64,000 bases of DNA from Amphiscolops sp. MND2022 (lineage: Eukaryota), in NCBI GenBank assembly GCA_964187785.1, contig OZ076409.1, forward strand, positions 24,616,001 through 24,680,000. The letters are read 5' to 3'. The position numbers and the translations under genes are program-made. Of this stretch, positions 1-64,000 are shown piece by piece. Under the pieces are notes generated by a model. It did no database searches and was not told where the DNA came from. It was given only the letters and a program-made list of their open reading frames with translations. Each line of letters begins with the position of its first letter. Positions within the stretch are counted from its first letter, which is position 1.

Positions 1-69
1 GTTTGGAAAATTAGAACCCAATAAAGATTTGACACTATACTTGACTTGGGTATCATTTCTTGCATTTAG

Positions 70-228
70 ACTGGGACTAAAGGGTAAAACAACGAACTTG
101 GCAATGCTCCAAGCAGCGGAAAAGCGCAAACAGAAGAAGTTGCAAGTGCTGCAAAAATTGTATGAGAACCTCGATAAACGCATTGTCCCTGATAAAGAAG
201 TTAACTACGATCTTCTTCAAGAATCCAG
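70..228 (+). CDS. MRPL40: Mitochondrial ribosomal protein L40 (mL40), internal coding exon (upstream exons lie outside the window)
   Basis: Acceptor tttcttgcatttAG at 68-69 and donor GTatgt at 229. The 159-nt exon reads RLGLKGKTTNLAMLQAAEKRKQKKLQVLQKLYENLDKRIVPDKEVNYDLLQESR and joins the next exon in phase 2. Confidence 0.7.
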
Positions 229-369
229 GTATGTATCTAACACATCTACAGAATTTACCCCTGTGTTTTTTATGTACAACTTTTTTGTGAGAATGATGTT
301 TTTTATTTCGAAAACTGTCCCAAACTGCAGAAACCTTACCCCAAAAGCCACAACTTTTGAATTTTCTTG

Positions 370-466
370 ATTTTAAGTTCAAAGGATCTAGTTAGTTTGT
401 TCATATGTTTCTGATTCATTTTAAGTTCAAAGGATCTAGTTAGTTTGTTCATATGTTTCTGATTCA
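370..466. repeat. 48-bp tandem duplication (2 copies)
   Basis: attttaagttcaaaggatctagttagtttgttcatatgtttctgattc occurs twice back to back. Confidence 0.9.
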
Positions 467-726
467 TAACTTTGAGGGCAAATTTATTTTGATGGACTCA
501 AGGGTTTGACGTGAGAATCGGTCAAAAACATCCTTGTTATAATATTTCTGCGTATTTCTGAAGTATTAGAGAATGCTGTAAATGTGATCTTTTTCCAGAC
601 TTCTGTCAGCTCACTTCTTCGCTGATTCTAGTAGCAGTGAGGCAGCGCTACTTCAAGTCTACAGCTAATTTATTTATTCGTCGGCGCTTTTCTAGAAAAG
701 TTCCCGGCAATTACAGTAGCTAGTTT

Positions 727-1370
727 TTTTTAGTCAGCGCTTTTCTTGAGAAAAGTGCCCGACTATTACAGTGGCTTTTTTTTTCGTTTTTTTTTTCGTC
801 AGACCACAGAGCTCACGCTGTATATACCACTTTTTAGTAGATACTTTAATCGGTTTAGGAGAAACAGTGGTCGCGGGTTCGAGTCCCTGATTCATGCAAA
901 AACTTTTTCGTGCATTTGCAAAACCGGAAGACACTGAAGGGTATCCCCTTTCAATTTTTTGGCACAGACTTTTTTCGAGAATTTTTTTCCAAAGGGACCT
1001 CCTTAATTTTTTTGAAATTTTTTCCAACAAACCGGAGTTTCAAAAAGCTCAAAGGGTCTCTTTTACATTTTTAGACATGTAAACTGCGAGACGGTTTCAA
1101 AATTCTCATTTTTTGTCTGAAATTATGTCATTCTCAATATATACCCACAAATAATTTTTTCAATACTATCCGAAATTCTGACATAATATCCGGAGTAAAG
1201 CGCTACATCCGAATTTTCCACGTTATATCCGAACTATATTGCGTTTTACTAGGGAGGAGGGGGAGGTTCGAAAACAGGTGTTTTTCATAAAAAACGTCGG
1301 ACGCATATTTCAAAAACTGCGTTTTTGGAGCCTTAGAGATAGTGCCGACTTTAAACTTTCCCGACTTGTT
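727..1370 (+). mobile_element. Helentron-type (HINE/DINE-like) non-autonomous repeat
   Basis: 5' end TTTTT-AGTCAGCGC...CCCGACT; 3' end GAGCCTTAGAGATAGTGCCGACT, then a hairpin and CTTGTT. A second degenerate 5' end sits at ~676-720. Confidence 0.7.
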
Positions 1371-2130
1371 TCTTATAGCAGCGAGGCAGATCTTTCTCTG
1401 AGACGACGCAAACGAGTGATAGTTATTCGTACGCCGAGTTCATTGAGATGTCGCGAACGAGTGTTAATTATCCGTACGTCGAGAGTTTCGCATGCATTCG
1501 AATTAAAGACCGGATAATTATAAACATGAGTAAAGGTTAAAAGTAAAGGTTGTGAGAAAATGTCTATTTTTTTTTCATTTTGAATGCAAAATCAGGCAAC
1601 ATCGTTGCGGGTAAATGGAAATTGGCAAAGTTGATTTTCTGGGTAATATAAGCCTCCGCTTTCTACGCATTCACTGCGCATATTTTGTTTTTCTGAGAAA
1701 TATAGGTGAAAATAAGCAAATGTGTTTTGAAAATTTTCGACCAAACATGGGAATCACATACATGTTATTTGTTTACAGAGAGATCCGGTCCCTGATGCGA
1801 ATGCGGAACGTCATATGCTCTTAGTAGTTGTGATACTTACTTCAGATGCTTTTATTGAACATTAAAGTTAATGGTTATAGTAGCTTAAAGCAGAAATTTT
1901 CAGCTTATAGTTTTTTAGCAACATTTGTTATGTCAGCCAATAAAGTTATGCAATTGGAACAGTTTAAAAAATACAAAAGTTTTTTGATAGTTTTTGTCTC
2001 TTTTATAGGCACTTTTTGCAAAAAAAACTTAGTTTCTTCTGATGAAAAATGATAAATTTTGGAATTTTTGTTTTTTGGGGGCAATTTATGATTTGTTTCC
2101 GAATTTTTTAAACATGAAGCGTTGTTTCAG

Positions 2131-2317
2131 ACAACGAGAATCTTTGGAATTGGACAGTGAAGAAATCAACAGAAGAGCTCTGTTGGATAAAGAATGGAGT
2201 CTTTTCCGAAATAAGCAAAACGGACAGTTCTCAAAGGCACTCAGCAGGTTGATGGCACGCCAAAAACATGCTTTGAAAAGTCTGAGGGAAATAGATGAGC
2301 ACGGTTTATACCAACAG
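2131..2317 (+). CDS. MRPL40: MRPL40 internal coding exon
   Basis: Acceptor ttgtttcAG and donor GTaggt. The peptide RQRESLELDSEEINRRALLDKEWSLFRNKQ...LMARQKHALKSLREIDEHGLYQQ matches the conserved mL40 core (human [30 protein letters not shown]...MLEAQQEALEELQLE). Confidence 0.85.
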
Positions 2318-2347
2318 GTAGGTTGTGTATAACGAATTGGTTATTCA

Positions 2348-2838
2348 TTTTTTGTCGTACTTAGTAAAGGAAAAAAGCCCGACTCTTACAGTGAGTAGTT
2401 TTTTTTTCAGTTGACAATCTCACTCTGAATGGTCCACTTTTCTTACAATTTGTTCATCTTTCATATTTGTTCATCTTCGACCAAGCCGGAGAGCGCGGGT
2501 TCGATTCTCGCACTAAACCATAAATTTTTTAATGCTTCCAAAAGTACAGGTGAGACCAAAGGGTCCCCCCTTTGGGTTTTTTTTGGCACTATGCGACTTT
2601 TTTCGAAAATTTTCGAATTTTATCAAAGGGTACCCCCTTGCATTTTTTTGAAGTTTTCGGTTTGTAGAAAACGTTGAATGATCCTAAATGACCTCTTTTT
2701 AGGTTTTTCGGCATTGTGCGACTTTTTTACCAAATACTTTTTTTTGGAAAAAAAATTTTCCAAATATTTCCAATAGTTGTTCCTTGAATATTTTTGAGCC
2801 TAAGATATGGCGCCGACTTGGGACGTTCCCGTCTTGTT
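2348..2838 (+). mobile_element. Helentron-type non-autonomous repeat
   Basis: Same termini; 3' end GAGCCTAAGATATGGCGCCGACTTGGGACGTTCCCGTCTTGTT. Internal AAGGGTCCCCCC / TTTCGGCACTATGCGACTTTTT modules. Confidence 0.75.
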
Positions 2839-3342
2839 CAATTGTGCTTAACTAATGTCAAGTTGATAACACTTCGAAAAGTTCAATCACAGCAAAGTCT
2901 TTTCATGACATGAATAATTTAAGTTACGATAATTTAGTTTTGGGTGATGAAATAAACAATTTTGCAAATGGAAATTTTTGATACGTCGGAATAAAATTAT
3001 CGTTTTGTAATTTTTTAAAATGTATATTTCCGCGTAAGTTGAAATGTGATAGAAGCCGTGAAGGTTATCTTCAGCTATGAATAGTTGAGTTATAAATCGT
3101 CAGACAGCACGCAACCAACCCGCTATTTGGAAATTTTTATTTGAAAATGTCGTTTTAACCAGCCCGTTGCTTCATGAATTAGTTTGTGTGGTAAATCTGT
3201 TATCAAATATTTTCTCTGAAAAGAATCTGACAATTGTTCTACTTCTAGGAAACGTAAATGAATTGCTTCAAAACAGCCCGATCCATTTGCTCCAATTGCT
3301 TCAAACAGTTGCTGGCTGGCTGAGATATACTATGGTACACTA

Positions 3343-3429
3343 AGTCGGGAACGACCCACGTCGGCGCCTTGCTCCTGGCTCGAAATATTCGAAGTATTTT
3401 CAATTCGGTAAAATTCCGCAGAACGTCTC
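3343..3429 (-). mobile_element. 3' end of a Helentron-type repeat, interrupted by the Gypsy insertion (continues after 8852)
   Basis: The reverse complement reads GAGCCAGGAGCAAGGCGCCGACGTGGGTCGTTCCCGACTT. The family internal motif AAAATAGTCGCACAATGCCG reappears at ~8918. Confidence 0.55.
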
Positions 3430-3808
3430 TGTTGACGATAAGCTCAAGCAAAAACAAAGTAGAGGAATCGAATGTTGTATTGATGAAGTGGTAATTGAAA
3501 TGTTTGAAGCAAACTGTTTTTACTAAAGGCTGTCACGCAAAGTGACTAAGGTTGGCAAGATTCAGACTAAGGTTTAAAAGGTATTGTTTACAAATAAGTC
3601 TATGATCTTTAATATCTACCACATTCCCCCTTTTACGGGTTTTTACAATTCTTTCCTCAAATTTGAATGTTTAATAAATACAAATGTAAATGTTGATAGC
3701 TGTTACATTTGATTAGCACAACACAAATGTTAAGATTATACAACACGATTAAGACTGTTTTGGTACAACTAAAATTTCTGCGGTTAGCAGGTTTGTAGTC
3801 TTTTTCTT

Positions 3809-6800
3809 CTATTCTGCTGTTGTTGTCGAGATCAGATCGATCCCATATCTCTTTGTTGGGACTCTCTTTCTGTCCAGTACCCTGGCTGGCCCTGGCTTCT
3901 CCACTTCCCATCGAATTGTTGCGTTGATGGGGTTTGCGCTGTTCCCCGGGGCTTCTTCATTTTTCTTTTCTTTATCAGTTTCGGTTTTTATTTCAAAACC
4001 TCTTGTTGACTCATCACCCCCATCTGTGCTGCTAGTTGCGATGTCGATTATTTCCGGGCGTTCTTCATTCTCAAGGTCGAACACAATTTCTTGAATTTTC
4101 GGATTTGTCTTCTTTTTCATGTTTGTTTCATTTGGCGGTTCTTCATCATTGCTAGATGTATCCAGTACTGCGCGGTTTCTTTTCTGGGTGCCAACGATTT
4201 TTCTTTGATCTTTTGATAGCTTTGCAATGTCGCGTTTTGAGTACATCTTCACCTTCTTTGATGCCTCAGGCAGAATTGAAATCGTGTGTTCTGTTTTTTT
4301 TTAAGACGCGTCCTGTTTTTCGTTCAAATGCCCCTTCCAGCTTGGATCCGCGGGACCTCTCCCTCACCAAGACAGTTGAGTCTAGATCATCTTGGAAGTC
4401 TGTTGGGCTGAATTCCAGGCTGTTGTCTTGTTCTGAAATGTCTAGAAGTTTGCTCACTGCGTTTGATTTCACTGTATTCGGTTCTCTACCTAGTTGTTTT
4501 TCAAATGGTGATTTACCGTCTTTTCGCTTACTTATGCGCAGTGCGTATAGTATTTCAGGCTGAATTCCAGGCTGTTGTCTTGTTCTGAAATGTCTAGAAG
4601 TTTGCTCACTGCGTTTGATTTCACTGTATTCGGTTCTCTACCTAGTTGTTTTTCAAATGGTGATTTACCGTCTTTTCGCTTACTTATGCGCAGTGCGTAT
4701 AGTATTTCTGATAAGCGTGATTGGTCCTTCGTTAGTATTATTTGTTTATTCGCGCGTAAACATTCGTTAATCGTCCTTATCAGTCGCTCAATTTTTCCAT
4801 TTCCCTTGTGATCGCGTACTGGACAATGCTCAATGCAAAATTGGTTACAAAACTTTTTGAACGCTTCGCTCATGAATACTGTACCTGGGTCTGTTCTTAT
4901 CTTTTTGGGTACTCCGTATTGCGCTATGTACTGCTTTAAAAACTCTAACACTTTTTTGGTTGTTGGTTAATGTAAAAATTTCGCGTCCGGCCATCCCGAG
5001 AAAAGATCGATCGAGACTAATAAATACTTTTCCCCTTCCTTTGCGTTTTGGAATGGGCCCGCAAAGTCTATCGCTAATTCTTCGTTTTGTTCCTTAGCTA
5101 CCGGGATTTTTCCATTAGCCGTTTGACTTAGGACACATTTTAAATTCTTACCTGCTTGGAGACAGTTTTCACATAAGCGGGCTTGATCGATGACCTCCCG
5201 ATGAATTCGGGGCCACCAAATATCAGCTACCATTTGATAACATTGCATCCCTTCCGGGATGACCGTAATGTAATGAACACATTATCATTTGTCTCATTGA
5301 CTGAGGTATCACTAATCTATTGTCCATTGTCCATATAGAGGAAATCACGGCTATCGAGGGAAAACGATTGAAATTTTTCCCGCCATGGAGGGGGGAGTCG
5401 ATTTACAGCAGTTTTATTGTACTTTTTTATAATTGCAATTACTCTCTGAATGGTTTTGTCCGCCGCATAGTTTGCAGGTAACATCTTTTCGTTTAAAAGC
5501 ATGATTGCTGAGTTTTGATTCATTTTCGCGACTTTAACACGTTTAACACTTTGGCTGCAGTGAATCTTACTTTGTTTCCTCAAATGGCGTTCGTCCTGCT
5601 TTCTGATTGACTGAGAATTCTTTGCATCGATTACGCGGTAAATGCTATTCCGCTCGCTTTCATCATTCGCTCTATTCTCGCTGGTCGTCGCGTTGGCTTC
5701 TAAAACATCATTTAAACTAATTACACTATTTACAGTGAACCATTCATTCCAGAGGGTTTCAGCTTTTACCGTTGCCCCTTGCATTTCGGAGGGATGTCTG
5801 GATAGGTAGTCTGCCATTCCTAATGTTCTTCCTGCGGCGTGTACTACTTCAAATTGAAATGGTAAAAGTCTATCTACCCATCTCGTTAGCCTGCTCGAAA
5901 ATGTCTTATTTCCTCGATTGGGTTTCAAAACTGAGATAAGGGCTTTGTGATCTGATACTACTTAAACTGTACACCATATACATAATTTTTAAAATGTTCG
6001 ATGGCCCACACAATGGCTAATAATTCTAATTCATTTATTGAGTATTTGGCTTCAAAATCTGTTAAAAATCTTGACGCAAAGCAAATTGGTCGCCATTCAC
6101 CGTTTTCTTGAATTTGTTGTAAAACTGCGCCTAGACCTTGTTTGCTAGCGTCGCAAATTATTCTAATTTCTTTGTCTCGTTTAAAATGTGACAGTTCTGC
6201 GGTTTTACTTATTTCTTGGTTAATTTTTAAAAATGCTTCTTCATGTTCTTTTTGCCACTTCCACTCCGCGTCCTTTTTCAGTATTGATCTAAATGGATAG
6301 CTAATTGTTGCTAAATAGGGGATGAATTTATTAAAATGATTGACTGCGCCCAGGAATGTACGTAATTGTTTTAATTTTGTTGGCCTCAATCTGCTGCTTA
6401 TTCCCTGGGCTTTTGTGTTAATGGGGGATATGCCAGTTCTTGATAATTTGTACCCCAGCCATTCTATGCTTGTCTTCGCAATTACACATTTTTCAGCTTT
6501 CAACTGCAACTTCGCTCCATCGAGTATTTTCATGACTTCCCTCACTTTATTTATATGATCGTGCTTTGTTCCCTTGGTTACTATTAAAATGTCTATATAC
6601 ACAAATACACTATTTATATTCGCTAGCGTGAGGTCCATTACTTTTTGGATTTCTGTGGGCATTATGGTCAAGCCATAATAGCCGGTAGTGAAGCGATATG
6701 TTCCGGTGGATTTTCCTCCTATGATTTGAAAATTACAGTGTCTTTTCGTCAATTCATGTAGAGGTATTTGACCATATGCGTAGGTCATGTCTACTGATGA

Positions 6801-7259
6801 ATACCATGCCTCGCCTGTATTGTTTTCGTCTAATTTCTCAGCAATTAAATCAATTAAATTATCGAAATTCGGCATTTGATATTTGTCTTTAGCTATGGAC
6901 TCATTTAGCGCCCTCGCGTCCAGTGCTATTTTCACGGATTTATCTTTCTTGACAGTTATCACCGTTGGTTGAATAAATACATCGTCGCGAATCTTTTCAA
7001 CTTTCTCAATATGCCCCTCCTTTAGTAATTTATTGATTTCAGCGTCTACTTGATTCTGTAATTGAATAGGGACTCGGGGTCCCTTCTGCTGAGAAATTCT
7101 TGCATTATCTTTCATTTTAATTTTGATTTCGTAGTTTTTCACACGGCCTTTTCTGGTAAACAATTTTGGAAAATCTCCCATTAATTGCTTAATCTCGGGG
7201 CTTAATTGTCCCTCACTTTCCGCCTCATTTGTTGAGTTGACGCAATTTACAGACTTCAT
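3809..7259 (-). pseudogene. RT, RNase H and integrase of the Mag-like element (disrupted)
   Basis: RT motif YxDD is reduced to YIDIL (one Asp lost). RNase H CDASKQGLGAVL. Integrase motifs AIDFAGPF, RTDPGTVF, GKIERLIRT. Several frameshifts and an internal duplication. Confidence 0.9.
4406..4708. repeat. 151-bp tandem duplication within integrase
   Basis: 4406-4556 and 4558-4708 are identical by eye, separated by a single A. Confidence 0.9.
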
Positions 7260-8654
7260 TTACGGGATCGACGCAATTTACATTTTTGTCAATTCCTTCA
7301 CACTCACCTCGTTCTATTGGTTGGTTAATTCTGTAGCGGAGAGCAACTAGCCAATCGCGGCCTACTATTGACTTTCCTGAGTCCGGCGCCACTAAGACTC
7401 TCGCCTTGGACACGGTTACTCCTGCCACTTCTAATCGCACGAATTGATAGCCCAAAAGTTCAAGCGGCTTTTTGTTATAGTCCACGTATCGCTCGTTTTC
7501 AATCATCTCTCTGATGACTACTTTCCGCTCGCCCACGATTTTTTGTAAATCTTTCTCTGTGAAAATAGATACCGGGGATCCCGTGTCTATTATGGCTTTG
7601 AAATAATTTCCGCACATTAGGCCTTCCATGTAGAAGGGTTTGCTTCCTTTCCCTTCGATCTTTAATACAAGTTGCTCTTCGTCTACTTCTGATTCGTCTT
7701 CAGTATCTTCAATGTAGTTGACTCTTCGCATTCCCTGTTCGTTTCTGCTCTTCAGCCTTTTCACCGTCTCCTTTTGTCGATTAGGATGTTTTTTATTACA
7801 GCATTTTTCAGTATGTCCAACTATTTTACAAAATTTACAGCGATAATTAGCAGCTTGACAGAGTTTTACATGCTCCATCGTAAAGTTTGGTTCCCCGCAT
7901 CTGAAGCATTCCCGTGGATTCGACTTTTCCACAGCAAATACAGGTTCGCTTTTTATGCTTGTTTTGGGGGTTTCACTCGAATGAGACTCGTACGCTTTTT
8001 GCCTTTTCACCCTCTCCTCGAATGCTATGGCGAACTCTAGGGCTTGTTCCGGTTCTTTGGGCTCGGTACAAAGTTTTTCTTGTACTTTTTTATTGTTCAT
8101 GTGCAGAATGAACATATCTAGCACCAAAGTTGTCGTTATTTCGCCCAAGTCACATTGTGCTGCCAATCCATTCAAGGCGTGCCAATACTGGTAGAGCGAT
8201 TCCCGGGTTGTTGGTACCTTGAGAAGAAACGATGTCGGTCTAGGGTGCGATTTCTCTTTTTCTGGAAGCATTCTGTGCACAAATTTAACATCTCTCCTGC
8301 TTTGAGGTCCCATAATGTAGTGTGTGGAAATTTATCTCGGAATTGCTTTCTCGCTGCGCCCCCCCCCCCCAACGATAAGTAAAGTACACTTACAATTTTC
8401 TTGTTTGCAGGGTCTTCGTCCAAGTCCCCAGTAAGGGCTCGAACCCTGGGACTTTGTTCGGTCACTTGACGTGTGAGCTCCGTGATGGATATTGAATATT
8501 TTGCCATTGCGGCAACTTGAAAGAGATCCACCCACTTGTCCCATTCCATAGTTGGGTTTTCGTCTGCATCGTGCCAAAACACTGGGAGACCCACTAAATG
8601 TGTTAATGACGAAGTCTGCACAGAAGAATTTTCTGAATTTGCTCGCAGCGCCAT
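7225..8654 (-). pseudogene. gag + aspartic protease of the Mag-like element (frameshifted)
   Basis: Two zinc knuckles (CFRCGEPNFTMEHVKLC, CKFCKIVGHTEKCC) and protease motif AIIDTGSPVSI. Frameshifts near 8360 and 8200. Confidence 0.9.
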
Positions 8655-9078
8655 GTTGACGATAAGCTCAGGCACAAACAAAGTAGAGGAATCGAATGTT
8701 GTATTGATGAAGTGGTAATTGAAATGTTTGAAGCAAACTGTTTTTACTAAAGGCTGTCACGCAAAGTGACTAAGGTTGGCAAGATTCAGACTAAGGTTTA
8801 ACAGGTATTGTTTACAAATAAGTCTATGATCTTTAGTATCTACCACACTCTCGGTGCCGAAAGAAACACCGAGACAGGGTCTTTCAGGCTTACGAAGGTT
8901 TTCCCTTTGGTGAATCAAAAATAGTCGCACAATGCCGGAAAAGTAAAGACTTTATCTCGAAAAATAGTCGACAGAAACTTCAGCGCTTTTTAGATACGTA
9001 ATCAATGGAAAAATCCATGAAGCCGAAGTGCTACCCTGTCTCTGTGTTTCTTTCGGCACCGAGAGGTTCTGCAGAATA

Positions 9079-9221
9079 CAAGGTAATGAATTCGTATTTT
9101 TGATTCCAAAACAAAGATACTACTTTAATTGTGCTTGATATTTGAAGCAGTGCTTCAAATATCAAGAACAATCAAAATAGTATCTTTGTTTTGGAATCAA
9201 AAATACGAATTCATTACCTTG
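9079..9221. repeat. 143-bp near-perfect palindrome (possible foldback/MITE)
   Basis: CAAGGTAATGAATTCG...TTTGAAGCA-G-TGCTTCAAA...CGAATTCATTACCTTG; two 71-bp arms centred on 9150 with few mismatches. Confidence 0.9.
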
Positions 9222-9343
9222 TTTTCTTGAGAAATTGAAAAATCTGCTTCAAACGGTCTTTTAAGAATTTTTCCAGCAATGCCTGTCGGAATTTCAGCAA
9301 GTTCAAACTCTACCAAGTATGTCGATTCGACTTGCCCGTGAAT

Positions 9344-9700
9344 AAAACAAGCCGGTAACGGCCCAAGTTGGCGTCAAAACTAGAAAACAGTAAAGTCTTT
9401 CAACTATACTAAGCGACAACTATTCTTAAATTTTTTTATCAAACTCGTAGTTTGAAAAAATACCCGGATGGACACCCTTGGGCTTTTTCCGAAAACATCA
9501 AAATGACTTTGTAAAAAACAGTCGAGAAAAAGTCACAGAGTGCCGCAAAACTGGCTCTTTGGTTTCGTTTACCTCTGTGAATTCACAAGAAAATCATTTG
9601 TCTAGTCGTGGATTCGAACCGCTTATTCCCAGGCACGCATTCTATCTACTAGGCCAAGTAGCGTAAAAACGGAACAAAGTGAAGAAATCATCAAATTTGT
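9344..9700 (-). mobile_element. Degenerate Helentron-type repeat containing tRNA-like A/B boxes
   Basis: AAAACAAGCCGGTAACGGCCCAAGTTGGCG is the family 3' end in reverse. The minus strand at 9601-9664 has TGGCCTAGTAGA...GGTTCGAATCC. The right-hand boundary is approximate. Confidence 0.5.
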
Positions 9701-11205
9701 CAGTTCGAGTGTCTTAGTACTATCAGTACTAGCCGGTCTTAGTCAGTCAGTCAGCGTTTTGTATCGATAGAGACGGTTAAACAGCGTTTTCTAATATACC
9801 GTTGGACAATGCGATTATGAACTTTACGTCTTGCCAACAAGAAAGTGGGCTCCTGAATTTATTGTTTCGAATTTTCGTTTCTTTTCATGTGGAACTTAAT
9901 AAGAGTTTTGTCACCTAACGTTTATAGTGTAACATAATTCGGTCATGGAATAATTGCGATAAAACGCAGTTTGTCTTTTTGCTGGGCAGATGATAATGTG
10001 AATATAACCAACCTATAATTTTTCACCTTTTCAAAATGAATTTCGGAAAGTTAGCAAGGTACCGAGGTACCGAAATTCATCTGCCGTTAAAATCCAAAAT
10101 TTTGCTTTTCAATCATCGGGAAAAAATCTGCGCAACTGTCAACAAAAGGTCTTTTTGCTTCTAGCGCTTCTAGTCTTCTCATGCTTCTAGCACTTCATGT
10201 CGATGAAATACTTTCCGCTGCAAAAAAATATTGCATGCTTTTTGTTACGCTTTACTTTTTGGAATATATATATATTTTTACTTTTCCAATACTTCCGCAT
10301 GCCCAAAAGGTCGCTTGATATCAATTCAACATCCCTGGGAGTATTTCCCTACTCCCAAAGTTGCAGAAATTTGTGGCACATGTAGAACTTTTGTAAGATT
10401 TCACGGAAATAAGATTGTCATGTTTTGATACGAAATATCAAAAGATAGAGACAAATCATTCGAATATCATTCGATAGCAAATATGGTTTTTCCCGTGGCT
10501 TCCTTTTGGAGTTTTTTTCAAAATTCGAACGTTCGAGATTATTACCCAGTTTCAGGTCATATATATCTCACACCTACGACAAAATATGGTACCAATAATG
10601 TCGTCGAACAGCGTCTTGGCTGTCGATTATCCACAGAAACTTGTCAGACAACGCCTGTTTGGGAAGAAATACCTTTTGAAGTGTCAAGAAATGGTTGAAA
10701 TTTGAAACTCTTCGACTTCTTGGGTTTTGTCAACTCGAATTACAACGAAATGATGTTTTTCCGCTGTCAAAAATAGGTGTTTTAGCTTTCTATGTATCTG
10801 AGTGTCCTAGTGTATCTGCGGGTAAATTCCGACTGGTTCATTTCTATCTTTTCGTTCGCACCGGGACTGGTGTGATGATTTTAAAAGGCATAAACTGGCT
10901 TGATAATTTTTTAAAATTGAAGTTTTAATGCATGGAGAAATTTCCGTGGAATTTTTTTAAAATCATGCTTAAATTTAAAAGTGCTTTTGGCAACATGCAA
11001 AAATTTGTAAGAGGTTCAAGCCGCTTCACCAGGGATCGCACGTAAATTTGAAGTGTATAACCTTATTGGCTAATTCAGGTTTAAAGAGCTCATTTTTGCC
11101 TGATTGCTAAATTGAAAAAAATAACTATCAATTTTCGAAAGTTATGACTCGTTTTTCTCCTAAATCTGTAAAATCGTGCTGCATGAAAGATTGTGACGTT
11201 TTCAG

Positions 11206-11451
11206 GCAGTCGGCTTAGACCCGCAATCTATTCCGCACACGATAGACTACCTGCCAAAATACCCGAAAATTGCGAATCATGATCACGTGGACGGCTACTT
11301 TTCTGATGTGACAAAAGAAAGGCGCGATTCTTCCACAGAGATAGTGAGGAGGGTCGAGCAAGCCAGGAAACACATGGCTGAGCAGAAACAGAAAGAATTG
11401 AACGCACGCAAAATGAGACGTATTCAAGAGTTGAAAGAGAAGAAACGTTAA
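11206..11451 (+). CDS. MRPL40: MRPL40 last coding exon
   Basis: Acceptor gttttcAG, phase 0. AVGLDPQSIPHTIDYLPKYPKIANHDHVDGYFSDVTK aligns with human [37 protein letters not shown]. Stop TAA at 11449-11451 is followed by ATTAAA. Confidence 0.8.
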   Translation, partial: AVGLDPQSIPHTIDYLPKYPKIANHDHVDGYFSDVTKERRDSSTEIVRRVEQARKHMAEQKQKELNARKMRRIQELKEKKR

Positions 11452-13319
11452 CATTAAAAACCATTTTTGTATATATTTTTTTTCAAAATCTTTTCTGCGA
11501 TTCAAATACAGTTTTCGAATCATTTTTGTTCCTATCAGTGAATTGCAGTGAAGTTGACTTTTGACGGAGAAAAAAGACCATGCAATGTTGTAGAAACATG
11601 TTTGACTCATTAGGCAACTTGTGCTGATTAGATGTTTATTAGAAATGCTAGCTAAACTATGGATTAGAGGAACTTTAGAGGATGGATTAGAGGAAGTTTT
11701 TGCTTAGTGACCGGAAAATTCAGAAATCAAGTTTGAACGTCGAAAATTAATTCCCCACATTGTAGCTGGTAAAAAGGCTCCAACTCGTTCGTTTCCATGG
11801 AAGTTGACGTAATTTGTGTGGAGAAACTTGTTTATTTTGCGGAGAAACTTTTGCGATTTGTGAACTGCAGAACGATTTTCTTGACGGGGGCTATTTTGAA
11901 AATTCTGTCAGTTAGTGTTCCTTGTTTAAAGAAAGATAAGAACAACAAGATCATCTCTTTCGTTTTGGAGTTGTTGATGGAAGGTTGGTGCGAAGAGCCG
12001 GCCGAATAGTGAGTGAGTTGCTTGAATGAAAATTTCAGCTTTTTATTTTCTGCAGGGAAAGGGGGCATTGAAAATATTTGAATTTGCTGCGTTTTTAATG
12101 AATTTTTTTTGCCATGCTTCAAATTTATATCCAAGTTAAAGGGTTTCACCCATAGAATTCAACTGACGTAAATATAGTTTCAGGCAATATGTTTTTGTAG
12201 AGACTTCTTTGTTGACCCCGAAATTACCCAAAAATGACAAGAACTAGTTTTTTTTAATTTCAACGTTTTTTATGCAATTTCGTCAAATTTTCAATAGACG
12301 CGGTGGCTTAGAGTGTTAAGAACTTTCAACAAGGAATTTCGCTGTCCAGGAGGATTTTTTGACAAAATAAATGCAGTTTTTCAATTTAAAAATGCGTCAA
12401 ATTGATACCGGAATTGACAAAAATTTCAGGTTTTTAACATTTTCGAGCAATTTTATCGAAGTTCGATAGACTTCGTGAATTGAAGTGTGAAAAAGTTCAA
12501 TAGGAAAAGAATTCATTGTCCGAATTTTGTGAAGAGATAATATTTGTGCTTGATAGAAAAATGCCTCAAATGGACCCAAAAATGGCAAAAAATAGCTTTC
12601 CATACAAATTGTGTACAACTTCAGGGGGATTTCATGGCTTAGAGGGTTCAAAACGTTCAAAGACGAAACAACTAGCTATGCAGTACACCTTTTCGAAGAC
12701 AAAGTTGCTGTGTTTTACTTCAAAAACACTTCAGAATGGCTACATTGAGAGAAAAAAATAGGACATTTTCGTTTTTCTTCTCGTTTTAAAAGTATTTTTG
12801 TGATTTGTTGAAACTTTTCGTCTAAGTTTTTCCATTCCACGGTGGAAACATATTTAGAAATACAGTCCGTCTTTCATTGCTTTTCAATCGGAAATTTAAG
12901 AATGAAGAGGGGTGATTCAAAGTACTGATGAGGAGTGCCAGCGACACATGGATAAAGATATGGAGAAAAACCTAATTGTAGGAATGTTGAGAATAGAAAT
13001 AATGGGTGCGTGGTTGAAGAGTTGGAAAAATATGAAGGGTTCTGATGTACTTTAATGTCAGAATCAAGATTTGAGGACCTTGATTGAGGAATGTTGAGAA
13101 GTCAAAATCATTTTCAAAGGTTTGGTTAGATTTAAGATATCAGTCCATAAGATCATCTTGATAAGGTTCGAGATCTGGAAAGTTAATAAGGGATAGTGCA
13201 GAGTAGTCTCGTTGAAGTTGTGGACAAAGGAGAGATTGTCTCAAGTAATAAGGTCTAGAATGATTTCGGTATGAAATACAGTATGGTTCCAAAATGTTGA
13301 ATACGGCAAACCTGTTTTT

Positions 13320-13874
13320 AAACAAGCCGGGACCGGCCCAAGTCGGCGCCATATCCAAGGCTCAAAAATAGCAAAAAGACTTCCAAGTGTCAAGTATTCT
13401 TTTACAGTACTCGAAAATCAAAAATTTTTCGAAAATTTTCTTTTTGAAAAAATTTTATACTAAAAAATGGACCGAGTGGCGCGCCGGGGCCCGCTAGCGC
13501 GAGCCCCTGCCGCGCTAACGTCTCACAATGCCGAAAAACTGAAAGGAGGGACCCTTTGAGGTTTTTCAACATCCATTCTGTCGCAAAACATCGAAAAAAT
13601 GCAGGGGGACCCTTTGAGGAAAAAAAAATTCCGAAAAAAAATGTCTCGCAGTGCCGAAAAAAATTAAAGAGGGGACTCTTTGGTATCGCCCGGTATGGTA
13701 TGTTACGCGGAAAATCAGGTAAAACCATTTTGGTCTAGTTCGCTAGGCCAAATGGTGCAATTTGACACCATAATATTTTGTAGAACTTTTAAGAACTATT
13801 TTGGTCAGTTCGTGTGGATAGAAAAAAAGTCACTATAATAGTCGCGTTTCACTTCATGAAGCGCAGACTGAAAA
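13320..13874 (-). mobile_element. Helentron-type repeat nested in Tc1
   Basis: AACAAGCCGGGACCGGCCCAAGTCGGCGCCATATCCAAGGCTC ... CACTATAATAGTCGCGTTTCACTTCATGAAGCGCAGACTGAAAA; closely similar to 41363-42044. Confidence 0.8.
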
Positions 13875-13931
13875 CGGAAAATTCAACATGAACTAAACAT
13901 AAAACAAAGAATTCATATCAAAGCAACTATT

Positions 13932-15413
13932 TCAAAATCGGGAAATGAATCCATAACTAGAAGCAACTGCTTCTAGGCGCTCGGGAAAGCTGTCATAAAG
14001 TTTTTGAACAGTCTCTAACTCGATCGAATTCCAAATTTCTTGCACTTTTTCCTCTAAATTCTCCCATGAAGCACTTTGTTTTGCCAATCTTTTCTTCACA
14101 ATTGCCCAAAAGTTCTCAATAATGTTCAGATCAGGGCTGTATGGTGGCCAATCCAGTACTTCCCATTCTTTTTCGCGGAATAAAATCTTGATAATTGAAG
14201 CTTTATGAGTGGGCGCATTGTCTTGTTGAAAAACTAAGCCCGGAAAATGCAATTTTTCGTTGTAATCTTTCAGAACATCAAGATAACTGCTGCTTGTTGG
14301 GGTATTGGGGCATTTAACCAACATTTTCTGGCCATCCGATCGAATTGCACCCCCCCCCCCCCCAAAAAACATCAGCGATCGTCTGTCAGTTGTCACATTT
14401 TTGACGTTTTTTTGCGCATAACGAGTGTTTTTTTGCGAAAAACACGAACAATTCCGTCACTTTTGAACTTCACTCGTGTTTCATCAGTGAACACTACAGA
14501 ATACCAATATTCAGCTGATTTTTAGTCGGCGCGTTTTCCTTTTAAGGAAAAATGCCCGACTATAGCAGTGACCTTTTTTTTCTTTTTTTCTTCAGACCAC
14601 AATCCTCACACTGATCGGTCCACTTTTTACAATTCTCAATTCTGCGCAGAGCACCTGAGGCCAAGTCCGCCCAAGGCAAACTTTACTCCAAAGGGTCCCC
14701 CCTTTCATTTTTTACTTTTTCAAGGAAACATACAAAACCGGACGTGCCCAAAGGGTGCTCCCTTTGGATTTTTTTCGGAACTGTGCGACTTTTTTCCGAA
14801 ATTTTTTTTTGAAAACAAAACGGAATATTTGGTAATAAATCCAGAAGGGTCCCCCCTTTTACATTTTTCGGCACTATGCGACTTCTTTTGAAAGAAATTC
14901 TTTTTTCAAAAATTTCAATTATTTTCCAAAAAAAGTGTTTTACGCTTTTTGAGCCTTAGATATGGCGCCGACTTTAGACGTTCTCGTCTTGTTTATTCAT
15001 TTTTTGTGACCATTTTTTCCGAAAAGCAGCAGACGTTTTTTGATGCTGATCTTTTTGGCCGCAACTCTGCTAAAAACGCCATGTTTTCTCAATATTCTTC
15101 TCACAGTTGTTCTCGAAATTGATTCTTTGGTCAAAAAGGAATTGTATTTAACCCGAATTCTCTCCAGAGTTGTTTTGGGATCTTTGAGAACATCTTTGAC
15201 CAATTTTCATTGGTTTTTTTTCGAGAACTTTGGAGGACGACCAGTGGATTTTTTTGGTAAATAACTTTTGTTTTTGTTGTAGCGCCAAAAAACTGATTGG
15301 GCCGTTGACTTGGCTTTCAAACCTCATTCATCTGCAATTTTCTGATACGAAAATTCTGCTTTTTTCAACGTAACAATTTGACAAGCAATAAAAGAATCTA
15401 TTGGTGCTGGCAT
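13932..15413 (-). pseudogene. Tc1 transposase pseudogene
   Basis: ATG at 15413 (MPAPIDSF...), TGRPPK linker, WYSVVFTDETR, QQDNAPTH...WPPYSPDLNIIE with 34 residues between D and E. Contains stops, frameshifts and the 14519-14993 insertion. Confidence 0.9.
14519..14993 (+). mobile_element. Helentron-type repeat inserted in the Tc1 transposase ORF
   Basis: TTTTTAGTCGGCGC ... GGCGCCGACT...GTCTTGTT. Removing it restores the frame KWSQKMNKSAEYWYSVVFTDE at a T-run, with no TSD beyond the Ts. Confidence 0.85.
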
Positions 15414-15924
15414 TTCCACTATGTTTTAACGTTGAAACAAGTGAAATGATTTCACGAATTTTTGTTAGCAAAGAAAATTTTTGAAAATTTCTTCAGCTTT
15501 GAAAGCCGCATTCAACATTTTGGAACCATACTGTATAGAACAACCTTGTGCCAAGAGTTCATACGTAACATCAGAGAGGAGTTTGATAAATTTGGATGGT
15601 CCAATTCAAAGTGTTAATTTGAAAATTGGACAGGTTTGAAGTTTTATGAAAAACAAAAGTAAGGAGAGAAAGTAAGTTGTAGAAAATGAATAGTTCCAAA
15701 TGTAGACATGTGTGAAGTCAAAACATTAAAGATATGCTCCGAACGATATAACAAAGCATTTACTGCTGAGAGAAGTCCTGTAGAAATGGGTAAGTGAGTG
15801 GAAAAGTAAGTGAGTTGAAAAATGTTTCAACATCTTGATCACTATTTGTGTGAGTAGGAAGAGAATCGCATTATGTAGTAATTCTTCCTTCGAGGATTGA
15901 GTTCAAAAAATGACAGACTCTGGA

Positions 15925-17749
15925 TGTGATGATCGGCCTTCTCATGTCTGTTTTCATTTATAATGATGGATTCGTCCAATGTGTTTTCAGTAATCCCAAG
16001 GGGAGTGTATGGTTGTCTTAATTCACTCATTTCAGATGGATAGAACCGATCATCCTGATTCTTATTTTTGTCTAGAGCTGTGTTTGATGCGTGTTTGTTT
16101 CTGAGACCCTTATTTTTAGAGTTAGAAGGACCAGGTTGGTTATTCTCGGCATCCTCCTCATCAGTTATTACTATGTAGTTTTTGTTTGTTCTAATCTCCT
16201 TAAGTATCTCTTCAAATTTGTTGTTTAGATGCTCTTCAATCTGCGACATCTTGTCGTTGTTCTGTTCTGTTAGTCTTTGCGAAATAACTTCTATCTCATT
16301 GCTTATTTGAGACGGTTCTGTTAGTTCACTGCCTAAGTTCCTGTCAAAAATATTGTTAACATTTTCAGAAACATTATTTAAAGTCGCATTACCTTGTGCT
16401 AAACTAGTTTCTGGTGTATTTTCGTCTCTGTCTGAAGACTGAGATGTAGTTCTTCTTGTCCTTCTATTCCTCCTGTTCCCCATGTTGAAAACAGTTTTGA
16501 TTGAAGAAAATCTTTGAATTTCAAAGATATAGGGTGAAATGAAAGTTGGGAATTATTTTACAGAAAAGAGAACTGTAAATTCAGAAACTGCAAAGTTGTT
16601 TGGGTTTGAATTTGAACAACTGTTCTGTTCGAGTGTTATGTAGCGAATGATCGTGGAAAAAATGATTTTTAAGGGGGTCCTTCTCAAGTGATTTTATTGG
16701 GCGGTATTTTTAGTTGCATGACCATCAAATTTACTCAAATCATCATAACGTCATATATCTAGGGTCAAATGTTAAAAATATGATATTACGTCAGAATCCT
16801 GGAAGGTCCAAATATAGCACTGGGACTCACAACAGCATAACACTAAGAATTCTGCAAATTATGCTGTTTTACATCATAATGTAGTATATGCAGTCTCATG
16901 AAATCCTCATAATGCAGTATAATTTTACCAACTGAAATAAGAATCATTATGCTGCTTTTCAGTTAAAACTTCATACTGTTTTTGTCAGGTTTCCGCATAT
17001 GCTGCTCCCGTATTGAAACGTCATGCTGTTTCCACGGGATTTCCGCATATGCTGTTTCCGATCTGAACCATCATGCTGTTTCTGCTAGATTTCCGCATAT
17101 GCTGTTTTCAACTCAAGTCGTCATGCTGTTTTTGTTGAATTTCCGCATAATGCAATACAAAGCATGAACTACACTGCGCATATATTGATTATGCTGTTTC
17201 TTTAATAAAACCGCATATGCTGTTTCTTTAACAAAACCGCATATGCTGCTTCATGAAAACCGCATAATGCCGCATAATCAGTATCAAATAGATGTACTAG
17301 ATCATTATGCTGGTTTCTAAATGAATCATCATACTGTTTTTGATCATTTTCTTCATGATTGAACTACAAACGCTCTGATGTGGTACAGATGTAAAAGACT
17401 ATTGGATTTAATTCCTTTCTATGATTTAGGATGGTAAAACAAAGGTTTAGCACTGTATTGGTAACTTAGGTGTTACCTTTCCAGTTATTTTTCAATTATT
17501 CAAAGCACCTTATGGGTGAAACAATAACAACAGTAACGACATTCAGCAATCATCATTTTAGATGAAATGTACAAACGAAAGCAACATTTTATTAAACGAA
17601 CAATAACCAACATTGTTTAAGTTTAAAATTTGAAATGTTCATTGAGTTCCTGTCCATATTCGGGTAGACAGCTACGATGATGGGTAAACAGCGTTGACTG
17701 CTTCACTGATGTTGCACCCCGGACATCTCGCACGGGTAGGTCGGCGACA
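15925..17749 (-). repeat. 3' LTR (1825 bp) of the 17-kb element
   Basis: Direct repeat of 31147-32971; about a dozen substitutions seen by eye (~99% identical). Confidence 0.97.
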
Positions 17750-18649
17750 GTCCAGCATTTTTGAAGCAGATCAGCGCTGCTCCAAACCCATCAACAAATG
17801 CTCTTGATCTCACATTGCGATCGCGAATTGTTTCGTCAGGATATTCGGACCACGCAACATAATGAGTGAGCGTCTCGACGGCGATTTGGTCATAAGTTTT
17901 GGAACAGCCTGCACAAAAGCCTGCCACTTCAGGCATCACTGGAGGGTTCATTTGCAATATGGGTCCGTTAGGTGGTCCCTGAGACTGAAACTGAGCTTGA
18001 CCATTGAAGTGTTGTTGAGGACGTGTAATATTGTTCCAATTATTTGGGTAAAATGGAACGGGCATAGGTAAGTAATTTGCTTGCATAGATGGGTGTGCTT
18101 GTATTTCTGGAGCCCTTCGTTGTTCGGGTATTACTACTGAGAAGGCGCTCCTGTTGCTTGGCACAAGAGGGGGATTTACTGTCTCCCTTGTCACTTGAGG
18201 GGTTCTGACCATGGGTTGTACCCTTTGAACTGGGCGGCCATAGCTGTTCCTTCCATTCTGCTCCACATTAGCGAAATTGGCACCAAAGAACGGATCATCT
18301 TCTTCTGATGATGAACCGATAAAGGTCAGGGAGGATATATTAGATATATCATCCATGAGGTCCATTAGCTCGTTCTCAATCTGGGAGCCCCTGGTATCGA
18401 TTTGTTGGCCAACACTTCCTTGTGGACTGACACTGTTAGGGAATAGCATTGCACCTGCTGCCCCATAAAGGCTGTGGACATGTCGGTTAGAGGGTATGGG
18501 GCAGTTCTAAATCTTTCATCGAGGTCATTCACTGAGAGGGGTTCCACCATAAATTCCTCTCCCGAACTGCTCGAAATGTTGATCAGATCCACCTCATGGT
18601 TCATCGGGTCAGTTCTACTAGCGATGGAGTTTTGTGGTGTGCTTTCCAT
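17703..18649 (-). CDS. Accessory ORF (~315 aa) of the 17-kb element, function unknown; ends inside the 3' LTR
   Basis: ORFs 18365-18649 and 17703-18449 join with one added base at ~18462. S/N/Q/P-rich N-terminal part, then FCAGC and a helical-looking C-terminus. Confidence 0.6.
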
Positions 18650-20452
18650 TGTTTGATTTTAGATTTATTTGGTTCCAGCCAAGTTTCAAGAAATTTAGCA
18701 CATAATGATCATCAAATTCTCAAGGAATTTGTCAAATGGAAAGAAGAAAATAAGCAACTAATTTTTGGAGATTTTTGATCAGAATGATAAGATTTTATAG
18801 TTTTCTATTGGGTTACGGGGGTTTTCTTACAAATAGCACCAAAACATATCTCGAATTACCCATTTCCCGGGTTTTCAGGTAATTTATCATGAGATATGAG
18901 GGGAATAGCACCGGTAAAGTTGTTAATATCATATAAACAATCATCCTATTCTGAAATTCTCTTTTCAATTTCTTTCATGTTCCGATTGCCGTCTTCACAT
19001 TCCGTCTGGTTTATTTTAATTACTCATAATTAAATAAACCGTAGGTTCATTCAGGTTTATCAAAGTGAAAGTTTTCACACCTTCTTTTGACGAACCAATT
19101 TGATTCATATTTTCATCAGCACGTGACATGTAATATAAAACAAATAGTCATTTGCATCATACGCCGCATACTGAAATCATCATAATGCATCATAATTCTA
19201 TCCATCAGTTCTATTATCATTATGCTGTTTATCATTATGCATCATTATGCAGTTCGTTATGCTGCTCATCATTCTTTTCCGCATAACCATCTTATGCTGT
19301 TTTCTGCAGTTCACCGCACAATGTGACGAACCATTATGCTGGTTTATCACTGTATCCGCGTGAAGCTGTCATCCTGTCGGCCATGTTGTTTCAGTCTCTT
19401 TTTAATTTCATGTACTGTTCAACTGTGATTTCCAAATAACTATATTATGCTGTTTTGTAAACTTTCCGCATAACAGCATCACGCTGCTTTGTAAATTTTC
19501 CGCATAATCCATTTCCTGCGTGTTAACAGCGTATGCATATTAACTTGGTCATACTGGCAGATATTTCCAAGCCGCATACACTCTCTCAGCCAATCAGATT
19601 CAAGGTGAATTGTGTATAATGTGAAATTGACGTCATTCATTTGCTTTATTGCCTTCATGTTATTTGCCACGCCTTCCAAGATTGTTTCTTCTTTGATTCA
19701 CATATTGTCTCAAGTTTCTGAGTCTTTATCTTTTCACAGTCTTTGTGTTTTCATAGTCTTTCCTTCGTCGTTTAACAGTCTCACGAGGATTTTTACTTCA
19801 ATCTTCTTCTACTTCCTTTATTTCTTTTAGTTTCCATCGTTTGTCAAATTTATTTACAGTTTTCGTCTTTTCCAAACCTCCATTCTTCTTCGTTTACCAG
19901 TTGCAATCGCTTTTCGAGTGCTGCTGCTTCTCGTTATTGAAATTTGGATTTACCACAAAGGGGTTTCAATTTCTATTCTGTGGAAACTTATTCTACAATG
20001 GAAGGGAAAGAGGCCGGCCAAGAAAGAAGCGAAGAGCCAACACAAGGTCTGTATTTTTGAGATTCTTCCCGTCCAACTTAATTAAAATAGGGCGAAGATT
20101 TGGTTTCACACAATCATCGAAGGATCTTTTGAATATCCTGTTCCGATTGTTGAACAAAATTTCAGTTTTCACCAACTATTCGCAGGTTGAATTCCGGATT
20201 TCCTGTTTCAAGTCGTGAATAATTTTTTCGAACTAGCTAGTCCTGTTTGTTTAAAGTGAGAGTTGATCAGGCTCCCACTATCTTAAACAGTCAATTCTTT
20301 GGCTGTCCCAATTTTCTATATTTGCTGATTTCATATTTGTTTCAGCTACACTCACTTCTGCTTTTCCGGCTCAAGATCCGCTCTCCACAGCTGATTTCAC
20401 CCCTTTACTTCCCTTTGGTAACCCAACTCATCATTCGACACCAGATCATCAA

Positions 20453-23400
20453 ATGGAATGCAATGAAGGTTCAAAATCTTTTGTCGATATAGACGGTATA
20501 AGGCATTCCTTTGATACTAGCATCCATGTTTCAAGTTCTGATGGGCCTCGTAGAGAAACCACTGTTAGCTTTCTTGCATCTGCTTCACGGGATGACACTA
20601 ATCCCCAATCCAAAGATGATATTGAGCAACCTTCCTTACATACTACGGGTCATTCAGAGAAGGACGATCATGAAGTTGAACCAAGTGGTTCTTCAGGGTC
20701 AACTTCACAAATGGGTAAAATTTGTCTTTCCCCATTTTCCACCTTCCTCAATCGGACCTCACAGGCCATTACCCCAAGAGCTATATCCCCTGTCGCTCAA
20801 ACATCCACCGCAACTGAAGCTGGGCAGCTTACTTCCTCAAGTAACTATGTTACCAGTCTGGACTTGTTGGCGTTAGAACAGCGCATGCAAGTTATGGTTT
20901 CTGAATTGACCACTTCTATTAGTTTAAAGCTTATAGAACAATTTACCGTACCCGCGTCACAGGCTCCTGGGACCTCAACAGGGACGGAAACCAGTGTGAC
21001 GAATATGGAGTCATCCTTGGTGGTGTCACCCGCCAGTACAACAGGGGGCCAAACCACACCCCCCGCAGGACCTTCTCGCAAAGGGAGAAGACAGACTAGG
21101 GCGAGAGAAAAGAGTACAGCCTGTACTAACCCAGGTGAACGACACTCAGCTTCCAAGCGGCCGCGACCAAGAATGCAATTGACAGGGAGTATGTACAGGA
21201 AACATCCCATCTTCAAGTTCTTCTTAACCGCACCAATTGATTCCACCAACAACCCTCATAAGTGGCCTTGCAGAGTTTGTCATATAGAATTGTCATTGAA
21301 GACTAAAGGTTCTCTCGAAATTCTCTCCCATTATAGAACTGACGCCCATTTAGTCCGTGAACACCGCATCAGGATGGAAACTCCTGGCATGCCACTTTAC
21401 GGAAAAAATGAGTTGGAGCTCACTGGGTCCGATTTAGTTGCGGCACGAGAGAAGGCTGAACTGGAAATTCCCATTGCTCCTATTCTTGGGGAATGTTACC
21501 TACTTGCTGGACAGCGCAAACTTCCTGTGCCGACTGATGAATTAGACCCAAGCACCACAATATGCTGCCAAATACGAATTCTGTTGATGGGTTGAAGTAT
21601 GGCGGTGACTTACATACTCTCACTTCCCTCTGGGGGAATCTCGGGCTTGAAGTCAGAGGACCAGTCAAGGTGCCTCAATACAGCTGGGATAAAGATCGCG
21701 TTTTTGTAAGTCTCTTCCTATCGTTTTGGTTGTCTTTTTAATTATCATTCTTTTAGGTAACCACATTTTGTTTTCGCAGGGAATCTTAGTCCACATGTTC
21801 CGCACTTTATTGTCTTACTCAGTTACAGCGATTGGTCAGTCGGGTCAATTCTCACTCCAACTTCACTCCAATCAGGATAATTCCCAAGTGGTCTTAACTT
21901 TCTGGTCTGGAAACGTATTCAACAATCTTTTACTAGCTGAAATCCCAAACAGCCTCATGATTGCGAAAGAAATTCTTCAGATCGTCAGTTCTTTTCTTGC
22001 TGCATTCCCGAGTATACCCCCTCTTTATTCACTCCTTGGCTTTGATGGACGTACCACCAAAACAATCATTACCGAATCCGTTCAGGTACCTACAGTGTGT
22101 GTGGTGCCCACCTTTTCGCACGAAGATTTGGACAAACTGTTAGCGGGACCCACTGTCAAGATCTTGGACCGCTATGACTATCACAGCGTACTGCAGTTTC
22201 TTCTGATGAAGTTGCGAACCGCTTCTGGGTCTACTTGGTTGAACGACCTTCCTGAACTCCGCAAAGTAATTTTTCTTTCCTACCCTTTTGGGCTTTGTTT
22301 CAAGGTTTCTACAGAAAATTGCTCGTTGTTGGTCATTCACAATCCGTATTCAACTGTTTTATCACTGTCAGGGGATTCATATAATATAGTATATTTGTTC
22401 CTATGCTGCGCTCTGAAAACCGCATAAAGAAGCATAACGAATAGACCATATAATATGGTATATTTGTTCCTATGCTGCGCTCTGAAAACCGCATGGTGAT
22501 TTCTTCTTATACTGTTTTCTCCTGAAAACCGCATAATGGTTTCTTCTTATGCTGCTTTCTCCCGAAAACCGCATAATGATTTCTTCTTATGCTGTTTTCT
22601 CATGAAAACCGCATAATGGTTTCTTCTTATGCTGTTTTCTCCTGAAAACCGCATAATGGTTTCTTCTTATGCTGTTTTCTCCTGAAAACCGCATAATGAT
22701 TTCTTCTTATGCTGTTTTCTCCTGAAAACCGCATAATGATTTCTTCTTATGCTGTTTTCTCCTGAAAACCGCATAATGGTTTCTTCTTATGCTGTTTTCT
22801 CCTGAAAACCGCATAATGGTTTCTTCTTATGCTGTTTTCTCCTGAAAACCGCATAATGATTTCTTCTTATGCTGTTTTCTCCTGAAAACCGCATAATGGT
22901 TTCTTCTTATGCTGTTTTCTCCTGAAAACCGCATAATGGTTTCTTCTTGCTGATTTCTTCTTCGTAATGCATCCTTCTATACCGTTTTCTCTAGAAAACG
23001 GTGTAGACGATATATTTTGTTCGTTTATGCTGTTTTCTTCTGGAAACCGCATAATGTGCATTATTTATGCTGTATACTGGTTGACATTCTATGCGGTGTT
23101 CGGAAAACCGCATAATGCATCAGAATTGCAGATTTTATTCCGCATTTTAAAGCGTTATCGTAGTATCATTCTAACATTGTTGTTTTAGGCCATATCCAGC
23201 CTCAACTACAGTCTTGTTGAGTCAGTTGTGGTTCTTGATCAGTTGTGTCGAAGTTGGAGCAAAGTCATCTCCCATCTCCGACTTGCCGACCGATTGAAGG
23301 CATTTAAGTACCATATGAAAGAGGTAATTTTCAGTTTATTCCTCCATTCTGCTTTCCTTTTCCGTCTGATTTTCAGTTTTTATTATTTTTCCAGCCCAAG

Positions 23401-24768
23401 AGTCTTGACGAAACTTTCTTCAAAGACAAGTCATACGCAGCCAAGTTATTCTTGATCCGAAATGTGCTTCTACACTGTTAGTTCTCTTTTCGCGGTAGTT
23501 TATTTTGGTCGGTATTTGATACTGTTACTCAGGTTGTTTTTAATCGTTACTTGTGTTCAGACAACTCTGCTTTCAAAGGGGTGAATGGAGTTTCCCCTCC
23601 TGACGGTTTCCGAGTATACAGCGCCTTTACTACATTTGTCTACAGTCAGCTACAATTTATATTACCTGACTCCTTCCTTGGCAACATCTCCAATTGGGAT
23701 CATTTTATGTCCATTGATCTCACTTCTCCAGATCTACCTATAAAGTCTGTTGCGGATTTCATGCAAAACAAGGACTTTGCCAAACTTGTTGCAGAAAGTG
23801 ATTTGCCGACCCCCACTCGGTTCGTTGAACAAGCAATATGTTTTTATAAAAACTTCTGCATCCTTCTTCTGAAGCATAAAGTTTCCAAGTCTAAGCTTGT
23901 CCGAGGATTTTCTGTGTTCGATGAAGCCGTTGTCCGTTACGGAGAAGAGCAGGACTATGCCCATGAATCTGAGTTACTTTGTGACTACTTGGTGCAGCAA
24001 AAATGGATATCTCACACAACCAAACCATTGGTCTTGAGCGAGTATGGAGCGTTTGTGGAGAAATTCAGATCCCAAAACATTTCTTATGAGGGAGAATGGA
24101 TCAGCTTTATGTCGAATTATTATGAACTTCAGTGTCGGGAGAATTTGTTTACAGTCTTCAAGCTGTGTACTCTGAGTTTGTCAGGGGTCCACATTATCCC
24201 TCCTGTTTTTACTGTTGAAATGCCCGAACTTGCATCTGATTTCCGTGAATTCCAGTCCTGTGTTAGGAGCATTCAGTCTTCTTTGGTTGGAGTGCCCAAT
24301 GTGTCTGAATTGTATGCCAACCCGAGAACTGTTTCTTCTGTTTTTTCTTTGCTCGGAAAAGGGCAGGCTCTACTAGAAGACGCTTATCTGTCAGTCTGGG
24401 ACCTTACTTCGTCATGTTCGTCCCGACGGCGGCTTATATTTAACCATTTCGATTCTCGGTACACTTGTACTATTTCCGATGAAGAGAAATCTTGGGTAGC
24501 GCTTCATGATAAGCCGCAATCAGCTAGTTCAAGTCCTGCTCAATCTCCTAAGACCCCTAGGCCTTCCAAATTTGTTGCTCCTACTCCCATTCAGAGCGGT
24601 CCAGAGCCAACTGGGGCAACAGGCAAGAACACCCGAAAATCTCCCGTGTTTGCAACATCTGCCCTTTCGAGTCCCCGATTTAGAGCGGACGTGCCGATCT
24701 TGCCAGAGTCCCAGCCTGTTGGGGTTAAGAAGTTAGTTGTCCGAAGGAAAGAAGGAGATAAGAACTGA
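20453..24768 (+). CDS. Five-exon antisense gene (~1054 aa): BED-type zinc finger + degenerate hAT-transposase-like body. Exons 20453-21705, 21780-22265, 23189-23323, 23395-23476, 23561-24768
   Basis: Four GT-AG introns (GTaagt/cgcAG, GTaatt/tttAG with CTAAC branch point, GTaatt/tccAG, GTtagt/ttcAG) join the ORF-track fragments in frame (phases 0,0,0,1). CRVC...HYRTDAH finger. One 1-nt frameshift at ~21584 and no internal stops. Confidence 0.75.
22484..22948. repeat. 40-bp tandem array (~11.5 copies) in intron 2 of the antisense gene
   Basis: Unit TTCTTCTTATGCTGTTTTCTCCTGAAAACCGCATAATG(G/A)T, preceded by a 69-bp-period duplication at 22378-22494. Confidence 0.95.
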
Positions 24769-25060
24769 AGAATTGACTTGAATTGACCATTGATGTTTCA
24801 TCTTGACTCTTGAATCTTCTATATTTTGCTGATTTGATGTCTGTTTTGTTTGTATGATTATTTTCTCTTTTTTGGCTGATTACGCCTCATTTGATGTTTT
24901 CATTTGCCTCATTTGATTTACCTCCAGTTTGGAGAGAAAAAAATGATAGCTTCCAATTTTGACTAGAAGTGAGATAAAGAACGAAGAAAAAACATGAGAG
25001 AAAGAAAGACGAAGGAGATCATAGTATATAATTCAGTCTCTGAGTCTCTTGATTTGTTTT

Positions 25061-28000
25061 TTAATATCTGTATGAGTCTGAGTAGTTTGGGTTAGGGTTT
25101 GGGCGTAGGTTATATTTTTCGCCTCTTGTGTTAATGGTTTCTTCAATGTGTGCGTCATTTTCTGGGTTGATTTCGGGAGTTTTTGGGGAATTTTGGGTAG
25201 GGTTTTCTCGAATGTCTTCTGGATTTCTGGAAGTTTCTGGAATGGGCTCATGGTTTTCATTTTCTGAGGAAGTTTTTTCGGTTATTTGAGGTTCTGTGTC
25301 GATCGCAGCAGGTTGTCCTGCTGGGATCCCCCCACTATTTTTTGAATTATCGAGGGAGGGAGGGTGGTATATTTTTGGTTGAGAAGTAGGTTCATATTCC
25401 ACTGTGTCTTCTTGTTGATCACAGATTTCGTGGTCAGTATCGAATGGACTGCTGCCAAAAGTACTGTCCCAAGTATGAGCATAAAGATCATCTTGTGAGA
25501 CAAGTGTATCCTCTTTCTGCCAGTCAGTTTCTCTGACAAAGTTATCTGCAAGAGGAGCTTCTGGAGTGTATTTTCGTAGTCTAATGCGGTGGAGTAGTTG
25601 GGTTTTATTCGTGCCCAATCTGCGAACAATATAATTATTGTTCGGTAGGACTTTTTCAACTTTATATGGACCAACCCAACGAAATTCACGAAAAGGTATC
25701 TTCGTTGCTTGTGTGTCAGCTTTTGGATTCAGGATAAAGCAAAAATCCTCTGTCGTTAGAGGTGATGCCTTTGCTTTCCTGTCGTAATATGCTTTATATT
25801 TGAGGTAAGATTGCATGATGTTTTTCTTCGTTTGATCGTGAAGTAAAGCAATCCTTCTTTGTACTTCCTCTGCTACCTCCGTTTGGGGTTGGAAGCGAGG
25901 ATTTGGGTTATACCCCAGTTTGAAGTCTAGTATGTTGTGCGGAATTCTTCCATGGAAGACCCGAGTAGGTTCACATCCAAGTGTTGCGTGGTAGGTTGTA
26001 TTATGGTTTAAGACTGCCAATGGTAGAAACTTGTGCCAATTGTTTCTAAATTCGCCAGTGGCTGCCTTAAGGTGCGCTTTAACTGATGCATGAGTACGTT
26101 CTAAGAGTCCAATTGTTTGGGCGTGTTTTGTCGTTGCATGTTTTAGTTCTATGTTCAGGACTGCAGCTACTTCTTTTGTTACCTGAGAATTAAATTGAGT
26201 GCCCATGTCGGTAATAATTGTTGTGGGTAGATATGTGTGTTTACACAAAATGTCCATGATGATTTTTGCCACTGCTGGAGCAGTGATTCTCGTGACTGGG
26301 TAGGCAAACAAATAGCGTGAGAACACGTCTATTGCGGTGATGATGTTGTCATATCCTCCGCTTGGTGGGAGATTGGGAAGGATGTCCATTTGTAGGATGT
26401 CCTCTGGGCCCAAATCCCATTCGGGGCAATTTAGTAGTTCCGTTTTAAGTAAGTCATTGTTGATCCGTTTGTTTTGGATGCACATTTGACATTTTGTCAC
26501 CCAATTTCGGATATATTTGGCGATGCACGGGTAGTAGTATTTTTGTCGTGCTTCTTGGATCATTTTGGTTATTCCCGGATGATTTGCGTTATGACCATGA
26601 AGGGCATGAAGGAATTCGTCCAGGAGTTGTTTGGGTAAAAGGATTTGATAATGGGATATAAACCCAGTGTCATTGTAGTATCTTCTTGTTAGGACATCTT
26701 GCTTGATTTCAATCCTTGTGATGTTTTGTAGATAATGTTTGTATCGGTAGTCTTGTGTGAATAGGGTTTCGTCGAAGGGTTCGCCTTCAATTTTGGCTCT
26801 CAAATTGCGTAGAACTTCATCATTGTTTTGTTCTAAACGTATTTTTGCATTGTCTTTGAAGTGTCCCTCCCCATAGTTGATGGTTCCCGCAGTGGGCTTG
26901 TGGAAGGTTTGGAGTTCAGACACTTCATTTTCTGGTTCATTGTGGGTTTCGGTTTTTGCTGATTGACGAATTGCTTCTTTTTCTTCCCATAATTGTTGTT
27001 CTGTGGGGCATTCACCGGGGAAAATATATAGGAGTTCCTCTTCGGCGACCCCAGTGGACTGTATGTTAACTTCTATTGCTTTTGTATTAACATCATTACG
27101 GATGTTCATTTCAAGTTTTTCTGTAGGGTTCCATTCAGCGCGCGATAGGAAGTCTGCAGCCGTATTCATGGCTCCGGCAACATGTGCAATGACGAAGTTG
27201 TATTGGAGGACGTAATCGCATGCGTTCCAAAGAGCCGGAGGAATGATTTTTGTTTGGAAAAAGCGTGTTACGGATCTAATATCTGTGAAGACGATAACAG
27301 GGAAGACGCTTCCCCACATTAAGTGTCCAAATTCAGAAAACGCAAAATAGATGGCTAGGAACTCTTTTGCGTATATTGACATTTTCAATTGGGTTGTGTT
27401 AAAAGTTTTTGAACCGAAAGCTATTGGAGCATAGGTTTTTCTTCTAGATTGTAGCTTTTGGTCGGGGTCATCTTCAATCATGATTGCATATCCTGCAGCT
27501 GTGAAGCTGGCATCGGTCATCAATATGAGTTGTTTATTTTTAATCGGTTGTTTCAGAGCAAGTTTGCATGATTGTTCCAGTTGTTGGTTGAGATTTTTGA
27601 ATGCTTCTAGAATTGTATCCGGAATGGAAAATTGTGATGTTTGTTTGAGCAATTTGAAAAAAGGAGTTAGTTTTTCTGATAGGCGAGGGATGTAGTTTCT
27701 GTAGTAGTTGAGAAACCCAATATATCTTTGGAGTGCTTTTTTGGATTTCGGAAGTTTAAGTTTTTGAAGGAATTGTTTGACTTTTTCGGTTTGGAGTGAG
27801 ACTCCTTGTGGGGTAATTGTTCGACCCAAGAAGTCAACTTGTTTGACTCCGAAATGGCATTTGGCCATCGTAAGCTTGAGTCCTGCTTTGCGTATGCATT
27901 CAAAGACTGTTTTGATGTTGATGCAAAGTTGGGTAGAATCATTTGCAGCAATGCCGAGGTCATCAACATATTGAGCGCACTGATCAGCTTTGATTGCCTT

Positions 28001-30051
28001 GTCCAAATATTCTCTCATAAAGGATGAGAAAGCAGACAGGGATCGGCTGAGTCCTTGTGCGAGGCGACGATATGCGAATGTTCGGCTCGCGAAGTTAAAG
28101 GCTAGCATCTGTATGGACTGATAGTCTGCCATTTGCAAACAATGGTATGCTTGAGAGCAATCGAGTTTGCAAAAAAGTTTTTTACCAGCCATATGTTGTG
28201 CTGCATCTGACAACGTGCTAACTGGGTGATTGTTGTTCACGTAGTCTTGAGTGATGAGGTTGTTGATTTTACGGAGGTCCACCAAAAGTCGAAGACGTCC
28301 ATTTGGTTTCCTCTGAGCAAAAATAGGGCTTTTGTATTTAGAGAACGGTAGGGTCGTGATGATTCCATAACGATGAAGAAGGGCCAGTTCAACAGTTATG
28401 TCGTCCTTGAGGTTGATGAGAGTAGGAAGACTTTGACTGTAGGCTGGTCGGTCATCATTCGGAGTCAGTTTGACCTTGAATTCTCTATTGGTACCTATAT
28501 CAAAACGATGTCTAGCGAAGATGTCGTGATATTGTACCAGAATGTCTTCTATGTGCTGTTTTTCGAATGGGCTCAGGGTGGTGTCTGTCCAGTCGAAGTG
28601 ACCGAGAAATTTCCTTCTTGATTCATCGTTGTCGTTTGGGTTTAATTGTTCTAGTTGTTTGAGTTCTAGTAGCTCATCATATATGCGTTGTTGTATTGGA
28701 GTATATGTGTCTGGGTCCCCAGGTTCTTCAGGCGTTGGGAACCAGTAAGTTTCTTGTTCGTCTGATGATTGATTTGTTTTCATCAATTGGTTGAGGTATA
28801 AATCTGTGTTTTCTATGTGTTGGTGCATCATGAATGTGAGGGTTGATGGATCAACAGGTTTGATGTGTTTAATCTGTTCTGGCGTGAGGACTCGGAAATC
28901 TGCCATTGTGTATCCGTTGGGATGGTGTAGGGCATATCCGAAAAGTTGATCACTTGGTAGCCCACTGCATTGTTATTAACCGTACTCAGGGAAGATGCAA
29001 TAAAAATATTTTCATGTTCTTCCATGTGTGAAGACGGAGTTACAATGCCTGTGGCATTGTGATCTATCAGGTGTGGCATTTTGCTGGAGATTGCAAGGGT
29101 TTCGCCAGGTTGTAGGGTATATGAAGTTTCTGTTAGAAGAGGTGTTGTTGTTCGGGTATTTGTTGTGTGATCTGGTCGTAGTTGCATGGACAAGTAGGGG
29201 AAGGTAATAATCCCCTGTTGTATATCAAACATAGCGTTGTGTCTTTGTAGGAAACACAGGCCGATTAATGGGTTGGGTAGCACCTTCATGACGATGAAGT
29301 TTTCTTGAAATTGGAAGTCTGCTACTTCAAACTGGAGTAAGACGGTGCCGATAGGTCGCTCAAGTTGACCATTGGCTACCATGATTTGAAAATTGGGTGC
29401 TGGACCAGTATCTTTTATGGCTTCGTTTGAAAGGAGCTTTATTTTGTTAAGGTCTTCTTCAGAGATGGCGCTTGTGAGTGCGCCGGTATCAATGAGTCCA
29501 TCCAGAGTTAATTTCTCGAAATCCATTGGGAAATAGTACATATGACGCTTCTTTTTGAGGGTAAGATTTGTAGAAAGGTTTAGGTATGCGACGTTATTAC
29601 CTTCATCTGTTGTGAGGTGGTTAAAAACGTCAGCATCAAGGAGGGGTTGTTTTCCATGAGACGCACTGAAGAGGGTTTTGGTTAATTCTGATGTGATGTC
29701 ATCGTCAGTTTGGGTTGTCGATGTAGATTGTACGTTTGATTGGTCAGTTTGTGTTTCTTGGGGTTGTGAGATTGTGGGTTGTTGATTTTGTATTTCGGGT
29801 TCAATTTCGGGTTCGAATATATGTCGTAGTAGATAATTATGTGGGGCATCTTTGAGTAAGTCATAGAGATCTTCCGTTGGAGTGTTTGGAATGGTATTTT
29901 GGGTGTCTGTAGTGTGAGAGTCGTTTTTATTAGTGTGGTGATCAAAGACTGTGGTTTTTATTGGTTTTGGGCTCTGCTGATGCTGCCAGTCATCAGTTGA
30001 GAGTTGTTTTTGTGGTGTTTCGTTTTGAAGGCGTGGCTTTATTAGTTTAAA
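25061..30051 (-). CDS. pol: Pol: protease, dUTPase-like segment, RT, RNase H, integrase with GPY/F motif (one 1-nt frameshift at ~28906)
   Basis: LIDTGALTSAI; YVDD; LMTDASFTAAG; HGHNANHPG...CQMC; QMDILP, TDMGTQF, GLLERTH; WVGPYKV. The frame is open from the slippery site at 30051 to the protease. Confidence 0.95.
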
Positions 30052-31705
30052 TCCTTCGATGTTGAAGGTTCAGGGGTTCGAGGGTTGATTGGTTTGTTTG
30101 ATTTTTTATATTCTTCGATTAGTTTTTTCTGGGTTTCAGTGAGTGTCCATTTAGGTGGACGATTTTCCATGTTAGCTCCAAGTAACAGTTTGGTTCCTCA
30201 TGACCAGGAGTGTTATAATGGGAACATCTTGGTGCATCTGGATCTTGATCCATTTTTTGTCGCTTTGCAAGTTTTGGGCACTCTTTTGCTATGTGGCCTT
30301 CATCCTTGCAGTATCGGCATTGGTTATCTTGAAGTGTGTTGTTGGGTACTGTGTTTGGGGTTTTTGTTTTTGTTTTTGTGTTTTGTGAGGGTGTTTTAGT
30401 GTTTTGGGTGTTGGTTTGTTTGACTGCCGTCATTTGAGTTTTCACTAGGGGCTCATCCGCTTCGAGTCCATTGAGCTCCATCTCTCTTTCTAGATGTTTC
30501 ACTATTTGTTCATAGGTACCGTTTTCGAGGTAAGCCTGGTTGATTGATTTTTTGAGATGAGGGGGCATTTTTGCATATATCAGGCTCTCAATCATCTGTG
30601 GTGCTGCTTCACCGAAAGCTTTTTCAGCGCTTTCTTGGAGGTCTTCAAGAAAGTCGGGTAGTTTTTGGTTTTCTGGTTGGAACATAAGTCTGTTAAATCT
30701 GTGTTTTGCTGAGGCGCTGGATTCGGGCTTAACATATTTCCTCCTGAAGACTACTAGTATGTCTTCAAGTGTTGTTGTCGGAGTTCTTTGAATGTTTTTG
30801 AAAGTTTTCAATGCTAGTCTTCTTAGATGAGCATGGAAATGGTTGATTTTCATGTCCTCCGTGAGGTGTGGTTGCATTTTGAGTGTTGTGTGGAAAAGGT
30901 CTTCAAAATACTCGAATTTTTCATTTTTCTCTAATTTCCCGTTGAAAGTAAGCGTATTCTTCGGGTGGAAAAGAGATGGTTCTGTATTTCTTCGTGCAAG
31001 ATTTTCGATTGCTATGGCAATTTGGCTGACGGGATCTGTTTGCTCAGGATGCTCGAGAGGAGTTTGTGCGTGTGGTCCTTGTGTATTTGTGATGTTGGAG
31101 TTAGTCGAACTTTGTCTCAGAATGTTCTTGGTAGGTCCTGTCACCATGTGATGATCGGCCTTCTCATGTCTGTTTTCATTTATAATGATGGATTCGTCCA
31201 ATGTGTTTTCAGTAATCCCAAGGGGAGTGTATGGTTGTCTTAATTCACTCATTTCAGATGGATAGACCCGATCATCCTGATTTTTATTTTTGTCTAGAGC
31301 TGTGTTTGATGCGTGTTTGTTTCTGAGACCCTTATTTTTAGAGTTAGAAGGACCAGGTTGGTTATTCTCGGCATCCTCCTCATCAGTTATTACTATGTAG
31401 TTTTTGTTTGTTCTAATCTCCTTAAGTATCTCTTCAAATTTGTTGTTTAGATGCTCTTCAATCTGCGACATCTTGTCGTTGTTCTGTTCTGTTAGTCTTT
31501 GCGAAATAACTTCTATCTCATTGCTTATTTGAGACGGTTCTGTTAGTTCACTGCCTAAGTTCCTGTCAAAAATATTGTTAACATTTTCAGAAACATTATT
31601 TAAAGTCGCATTACCTTGTGCTAAACTAGTTTCTGGTTTATTTTCGTCTCTGTCTGAAGACTGAGATGTAGTTCTTCTTGTCCTTCTATTCCTCCTGTTC
31701 CCCAT
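30042..31705 (-). CDS. gag: Gag (starts inside the 5' LTR; one 1-nt frameshift at ~30180)
   Basis: ORF 30119-31705 has a capsid-like region (LTFNGKLEKNEKFEYFEDLF...) and knuckles CRYCKDEGHIAKEC and CSHYNTPGHEEPNC. Adding one T continues the frame to STSKDLN-stop at 30042. Confidence 0.9.
30045..30051 (-). promoter_or_regulatory. Putative -1 ribosomal frameshift heptamer U UUA AAC at the gag/pol junction
   Basis: The minus strand GAT TTA AAC TAA ends gag; the -1 frame is open and in frame with the protease. Confidence 0.75.
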
Positions 31706-32971
31706 GTTGAAAACAGTTTTGATTGAAGAAAATCTTTGAATTTCAAAGATATAGGGTGAAATGAAAGTTGGGAATTATTTTACAGAAAAGAGAACTGTAA
31801 ATTCAGAAACTGCAAAGTTGTTTGGGTTTGAATTTGAACAACTGTTCTGTTCGAGTGTTATGTAGCGAATGATCGTGGAAAAAATGATTTTTAAGGGGGT
31901 CCTTCTCAAGTGATTTTATTGGGCGGTATTTTTAGTTGCATGACCATCAAATTTACTCAAATCATCATAACGTCATATATCTAGGGTCAAATGTTAAAAA
32001 TATGATATTACGTCAGACTCCTGGAAGGTCTAAATATAGCACTGGGACTCACAACAGCATAACACTAAGAATTCTGCAAATTATGCTGTTTTACATCATA
32101 ATGTAGTATATGCAGTCTCATGAAATCCTCATAATGCAGTATAATTTTACCAACTGAAATAAGAATCATTATGCTGCTTTTCAGTTAAAACTTCATACTG
32201 TTTTTGTCAGGTTTCCGCATATGCTGCTCCCGTATTGAAACGTCATGCTGTTTCCACGGGATTTCCGCATATGCTGTTTCCAATCTGAACCATCATGCTG
32301 TTTCTGCTAGATTTCCGCAAATGCTGTTTTTAACTCAAGTCGTCATGCTGTTTTTGTTGAATTTCCGCATAATGCAATACAAAGCATGAACTACACTGCG
32401 CATATAATCATTATGCTGTTTCTTTAATAAAACCGCATATGCTGTTTCTTTAACAAAACCGCATATGCTGCTTCATGAAAACCGCATAATGCCGCATAAT
32501 CAGTATCAAATAGATGTACTAGATCATTATGCTGGTTTCTAAATGAATCATCATACTGTTTTTGATCATTTTCTTCATGATTGAACTACAAACGCTCTGA
32601 TGTGGTACAGATGTATAAGACCATTGGATTTAATTCCTTTCTATGATTTAGGATGGTAAAACAAAGGTTTAGCACTGTATTGGTAACTTAGGTGTTACCT
32701 TTCCAGTTATTTTTCAATTAATCAAAGCACCTTATGGGTGAAACAATAACAACAGTAACGACATTCAGCAATCATCATTTTAGATGAAATGTACAAACGA
32801 AAGCAACATTTTATTAAACGAACAATAACCAACATTGTTTAAGTTTAAAATTTGAAATGTTCATTGAGTTCCTGTCCATATTCGGGTAGACAGCTACGAT
32901 GATGGGTAAACAGCGTTGACTGCTTCACTGATGTTGCACCCCGGACATCTCGCACGGGTAGGTCGGCGACA
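31147..32971 (-). repeat. 5' LTR (1825 bp) of the 17-kb element
   Basis: Direct repeat of 15925-17749; contains the gag start codon at 31705. Confidence 0.97.
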
Positions 32972-33940
32972 CTGGATGTGTGAAATTTTTTTGAAAAGGA
33001 GTGTGTCATAGCTTAATTGAGATATTGAGTGACTGACTCTGTGTGTAACTAAATAACGGAGAGGGTCTAACTTGGTTAATCCAATGACATAGAAGGGTTT
33101 GATGGACATATTTTGACCTGTGGAGTTGGACCTGTTACAAAAACGACCTAAAGTGTCAAAAGTTACAAAGATGTACTTATTATCCTATGTTGCAGAAGTT
33201 GCAGAAGACATTGGACCGTTGGTATCCATGGAGATTCATTATTCAAAAGGTGCGGCGTTTTCATACAATAAAAGACGAAGAGAAATATTGTGAGGTTGTA
33301 TAGAAAATTGTTTGTTTCACAGTTAACGCAGTCATGATAGAAAAATGAAAGCCTTAAAGGAGGATTCGGTAAGAAAAGAAGGTAATTGAACGTTTTCATT
33401 GATACTTTTCTACTAGTGTTGGCAAGAGTGAGATTGTTAGAAAGTCGATGAGAGGTCTTTGAATACGCGAGAGTTTGAAATGTATAATTGTATTAGGTGT
33501 GAGGTATTGTCAATATAATGATGTAAGAATTGTTCTAATTGGGTTTGGAGTTGAAGGTTTCTGTTTTCTGCGAAACCATTGGTAAAAAATGAAACAAGCC
33601 ATTCTCTTATTTGAGCTTGTAAAAATAATGGTAAGGTTACGAGTGTATCCGGAGGTAAGAAGAAATTGGAGGAGGTATTGGTAATGTATTTCCTTTATCA
33701 AGAAGAAGGAGAGTGAAATGATTTTTGTTTTCCGACCCCACAAATATATTTGGGGGAGGAAAATCATGATCTGTGACGCGTTTTTTTCCAAATTCTGCCC
33801 ACACTCCACTTGACTATCTCCATCCACTGGACTATCTCCAATGGAAACAGTAAAGAGAATGGATATTTCACTTGACAATTATACTTGACTATTTTTATAG
33901 TTAATATAGTCCAGTTGAAAGTTGACAATTTTAGTTACTA

Positions 33941-33998
33941 TGGCTCAGTAGGTAGTGCATTAGCCTCTCAGCCAGTAGCAAGCGGGTTCGAATCTCGC
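33941..33998 (+). other. tRNA-derived (SINE-like) head with Pol III A and B boxes; not an intact tRNA
   Basis: TGGCTCAGTAGG ... GGTTCGAATC followed by a T-run; no convincing acceptor stem. Confidence 0.5.
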
Positions 33999-35945
33999 TT
34001 TTTTCAGACTTTTCTGAGAAGTCCGAAATTATCCCGGTGTTTAGGGGGCGTCTTTGTTTTCATATTCTGCAACCTTTTTTGTGTTAAGACTTGTTCATGT
34101 ATTGCTAAATGTGACGTTGCATTGAAAAATTGTCGGTTTGAAGTGAAGTTGAGCGAATGCAATATGTCATGGGAACTTTTTTCATGTTGTAATTGACATG
34201 TCGTAGCAGTGATTGGAGAAAAATTTATGCGAAGCATCTCTGCAATAACAAAATTTGTACTAACTGTCTGTGATTGAAAAATTATGAGAATTTGTATAAA
34301 AGCAATTGAGTTTTAAATTGTTTGTGTGTGAAGTTTCGTGTGCGGTTAAATGGGAAAAAACTAAAATTGTGATATGTCAAAAACGTAATTGGGAATTTAG
34401 ATTCAATGATAATGAAAACATATGCTGTAAAAGCACAGGGTTCACGATCAAGATGTTGAAGTTTTATTGAGTGTTTCAAAGCGAGATTTTCAAGAAAGAT
34501 TTTGTATTTGAATTTTCGAATTTTGAGGGAACGAAGTTGCACCAAGGTTAGTAAAGGAAGCAACTGTATAATAGTTATGAATAGCAACTTCAGGATTCTT
34601 TTTATCAAAAATGTTTCGGGTTCTCTGGAAAGTTAGGAGAAAAATCAAGTTCAGGAGTATATTCAAATGGAACATTGTCGTGGAGGATAGTATGAAATGG
34701 TTAAAAGTGAAATGTTGAGTATATTGATAACTTTGAAGTAGAATTTCTTTGATCGAATAAATCGCATTAAATCACTTTTTGAAGTGGGAGTTTTTAATCA
34801 TTGTAATCCTTTATTTTTGAAATAAACAGGTTTAAAAGTGTGGTTGCCAATTTCATTTCCAAGAATTTTGACATTGAAGAGATTGTCAAATGATTTTCTG
34901 GAGCTATTTTAAGGTATTTTTAAGCTATTCAAAGTGCACATTTGGCGGAAGTGTTCAATCGATTCCAACATGCGAAAAAGGAGGAGATTGTTGTCGTTAT
35001 AAACAAGTGTGGAGCTTTGTCTAGGCGTTTTTGTGAAAAGGGTACATTTGTCATTGCAAGAACGTTTAGGAGTCCTTGTGAGCAGTGGAAGCCTTTATTA
35101 AAGGCATAGAGTTTATCATCAGAAAAAAACTACGGAGAGCGATGGTTTCTTGTCAAGAAGAGCGTGTGCATATGCATACTTAAGGTCATTGAGAGATTTA
35201 ACGTTTTTGTTCACTCGTGCTTATTGGAGAGGGAGAGGTTCAATGGACCAATTTCAATGTCTTGATCTATGTGAGAATTTAAGTGGTCTGAAAGCAATGA
35301 CAACTTTGTCTGCAACCAGGGCAATGATGGAAGAAGACCGAAATTATAACGTTTTGTCATTTAAATACAAACGTGGTCATTAGTAGGAGGTATTGAAAGC
35401 GAAAACAAAAGGAAAGGATGAATTGCGTACTGAAATTATGTTGTCGAACCAAAGAAGAAATGGGTCAGTGAAATCGTCGAACCAATTTATGGTTAGTACA
35501 AAAGCGACGTACCGACAGAAAATCGGAACGTTTTGCAAGTTAGTAGAAAGACGATGTACTGATATGAGATATCGAACCAAATTCAATTGGCTAGTACAGA
35601 AGTAAATAGCATAGAAAAAATTTCTACCGATATGAAATTATCGAATCGGAGAATTTATTTCTTAGAGAAAATGATTTCCTAAAACGTGAAGTCGAAAGAG
35701 AAAGTTTGTAGAGATGAAATTCAGATATTAGAAGGAAAGAAAACTTGGTCGAACCAGTTGAAGTATCTGTTTTTTGGCTATGTTGTTTGGTGTATGTTTT
35801 AGATTACAGATGACGGCAAATTAGAATTCAAAATATGACGCTAACAGCTGCAGATAGAAGGTATCTTGGACACCTGAAGTGTTGAAGAATTTATTAACCG
35901 TCTGAAGGGATTTTATCAGAGGGGTGTTCATCATGGTATTGGTAA

Positions 35946-35990
35946 TATGGTAGACAATACGTATGGTAGACAATACGTATGGTAGACAAT
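35946..35990. repeat. 16-bp tandem repeat (~2.8 copies)
   Basis: TATGGTAGACAATACG x2 plus TATGGTAGACAAT. Confidence 0.85.
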
Positions 35991-36911
35991 CATACGTCGT
36001 AGATCTAGACTACCTTTTAAAATGGAATTGAATTAAATTGATACATTGAGAATCATATCATTAAATCCGTAGAGTACTCGCTATAACTCCTTGTTTAGAC
36101 TCCTGAAAAGTTCAGAGGTATTGTTGTATACGATAAGTTTTTGTACGAACAAGTGGACTTACTGAAGATACATATTCTGTCATTCAAGAAGAAAACATAT
36201 CATGTTGAAACGTTTATTAACTTCATATCGGTGAGTTGATCTTTCTAATGTTCAAGTTAATGAAGAGCCTCACTGTAGCAATGATTGATTGAATGGAAGA
36301 AGTCAAAATTTTTGTAGTCAAAATGCTTAAAATATCGAAAGGCGAACAACTTAGTTATCTTGACTGGCAGGAAAATAATAAATTTATCGGTGCGTTATGT
36401 CAAAATTATCTACGGCCCAGTTTTCACAAGCCTCACTAAAAAATAAAAGAGTTCAAAAAATTTTCAGATCTTTGCATTCGAAATTTCCCGATAAACTACA
36501 TCGTCAACTTCGCTCAGAAGTAACTGTTTTCTGAAATTCACAGTGGAGTCAAATAGGCAAAAAATGCCACCAGGATGCTGAGAGAACATAAATCCTAGAC
36601 GGGCGTGCGAGCCTCATAAACATCATCCAATGGGTTTTCACGACTTGTTTGATAAGATTATCGCTTTCATTCAGCCTACTGTAGCGTTCAAAAAATTGCA
36701 ACTCAATTGCTTAGAATGGCAAAATTTACAACCAAATATATCTTGAACTGTCAGAAATACAGAAATTTGTCTGCTCCAAAAGTTTCTTGAAATTTTACCT
36801 ACTTTGTAGAAATGTTGCTTGAAATTCTTTAACCAAATTTTGAAAACGGAATTTGCAAATTTTAGGAAATTTCAGTAGATTTTTTTTGTATTTCTACTAT
36901 TTTTGGTAGCG

Positions 36912-37291
36912 TTTTTAGTCGGCGTTTTGGAAGAAAATCCCGACTCTTACAGTGGCTAGTTTTTTTTTCGTCAGTTCAACGCGTAACGTCCACTTTTTGT
37001 GCATTAATCCAATTAATGCACATTTACCAACCTTTACCATATGTACTTAATACTTCATTTTCAACGCATCCAAAGCGTCTAACATGAGAAAAAGCGTCCC
37101 CCCCTTTTACATTTTCGGCACTATGCGACTTACCGGAAACTTCGAAAAAATTTCAAAAAAAATTTCGGAAATTTTTTTTCTCAATTTTTAGTTTTTTGAG
37201 AGCTTTTGTTGTCTCCAGTTGTAGAAAAAGTGGTTTTCGAGTCTTTTTGAGCCTTAGATATGGCGCCGACTTGGGCCGTTCCCGGCTTGTT
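36912..37291 (+). mobile_element. Helentron-type repeat (short copy)
   Basis: TTTTTAGTCGGCG...CCCGACT 5' end; GAGCCTTAGATATGGCGCCGACTTGGGCCGTTCCCGGCTTGTT 3' end. Confidence 0.85.
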
Positions 37292-38477
37292 TTTCAAGAC
37301 AAGGCGTTGATACAGGTTTTCAAAATTCATTCAACATTTGCATCGGCGAGTTGCCAATGAGAGGAGGTTTTTGCATGCATGTTAAATGATGGAATTTCAT
37401 AAACAATGATGCTACTATTTTTGGCGAAAATTGATTATACCCCTACATAAAGCAACAGCAAAAGCTGACATAATTTAGATAATTTTCGAGTTGTTGCTCA
37501 GCAGCAATAAAAACGTTTTTTGACGTAGCTTTTTTTTCATTTCAGTTTTCAGCTTTGAATGTTTAATTTTTCTCATTAGCAAGAAGAAAATCAAGTTGTT
37601 CAGACTAGAGTCAACGTATTCTGGTTTTAACAGCAATTTGTTTAATTCATACTTGGCGTTTGCAATAATTAATTCACGAACCGAGATCGTTTCTGAAGCT
37701 GCAGATCTCTGCATTTTCGGTTCGCTCAAAGTGCCGGTACCAACCACTGGTTGCTTGATAGGTCTTTGGTAAGCCAATAATTGAACCAACTTAAGTAACC
37801 AAAAACTAAAAGGCCCAAATATCGGATAAACATTATAAAACACATTATGAGTTTCAAAAAAGTCCTAAATCTAGATTTCGACGTGTTCAAAGTTACAGCT
37901 ATCGTGAAAAAAAACATCAAATATTTAAGACTGAAAAATAATCACTTGAACTGTAGCATCTGAACGGATACGTCGGGCATCAAAATTTAGCAACCGTGTG
38001 GCCTTTTTCAATCAGCATAAACGGTTGAAATTAAAGTTGTTGATAAGTAGTGGAGCTTTCCATCTGATGTTGAGAAACGCAGCTTCAAAAGAACCAAACT
38101 ACAAACAGTTTTTCTTTTGAAAAGTGTACAAACCTTTCATCTGAAGACAAAATTGGGTAGTAGTAATGAGTAAAAGAAATTGAGTAGAAGAAATGAGCGG
38201 TAGTCAAAGCAACATACATTGACAACAGACATAGTACTTCACCAATCTTCGTGCAAGATGCGCATTTTTTTCAACGGAAAAGTTTCAAGAGTTTTTTTGA
38301 AAAAAATTATTCAGTTCAAAATTGAGTGACACCAAACCGGACCCTTTGCTTTTCGGCACTGTTCGACTTTCATATTTGTTAGAAGGTTTCACCTCCAAAT
38401 CTTTTAATGTTTGAATCTACAGGAACCCTCTTTTTTGGTACTGCATGGCAGTCTTTGAAAAAAAATTATTTGCGAAT

Positions 38478-38877
38478 TTTCCCGCCGTCGTATTTCCCGC
38501 CGTCGTATTTCCCGCCGTCGTATTTCCCGCCGTCCTATTTCCCGCCGTCCTATTTCCCGCCGTCCTATTTCCCGCCGTCCTATTTCCCGCCGTCCTATTT
38601 CCCGCCGTCCTATTTCCCGCCGTCCTATTTCCCGCCGTCCTATTTCCCGCCGTCCTATTTCCCGCCGTCCTATTTCCCGCCGTCCTATTTCCCGCCGTCC
38701 TATTTCCCGCCGTCCTATTTCCCGCCGTCCTATTTCCCGCCGTCCTATTTCCCGCCGTCGTATTTCCCGCCGTCGTATTTCCCGCCGTCGTATTTCCCGC
38801 CGTCGTATTTCCCGCCGTCGTATTTCCCACCGTCGTATTTCCCACCGTCGTATTTCCCGCCGTCGTATTTCCCGCCG
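38478..38877. repeat. 15-bp minisatellite (26 full copies + partial)
   Basis: TTTCCCGCCGTC(G/C)TA: 3 G-units, 15 C-units, then 8 G-units, two of which have CCCAC. Confidence 0.98.
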
Positions 38878-39445
38878 CCGAAAACGCCCTTTTAGTCTGC
38901 AGTGTCCCCTCTTTGTGTTTTAATGCAAAGTCCTTTTGTTTCGAATTTGCATCAGAAATGTTTCTAAAAGATCTTTCGAGGCTTTATATGTGTATATGCA
39001 TAAACTAGTTTTCGGATCTATAATGGCATTTTTGGTTGAAATAGATGTTTTTGAATGCTTTTCAAAGACCAGGTTGAGGTTGCTAAACACTGAAACGACA
39101 AAAAAATAGACAAAACAACGGAAACAAACCGACGGAAAACTACCTTCAAATATATCAAAATAGTGCCGACTAAAAATTGACTTGGACTGCATAAAAATGC
39201 CATAGCACTATTACTATGTTGAAGATATCAAAAAACAATTTGAGCAAATCACTGTCAACATTTGCATGTCTCGAAGTTCAAACTCTAACTTTAGAGCACG
39301 GCCTAAAAACAGTCGACCAGATTTAGAATTTTTTCAGAGCCCATTATTGACGAATTGAGCACTGAAGATACAAAGCCAGCTTCATTTCCAGAATAAACTC
39401 TTGGTGGTTGTTGATCATACAAAGTTGTAGCTGTTACCGAACAGG

Positions 39446-40750
39446 ATGGATTACGCAATGTGGAATTTTTATAGTTATGATGCAAACGATCGTTCCGATT
39501 ACATGTTTTGGAGCCAGTCTATGCATGTTTTCTTGTGGGCGAAAACTATCATTCTGAGCTGCTCCAGTGTCGTTTGCGTAGTTCTAAATCTTTTGATGAT
39601 ACTTTTCTTCATGCTTCACAAAAAGTTTCGAGCCTTGACGTTCTGCCCACTTATAATTCAAAGTCTGGTTGATATCATTGGTCCAGGAATTGCCAACATC
39701 ATGTTTGAAGTCTTTCTTCTCGATCGAGCACTTTCACAAGGATCATCCAACCTGGGTTTGGCATACTGGTTGGAGATCAAAATGACAAGAGCAGTTTCTC
39801 CATTGGACTGCGCATTAACTTTTCTGCGAGTTTTATTGAACGAGTATACAACCGGACCGTGTGTTTTAGCTACAGCATATATTCGCTATGCGCTTGTTTG
39901 TCATGCTTCAAGGAAAAACCTTGTCGAGAAACAAACGCTGTTGACCATTACGTTTCTCGTAGTTGTTTTTGCCTTCATAGCTGTAGGTGCTAACTTTGCT
40001 ATGATTCACTTTCAGAGAGAAGACAATGTTTCGCTTTACCAATACATGTATCCGACCGAGACGTTAGAACGGTGTGATCACATATTAACCAGAAGGTCAA
40101 CCCGACTGGTCATTGAAGCCATAGCGTGTTTTGCAGTACCAGCAGTTTTGTCTGGATTGTTCTATGCAATGGTAATAACGAAGTTACTGAAACGGGAAAG
40201 AGATGCAATTCGGAATAGGAGTCTGACAATAGCTTTTGCCATTAGCTGGCTACTTTGGGTTGTCTGCTGGGTTCCTTACTTCTGGGGAATGACAACGGAA
40301 AGCGATTCTCGTTATTTCGAATTGAGGCTCGTATCTGGTGACTTTTCGTTGAAACACGGACTTCAATCAGCATTCTCACTTTCAAAGTATTCGATTCAGA
40401 TGATTTATTCTCACCTCAATGCTTTGATTTTTATCATCGTACTCAAACCATTTCGAGAATGGCTCGTGCAACTCTTGAAACGACCGATTTGGATGGCTAG
40501 GAGACGAATTGACAGAACTAAGGTAACGAAATGTGTTTTTGTCTCAGCTTTGCTCGTATCTTTCTACACATTGGGAGTTACTGTTAGCACTATTGTGTAT
40601 ACATCTTCTTGGGAGTATAACTCAAGCATAGAAGGTTTGGATTTAGCAAAATCATGGGAAGAAATAAGGCTAAGAGGGACTCAATTGAATTCCCTCAAAA
40701 TAAAGACAAAATTGAATCTTGAGCCGTGGGGCAACTTTGCTTTGTCATGA
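39446..40750 (+). CDS. Intronless rhodopsin-class (class A) GPCR, orphan, 434 aa
   Basis: Seven hydrophobic helices: TM1 N (VLNLL), TM2 D (SLVDII), TM3 Cys and IRY (DRY variant), ECL2 Cys, TM5 FAVP..FY, TM6 CWVPY, TM7 SHLNALIF (NPxxY variant). Confidence 0.85.
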   Translation: MDYAMWNFYSYDANDRSDYMFWSQSMHVFLWAKTIILSCSSVVCVVLNLLMILFFMLHKKFRALTFCPLIIQSLVDIIGPGIANIMFEVFLLDRALSQGSSNLGLAYWLEIKMTRAVSPLDCALTFLRVLLNEYTTGPCVLATAYIRYALVCHASRKNLVEKQTLLTITFLVVVFAFIAVGANFAMIHFQREDNVSLYQYMYPTETLERCDHILTRRSTRLVIEAIACFAVPAVLSGLFYAMVITKLLKRERDAIRNRSLTIAFAISWLLWVVCWVPYFWGMTTESDSRYFELRLVSGDFSLKHGLQSAFSLSKYSIQMIYSHLNALIFIIVLKPFREWLVQLLKRPIWMARRRIDRTKVTKCVFVSALLVSFYTLGVTVSTIVYTSSWEYNSSIEGLDLAKSWEEIRLRGTQLNSLKIKTKLNLEPWGNFALS

Positions 40751-41362
40751 AATTGCTTTGTCATCATCAATGACACTCGAGACAGATTATGCTAAATATT
40801 ACTTCTCCTTCCAATGATAGCTTCTTTTTACTTCAATCTCACCAGTTCAGTCTTTTCCTTTTTTCTGCATCAATTAACTGTAAACTTTTTAAAATTCCAT
40901 TTACGGCATCTATCCCATGGTAGAATTTGTCATTTCAAGATTGAAAATCAGTTGCAATCGACTTCTCCAATTTTTCCGAAACAATGCACACACTGTTCAA
41001 AAACAAAAACTTGAAAAAATTCAGAAGCATGCTTTCCTTATTATATATGCAAGTTTTCCCAGGCAATACTACAATTTGAGTTGGAGTTTTTTCAAATCAT
41101 TGAGTAAAACCGAATTTATTTAATCAAGAACACGTATTCTATTTAATTTCAATGGTTATCGGATTTTTAGACAAGCTGGTTGTTAAGACTGGCCTTTGTC
41201 CGAACAATTCTCGAAAATTGTGATGGTCATTCGGGGCGTTCCATCAACTTTTGCATCAGAAAGTTCAACATGTGGGGTGGCTCTGCATTCTCGTCCTGGA
41301 AAGAACAAATATGTTCCAAAAAATCACAATATTGAACAATATTGGGGCAAAATATTATCAAA

Positions 41363-42044
41363 AACAAGCCGGGACCGGCCCAAGTCGGCGCCATATCCAA
41401 GGCTCAAAAATAGCAAAAAGACTTCCAAGTGTCAAGTATTCGTTTACAGTAGTCGAAACTCGAAAATTTTTCGAAAATTTTTTTTTTGAAAAAAATACAT
41501 ACTAAAAAAATGGACCGAGTGGCGCGCCGGGGCTCGCTACCGCGAGCCCCTGGCGCGCTAACGTCTCACAATGCCGAAAAACTGAAAAGGGGGACCCTTT
41601 GAGGTTTTTCAACATCCATTCTGTCGCAAAACATGAAAAAATTGAAGAAAAAAATTTTTTTATTTTCGGGAGAAAATCTCACAATGCCGAAAAAAACTGA
41701 AAGGAGGAACCCTTTGGGATTTTCCAACATCCATTCTGTCGCAAAACATCAAAAAAAATGCAGGGGGGACCCTTTGCGGAAAAAAAATTTCGAAAAAAAT
41801 GTCTCGCAGTGCCGAAAAAAAATGAAAGGGGGGACTCTTTGGTCTCGCCCGGTATGATATGTTACGCGGAAAAACAGGTAAATTCATTTTGGTCCAGTTC
41901 GCTAGGCCAAATGGTGCTATTTGACACCATAATATTTTGTAGAACTTTTAAGAACTATTTTGGTCAGTTCGTGTGGATTGAAAAAAAAAAAAGAAAAGTC
42001 ACTATAATAGTCGCGTTTCACTTCATGAAGCGCCGACTAAAAAA
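41363..42044 (-). mobile_element. Helentron-type repeat
   Basis: Same subfamily as 13320-13874, with a duplicated internal module and a GC-rich hairpin at ~41520-41560. Confidence 0.85.
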
Positions 42045-42260
42045 CTAAACGATAGCAAAAAATCTCCAAAACAAAGCCGGATTTTTCAGGGTAAGGTTTC
42101 TTCCCTTTTATCAATGTAAACAAGAGGCCAGTGGCATCAAACTGAAAACTGTTTTAAGAGGTCGTTAAAACGTATTTTTAACTGGAAACAGCAGAAAAAA
42201 ATATAAACTAACCAAAAGCGGTGAGCCTTTGATGAAATTTTGTTTGTTTGAAGGGCTTTT

Positions 42261-44150
42261 TCAGCACACGCTGGTTGGTGATCCTTTGTCAAGGACCGCC
42301 ACTTGCGCCTCTGTCCAGTGATTTGATCTCTCCATTTTAGAGTGAGCTGTCTGGGACAGGGTAACGTCTATCAAGCTGTAAGTTGCATGATTTCTCCTGC
42401 TGGTGTACCCGGGTACCAAGGGCTCATCTGGAAGCAGTTCACGAAATCGGTCCAATTCTGATTTAAACAACTCTAAACCGCAGTTCGCCATGTTTTTTAG
42501 ATGCTATGGTAAGCAATTGAACAGTTTCGGACCATTGATGACGAAATGTGATGATTTGAGGGTTTTGACTCGGGCTCTCGCATTCCCTACTCTTTCTGGG
42601 TTTTAGTGTGCTTCGAATGCATTCTGAGGTGATGTTTGGCACCAAATTCTCTAGGTTTTTCCAGAAATACACAATTATGTATGATTCCCGTCTTTTTTCC
42701 AGGGAGTTTAGCTGGAATTTCTGTAGTCGCTCCAAGTAATCAAGCAGATTTGCTCCAGCGATGCAGCAGGTAAAATTCATTTGTAGGATCTCCAGCTTGT
42801 TGATCTCACCTTTCTCTTGGGATTCCACAATTGACAACAGTAGTCTAAAAATGGGATTACAAGCGATTCCCAAAGTTGTATCATTACTTCAGGTGTTCGG
42901 GTTTTGAAGCATCGGAATATTGATGAAATAATTGATTGAGGAGCTTTTGAGATAATAGTTTCAATGTGTGCCGTGAAGGTAGCATCGTGGCTCATAGTTA
43001 TTCCAACATCACGTACAACATGTTTTTCTTCAATGATGGTTCTGATACTATTGAAGTTGCGTTGTAGTTTTTATTTCATCATCATCTTCGTAGCGCAGAA
43101 GTTCAAACTTCAGGCTGTTAAATTCCATGTTGTTCCTCTCAGCCCACTCATAGACTTGTTGCAGGTCAAGTTGGAGGGCTTTAGCATCTTCTTCGTCCTT
43201 GACTCTTTTTGTAAATCTAGTGCCATCAGCGAAACTTTTCATTAATGAAAATTTCAAATTTTTGTCAATGTCCATCATGAGGACGAGAAAAAGAAGGGGT
43301 CCCAGCACACTACCTTGTGGAACTCCAGAAGTCACGTTTACTCGTTTGGTTTTATACTCTTTCACTACAACAGATTCCGTTCTTTTTGTAATGAAAGGTT
43401 TGATCCAATTGTGTAATTGACCTTTAACTCCAATGTTTTCTATTTTTAGCAGTAGTACATTGAAATCAACTGTATCAAAGGCTTAAGCAACGTCAAGGTA
43501 AATCACATCAGCATTGCTACTATTTTCTAGGTTCTCTAACACTTCATTATGGAGTCATTATGGAGAGCGAGGAGTTGTCTGAGACACGACCTACCTCTCC
43601 TGAACCCATGTTAAGAATCGTTGAAAGCATTCGCTTCTTCAAAGTGATGCACCAGATTTTTCTGTACAACCCTTTCAAAACATTTAATGATATGCGAAGT
43701 CAGTGCAACTGGTCTGTAATTTACCGCATCAAGTGTACTTTTGTTTTTGAAAAATGGCGTTATCAGGGCATGTTTAAGTGCACTTGGGACTTTTGTTTCT
43801 CAAGACAATTCCGTCAAAATATGAACAAGGGTATCGAGATAGCATCTCTGTATCTCTTCGGAAACCGTGCAGAGAAACCATCAAATCCAGCCGCAGCAGT
43901 CGGCTTCAAATTATCAATTCCTTGTGCAATGTCTGCAATGTCAAATTTGATGTCCTCAATGGTGACGGGAACCTCCATGTTTGAAGAAGTGGGTTTTTCT
44001 GAGGGAACTGTTTAGACAGAAGAATACTGTAGGGAAAGTAAATCAGCAATTCTATCTGGTTCTTGCACTAGTTCCTCTACGTCATTTTTGAGCGCAACCA
44101 CCGGTGTTTTGTTTTTCAAAAATTTACGTATATAGCTGTAGAAAATTTGA
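42261..44150 (-). mobile_element. 5'-truncated, decayed CR1/L2-group LINE (RT region)
   Basis: YLDVA*AFDTVDF, VTSGVPQGSVLGPLLFL, FADGT (FADDT), LQLDLQQVYEWAERNNMEFN, LDYCCQLWNP; many stops and frameshifts. Confidence 0.85.
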
Positions 44151-44237
44151 AACCGGTGAAAACGTAACGAAAGTTGAATCAGCTTTTTACCGATTCCAGG
44201 ATGAGAAAAAACATTTGAACATGCTGCACAAAAGAAT

Positions 44238-45175
44238 TGTTCCTGTATGGCGTGGTGAACTGAATGAAAGATGATCAAAATACGCAACGTTTGAACTGAA
44301 GGCACTTCACTATGAATATTGTTGAGATGTCATTCAAGTGTTTGACATGGACAAACACACGTTCAAACAATGTCCGACAACTAACGAAAACCGGCTTCAG
44401 TAGGCGACTGTAAGCATTGAACCCAAAAAAAGAGAACAAACGAACGAAATGGCACGTTCGTTGGTAAACACCAAACGCAAAAACAAATCAATGCAAAAGC
44501 AAAGCACAAAAACCGAATGATCGTTAAAAACCTGTTAACTTCAAAGAGAAAGGTTACATGAGAGTCAATCGAGTTACTACGTTTTCAACGTTACACTATG
44601 AAAGGCTATGATTACTTTAGCTCGTGTTCCGAACATCCCGGGCCCCGTTCCTTGTCACAGGAACCAAAGACTGGTAAAGGAACAAACTTCACCAAGGGAC
44701 GAACCAATAAACCTGACATTGTTTTCAAAGTTGCAGACCGGACACGACCTTCATCGCCCAAGTGCATTTTATCAACATGCGCCAATGGATAAGAGCCTCT
44801 AGGACAATGGGTGTCCTCGATCCAAACAAGTGAACCAACAATCAAGGGACAAGACGAATCAGAAACCCATTTACGGCGCTGCGCTGAAGTTGCGGGACAT
44901 AGCCCAAAAGCCAACCTTTCCATACCCAGTCAACGTGCGATTGGGCTTGTTTAAAAACACGGCGATGTGTGAAATCTGATGGTAGAGATATCAGACAGGT
45001 AAATTGACAGTCGAGCGAATAAGTAAAAAATGATTAGAGGTTAATGCTTCAATGTCTTGGGGATCAGAACTAATTGCTGTCAACGGTCTGACATTGAGAA
45101 ATTGTTCGACAAGACACATGGTGATTGACAGCATCTCTTCAGTGAGACGACGGCTCGACAACACCGCATTGAATA
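44238..45175 (-). mobile_element. BEL/Pao LTR retrotransposon 3' fragment (integrase C-terminus, PPT, 3' LTR)
   Basis: VEQFLNVRPLTAISSDPQDIEALTSNHFL and PRGSYPLAHVDKMHLGDEGRVRSATLKT...RPLVKFVPL. Purine-rich tract, then LTR start TGTTCGGAACA at 44635. The left LTR boundary is uncertain. Confidence 0.8.
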
Positions 45176-45567
45176 TATTGATTTTTAAATTAAGAACATT
45201 AGAAAACAAAAAGGTTGGTCACACATTGACAAAAATTCAAAAAATGGGTGCTCTCTAATTTTTCATTCGATTGAAACTAAACTTTTTAAAGAGTATGTTG
45301 GTTGTTGAAACTTTTTAAACTCACGCTTTAAGTTTTGAGTTTGATATGTATGATTGACTGAAGTGAAAAGTTACTGGTAGTAAGGCGTAATTTTGTAATT
45401 TTGGGCTAAAACCGCAGTTTGGTGGAAACATGGTTGATTCATGTTTGATGTTTCTCTTAATTTTAGAAGCGCGCAAACTCTTTCAGTGTCAAGAATTGGA
45501 AAAATTTGTTTCCCTTCTAAACTGATACATTTCTGTCTTTTCATTTCAATCATTAGCAAGAAGTCCA

Positions 45568-46423
45568 TTTTTAGTCGACTCTTTAGGCTTTTCTTCAGTT
45601 TTTTTTTCGATACACCTGAACTGTCCAAAATAGTTCTCCTAATTTATTCAATTTTGCAAGGTTAGTCAGTCACTTGGCCTAGCGGTTAAGGCGGGTTTCC
45701 CACGGTCGAAGAAATAATGAAGAAGGTCCCACGGTCTAAGAAGAAAGGGAAACCAAAAAAATTGTTTGCTAAAGTAGGGGGAGACAAAATCCCCCTTTGA
45801 AGTTTTTCGGCACTATGCAATTTTTTTCAGTTTTTTCCAAACCTAAACTCCCTCTATCAACTTTCAGGAGAAATAACAGCGTTTTGCGAGCATAGATGGT
45901 TCTTATTAGTTTTACTAGTGAACTTACAGAATGGAAAAAAATGAATTTCTTGAAAAAAAAAACATTTTTATTTACCATTTTCAGGTGTTTTGAGGTTTTC
46001 TGTAAGAGAAACATACTTCCCGAGTCTTCAGGGTGGTTACCGTCCTCTTCCATTTTGCCAAAAGGTACTCCTTCCCTTTCATAGCTGATTTCGCTTTGAG
46101 AAAAAATAGCTTTGCGAGCTTAAATTTTTTTTGGCTATATGAGGCTATTCCAAAAAACGGACAGAAATTTTTCGTGTTTCCAGTTGGGTAAAAAGTGGTT
46201 TTCGAGTTTTATGCGTAACCGTTGGGGAAGTTTTTGGCACTGAGAACTCATTGGCACTGAGAATTCATTTGGCAACAAGACGCCTGCTAAGCACCGAAAT
46301 ATTTTCCGCCCTTTTCGCTTTGTAAAATGTGGGGTAGGAAAATAATAATGTCCTTTGTATCTTTGCAAAACCTGGTTTTTGGGAACTTAGCGGGGCGCCA
46401 ACCTGGGCGGGTCCCGACTTGTT
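45568..46423 (+). mobile_element. Older Helentron-type repeat
   Basis: TTTTTAGTCGAC 5' end, GGCGCCAACCTGGGCGGGTCCCGACTTGTT 3' end, and an internal A-box-like TGGCCTAGCGG. Confidence 0.55.
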
Positions 46424-47582
46424 TATCATCTTGATTAACCTCAGTTGTTAGATAATTTTTTTTGAGATAACTCGAGCAAGTCTTTGCTAATCTTTGACAG
46501 TTTTGACTACCCTTTTTTCGGAGATATGGATTTTTTCGCATACGCAATTGAGTTAATGTCGAAGTAGAAAGTAACATAAAAGTGTAAACATTGATAAACA
46601 TACCTGTCTCTATGCTTGTCGACTTGCTGGTTGAGGAAACCATTGCAGATAAAATGCTTCATGAAGAAAAAACGATAAAGATGACGTTAATTGAGATTCA
46701 AGCACCACTGTTTTACCCTTAACACTCAGCTTGCAACTCTTTTGGTATTGTGGATTTATTTTGAGAAACCGCTTGGAATTGAGAAAACGTTAATTGACAA
46801 AAGTTTTGGTCTTTTCATCAGCCCAACACCCCCTCTCTCCTCCACACAGTAGGCGCTGAAAAGATAATTTACAGCCCCATTTTACACAGTCTAATGGCAG
46901 CAGCGAAATTTATGCAGCGAAACTAGCAGCGAAAATTATGGTTTTGCTGAAATTTCAGTGTCTGAAATTCTAAAATCAGGTGAACGCTTAACTCAGATTA
47001 TCTACCAACAAATCTAATCGGATTGTTTCATAATTTTAAACTACGCCAGCAATTGCGCTAACTGGATAATTGTTTAAATGAATTTCTATTGGTGAAGTTT
47101 GAATTAAGAAGAATTTAAAATTTTATATTTTTAAAAGTTTCTTGGTGAATTTCAGTCATCACTGAGCCCTGAACGCCGGTTTTTGTTAAATTTAGAGCGT
47201 AAAACTTCCTTTTTGAAGCAAAGTCGTATTCACTTTGAATCGATCAAGCTATGATCTGGTTTGAAAATAGTGTCCTTTGCAAATTTAAGAAACTTTGTTT
47301 TTTGAAACTTGAGCGGAGCACCCCGACTTGGGCAGGTCCTGGCTTCTTCATTACTCTCGTTGACTCAACCCGTATTGGAATCCCAAGGGTTCCCATGCAT
47401 AGCCATTGATGCACCCATCCACCCATTGTCCATCCCTGAGGTTATATAGGAGGCTCAGACCGCATCGATGGCCCATGAATGGGCTGCCCTGGGATACCAA
47501 CCCGGGAAACATTGCGATGCGTTGTGAAACAGATGAGCTTGTAGAGAACACGAACAAAACAAATATTGAGATGATTATAACA

Positions 47583-48060
47583 AACAAGCCGGGAACGGCA
47601 TAAGTCGGCGCCATATCTAAGGCTCGAAAATCGCAAAAGGACATAAAAGTGTCAAAAAACTCAAGTATCAAACTCACAAAAAAAGCATCAAACTCACAAA
47701 AAACCCAAACGACCGAATTGGCGCGCCAGGTGACCGCTAGTACGGGCCGTTGGCGCGCTAAAACGGGGACCCTTTTGCATTTCTTAACATCCGTTGTAGC
47801 AGAACATCAAAAAACCAAGGGGGGCCCTTTGGTGAAAAAAAATTCCAAAAAAAGTCTCACATTGTCGAAACAACAGAAAGGGGGGACTCTCTAGTCTCTC
47901 CCGGTATTGTATGTTACGCGGAAAAAAAGGAAAAACATTTTTGGTTCAGTCGCTAGGCCTTTTTCGTAGAACTTTTAAGAACTATTTTGATCAGTTGAAA
48001 AAATTGAAAAAAGAGTCACTATAATAGTCGCGTTTCACTTCAAGAAGCGCCGGCTAAAAA
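47583..48060 (-). mobile_element. Helentron-type repeat
   Basis: AACAAGCCGGGAACGGCATAAGTCGGCGCCATATCTAAGGCTC ... GAAGCGCCGGCTAAAAA. Confidence 0.8.
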
Positions 48061-48214
48061 CCCATGCCAACTGACAACGCTTGTCTCAGGTTGAGATATT
48101 GAGTAAACTAAGAATGGAGATCTGCTCAGAACAATGGCTTCCTTCGGTTAACAAATTTGTTTTGTTTTGAGCCTTACTTCACGTGAGTTGGACTAGTAAA
48201 TAAACTTGCATGAT

Positions 48215-50152
48215 AGTCACGACCATCTCCAGTTCGATGCTTTACCAGCCACGAGGGCATCGACCGATTCCCTAAAAACCTCGGGCACAGCAGAAACTTT
48301 CGAAGATAGTGAGTAATTTTATCCTTTACTTACAATACAGCCAAATAAAGCATAAAGAATTTTTCGGGACAATAAAGGCTAGAGTAAGAACAACGTAATA
48401 TTTTTAATAATGATTTTGATCTAGCTAAAACTTCCAGTCTAGTTTGTTCTACGCGTGATCATTTTTACTTCCGGTTCTAGCAGCGCTAGTAACCCGTGTT
48501 TCTCTTTTTACGGACCGATAGCGTCGCCCCTTGGTTGAGATATTTTCGCTCTGGCCAATAAGAATGCTTTTATCGTGACGTCACCAACCAAGAGAATCAA
48601 TTCGCACTCCTACGCACTCCGCATTCATTCCGTCTACCGCTGTTTAGCTATAGTTAATCTTAATACGTAAGGAGACGTTGCGGAACGAATTGTAAGGTTG
48701 TAACTACGGAATAAAGCTTCAAGATATTTTTGAATAGGATCTCTCCAAAGGGACGATACGTTAAGAGCACTTTAGAAATAGGATTTTGTGTCAAAGTTGT
48801 TATGTAAGAAAGAATCGTGAAGCTATATCTGTAATCCTAATAATGTTCGAGTTTACAACACAACACTAATCATGAAGTTCAGCTATCTCAAGTTGTAAAT
48901 AATTGTTTTCAAGAGAATGAATATGCACTACGAAGGTAAACTACAATTTAGTAATTTTTCTAAAAATGCAACGTAAGTTCGTTGTTTTTAATTGTACAAG
49001 TTGTGAATCTATTTCCCAATATGAATATGTCAATGAGAGAAACTTGCCATGACATTCCACTTTTTTACGTTATGTTCCTGGATGCAGATAACACTGCTAA
49101 TTTCATTCAAGTTTGTATTGATCAATATGACTTTTATGTGAATTTTAAGGACACCTTTAATCCGAATTTCTGTTGGGTCCTTAATACAAAATAATGCAAT
49201 GATAACGTGTGATATTTTTTGGGTTTTAGATGTTAGTTTCCAATTTTCAGTTGTTATTCACAATGAGTGTAAGTTGTCGTTTCAGCATCATTTGTAACTT
49301 TTCACCAGTTCTCGAATATTTGTTGCTTTCAAAATCATTTACTACGTTTCAGCTGTGTTGCCAATTTTGCGTGTCATACTTTTGTCTTAACTTTCAAAAA
49401 TCGCAACTTGGAAGTTGACTAGTTGATCACAACGGCGTACTTTTGTTGATGTTAACATTGAGCAGACTTTCATTTTGCCGCCATTTCAAGTCCAAATGAT
49501 CTCAACAAATTCTATGGAAGGGTGACGCATCTAGGAATTTTGATAGATGATTATTTGACGCGGGACTGAGACAATTAGGAATATTAAGGTTTTTTAGTGA
49601 ACAAACTCAATTTTTTTATCTAGGAATTTTTAGGAGAAGAACAAATGATGCTAGGAAAGTGTAAATATGTAAGCGAAACATGTAAATTTTAGTCACAACT
49701 ATTATGTCGAACCCTCCGTTAAAAAAACGTAAAAGCTTTCTATTAAGAGTTCACTAAACTCTCAAGATCTGTGCCGTGCCTACTAAACAATGGCAACTAG
49801 AAGTCAGAAGAGAAAAACGTAGTTGAGCTGGTATCATCAGCGGAATTTTAAGCTTCTGTTGCTGAATATAGTCAACCTGAGAATCTAAAAAAAGGACCCA
49901 GCAAATCCCCTAAACTTCTAGATGAGATAAAATCATCCTTGAGAAAAGAAATAATGATCGGCCTGACAAAAATATTAGCTGAAAACCAAAAAGAGATGTC
50001 GAGACATATAGCTGCTGCTGTTAGGAAAACGACAATCCACCAAAATATGAAAGACTCCAATTCCGAAACAGAAAATAACCATACATCAGTATTAACACCT
50101 ACAAAATCAAAAGCGACTACTTCTAAAATTACTCCGATAAGTAGCCGTAACA
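48215..50152 (+). mobile_element. Solo LTR (~1.94 kb) of a second long-LTR family, with a degenerate gag-like N-terminus at its 3' end
   Basis: Termini aGTCACG...CGTAACA flanked by a 5-bp direct repeat ATGAT (48210-48214, 50153-50157). ATG GCA ACT AGA (MATRSQKRK) at 49790 leads via disrupted frames to ...TPISSRN at the LTR end. Confidence 0.65.
48467..48584. promoter_or_regulatory. Cluster of promoter-like motifs in the solo LTR
   Basis: ETS-type ACTTCCGG (48467), CCAAT (~48555) and CRE palindrome GTGACGTCAC (48575-48584). Confidence 0.35.
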
Positions 50153-51549
50153 ATGATCAAAACCATAATGCGCATCCACTGAAGCTCTTTAAGTAGCAAC
50201 TTTTGTACCGAGTAGGGAATCCCCATGTTGGACAGTCCCTGTACAGATCCTGACAGATTTTCAGATTTTCCAGGATTCGTCGAAAATTATCTAGTCATAA
50301 AAACAGTTTTGAAATTGAAAAAGGTTGATTAAAATGTGCTCTACAAGATGAACACACTCTTCCAATTGAAGTTTTCAAAATGTTCATTGCGAATCTGTAC
50401 AGATCTGTACAGATCCTCACCGATATTCCGGAAATTGTCAAAAATTCACAATGCGAAAATGATCGATAAGTTACTCTAACGCATTCCAAGATTCCAGCAA
50501 TTACTAAAACTACTCCAGCAAACCATGTTCCGGAAACATTACAACTACAGCACTTTATCAACACATCTACCAACCCACCCAGACAGTGGTCACAGGTCTA
50601 ATTACATCTGCCAAAACGAAGTCAATGAGCGAAGGCAAACGAGCCTCTCGAAGATGGAAATTTCCTAAAAACCAATTTTGAAAAGTTCAAGTGAATTGGA
50701 TAAATTATCGTGTAAGAACCAATACCGAACATTCCCCAGACAACAAAATAACCGAGTTGGAGACAAGCTTTCCTGCTAGAGAGTTTTGAGTGATGGAGAG
50801 TTTCAACTGACTGAATCTTGGTCAGCTAAAAAACTTGTTGATGAAGCCCAAAATTTAAAAACACAGTTTCATTAGGTCCGGAAAAAAGTTCCCTATAAAA
50901 TCTGTACAGAAAATTTTTGAACATTTGTAAAGATCCTTGCAGATCTGCAGTTGTCCTTACGTAGCTGTGGCACAATCTTTACAGATCCTCAAAGAAACTT
51001 GGCACACAGATCTGTACAGATTCTGAAGTAAAGCTCAACATGGCGGTTATTTATTTCCTGTTTTTTCAACACTGGGAAGAGGAGAGCATTAACTTGGGAT
51101 TGAATCCATTTAAATTGTACTTTTATTTTTCTCCTTTGAAGTTGTTTTGAAAACCGTTTTGTCTAATTTGTATGAAAATGCACAAGCACAATCAGATTTA
51201 ACAATGTCGAGTTATCCATAAAAGGCATTTTGAATTACAACAAAAGTTACAACATTACAATTTTCACTCTGTTGTTGTGTGTCATTTGTGTCACCCTTGG
51301 GGAGATGATAATTGCTAGAAAGAAAACAAAAACAAGTTTAAAATTTAATTGTCTTTAGAGGGTTATTCTAGAGTTTTAAAACGTTTTGACACTAAATTGA
51401 TCTCCCTTGAAATTTGTTTCAGCACTGGGCGACTTTCGAATGTTTTTTTTTTTCAAATAGTTCCCACGTTTCATTGTTTTTCATGTGTAAGAACGTTGAG
51501 CGGAGATGAACGAATCGTTTGAAAAGAAACTGTATTTCAGTTTTCCAAC

Positions 51550-52620
51550 ACCACAATGTTGATCTCAATTTTTTAGCCGAAGAGTTTCTTTTTGGCTTCA
51601 CTTTTTTTGGCTCTTTTCCACCTTTCCTGCATTAGCCACTTCTCTTTTTAAAACCGTCATTTCCGCGGAAATGCTTTCAGTCACGAATTGGGTTGTGTAT
51701 CTGGTTTCTCCCGTGATTCTTTACTTTCTCTTTTCGAAGAGTCCAGTCTTTTGCCCTGGTTTCTGCTTGTTCCTAACAAATATGGTGTGGTCCCCATCCT
51801 GGGGAAGTTCTCAAGCTTTTGCAGCTTCACATACGGTCGATACTAAACCATGCAATTTTTAATACAACTTAACAATAACTGATATCACAGTACTTGGTCT
51901 TCTGACAGTTTGCTTCTTCAACGGTGTTTCCATCATTACGCCTCCTGCTCTTTAGTGCGCTGACTAGCTTTTAGAAACATTTGTTGTGCAATTGAATCAA
52001 AGTTTCGGGGTTTGATGGTCTTACATCGGGCGAACTATAAACAATGTGCCTTGTACCGAATTCCTCCCTTAACTGTTTACATGAATGAAGATGCCTTGAA
52101 GAGTTGCTTGTCCAGGACGTACAGTTTGTGGATTCCGTGAAGATATTTTGTAGGCTTCTCATTCCTGTACTTCTCAAATATTTTAACGTGAGATCTTCCT
52201 CATTTTTATAAGATATTTCGTATTTTCTGCGGCCCCAGGGAAAGGTCAAATAAAATCTAATGCCATTTCTTTGTTCTCTCTTTTTGTCATTCTGATAGTT
52301 CCCAATTCACTTCACTTTCATTTCATTTTAACAATCTTACCAGCTTTCTATCAAATTTTACGGTCTCCATCAATTATCTGCTATTTTGCAATTACAATGC
52401 CTACTGACCCAGCATCCCGACTCTGCCGGGATTTCCACAGTGGTACTGTTATATACTGCCAGATTTTTAAACTTTGGGATTACTAGTCTGTTTTAGGTGA
52501 GATCACTGAACAGGTATCTGAACATTTTTTCTCATTTCGAACTAAAATGGTATCTCTTCTGAGAACTGTGTCCCTGGCGTTGTGTAGTCTTGTGTCCGCC
52601 ATATAGTTTTCCATATGAGC
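51550..52620 (-). pseudogene. Very old Gypsy (Mag-like) integrase remnant
   Basis: Minus-strand fragments HCGNPGRVGML (cf. HYGHPG of integrase) and EMALDFI*PF (cf. ELAIDFAGPF in the 4967-5248 ORF). Boundaries approximate. Confidence 0.45.
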
Positions 52621-55600
52621 ATGTCATCCGTAACTTTTATGAAATTTTTTTTTGATTTTGGGAGTGTAAAAACTGAGAGGATTTTCCTCAACTTACGAAA
52701 TAGAATAATTTCGTCCGGTAGATTTAAAAAAAACCAAACGATGCAACTAGATGTGTTGATTGCTTTAAAAAAGAAACTCGCTGGTTCCTTCAGAGAAAAC
52801 TACTACGGAATGACAGTCAATAAACGAAATATTCGAATGCTTCAAGTTTTTGATTTTTTACAGCAAATTTTCGTGAAACCTAGCAATTTAGTGGGTTACA
52901 ATTCTTTCAGATTATCTCTTCCATGGACTTGAACGCTGAGACAAAAAACATTTCAAATAGCTGTTCAATAGAGAATGTTAGTTGGATAAAGTTCCTCATA
53001 AATGTTGACGAAAAGTCAAAATTTGCGAGTTATTCCGAAAGTTAGACAACATACTCCCATTTTCGGACAGCTTTGGAAGGATTTTTCGAAAACAGAAGAA
53101 TCAGCAGACTCAGCATTGGAACATGTAATAATGAACGGTAGCAATTGAACAGCATTATCCGCAAAAATAACATGAAATTTTATCGAAAACGTAAAAACAC
53201 ATTTTTACCCCTGTTTGCCAAAATGAAGAAAATTAAGTAACAGCTGTACGTTTTTGAAAAAACAATTGTGCACTTTTTTAGATAGCAGATACCTCAGAAT
53301 GACTCAAAATCCCTTTTAACGCTTTTATCCAATTTTTCGTTCAAATAACGAAAGAACTCGTGGATGAGAAAATGTAAACATTCAGCAACGACTAAACCTG
53401 TGTCCAGTAGGCATTTTGGAGGAGATATCTGTTGTTTCTGGTTAAAAACTGTGCCTAAAAATAACGCAAAAGTAGTCAAAATTATCTTGGGTATACGCAA
53501 AGTTCAAAAACAAATGTGGTAGTTAACGTGTTCTTAAATTGAGCGTTGCGCATCTAAATGGAATCAGATGAACAAAAAGTGTCAAACTTTTCATTTCTTC
53601 AAACTTCTTTGCATTTCAAATGGCTACCTATTAGCCTCGAAACTTCGTCGTTGGTAAAACCGTTTGTGATGGAAATTTACCCACTGATGAGCGGGCCTCT
53701 TGGTGAGACGTTTACCGTGCTTTTGTTCTCCTATCAGTTTCTGTCTTCTTTTCAGAAGATTCCTTAACTTTTTGTTGCTTACGGTAAAAATTGATATGGT
53801 TGGTGTACCGTTCCGGAGTAGGATCCAATTACTTTTGTGTTTTTTGATTTCATATTCTCCAATATTTCTTGTTCTTTGTCGTTAATCGCTTTAACGCGTT
53901 CCTCCTATAGGTGACCCCCCAACTGTTCATCTTCCGTTTTGGCTAGTTATGACTTGTCTTCTTTTAGAGGATAGTTTACTACTATATATGTTTTTTAAAA
54001 ACTCCGTTAAAAAATGAACTCCGGAATGAAATTTTCGGAACTTAAAGATGGAGGATGCAGTTTATGGGCGGTAAAATGATGTTGAACAAGTTCGTATCCC
54101 AGCTGGAAATTATTAACATATTTTCCTACAAAATGCACGACTTCTCGCGGAAAAGCAAAAACTGGAATAGCTCGAAAAAACAACATTCTATTGATCCTCC
54201 AGCATTTAATTTAATGACTTTTTGGCCCCTGCAGCTTTCTTCTCTAATGATTCAGTCCCGCGATACATTAAACCCCGCAAAAACTTCAAAGCAGGCGCCA
54301 CGTGAAAGTAGAAATTACGAAACCAAAATAAAAATTTTATATCGGGGAAAGTTTTCCCGCTATGCTTCAGATAAATTTCCCTCAATTATGGAGTTCATCT
54401 TCGTAATGAATTTGATTAATTCAGCATCTCATTATTTGAAAGCGTGACGATTCTTCGGCAAAATCATGCCACGCGGAGCCGTTCTGCGATTAGCCTAAGA
54501 TAACGTCACGATATTACCCCGCGCGTCGTTATTGAAAATATGTAAAATAGTGTGTATGTACTTGCTATAAATCAAGAAATTCAATAATTGAATTTCAATT
54601 GAAGTCTTTCGGACAACTTCGGCTATTTTGGGCACAAGAAACGCTGCCGCTTTTAATAAACACAAAAAACACCGTACTGTACTGTGTGGTGCCGGCACTA
54701 TTTTATATACAATTTTACTGCAGCAACTACTGAATATAATTTACCCTAAAATATCTAAACATATACTCTTTTTTAACATAATGATAATAATTTAATTTAT
54801 AAGAAGGCAGTACAATAAGGGTTGTAGAAAAATATATTTATTTTTCGACTCAAACAAATAAAATACAATATTTTAAATTTTGAATAATTTTTAGAAGAAA
54901 TGTTTTATATAGCAATGCTTACACAATTTACACAGAAATGCTGACGATCAAAGAAAACTAGTGTTGCCAAGGCATTTCGAACAACAAGTCTTCATATTTG
55001 CTAACAAACGTTTATGGAACATTAAAAATGTCGACAACGTTGATGCTAAAATTGGATGAATATATTTTTTTACAATGAAAATACCTATTTTTGAGGGAGT
55101 CATATTCATAAAAGTATTTTTCTTCCAAAATATATTTAAATTTATTTTTTTACAACCCTGAGTACAATACAGTGTATAATGAATAAGAGTTTTCATTGGA
55201 ACACAAAATTAACAGAAAAGATCCAAAAGCAGTTTTATTTTTTTTGGTTTTTGTAATTTCTAAAATACAATAACATTGTTTTTAACGTATAATTATTGGG
55301 TTTACGTTTTTCTTGCTTCAATCCTTTTCGGTAGTCATTTTCCCCTATATTTTCAAACAGTCAATAAAAAATCCTTTTCTGTCACTATTTTGTTCACTTC
55401 GAAGATAAGAGCTTCTAAAACCAAAGTATAAATGAAGCAACAGAATGCAAAGTATTATGTTGAAGAAGACAACTCTAAATCAAAGGAGACTTGTTGTCTG
55501 TTTTGATTTAGTATAAGTTCAATTAATGAAGGCAAGCAAGCATATCGATGCTTTTGCACCAATACCTAAAAGATGATTTCAACTGAGATACTTTTTAAAT

Positions 55601-56960
55601 TGAAAAATCGTCTAATTTTTGTTTTGAGGCAATTTGACTTTCAATTTAGTTACTGCTCAGCTTCCAGCTTCAACAAACTCGATTGCATTTGTTATTATTC
55701 CGGTTAGAACTTCCTAAATACCTTCCTTATGCGGTCATTTTTGAAATCAGGGGTGTTTCGTTTTCAGGTATAATCCTTACTGTAGTAATGGAATAGTTAT
55801 TATGGAATGTATTTATATTATATATAGAAATTCGGAAAACTGATTGAAAAAACCCAAGCATAAACTGTCAAAAATGAAAACTTGCGCTTTCTCTAGGGAC
55901 AATTTTGGGACATTTCCATTTTGAACATCTTTTCGGAAAACTCAAATTTCCACGTAAATCATAAGCTACAAACCTCTTTTTTATCTTCAAATTCAGTTAA
56001 GAACCACTTCCTTTGAATATACACTTGGAACACATGAAAAAAACATAAACACCGCTGAGAGATTATTTCTCTGTCAGATGCAGAGGTCAAACTGTCGATC
56101 ATAGACATAATCTGAGAGTTGTCTAGTACATAGGTACAAACAAACTCTAATTTAATGTTGACCTATTTATGTTTACATATAGAGTATCATTGTATTGTGA
56201 AAACCACGTATAATACAGTTGAATAAAAGATACTTCTTCACCGCTGTTTTAAACTTAGCCTTAGCGATCTTAACATTCTCTTCCTTTACGGAAATGAGAG
56301 CAACTCTATAAAGTAGATAATAACTCAATTTTTGTCTTCATTTCGAAAGTTTGTAATCAAACATTTATTTACATTAGAGTAATTAACGATATTTCAAGAA
56401 ACTTCAATTGAAAAAAATCAAAATCGATTGTCTCGAGAGCAGCCAAGAGAAATTTTGTGAAAATTTTTATTCCACCCCCACCCGATAACACCAATATATT
56501 CAAATTTCGCGGTGAACTTGGAAGTCCAGAAACCTCGAACTCTTTTAAATACAATTACTTTTTGCATCTAATCTCCACAACAATCAAGGCTCAGACTGCT
56601 CAGATTCTTACGCGTTTAGATTTCTTTTTTTTCTTATACGGAAATAGTTTTAGGACAAAGCGACGCTCATGTTCCCTACTCTGTAATCGATCAACGGTTA
56701 AAATTCGGTGAAAAAGTGTGAAAAAGCAGATTATGTATAAAAAATGCCGGTTGAGCGCCGGGTACGTTTTGGCCATGAATTAACTCAACAACTACATCTT
56801 TACATACACATAACGTATGCCAACAACAGCATTCGAAACTTTGAAAACGTTCACAATTTGAGAAATGTGACACTTTTTGGTTCATTTTTAGCGTTTTTCG
56901 AATTAAACCTGCATTTTTATTCGGCACTTTCTGTGAAAGAAACTCAAAACTTTTGCAGTT

Positions 56961-59900
56961 TGTAATTGACCAATGGATAAGTAAGAAGTTGAATTAAAAA
57001 CTAGAATCTCAACAATAATGTACGTTGAAGATTTGTGTGTACTATACGATCAACTGTATCAAAACGTAGCACCGGCACTAAATGTTCTGTGGTAGGAATG
57101 TTTCTATGGCAGGTACTTTGAACCTAAATGGCCATATGAATGACATCTTCGTCTCATTCCCCCTTCTGCAGTTAGGGAAACCAGTCCTGACTTCCGGAGG
57201 GTTTCTTGGCAGTTTGTCCCGTTTGTGTGCCCTCTTTCTTTAGTCTCGGAAAGGGAGTTGTAAGGAATCTACGAAGTGGGCTGGGGATGGTTTCTAAACG
57301 CCCAATATTAGTAATACTCTACCCCCCTGGTTTCTCGGTTCGTCTAGCGCCCTTTATCCTATCTGATCTACGAAGATCACTTGATTGTTCAAATGTTACT
57401 TTATTATTTTTCATCTTTGTCTCTTTAATGTCAGTTTTACCTTTTTCTTTGTTTGCTTTTTCCGTTTCCGATTAACCTTTGGCGATAACGGTTGCGCGTA
57501 TCGGTGTGGTCTGTTGGTCGTCTTCCCTCTGTAACGGACGCGAACCGTGGCTGGTACCACATTGGATCGGTGTGGTAGGCAGCGGTGTATTTGCTTCGGG
57601 TGCGTTGTTTTCTTTTGGTTGTGTTTCTTCTACGGTGGGATTTTGTTCTTCGTGCTGTTCGTCACCTCGTGTAGCGGCTTGTGGTTCGTGAGGGTCCGTT
57701 TCTGCATGAGCTGTGGTAAGGTCACCATATGTGGATCGTTTCTGCGGCATTGTCGGTAGGGTGTAACTACTACACGGTTCTTGCGGGCTTTTTGGAATTC
57801 CATATACTCTTTTATGTGTGTCGCAGAATTCTCCTTGGCAGAATTTCCCTCATCTGCGACATCTGTTTGTTGGCTTTCGTCTTTCTTCCGGATTTCTTGA
57901 AAGCTGAACTTTTATCGGTTTTGACGCTAGTTTTTTTGTGTATTGTTTTCCTTTCAGATGTAGTTATAGTATGTTTAGTTTTTTTACTGCCGTTAATAAT
58001 TTTTTAGTTTTGAATCTGCATTTCAAAGCGTTCGATTTGTTTTCCTTTTCAAAAAACTGGTACTGTTTATATTCCGGGCTTACCGATCTAGCTCTTTTCT
58101 TCGAATCGTTTAGGACAATGTAATCAGCCATTTCTCCTGAATCGTTTATGGTAAACGTTTGGAGCTCCGTTGGTTGTGCTGAAATGTAATTGTTTATTGT
58201 CTTTTTCCAATTAGACAAGAGACATTCAGGTAGTCCGATTAAATTAGTTATCGCCGTGCGAGGTTTTCGTCCGAAATGCAACTGGAACGGCGTCATGTTT
58301 AATTTACTATGGTGAGTTTGTCTGATCGTTTCAATTGCTAAGTTTCCACTCTCTTCAAATATTAAGCCGTCCTTGAATTCGTTACTTTTAAAACAACTAC
58401 CGTTGTCGGTACGGATACTTCGTGGCGTTCCGTTATCTGAACAATATTTCGTTAAAGTTTTAAAACTGTCCGTGAATCGGTATTTTTACAATTTTCGGCC
58501 GTTGGCCATTTACTAAATCGATCGACGGCCACACAAAATTTACACGTCGCCGCAAGTCTTTGATTTTATTGGACCAGCGAAATCCAATTGAATTTCTTGA
58601 TTTGACTCGGACAAATTTTCTAGCTTGTTTTTCTCCGTGGTCGGTAATTGTGTTACGAGATTCTTACCTGAGGCTCTGCAACTAGGGCAGTGTTCTGCTT
58701 TCTCTCGGTTTTCTTGGTAAATGCCGGGCCACGAGAAGGCTGCCGCTAATTGATCCGTTTTAGTCGCAGACGGGTGTCATTGATAGAGCATGGCAATGAT
58801 TGTTGTCCGCATATTTTCGGGTAAAATGATCTTGTCGTTGTAGAAGAGAAGATCGAATCTGGTAGTTAGATGACTTCCATGTGGACGATACGGGTAGAAT
58901 ATGTCTTCGGGCTGATTCTTTTCGAGGGCAGCAATGGCGCTCAAAATCTTTACGTCCCTCGCCGTCTCATCCACGAGCATCGGTAGATCGAGAGCGAAAT
59001 ATTTCTCTGCTCTTTTGATTGTTTCCTCTGTATGTTCATTTTGTTCGTCGTCCATTTTATTTGTTTTGACCGTCTGTTTCAGTCTGATCAGGTTGACGTT
59101 TCATGCTTGCGGAACTTCTTGAGTGTGTTGGTGGGGCATTTCTCCTGTCAAATGTTGCTCACTTGACTCTCATTGTCAGATAAGTTTTGAATGATCCATG
59201 ACTCGTGATTATTTTGTTGGTATTCTTTCAGCGGTGTTGTTCCCAAGGTTCCACAAAAGTGGAAGAAGCGATCGTATATTTGAATGTTTAGTTCCACTAT
59301 CTGTTTCCGAGCTTGCTGTGTGAGCCGATATTCTTGTAGTCGTTCATGGTTGCTTCCTTTCCTAACTATTCTTGTCTTTTCCGTCTTTAGGAGTCTTTGT
59401 TTCTCCGTCCAGAGTCGGTAGGTATCCGGGGAAAGGCCTCTTTTTTGGTAAATAAATTGCATATCGATGCCGTTGACTTTGTCCATTTTAGTATCTGGTG
59501 CGGATTGATTGAGATTTAAAAGTTTTATCGATGAAGTTGGATTAACACCGTTCGATTGTAGTGAGGCTTCGAGCGAATGACTTTGTTTGTTCTGTTCACG
59601 CTTGCGTGTATCGTGCTGTGATTGGTTACTTTTTTGTCTCGATTTGGTTCGTTGCGTGAATCTCTTTATGCTTCCGTTCGTTTGAATAAAATCGAATAAG
59701 CCGTGTATTTGATTTATCACGAATTCTTCTTCGAATTCCGTTTCGGTTTGAACCCTTACGTCATTTTCCGTTTCGTTCTCAGCGGTGTTTACGATCGGAT
59801 AATGCTTTTTCCAGCAGTATACTGTACGTTTACATCGAAGTGGCTCAATCTATCTAACCACCGTGTTTGCCTAGCGCTATACTGTTTGTGCGCCCTATTT

Positions 59901-62736
59901 CTTTTTAACAACGGTTTGAGTACTCGATGATCAGTTAACAAGTTGACTTTCTTCCCGTAGACGTAATATCTGAAATACTCTAACCCCCATAAGATCCTAG
60001 TAATTCTAGTTCATTAATAGCGTATATCCTCTCACAATCAGTGAGGAATCTACTAGCGAATGCGACTGGTCTGAATATTTTTTTTTCTTTTTGCCAGAGT
60101 GTTGCCCCGAGCTCCGTATTGCAAGCGTCTGTCGTCACGTAGTTATCTTTCTTTGGGTCGAAGTGGGCAAAGCATGGCGATTCTGTTATCTCTTTCTTCA
60201 AATTCTCGAAATCTTCATCTGTTTCGGGTGTCCACTCCCAAGGGGTTTCTTTCTTCAACAATTTTCTCATTCTGTCAGTCTTCTTGGACAAGTTGTTTAT
60301 GAATTTTGACAAATGTTGTATCGAACTCAAGAAGGATTTGAGTTCTTTGGCATTCTTTGGGGCACTGAATTTCTTTATTGCTTCTTTTTTGTCTTTTATC
60401 GACTTTACTCCGCTTTGAATTTTGTGGTAACCCAACCATGTTAGTTCTTGCTTGAAAAGTTCGGTTTTCTTTTCGCTTGCTCTGTATCCAGCGTTTTGTA
60501 ACTTGTTGAGTACTTCCCGTACTTCTTGTTCGTGTTCGTCAATTGTACCGTTGGTTAGACAAATAATGTCATCTAGCCAGACCGGTGTTTTAAAGTCCAG
60601 CACTTTGTCGATATGCTCTTTAAATACGGTTGGCATATCCGAAAGCCCATAAAAGCCTTTCTTAAATCGGTAGTGGCCCGTGAAGTCTCCTCCAATTATT
60701 GAGAACACGCAGTGTTTTGCTGCTACTTTGGATAGTTTTGCCTGCCCATAAGTGTAACCCACGTCAATCTTTGACATCCAAATTTCTCCGTAGTTTTTTG
60801 TAATTTCTGCCGATGTTTTACTAATTAGTTTTTCCATGTTTGGCATTGCCGCCTTTCTCTTGACACATGCTTCGTTTAGTTTCTTAAATCAAGTGCTGTT
60901 TTTACGGATTTGTCCTATTCTGTGGTGATAAAGGCCGGTAAGACAAAACAATTTTCCGTGGTTTTATCTGCTTTCTCTAGGTGTCCTTTTTCAATCAGCT
61001 TTTCCAACTCATTTTTGACCGTTTTTTGAAAATGTATTGGTACAGGTCGTCCCTTTTGTTGTATTGGTTTTGTACCTTTTTTCAGTTGGATGTCAATTGT
61101 CAGATCTTTGATTGTGTGATTGTTTTTGAATAAGTCTTCGAATTCGTTTATGATCTTCTGTCGTCTTCCGTCAGTTACGATATGTCGGATAATAATCGTG
61201 TTTTTGTTTCCTTGTAATCCAATTTCCAGGTTGTCCAACCAGTCCAATCCCAGCAAGGGTTGGTGTTTTTCGTTTCAGTAATTAATAAGGGTAGGACTAC
61301 TTTGCTTTTTTCCGTTTTCACTTCCACCATGGCCTCACTTTTGAATTTTTTCGGGTTTTTGTTTACATCTACAAAACTTTTTGTGGTTTTGTGTACTTCT
61401 ATTGGACTAATTACCGGCGGCATTATCGTCACTGGAGAGCCAGTGTCAATAATGTATTCGATTGGCGGTCCTCGGACCAATAGTATCGCTTCAAGTCTTT
61501 CCGGTTGATGACGTTGACGGATTGAATGTGGTCGATTTTTGGCAATGATTCGGTGTTGCTGTCCGTTGATGGTTCTTTTTGGATCCGACTGACGGTCTTG
61601 GATTTGCACACTTTGGCAAAATGTCCCATTTTCTTGCAGTTATTGCATTGTGCTCGCCGTGCTGGGCAGATGTGTTCCAATGACCAATTTGGTTTGCCGC
61701 AAAAGTGACAGTTACGGTTCGATAGCTTCTTCTTCCCCGTTTCGGTTGTCTTTCGTTTCCGTGCTGGGTGTCTTTAAGCGACTTGTTCTCCGCTTGACGA
61801 GCTATCGGATGGAAGTTTTCTGTGTTTTGTGTTCAACTTCTTTTCTCCGTATTTGCGTTGTAGTTGTCCTGTTGTATTGTAGTTGTCCTGTTCGATGGTT
61901 TCAAGGACCATTTGGAGTTTTAATGGCCCTTTTATGTATTTGTCTCGGGATTTTTTGTCATTGATGGTTGCTGCGACTTTTTACTTGATAATCTCTTCTG
62001 GTGTGATTCTAGTGAATTCGCATTTTCTTTCGATGTCAACAAATCTTTTTCAGTATTCATCTAATGTTTCGCTGTCCTCTTGTTTGAAGTTAAAGAATTG
62101 GGCTCGACTGTGAAAAACATTTCTCGCGGGTATGAATGTTTTCTTGAATCGTTTCAATAGTTCTGATAGGTCGACGTCTTTCAGCTCTCTGCCCCAATGA
62201 AATCTCATAATTTCGTGTTTGGCTTAGTGCCCAAGTAACACCTCCCTTGATGTGATACACGGTATTTGGGTCCATTTGATCGGTGCCTTGGTCCATCATT
62301 TCGTCTAAATTCCGATTGTACTTAAGATGTATGTACTCGGAAATTTGTTCCCACCACATTCGTGGGTTTATTTTTGTCAAATCAGTTTCTGTGTCCAATA
62401 AAATTGGGATTTTGTACTTGTTCGTCTCCAGTCGGTCGCTGTTGTCTGGTTCATCATCGTTCGATTCACGGCCAGTTGGGCCGGTTGTACCGAAATATTC
62501 GGGTCTGAGTGGGTGTCCATTAGATTGCTGACTGCGCCATGTAATTGACCAATGGATAAGTAAGAAGTTGAATTAAAAGCTAGAATCTCAACATTAATGT
62601 ACGTTACAAGATTCGTGTGTACTATACGATCAACTGTGTCAAAACGTAGCACTGGCACAAAATGTTCTGTGGTAAGAATGTTTCTATGGCAGGTACTTTG
62701 AACCTAAATGGCCATATGAATGGCATCTTCGTCTCA
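56961..62736 (-). mobile_element. Ty3/Gypsy LTR retrotransposon, Mag-like, heavily decayed
   Basis: LTRs at 56961-57156 and 62540-62736, perfect TSD CAGTT. PBS TGGCGCAGTCAGC (62527-62539, tRNA-Ser-like) and PPT at 57157-57168. Gag knuckle CNNCKKMGHFAKVC, PR IIDTGSPVT, RT WLDD, RH TTDACNTELG, IN TPFQLHFGRKPRT. Confidence 0.95.
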
Positions 62737-62859
62737 CAGTTTTTTTTTAAATTTTTGCTTAAGACTTCCACTGAAATGGAAACTTTTTTGTTCAACTAAA
62801 CGACAGACTCGAAGCGCATCTAAATTAGTGGAAAGGGGCACCCATATAATTTTCTTCTT

Positions 62860-63050
62860 TTTAAATGTAACATACGAAACCGGACGAGACCAAAGGGATC
62901 CCCTTTTCGATTTTTTTTTCGGCGCTGCGACCTTTTTTGAAAGTTTTTCATTGCTTACGAAGGGTCCCCCTTCAATTTTTTTTGACACTTCGCCAGAGAA
63001 TGGATGTTACAAAATCCCAGAGGGTCCCTTCTTTCCCATTTTTCGGCATT
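62860..63050 (+). mobile_element. Internal fragment of the Helentron-type repeat
   Basis: GAGACCAAAGGGATCCCC, AAGGGTCCCCCTTC and TTTTTCGGCATTG modules; termini not found. Confidence 0.5.
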
Positions 63051-64000
63051 GAGATTTGTCAAAATGATTTTTTTGTCTAGTATTCTCAATATCATCAATA
63101 TACATCCTCCTACGTTTGTTTTTCAAAACTTTTAACCATTCAAACTTTTTTGTTTAACGTTCATATTCTCTGCATTTCAAGTACGTTTTCTTTGTTTCTT
63201 CCCTGAACTCACGAAGGTATCGAGAGCTAACTGATTTACATTCGATTGTTGATTTATTTTTTTCTCGACAATACACGACAACAGTTCAAAAAAAATGCTC
63301 AATAGAAAAGTACAAATAACTCTTAGCCAGGAATGCAACAGTTACAAAATATGAACAATTGCAATTTAATTCAAATCATTTCGGCGGCAAAATCCCGGTT
63401 GATGTATTTCGAACTGAAAATGCGTTTTCTGCTTGTTTTTCTTGACGCATTTAATAGGTTTCCAACAGCCCAAAGTAATCCTTGTAGCTGTATCGATGGG
63501 AATATTTCTCCTCAGATATGTTTCTGTTGAAGCGAAAATTTTTTTACACCCACACGGTCCTTCAATTCTATCGAGAACTATTCAGAATCAGGAATCTTCC
63601 AATGTAAACTATCAAGAACATTTTCGCTATGACTTCCCACAGAGTCAGTGTTATTTTCTAACGTGAGGGAAAAGACGCCAAATAAGGGGCCACTTTCTGG
63701 AACTTTGCAAATTATCATGTGCTCAAGAACAATTATTTCAGAAGCGAAAAACTTCCTAGTGCTACCTTCAGGTTTTAGATTTCATTCTGACGTGAAACCT
63801 CGGTTTAAATTTTATACGAAAGGTACTTCAATTATTGACGTGTCAACACTGAGTAGAGAGAGCTTTGAACTATTCGCCTTCAAAGAATTTTCATGGCTCT
63901 CGATAAATCTGCCTCAGTGAAATTAGCAACACTTATGGAATTAAGAAGAGTCTCAAAATGAAAGTCTTATTTCCATAAAAAGATTTTTTAAATCTCGGGG

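Follow-up and report, generated by a model that had tools for sequence, protein, structure and literature searches.

A Ty3/Gypsy retrotransposon with an antisense gene for a putatively hAT-derived protein and a dyad motif clustered in its non-coding parts

The window (the whole stretch of DNA analysed, 64,000 nucleotides) contains a 17-kb LTR retrotransposon that, judged from its sequence, is a Ty3/Gypsy element inserted recently (Table 1). Its two LTRs are 99.3% identical (13 mismatches), and the gene order found by Pfam search, gag followed by PR-RT-RH-IN, is that of Ty3/Gypsy. The gag start codon falls within the 5' LTR, and frame changes interrupt the protease and pol frames of this copy. 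A purine run (polypurine tract) was looked for upstream of the 3' LTR and none was found. The accessory open reading frame (ORF) on the sense strand encodes 282 to 315 amino acids in full-length siblings, stops 47 bp within the 3' LTR, and matches no Pfam family.

The antisense gene is broken in this copy by one frame break near position 21590. Its exon model is based on GT-AG sites and on the open frames flanking the break; in relatives (P0050), intron 2 is read through in frame. The N-terminus of the predicted protein is a 300-residue low-complexity stretch. Protein clusters comprise 78 members for gag, 45 for the sense ORF, 51 for exon 2, and 32 for the last exon. There are dozens of close copies of the antisense gene, often sharing contigs with this gag/protease: a gag, protease, or sense-ORF member is listed on 34 contigs, and 18 of these also carry an antisense-gene exon (including contigs of 26 and 37 kb), a linkage count that has no null and says nothing of distant families sitting in LTR elements.

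Table 1. Features of the element, in window coordinates
Feature	Position	Strand	Basis or remark
Target-site duplication, 5 bp, left	15920..15924	.	identical 5 bases at 32972-32976
Element, whole	15925-32971		
3' LTR, 1825 bp, TG...CA	15925..17749	-	pairwise comparison with 5' LTR
3' LTR (left) cluster	16833..17312	.	18 exact half-sites; 6 dyads at offset 21, 2 at 18
Sense accessory ORF, env position	17703..18649	-	broken in this copy
Cluster between divergent accessory genes	19164..19578	.	10 half-sites; 2 dyads at 21, 1 at 20
Antisense gene	19998..24768	+	six predicted exons, about 1,100 codons
Antisense gene exons (predicted)	19998-20046, 20346-21705, 21780-22265, 23189-23323, 23395-23476, 23561-24768	+	
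BED-like C2H2 finger, W-x-C-x2-C-x16-H-x5-H-x4-H	21260..21365	+	column conservation; Pfam; Atlas
Exon 3, RNase H-like fold (predicted)	21780..22265	+	model of relative P0050, residues 507-600
Intron 3 array	22402..23114	.	29 half-sites; 12 dyads at 21, 3 at 18
Last exon, helical part (predicted)	23561..24768	+	predicted model compared with Hermes 378-569
Protease and RT-RNaseH-integrase frames	25061..30069	-	Pfam RVT_1, RT_RNaseH, Integrase_H2C2, rve, gag-asp_proteas
gag	30119..31705	-	zf-CCHC match; ORF list
Candidate primer-binding site	31129..31146	-	abuts 5' LTR; TGG start exactly at LTR edge
5' LTR, 1825 bp	31147..32971	-	pairwise comparison with 3' LTR
5' LTR (right) cluster	32055..32534	.	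16 half-sites; end ~350 bp upstream of gag start

The motif CMGCATA, counted on both strands, has 80 matches in the window, compared with 7.78 +/- 2.67 expected from 100 shuffles, none of which attained 80. An earlier note on this stretch had described dense clusters of the motif in the element and none elsewhere in the window; both observations are borne out, and the coordinates it gave are correct: 74 matches lie within the element, 73 of these in four clusters (19 to 31 per kb), and the 47 kb outside the element hold 6 (0.13 per kb). The clusters are confined to non-coding parts (73 of the 74 sites); the single unclustered match is at 21561, and the 6.1 kb of gag-pol have none. Two small gypsy elements in the window, too short for the antisense gene, contain one motif each. 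Of the four sites counted in the note, only three are independent, as the LTR clusters are one sequence copied (99.3% identity), and the array that it assigned to intron 2 falls in intron 3 of the six-exon predicted model. Tandem units of 50 and 26 bp build the 3' LTR cluster, and a 40-bp unit repeated 11.7 times builds the intron 3 array. The region between the divergent accessory genes is a candidate bidirectional promoter; CCAAT and TGACG words, a weak signal, flank its cluster on both sides.

The unit common to the three sites is a tail-to-tail dyad, YATGCTG-N14-CCGCATA, with spacers that differ by site. Its half-sites are offset by 21 bp in 26 pairs and by 18 bp in 7, and neither offset occurs among 210 half-sites outside the clusters. 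Inverted pairs, as noted earlier, are real within the clusters, but the overlapped pair CCGCATATGCTG is found only in the LTRs (five per LTR, one in the right LTR being a one-letter variant) and was rejected as the shared unit. With tandem copies collapsed by hand, there are six dyads at 21 compared with 0.38 expected (0 of 20,000 permutations; 1 of 20,000 for any single offset), whereas P is only 0.09 to 0.29 per site when any offset is allowed. The permutation result is compatible with descent of all dyads from one ancestral unit. Half-site polarity is constant, with TATGCTG and CCGCATA on the + strand. This counts against the reading proposed below, as a symmetric dimer would not require the same polarity. 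The folding energies of 14 dyads range from -1.7 to -11.2 kcal/mol, so base pairing is not the feature that has been kept.

The finger of the antisense protein has a mean column conservation of 0.87, compared with 0.23 for the N-terminus. Its identity is 65 to 97% across 37 relatives, dropping to 24% in the adjoining region (396-462), and the C2H2 ligands are retained in 32 to 35 of 38 relatives. This strongly conserved C2H2 finger, described in the earlier note as a BED finger, is only BED-like: Pfam zf-BED matches weakly (E 0.067) and in 2 of the 38. Its Atlas neighbours at 0.90 belong to zf-C2H2_12 (76% of members) and zf-BED (12%) clusters.

Based on predicted models, the antisense protein is likely derived from a hAT-type transposase and catalytically dead. 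Among 48,161 chains, Hermes is the top match to the last-exon model (Z 5.7, rmsd 4.8, 135 residues aligned), with a Z within 1 of those of unrelated helical bundles and actin-like kinases. The P0050 model aligns with Hermes 143-445 (Z 5.7, rmsd 8.0, 163 residues); integrases top its Foldseek list (E 0.006), and Hermes is found at E 0.018-0.027. The Hermes matches of these two separate models are colinear (143-445, then 378-569), both middling at Z 5.7. Foldseek gave no match at E <= 0.001 for the fold models and nothing below E 0.37 for the last-exon model. Pfam searches returned no family for exons 2 and 3 and nothing significant for the last exon or for 14 distant relatives, with no hAT family matched; PDB sequence searches gave no meaningful match, and an Atlas search with the last exon gave no usable one. 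A centromeric histone match from the PDB sequence search was rejected, having aligned to the low-complexity N-terminus.

Catalytic positions were placed by model topology, using Hermes residue numbering that we take to be correct. In this mapping, the first position, at the end of strand 1, is not acidic (no Asp in 28 of 28), and the second has Asp in 26 of 28; a Glu anywhere near the third is found in 6 of 44, and none is conserved downstream of the helical part. By these models, the protein seems to have lost two of its three catalytic positions, leaving the DDE triad apparently incomplete. An intact nested hAT element was rejected. In the search for terminal inverted repeats (TIRs), 1 of 26 candidate 11-bp inverted pairs had a 7/8 flank repeat in the 8-bp TSD test, but on its left the motif clusters fall outside this pair, and on its right there are none.

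Relatives at 54 to 68% identity appear to keep the motif and its spacing in the same intron, as deduced from peptides rather than DNA. Six of ten intron-3 read-through tails, which are not independent of each other, fit AAACCGCAT or TATGCTGTT, and four are negative. The tails hold eight motif sites compared with 0.56 expected (0 of 500 shuffles), and three of five such sites have their partner 18 or 21 bp away (chance of 0.073 per site); none of nine intron-2 read-through tails, taken as a control, has the motif. JGI metagenome, GTDB, and viral contigs contained no DNA of the relatives.

We propose, with a probability of about one half, that a Gypsy family domesticated a dead hAT-type transposase, which now regulates transcription of the family itself in the manner of VANC or foamy-virus Tas. 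The antisense protein likely binds the dyads of the LTR, of the internal promoter, and of the intron in its own gene, keeping the element transcribed. Hermes BED binds a quasi-palindrome cooperatively, and dead transposases are known as regulators (available parts of PMC10368747 and 10.64898/2026.08.24.746577, respectively). The protein-plus-site module suggested in the earlier note is partly supported: it gains from the fixed-spacing dyad at three non-homologous sites, the conserved finger, the likely hAT origin, and the apparent retention of the motif in the same intron of distant relatives. The clusters are placed unlike hAT subterminal repeats, and the motif appears to be shared across families, in contrast to the family-specific motifs of VANC. 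A hAT-like element would have entered a Gypsy ancestor in antisense orientation, and the introns of the antisense gene would survive in the retroelement because the packaged RNA is probably the opposite strand. The nuclease would have decayed and the finger been retained, with independent multiplication of the dyad in tandem units of 50, 26, and 40 bp. Each finger of a dimer may read one half-site, two helical turns apart, and binding would switch on the LTR and internal promoter, with positive feedback on the protein's own gene. The step of the proposal held with least confidence is that binding activates and does not repress. We put forward more tentatively, as less likely than not, that a clade of LTR retrotransposons captured and disarmed a hAT-type transposase, turning it into a sequence-specific transactivator or anti-silencer of its own that works through a two-turn dyad operator in LTR, internal promoter, and intron. 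The host in such a capture is a probable animal.

The main rival, though itself unlikely, is that a host transcription factor, e.g., a Runt-domain protein, recognises the arrays as enhancer sites and that the antisense protein acts otherwise. The sites would then have been multiplied to drive the LTR and accessory genes. Apparent retention of the motif across families is just as compatible with a host factor, and the clusters lie upstream of start codons, beside the CCAAT/TGACG words. AACCRCA, which we take to be the Runt-domain (RUNX) core and which is contained in AAAACCGCATA, occurs at 15 intron half-sites and 3 per LTR. However, it is missing from the entire intergenic cluster, from every TATGCTG half, and from five of eight left-LTR CCGCATA copies; there is also no cluster in the 47 kb outside the element, and the strongly conserved finger would be left without a role.

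We consider it improbable that the protein binds the dyads for DNA mechanics (pairing or protection of cDNA ends, steering of integration, or repression limiting copy number). The hAT BED domains do assemble the transpososome via subterminal repeats (available text of PMC10368747), and here the RNase H-like and helical body is retained, not the finger alone, but the clusters are not at the ends, lying instead 430 to 900 bp into the LTR and at two sites within the element, by start codons. Slightly more doubtful still is a neutral relic, i.e., subterminal repeats left over from an ancestral hAT insertion and spread through slippage and gene conversion. Tandem units are visible, and a single ancestral unit would explain the fixed polarity; however, the same half-sites and offset occur in three different tandem units with free spacers, and apparently also in relatives at 54 to 68% protein identity. 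The poorest candidate is that the units act as RNA hairpins that signal splicing, packaging, or export: either strand of the intron units folds at about -10 kcal/mol, polarity is fixed by strand, and the 3' LTR has no preceding purine tract, so RNA signals may be unusual here, but in the LTR and intergenic units the half-sites and their offset are kept with mostly weak pairing (-1.7 to -7.7 kcal/mol), and no Rfam match was found at E <= 0.1.

Plant DNA transposons (VANC, TnpA) and complex retroviruses (Tas, to our knowledge not transposase-like) have been shown to encode sequence-specific regulators of their own, and for antisense genes of plant Gypsy elements a regulator role has only been proposed. 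Here, protein, candidate site, and spacing come together, making the idea testable by one binding assay and one reporter. If domestication by the element is true, a retrotransposon, and not the host alone, can domesticate a transposase; a class I element would be run by a class II regulator, a VANC-like system would exist outside plants, and the persistence of antisense, intron-containing genes in LTR elements would be explained. If the binding is real, it adds a new finger-plus-operator pair. A literature search of partial coverage, with repeat databases outside it, found no antisense gene of hAT or BED derivation in any LTR element.

By the models, the protein appears to share with the hAT transposase Hermes the order of finger, RNase H-like domain, helical insertion, and C-terminal part, and the dyad is a candidate counterpart of the quasi-palindromic repeats bound by the Hermes BED (available text of PMC10368747). 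It differs from hAT transposases in the apparent loss of two catalytic positions, the lack of convincing TIRs, sites that are not subterminal, and the 300-residue low-complexity N-terminus. Spm TnpA and similar accessory regulators likewise came from a transposase by catalytic loss, but they either remain within the DNA transposon they came from or end up as host genes, whereas the carrier here is a retrotransposon (10.64898/2026.08.24.746577, where the available text has no match to the words LTR or retrotransposon).

Retand, a plant Tat-clade Gypsy element, also has a long region between pol and the 3' LTR with antisense ORFs and tandem arrays, and its antisense TRP28 is a predicted DNA-binding protein with a proposed regulatory role (PMC11963269). 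According to the available parts of that source, TRP28 has no known relative outside transposable elements, the Retand arrays are family-specific, and, unlike here, no LTR-shared motif is reported. Pfam found no TRP28 domain in the antisense gene. Tas binds DNA and is encoded in the region from pol to the 3' LTR; its response elements lie in the LTR and at the internal promoter of its own gene, and the candidate sites here are likewise placed; in contrast to Tas, which is on the sense strand, the gene here is antisense, with five introns, a transposase-like fold, and no env (available text of PMC8670036).

VANC of the Arabidopsis Mutator-like VANDAL elements is, like the protein here, an accessory protein encoded by its element, and its motif is dense in introns (including the intron of its own gene) and in intergenic and terminal non-coding parts, having been multiplied through tandem repeats. 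However, VANDAL is a DNA transposon rather than an LTR retroelement, and VANC motifs are family-specific 9-mers in one orientation, whereas here an inverted dyad appears to be kept across families (available text of PMC5735166). The protein here also looks hAT-derived. The CpG observed/expected ratio of the window is 0.93, and such slight CpG depletion in the host makes VANC-style DNA demethylation unlikely as the mechanism.

We conclude that the motif clusters of this 17-kb Ty3/Gypsy element are a real feature. CMGCATA occurs 80 times on the two strands of the window, compared to 7.78 ± 2.67 in 100 dinucleotide shuffles. Of these copies, 74 lie in the element, where four clusters (18, 10, 29, and 16) account for 73 and gag-pol contains none. 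The earlier note had located the clusters correctly, as a motif scan of the window confirms, and other DNA of the window has few copies (six in the 47 kb outside the element). Of the four sites it counted, however, the two in the LTRs are copies of each other, so the independent sites number three: LTR, internal, and intron 3 of the antisense gene. Two smaller gypsy elements of the window, too small to hold an antisense gene, contain one motif each and no cluster.

The unit common to all three sites is a tail-to-tail pair, YATGCTG, 14 bases, and CCGCATA; the overlapped form given in the earlier note is confined to the LTR. With at most one mismatch per half-site, pairs within clusters fall at offsets of 21 (26 times), 45 (10), 18 (7), and 28 (6), whereas 210 half-sites outside the clusters form three pairs in total, none at 18 or 21. 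The tandem units that contain the dyad measure 50 and 26 bp in the LTR and 40 bp in the intron, and its spacer differs in sequence from site to site. After tandem copies were removed by hand and one LTR used, six dyads remained at offset 21 versus 0.38 expected (0/20,000 permutations; 1/20,000 for any single offset from 8 to 40), a result that is also compatible with descent of all dyads from one ancestral unit. Each site alone has two dyads (P of 0.003 to 0.011 at 21, and 0.09 to 0.29 for any offset). A distance of 21 bp corresponds to two helical turns and would fit two fingers on the same DNA face. The two unlike half-sites keep a constant polarity, a feature that a symmetric dimer would not call for; cooperative binding of an unlike pair is described for the Hermes BED domain (PMC10368747).

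The motif can be followed into relatives, as bacterial-style gene calls run past the exon-3 donor and translate the start of the intron. The exon end is reached by 40 of 45 exon-3 proteins. Among 10 relatives below 90% identity with tails of at least 30 residues, six (54 to 68% identity) have intron-3 tails codon-compatible with AAACCGCAT or TATGCTGTT, giving eight sites versus 0.56 in shuffles (0/500); none of nine comparable intron-2 tails is compatible with either. Results were alike for two alternative motif pairs, one of which had 1/9 in the intron-2 control. The 7-mer scored 1.44 versus 0.42 on all intron-3 tails (0/300) and 0.53 versus 0.32 on the intron-2 control (39/300). Among five forward sites, the partner stands at an offset of 18 or 21 in three and at 19 in a fourth; the fifth lacks one. 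The four negative tails reach just the first 96 to 129 intron bases, and the first motif of the window copy lies 136 bases in. Judged from these peptides, the site appears to be old and linked to intron 3.

We propose, with a probability of about one-half, that a dimer of the antisense-gene protein binds the dyads and would thereby promote transcription from the LTR and from an internal divergent promoter. The LTR cluster ends ~350 bp upstream of the gag start, and the internal cluster lies 420 to 830 bp upstream of the antisense-gene start and 515 to 930 bp upstream of the sense ORF. Antisense orientation would let the introns survive reverse transcription. It is rather unlikely that the arrays are instead sites of a host factor. 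The intron motif in relatives fits that reading and the element's own protein alike, and a RUNX-like core covers the intron half-sites but none of the intergenic ones. A role of protein and dyads in DNA mechanics or repression is improbable. With CpG observed/expected ratios of 0.93 for the window and 0.99 for an older element, VANC-like removal of methylation is an unlikely mechanism; plain activation or shielding from repressive chromatin is more plausible. That the arrays are a neutral relic is slightly less probable than a role in DNA mechanics or repression, as a site apparently old and tied to an intron argues against a neutral minisatellite. Least probable are RNA hairpins, since the folding energies of 14 dyads spread from −1.7 to −11.2 kcal/mol, so that half-sites and distance are conserved and pairing is not.

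The protein is predicted to combine a BED-like finger with an RNase H-like and helical part. Searches returned 51, 44, and 43 relatives for exon 2, exon 3, and the last exon; a last-exon profile matched 285 representatives at E ≤ 0.001, some at ~20% identity, and all relatives with a source shown are ENA proteins without a name. Mean column conservation is 0.87 in the finger (toward which the search itself is biased), 0.55 at residues 396 to 462, and 0.23 at the N terminus. The four finger ligands are conserved in 32 to 35 of 38 relatives; Pfam zf-BED matched weakly in two of the 38 (E = 0.067), and Atlas neighbors of the finger at 0.90 include clusters of zf-C2H2_12 (76% of members) and zf-BED (12%). 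Among 48,161 chains compared with the model of the last exon (mean pLDDT, 62.6), Hermes transposase 378-569 ranked first (Z = 5.7; rmsd, 4.8; 135 aligned), with five unrelated chains within 1 Z; Foldseek had no match to this model below E = 0.37. The model of P0050, a relative (mean pLDDT, 51.3), has an RNase H-like sheet at 507 to 600. Foldseek ranked integrases first (E = 0.006), with Hermes at 0.018 to 0.027; in the VIA ranking, the top places went to kinases and folds of the actin-like type (Z up to 7.1), P-element transposase scored 5.8, and Hermes 143-445, with a score of 5.7 (rmsd, 8.0), had the longest alignment among the matches listed (163). Individually weak, these Hermes matches are colinear and follow a BED-like finger, which makes a hAT-type origin likely. 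With catalytic positions placed by the Hermes topology, the first is Asp in 0/28 sequences and the second in 26/28, and the stretch beyond the Hermes match has any Glu in just 6/44; thus, the protein is likely catalytically dead. A second large family of this protein type (P0274 and P0278 to P0291; 59 members, ~19% identity) also occurs on long contigs, as does the first.

Protein and sites would work like VANC/VANDAL (PMC5735166) and foamy-virus Tas (PMC8670036) but belong to neither system. In layout, the nearest counterparts are the Retand elements of plants, in which the antisense TRP28 genes and the arrays are presented without tested function (PMC11963269). Other reports describe conversion of transposases to regulators in DNA transposons and host genes (10.64898/2026.08.24.746577) and invertebrate Gypsy elements with extra ORFs (PMC6431247). 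No LTR element carrying a gene of hAT or BED origin appeared in the literature searched, which had partial coverage.

At 90% identity, clusters comprise 78 (gag), 21 (protease), 45 (sense ORF), 51 (exon 2), and 32 (last exon) members, fragments counted. With contigs told apart by their length, an antisense-gene exon is present on 18 of the 34 that have gag, protease, or sense-ORF members among those listed, a raw count without a null, drawn from 13 to 14 members listed per cluster beside the window's own and covering the close family. Contigs with both include ones of 26 and 37 kb. By this linkage, the antisense gene is judged to travel with the element within the close family. One 37-kb contig carries a sense-ORF sibling (>90% identity) and P0050, a more distant form of the antisense gene, hinting at module swapping.

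Features of the element and of the surrounding AT-rich host DNA (window positions)
Feature	Position	Strand	Remarks
LTRs	15925-17749, 31147-32971		1825 bp each; TG...CA; 13 mismatches between them
gag		minus	start codon within LTR
LTR part of gag frame	15925-16483, 31147-31705	minus	3' LTR copy, separate 213-aa ORF
Protease and RT-RNaseH-integrase		minus	Ty3/Gypsy order
Sense ORF at env position	17703-18649	minus	282-315 aa in full-length siblings
Antisense gene	19998-24768	plus	between pol and sense ORF; six predicted GT-AG exons
Two smaller gypsy elements	3430-8850, 56961-62736		decayed; 197-bp direct terminal repeats
Tc1/mariner-like transposase fragment	13932-14456		judged by eye
15-bp tandem array	38478-38877		26.7 copies; 98% matches; several frames open
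GPCR-like ORF	39431-40750		intronless; judged by eye
MITE-like dispersed repeats	2556-2841, 13312-13874, 14748-14997, 37092-37294		both orientations
Further members of this repeat family	41354-42043, 47574-48060, 62867-63059		

Going by the GPCR-like ORF, we read the eukaryotic host as probably an animal. The LTRs are bordered by a 5-bp duplication, and the first ~186 Gag residues are encoded by each LTR, as the frame begins inside it. In the antisense gene, the frame stays open for 432 codons and has a single break near 21590, and codons 414 to 1105 are open in another frame. Further breaks of this copy lie in gag, in the sense ORF, and around protease/pol. The sense ORF is proline/glutamine-rich, matches no Pfam family, and has a C-x2-C-containing terminal domain that extends 47 bp into the 3' LTR. 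A purine tract is absent before the 3' LTR (17750 to 17775), and plus-strand priming may be unusual. An 11-bp imperfect inverted pair at 19759 and 25018, around the antisense gene, with a 7/8 flanking direct repeat, was one of 26 candidates; it probably arose by chance, but may be a trace left by the original insertion.
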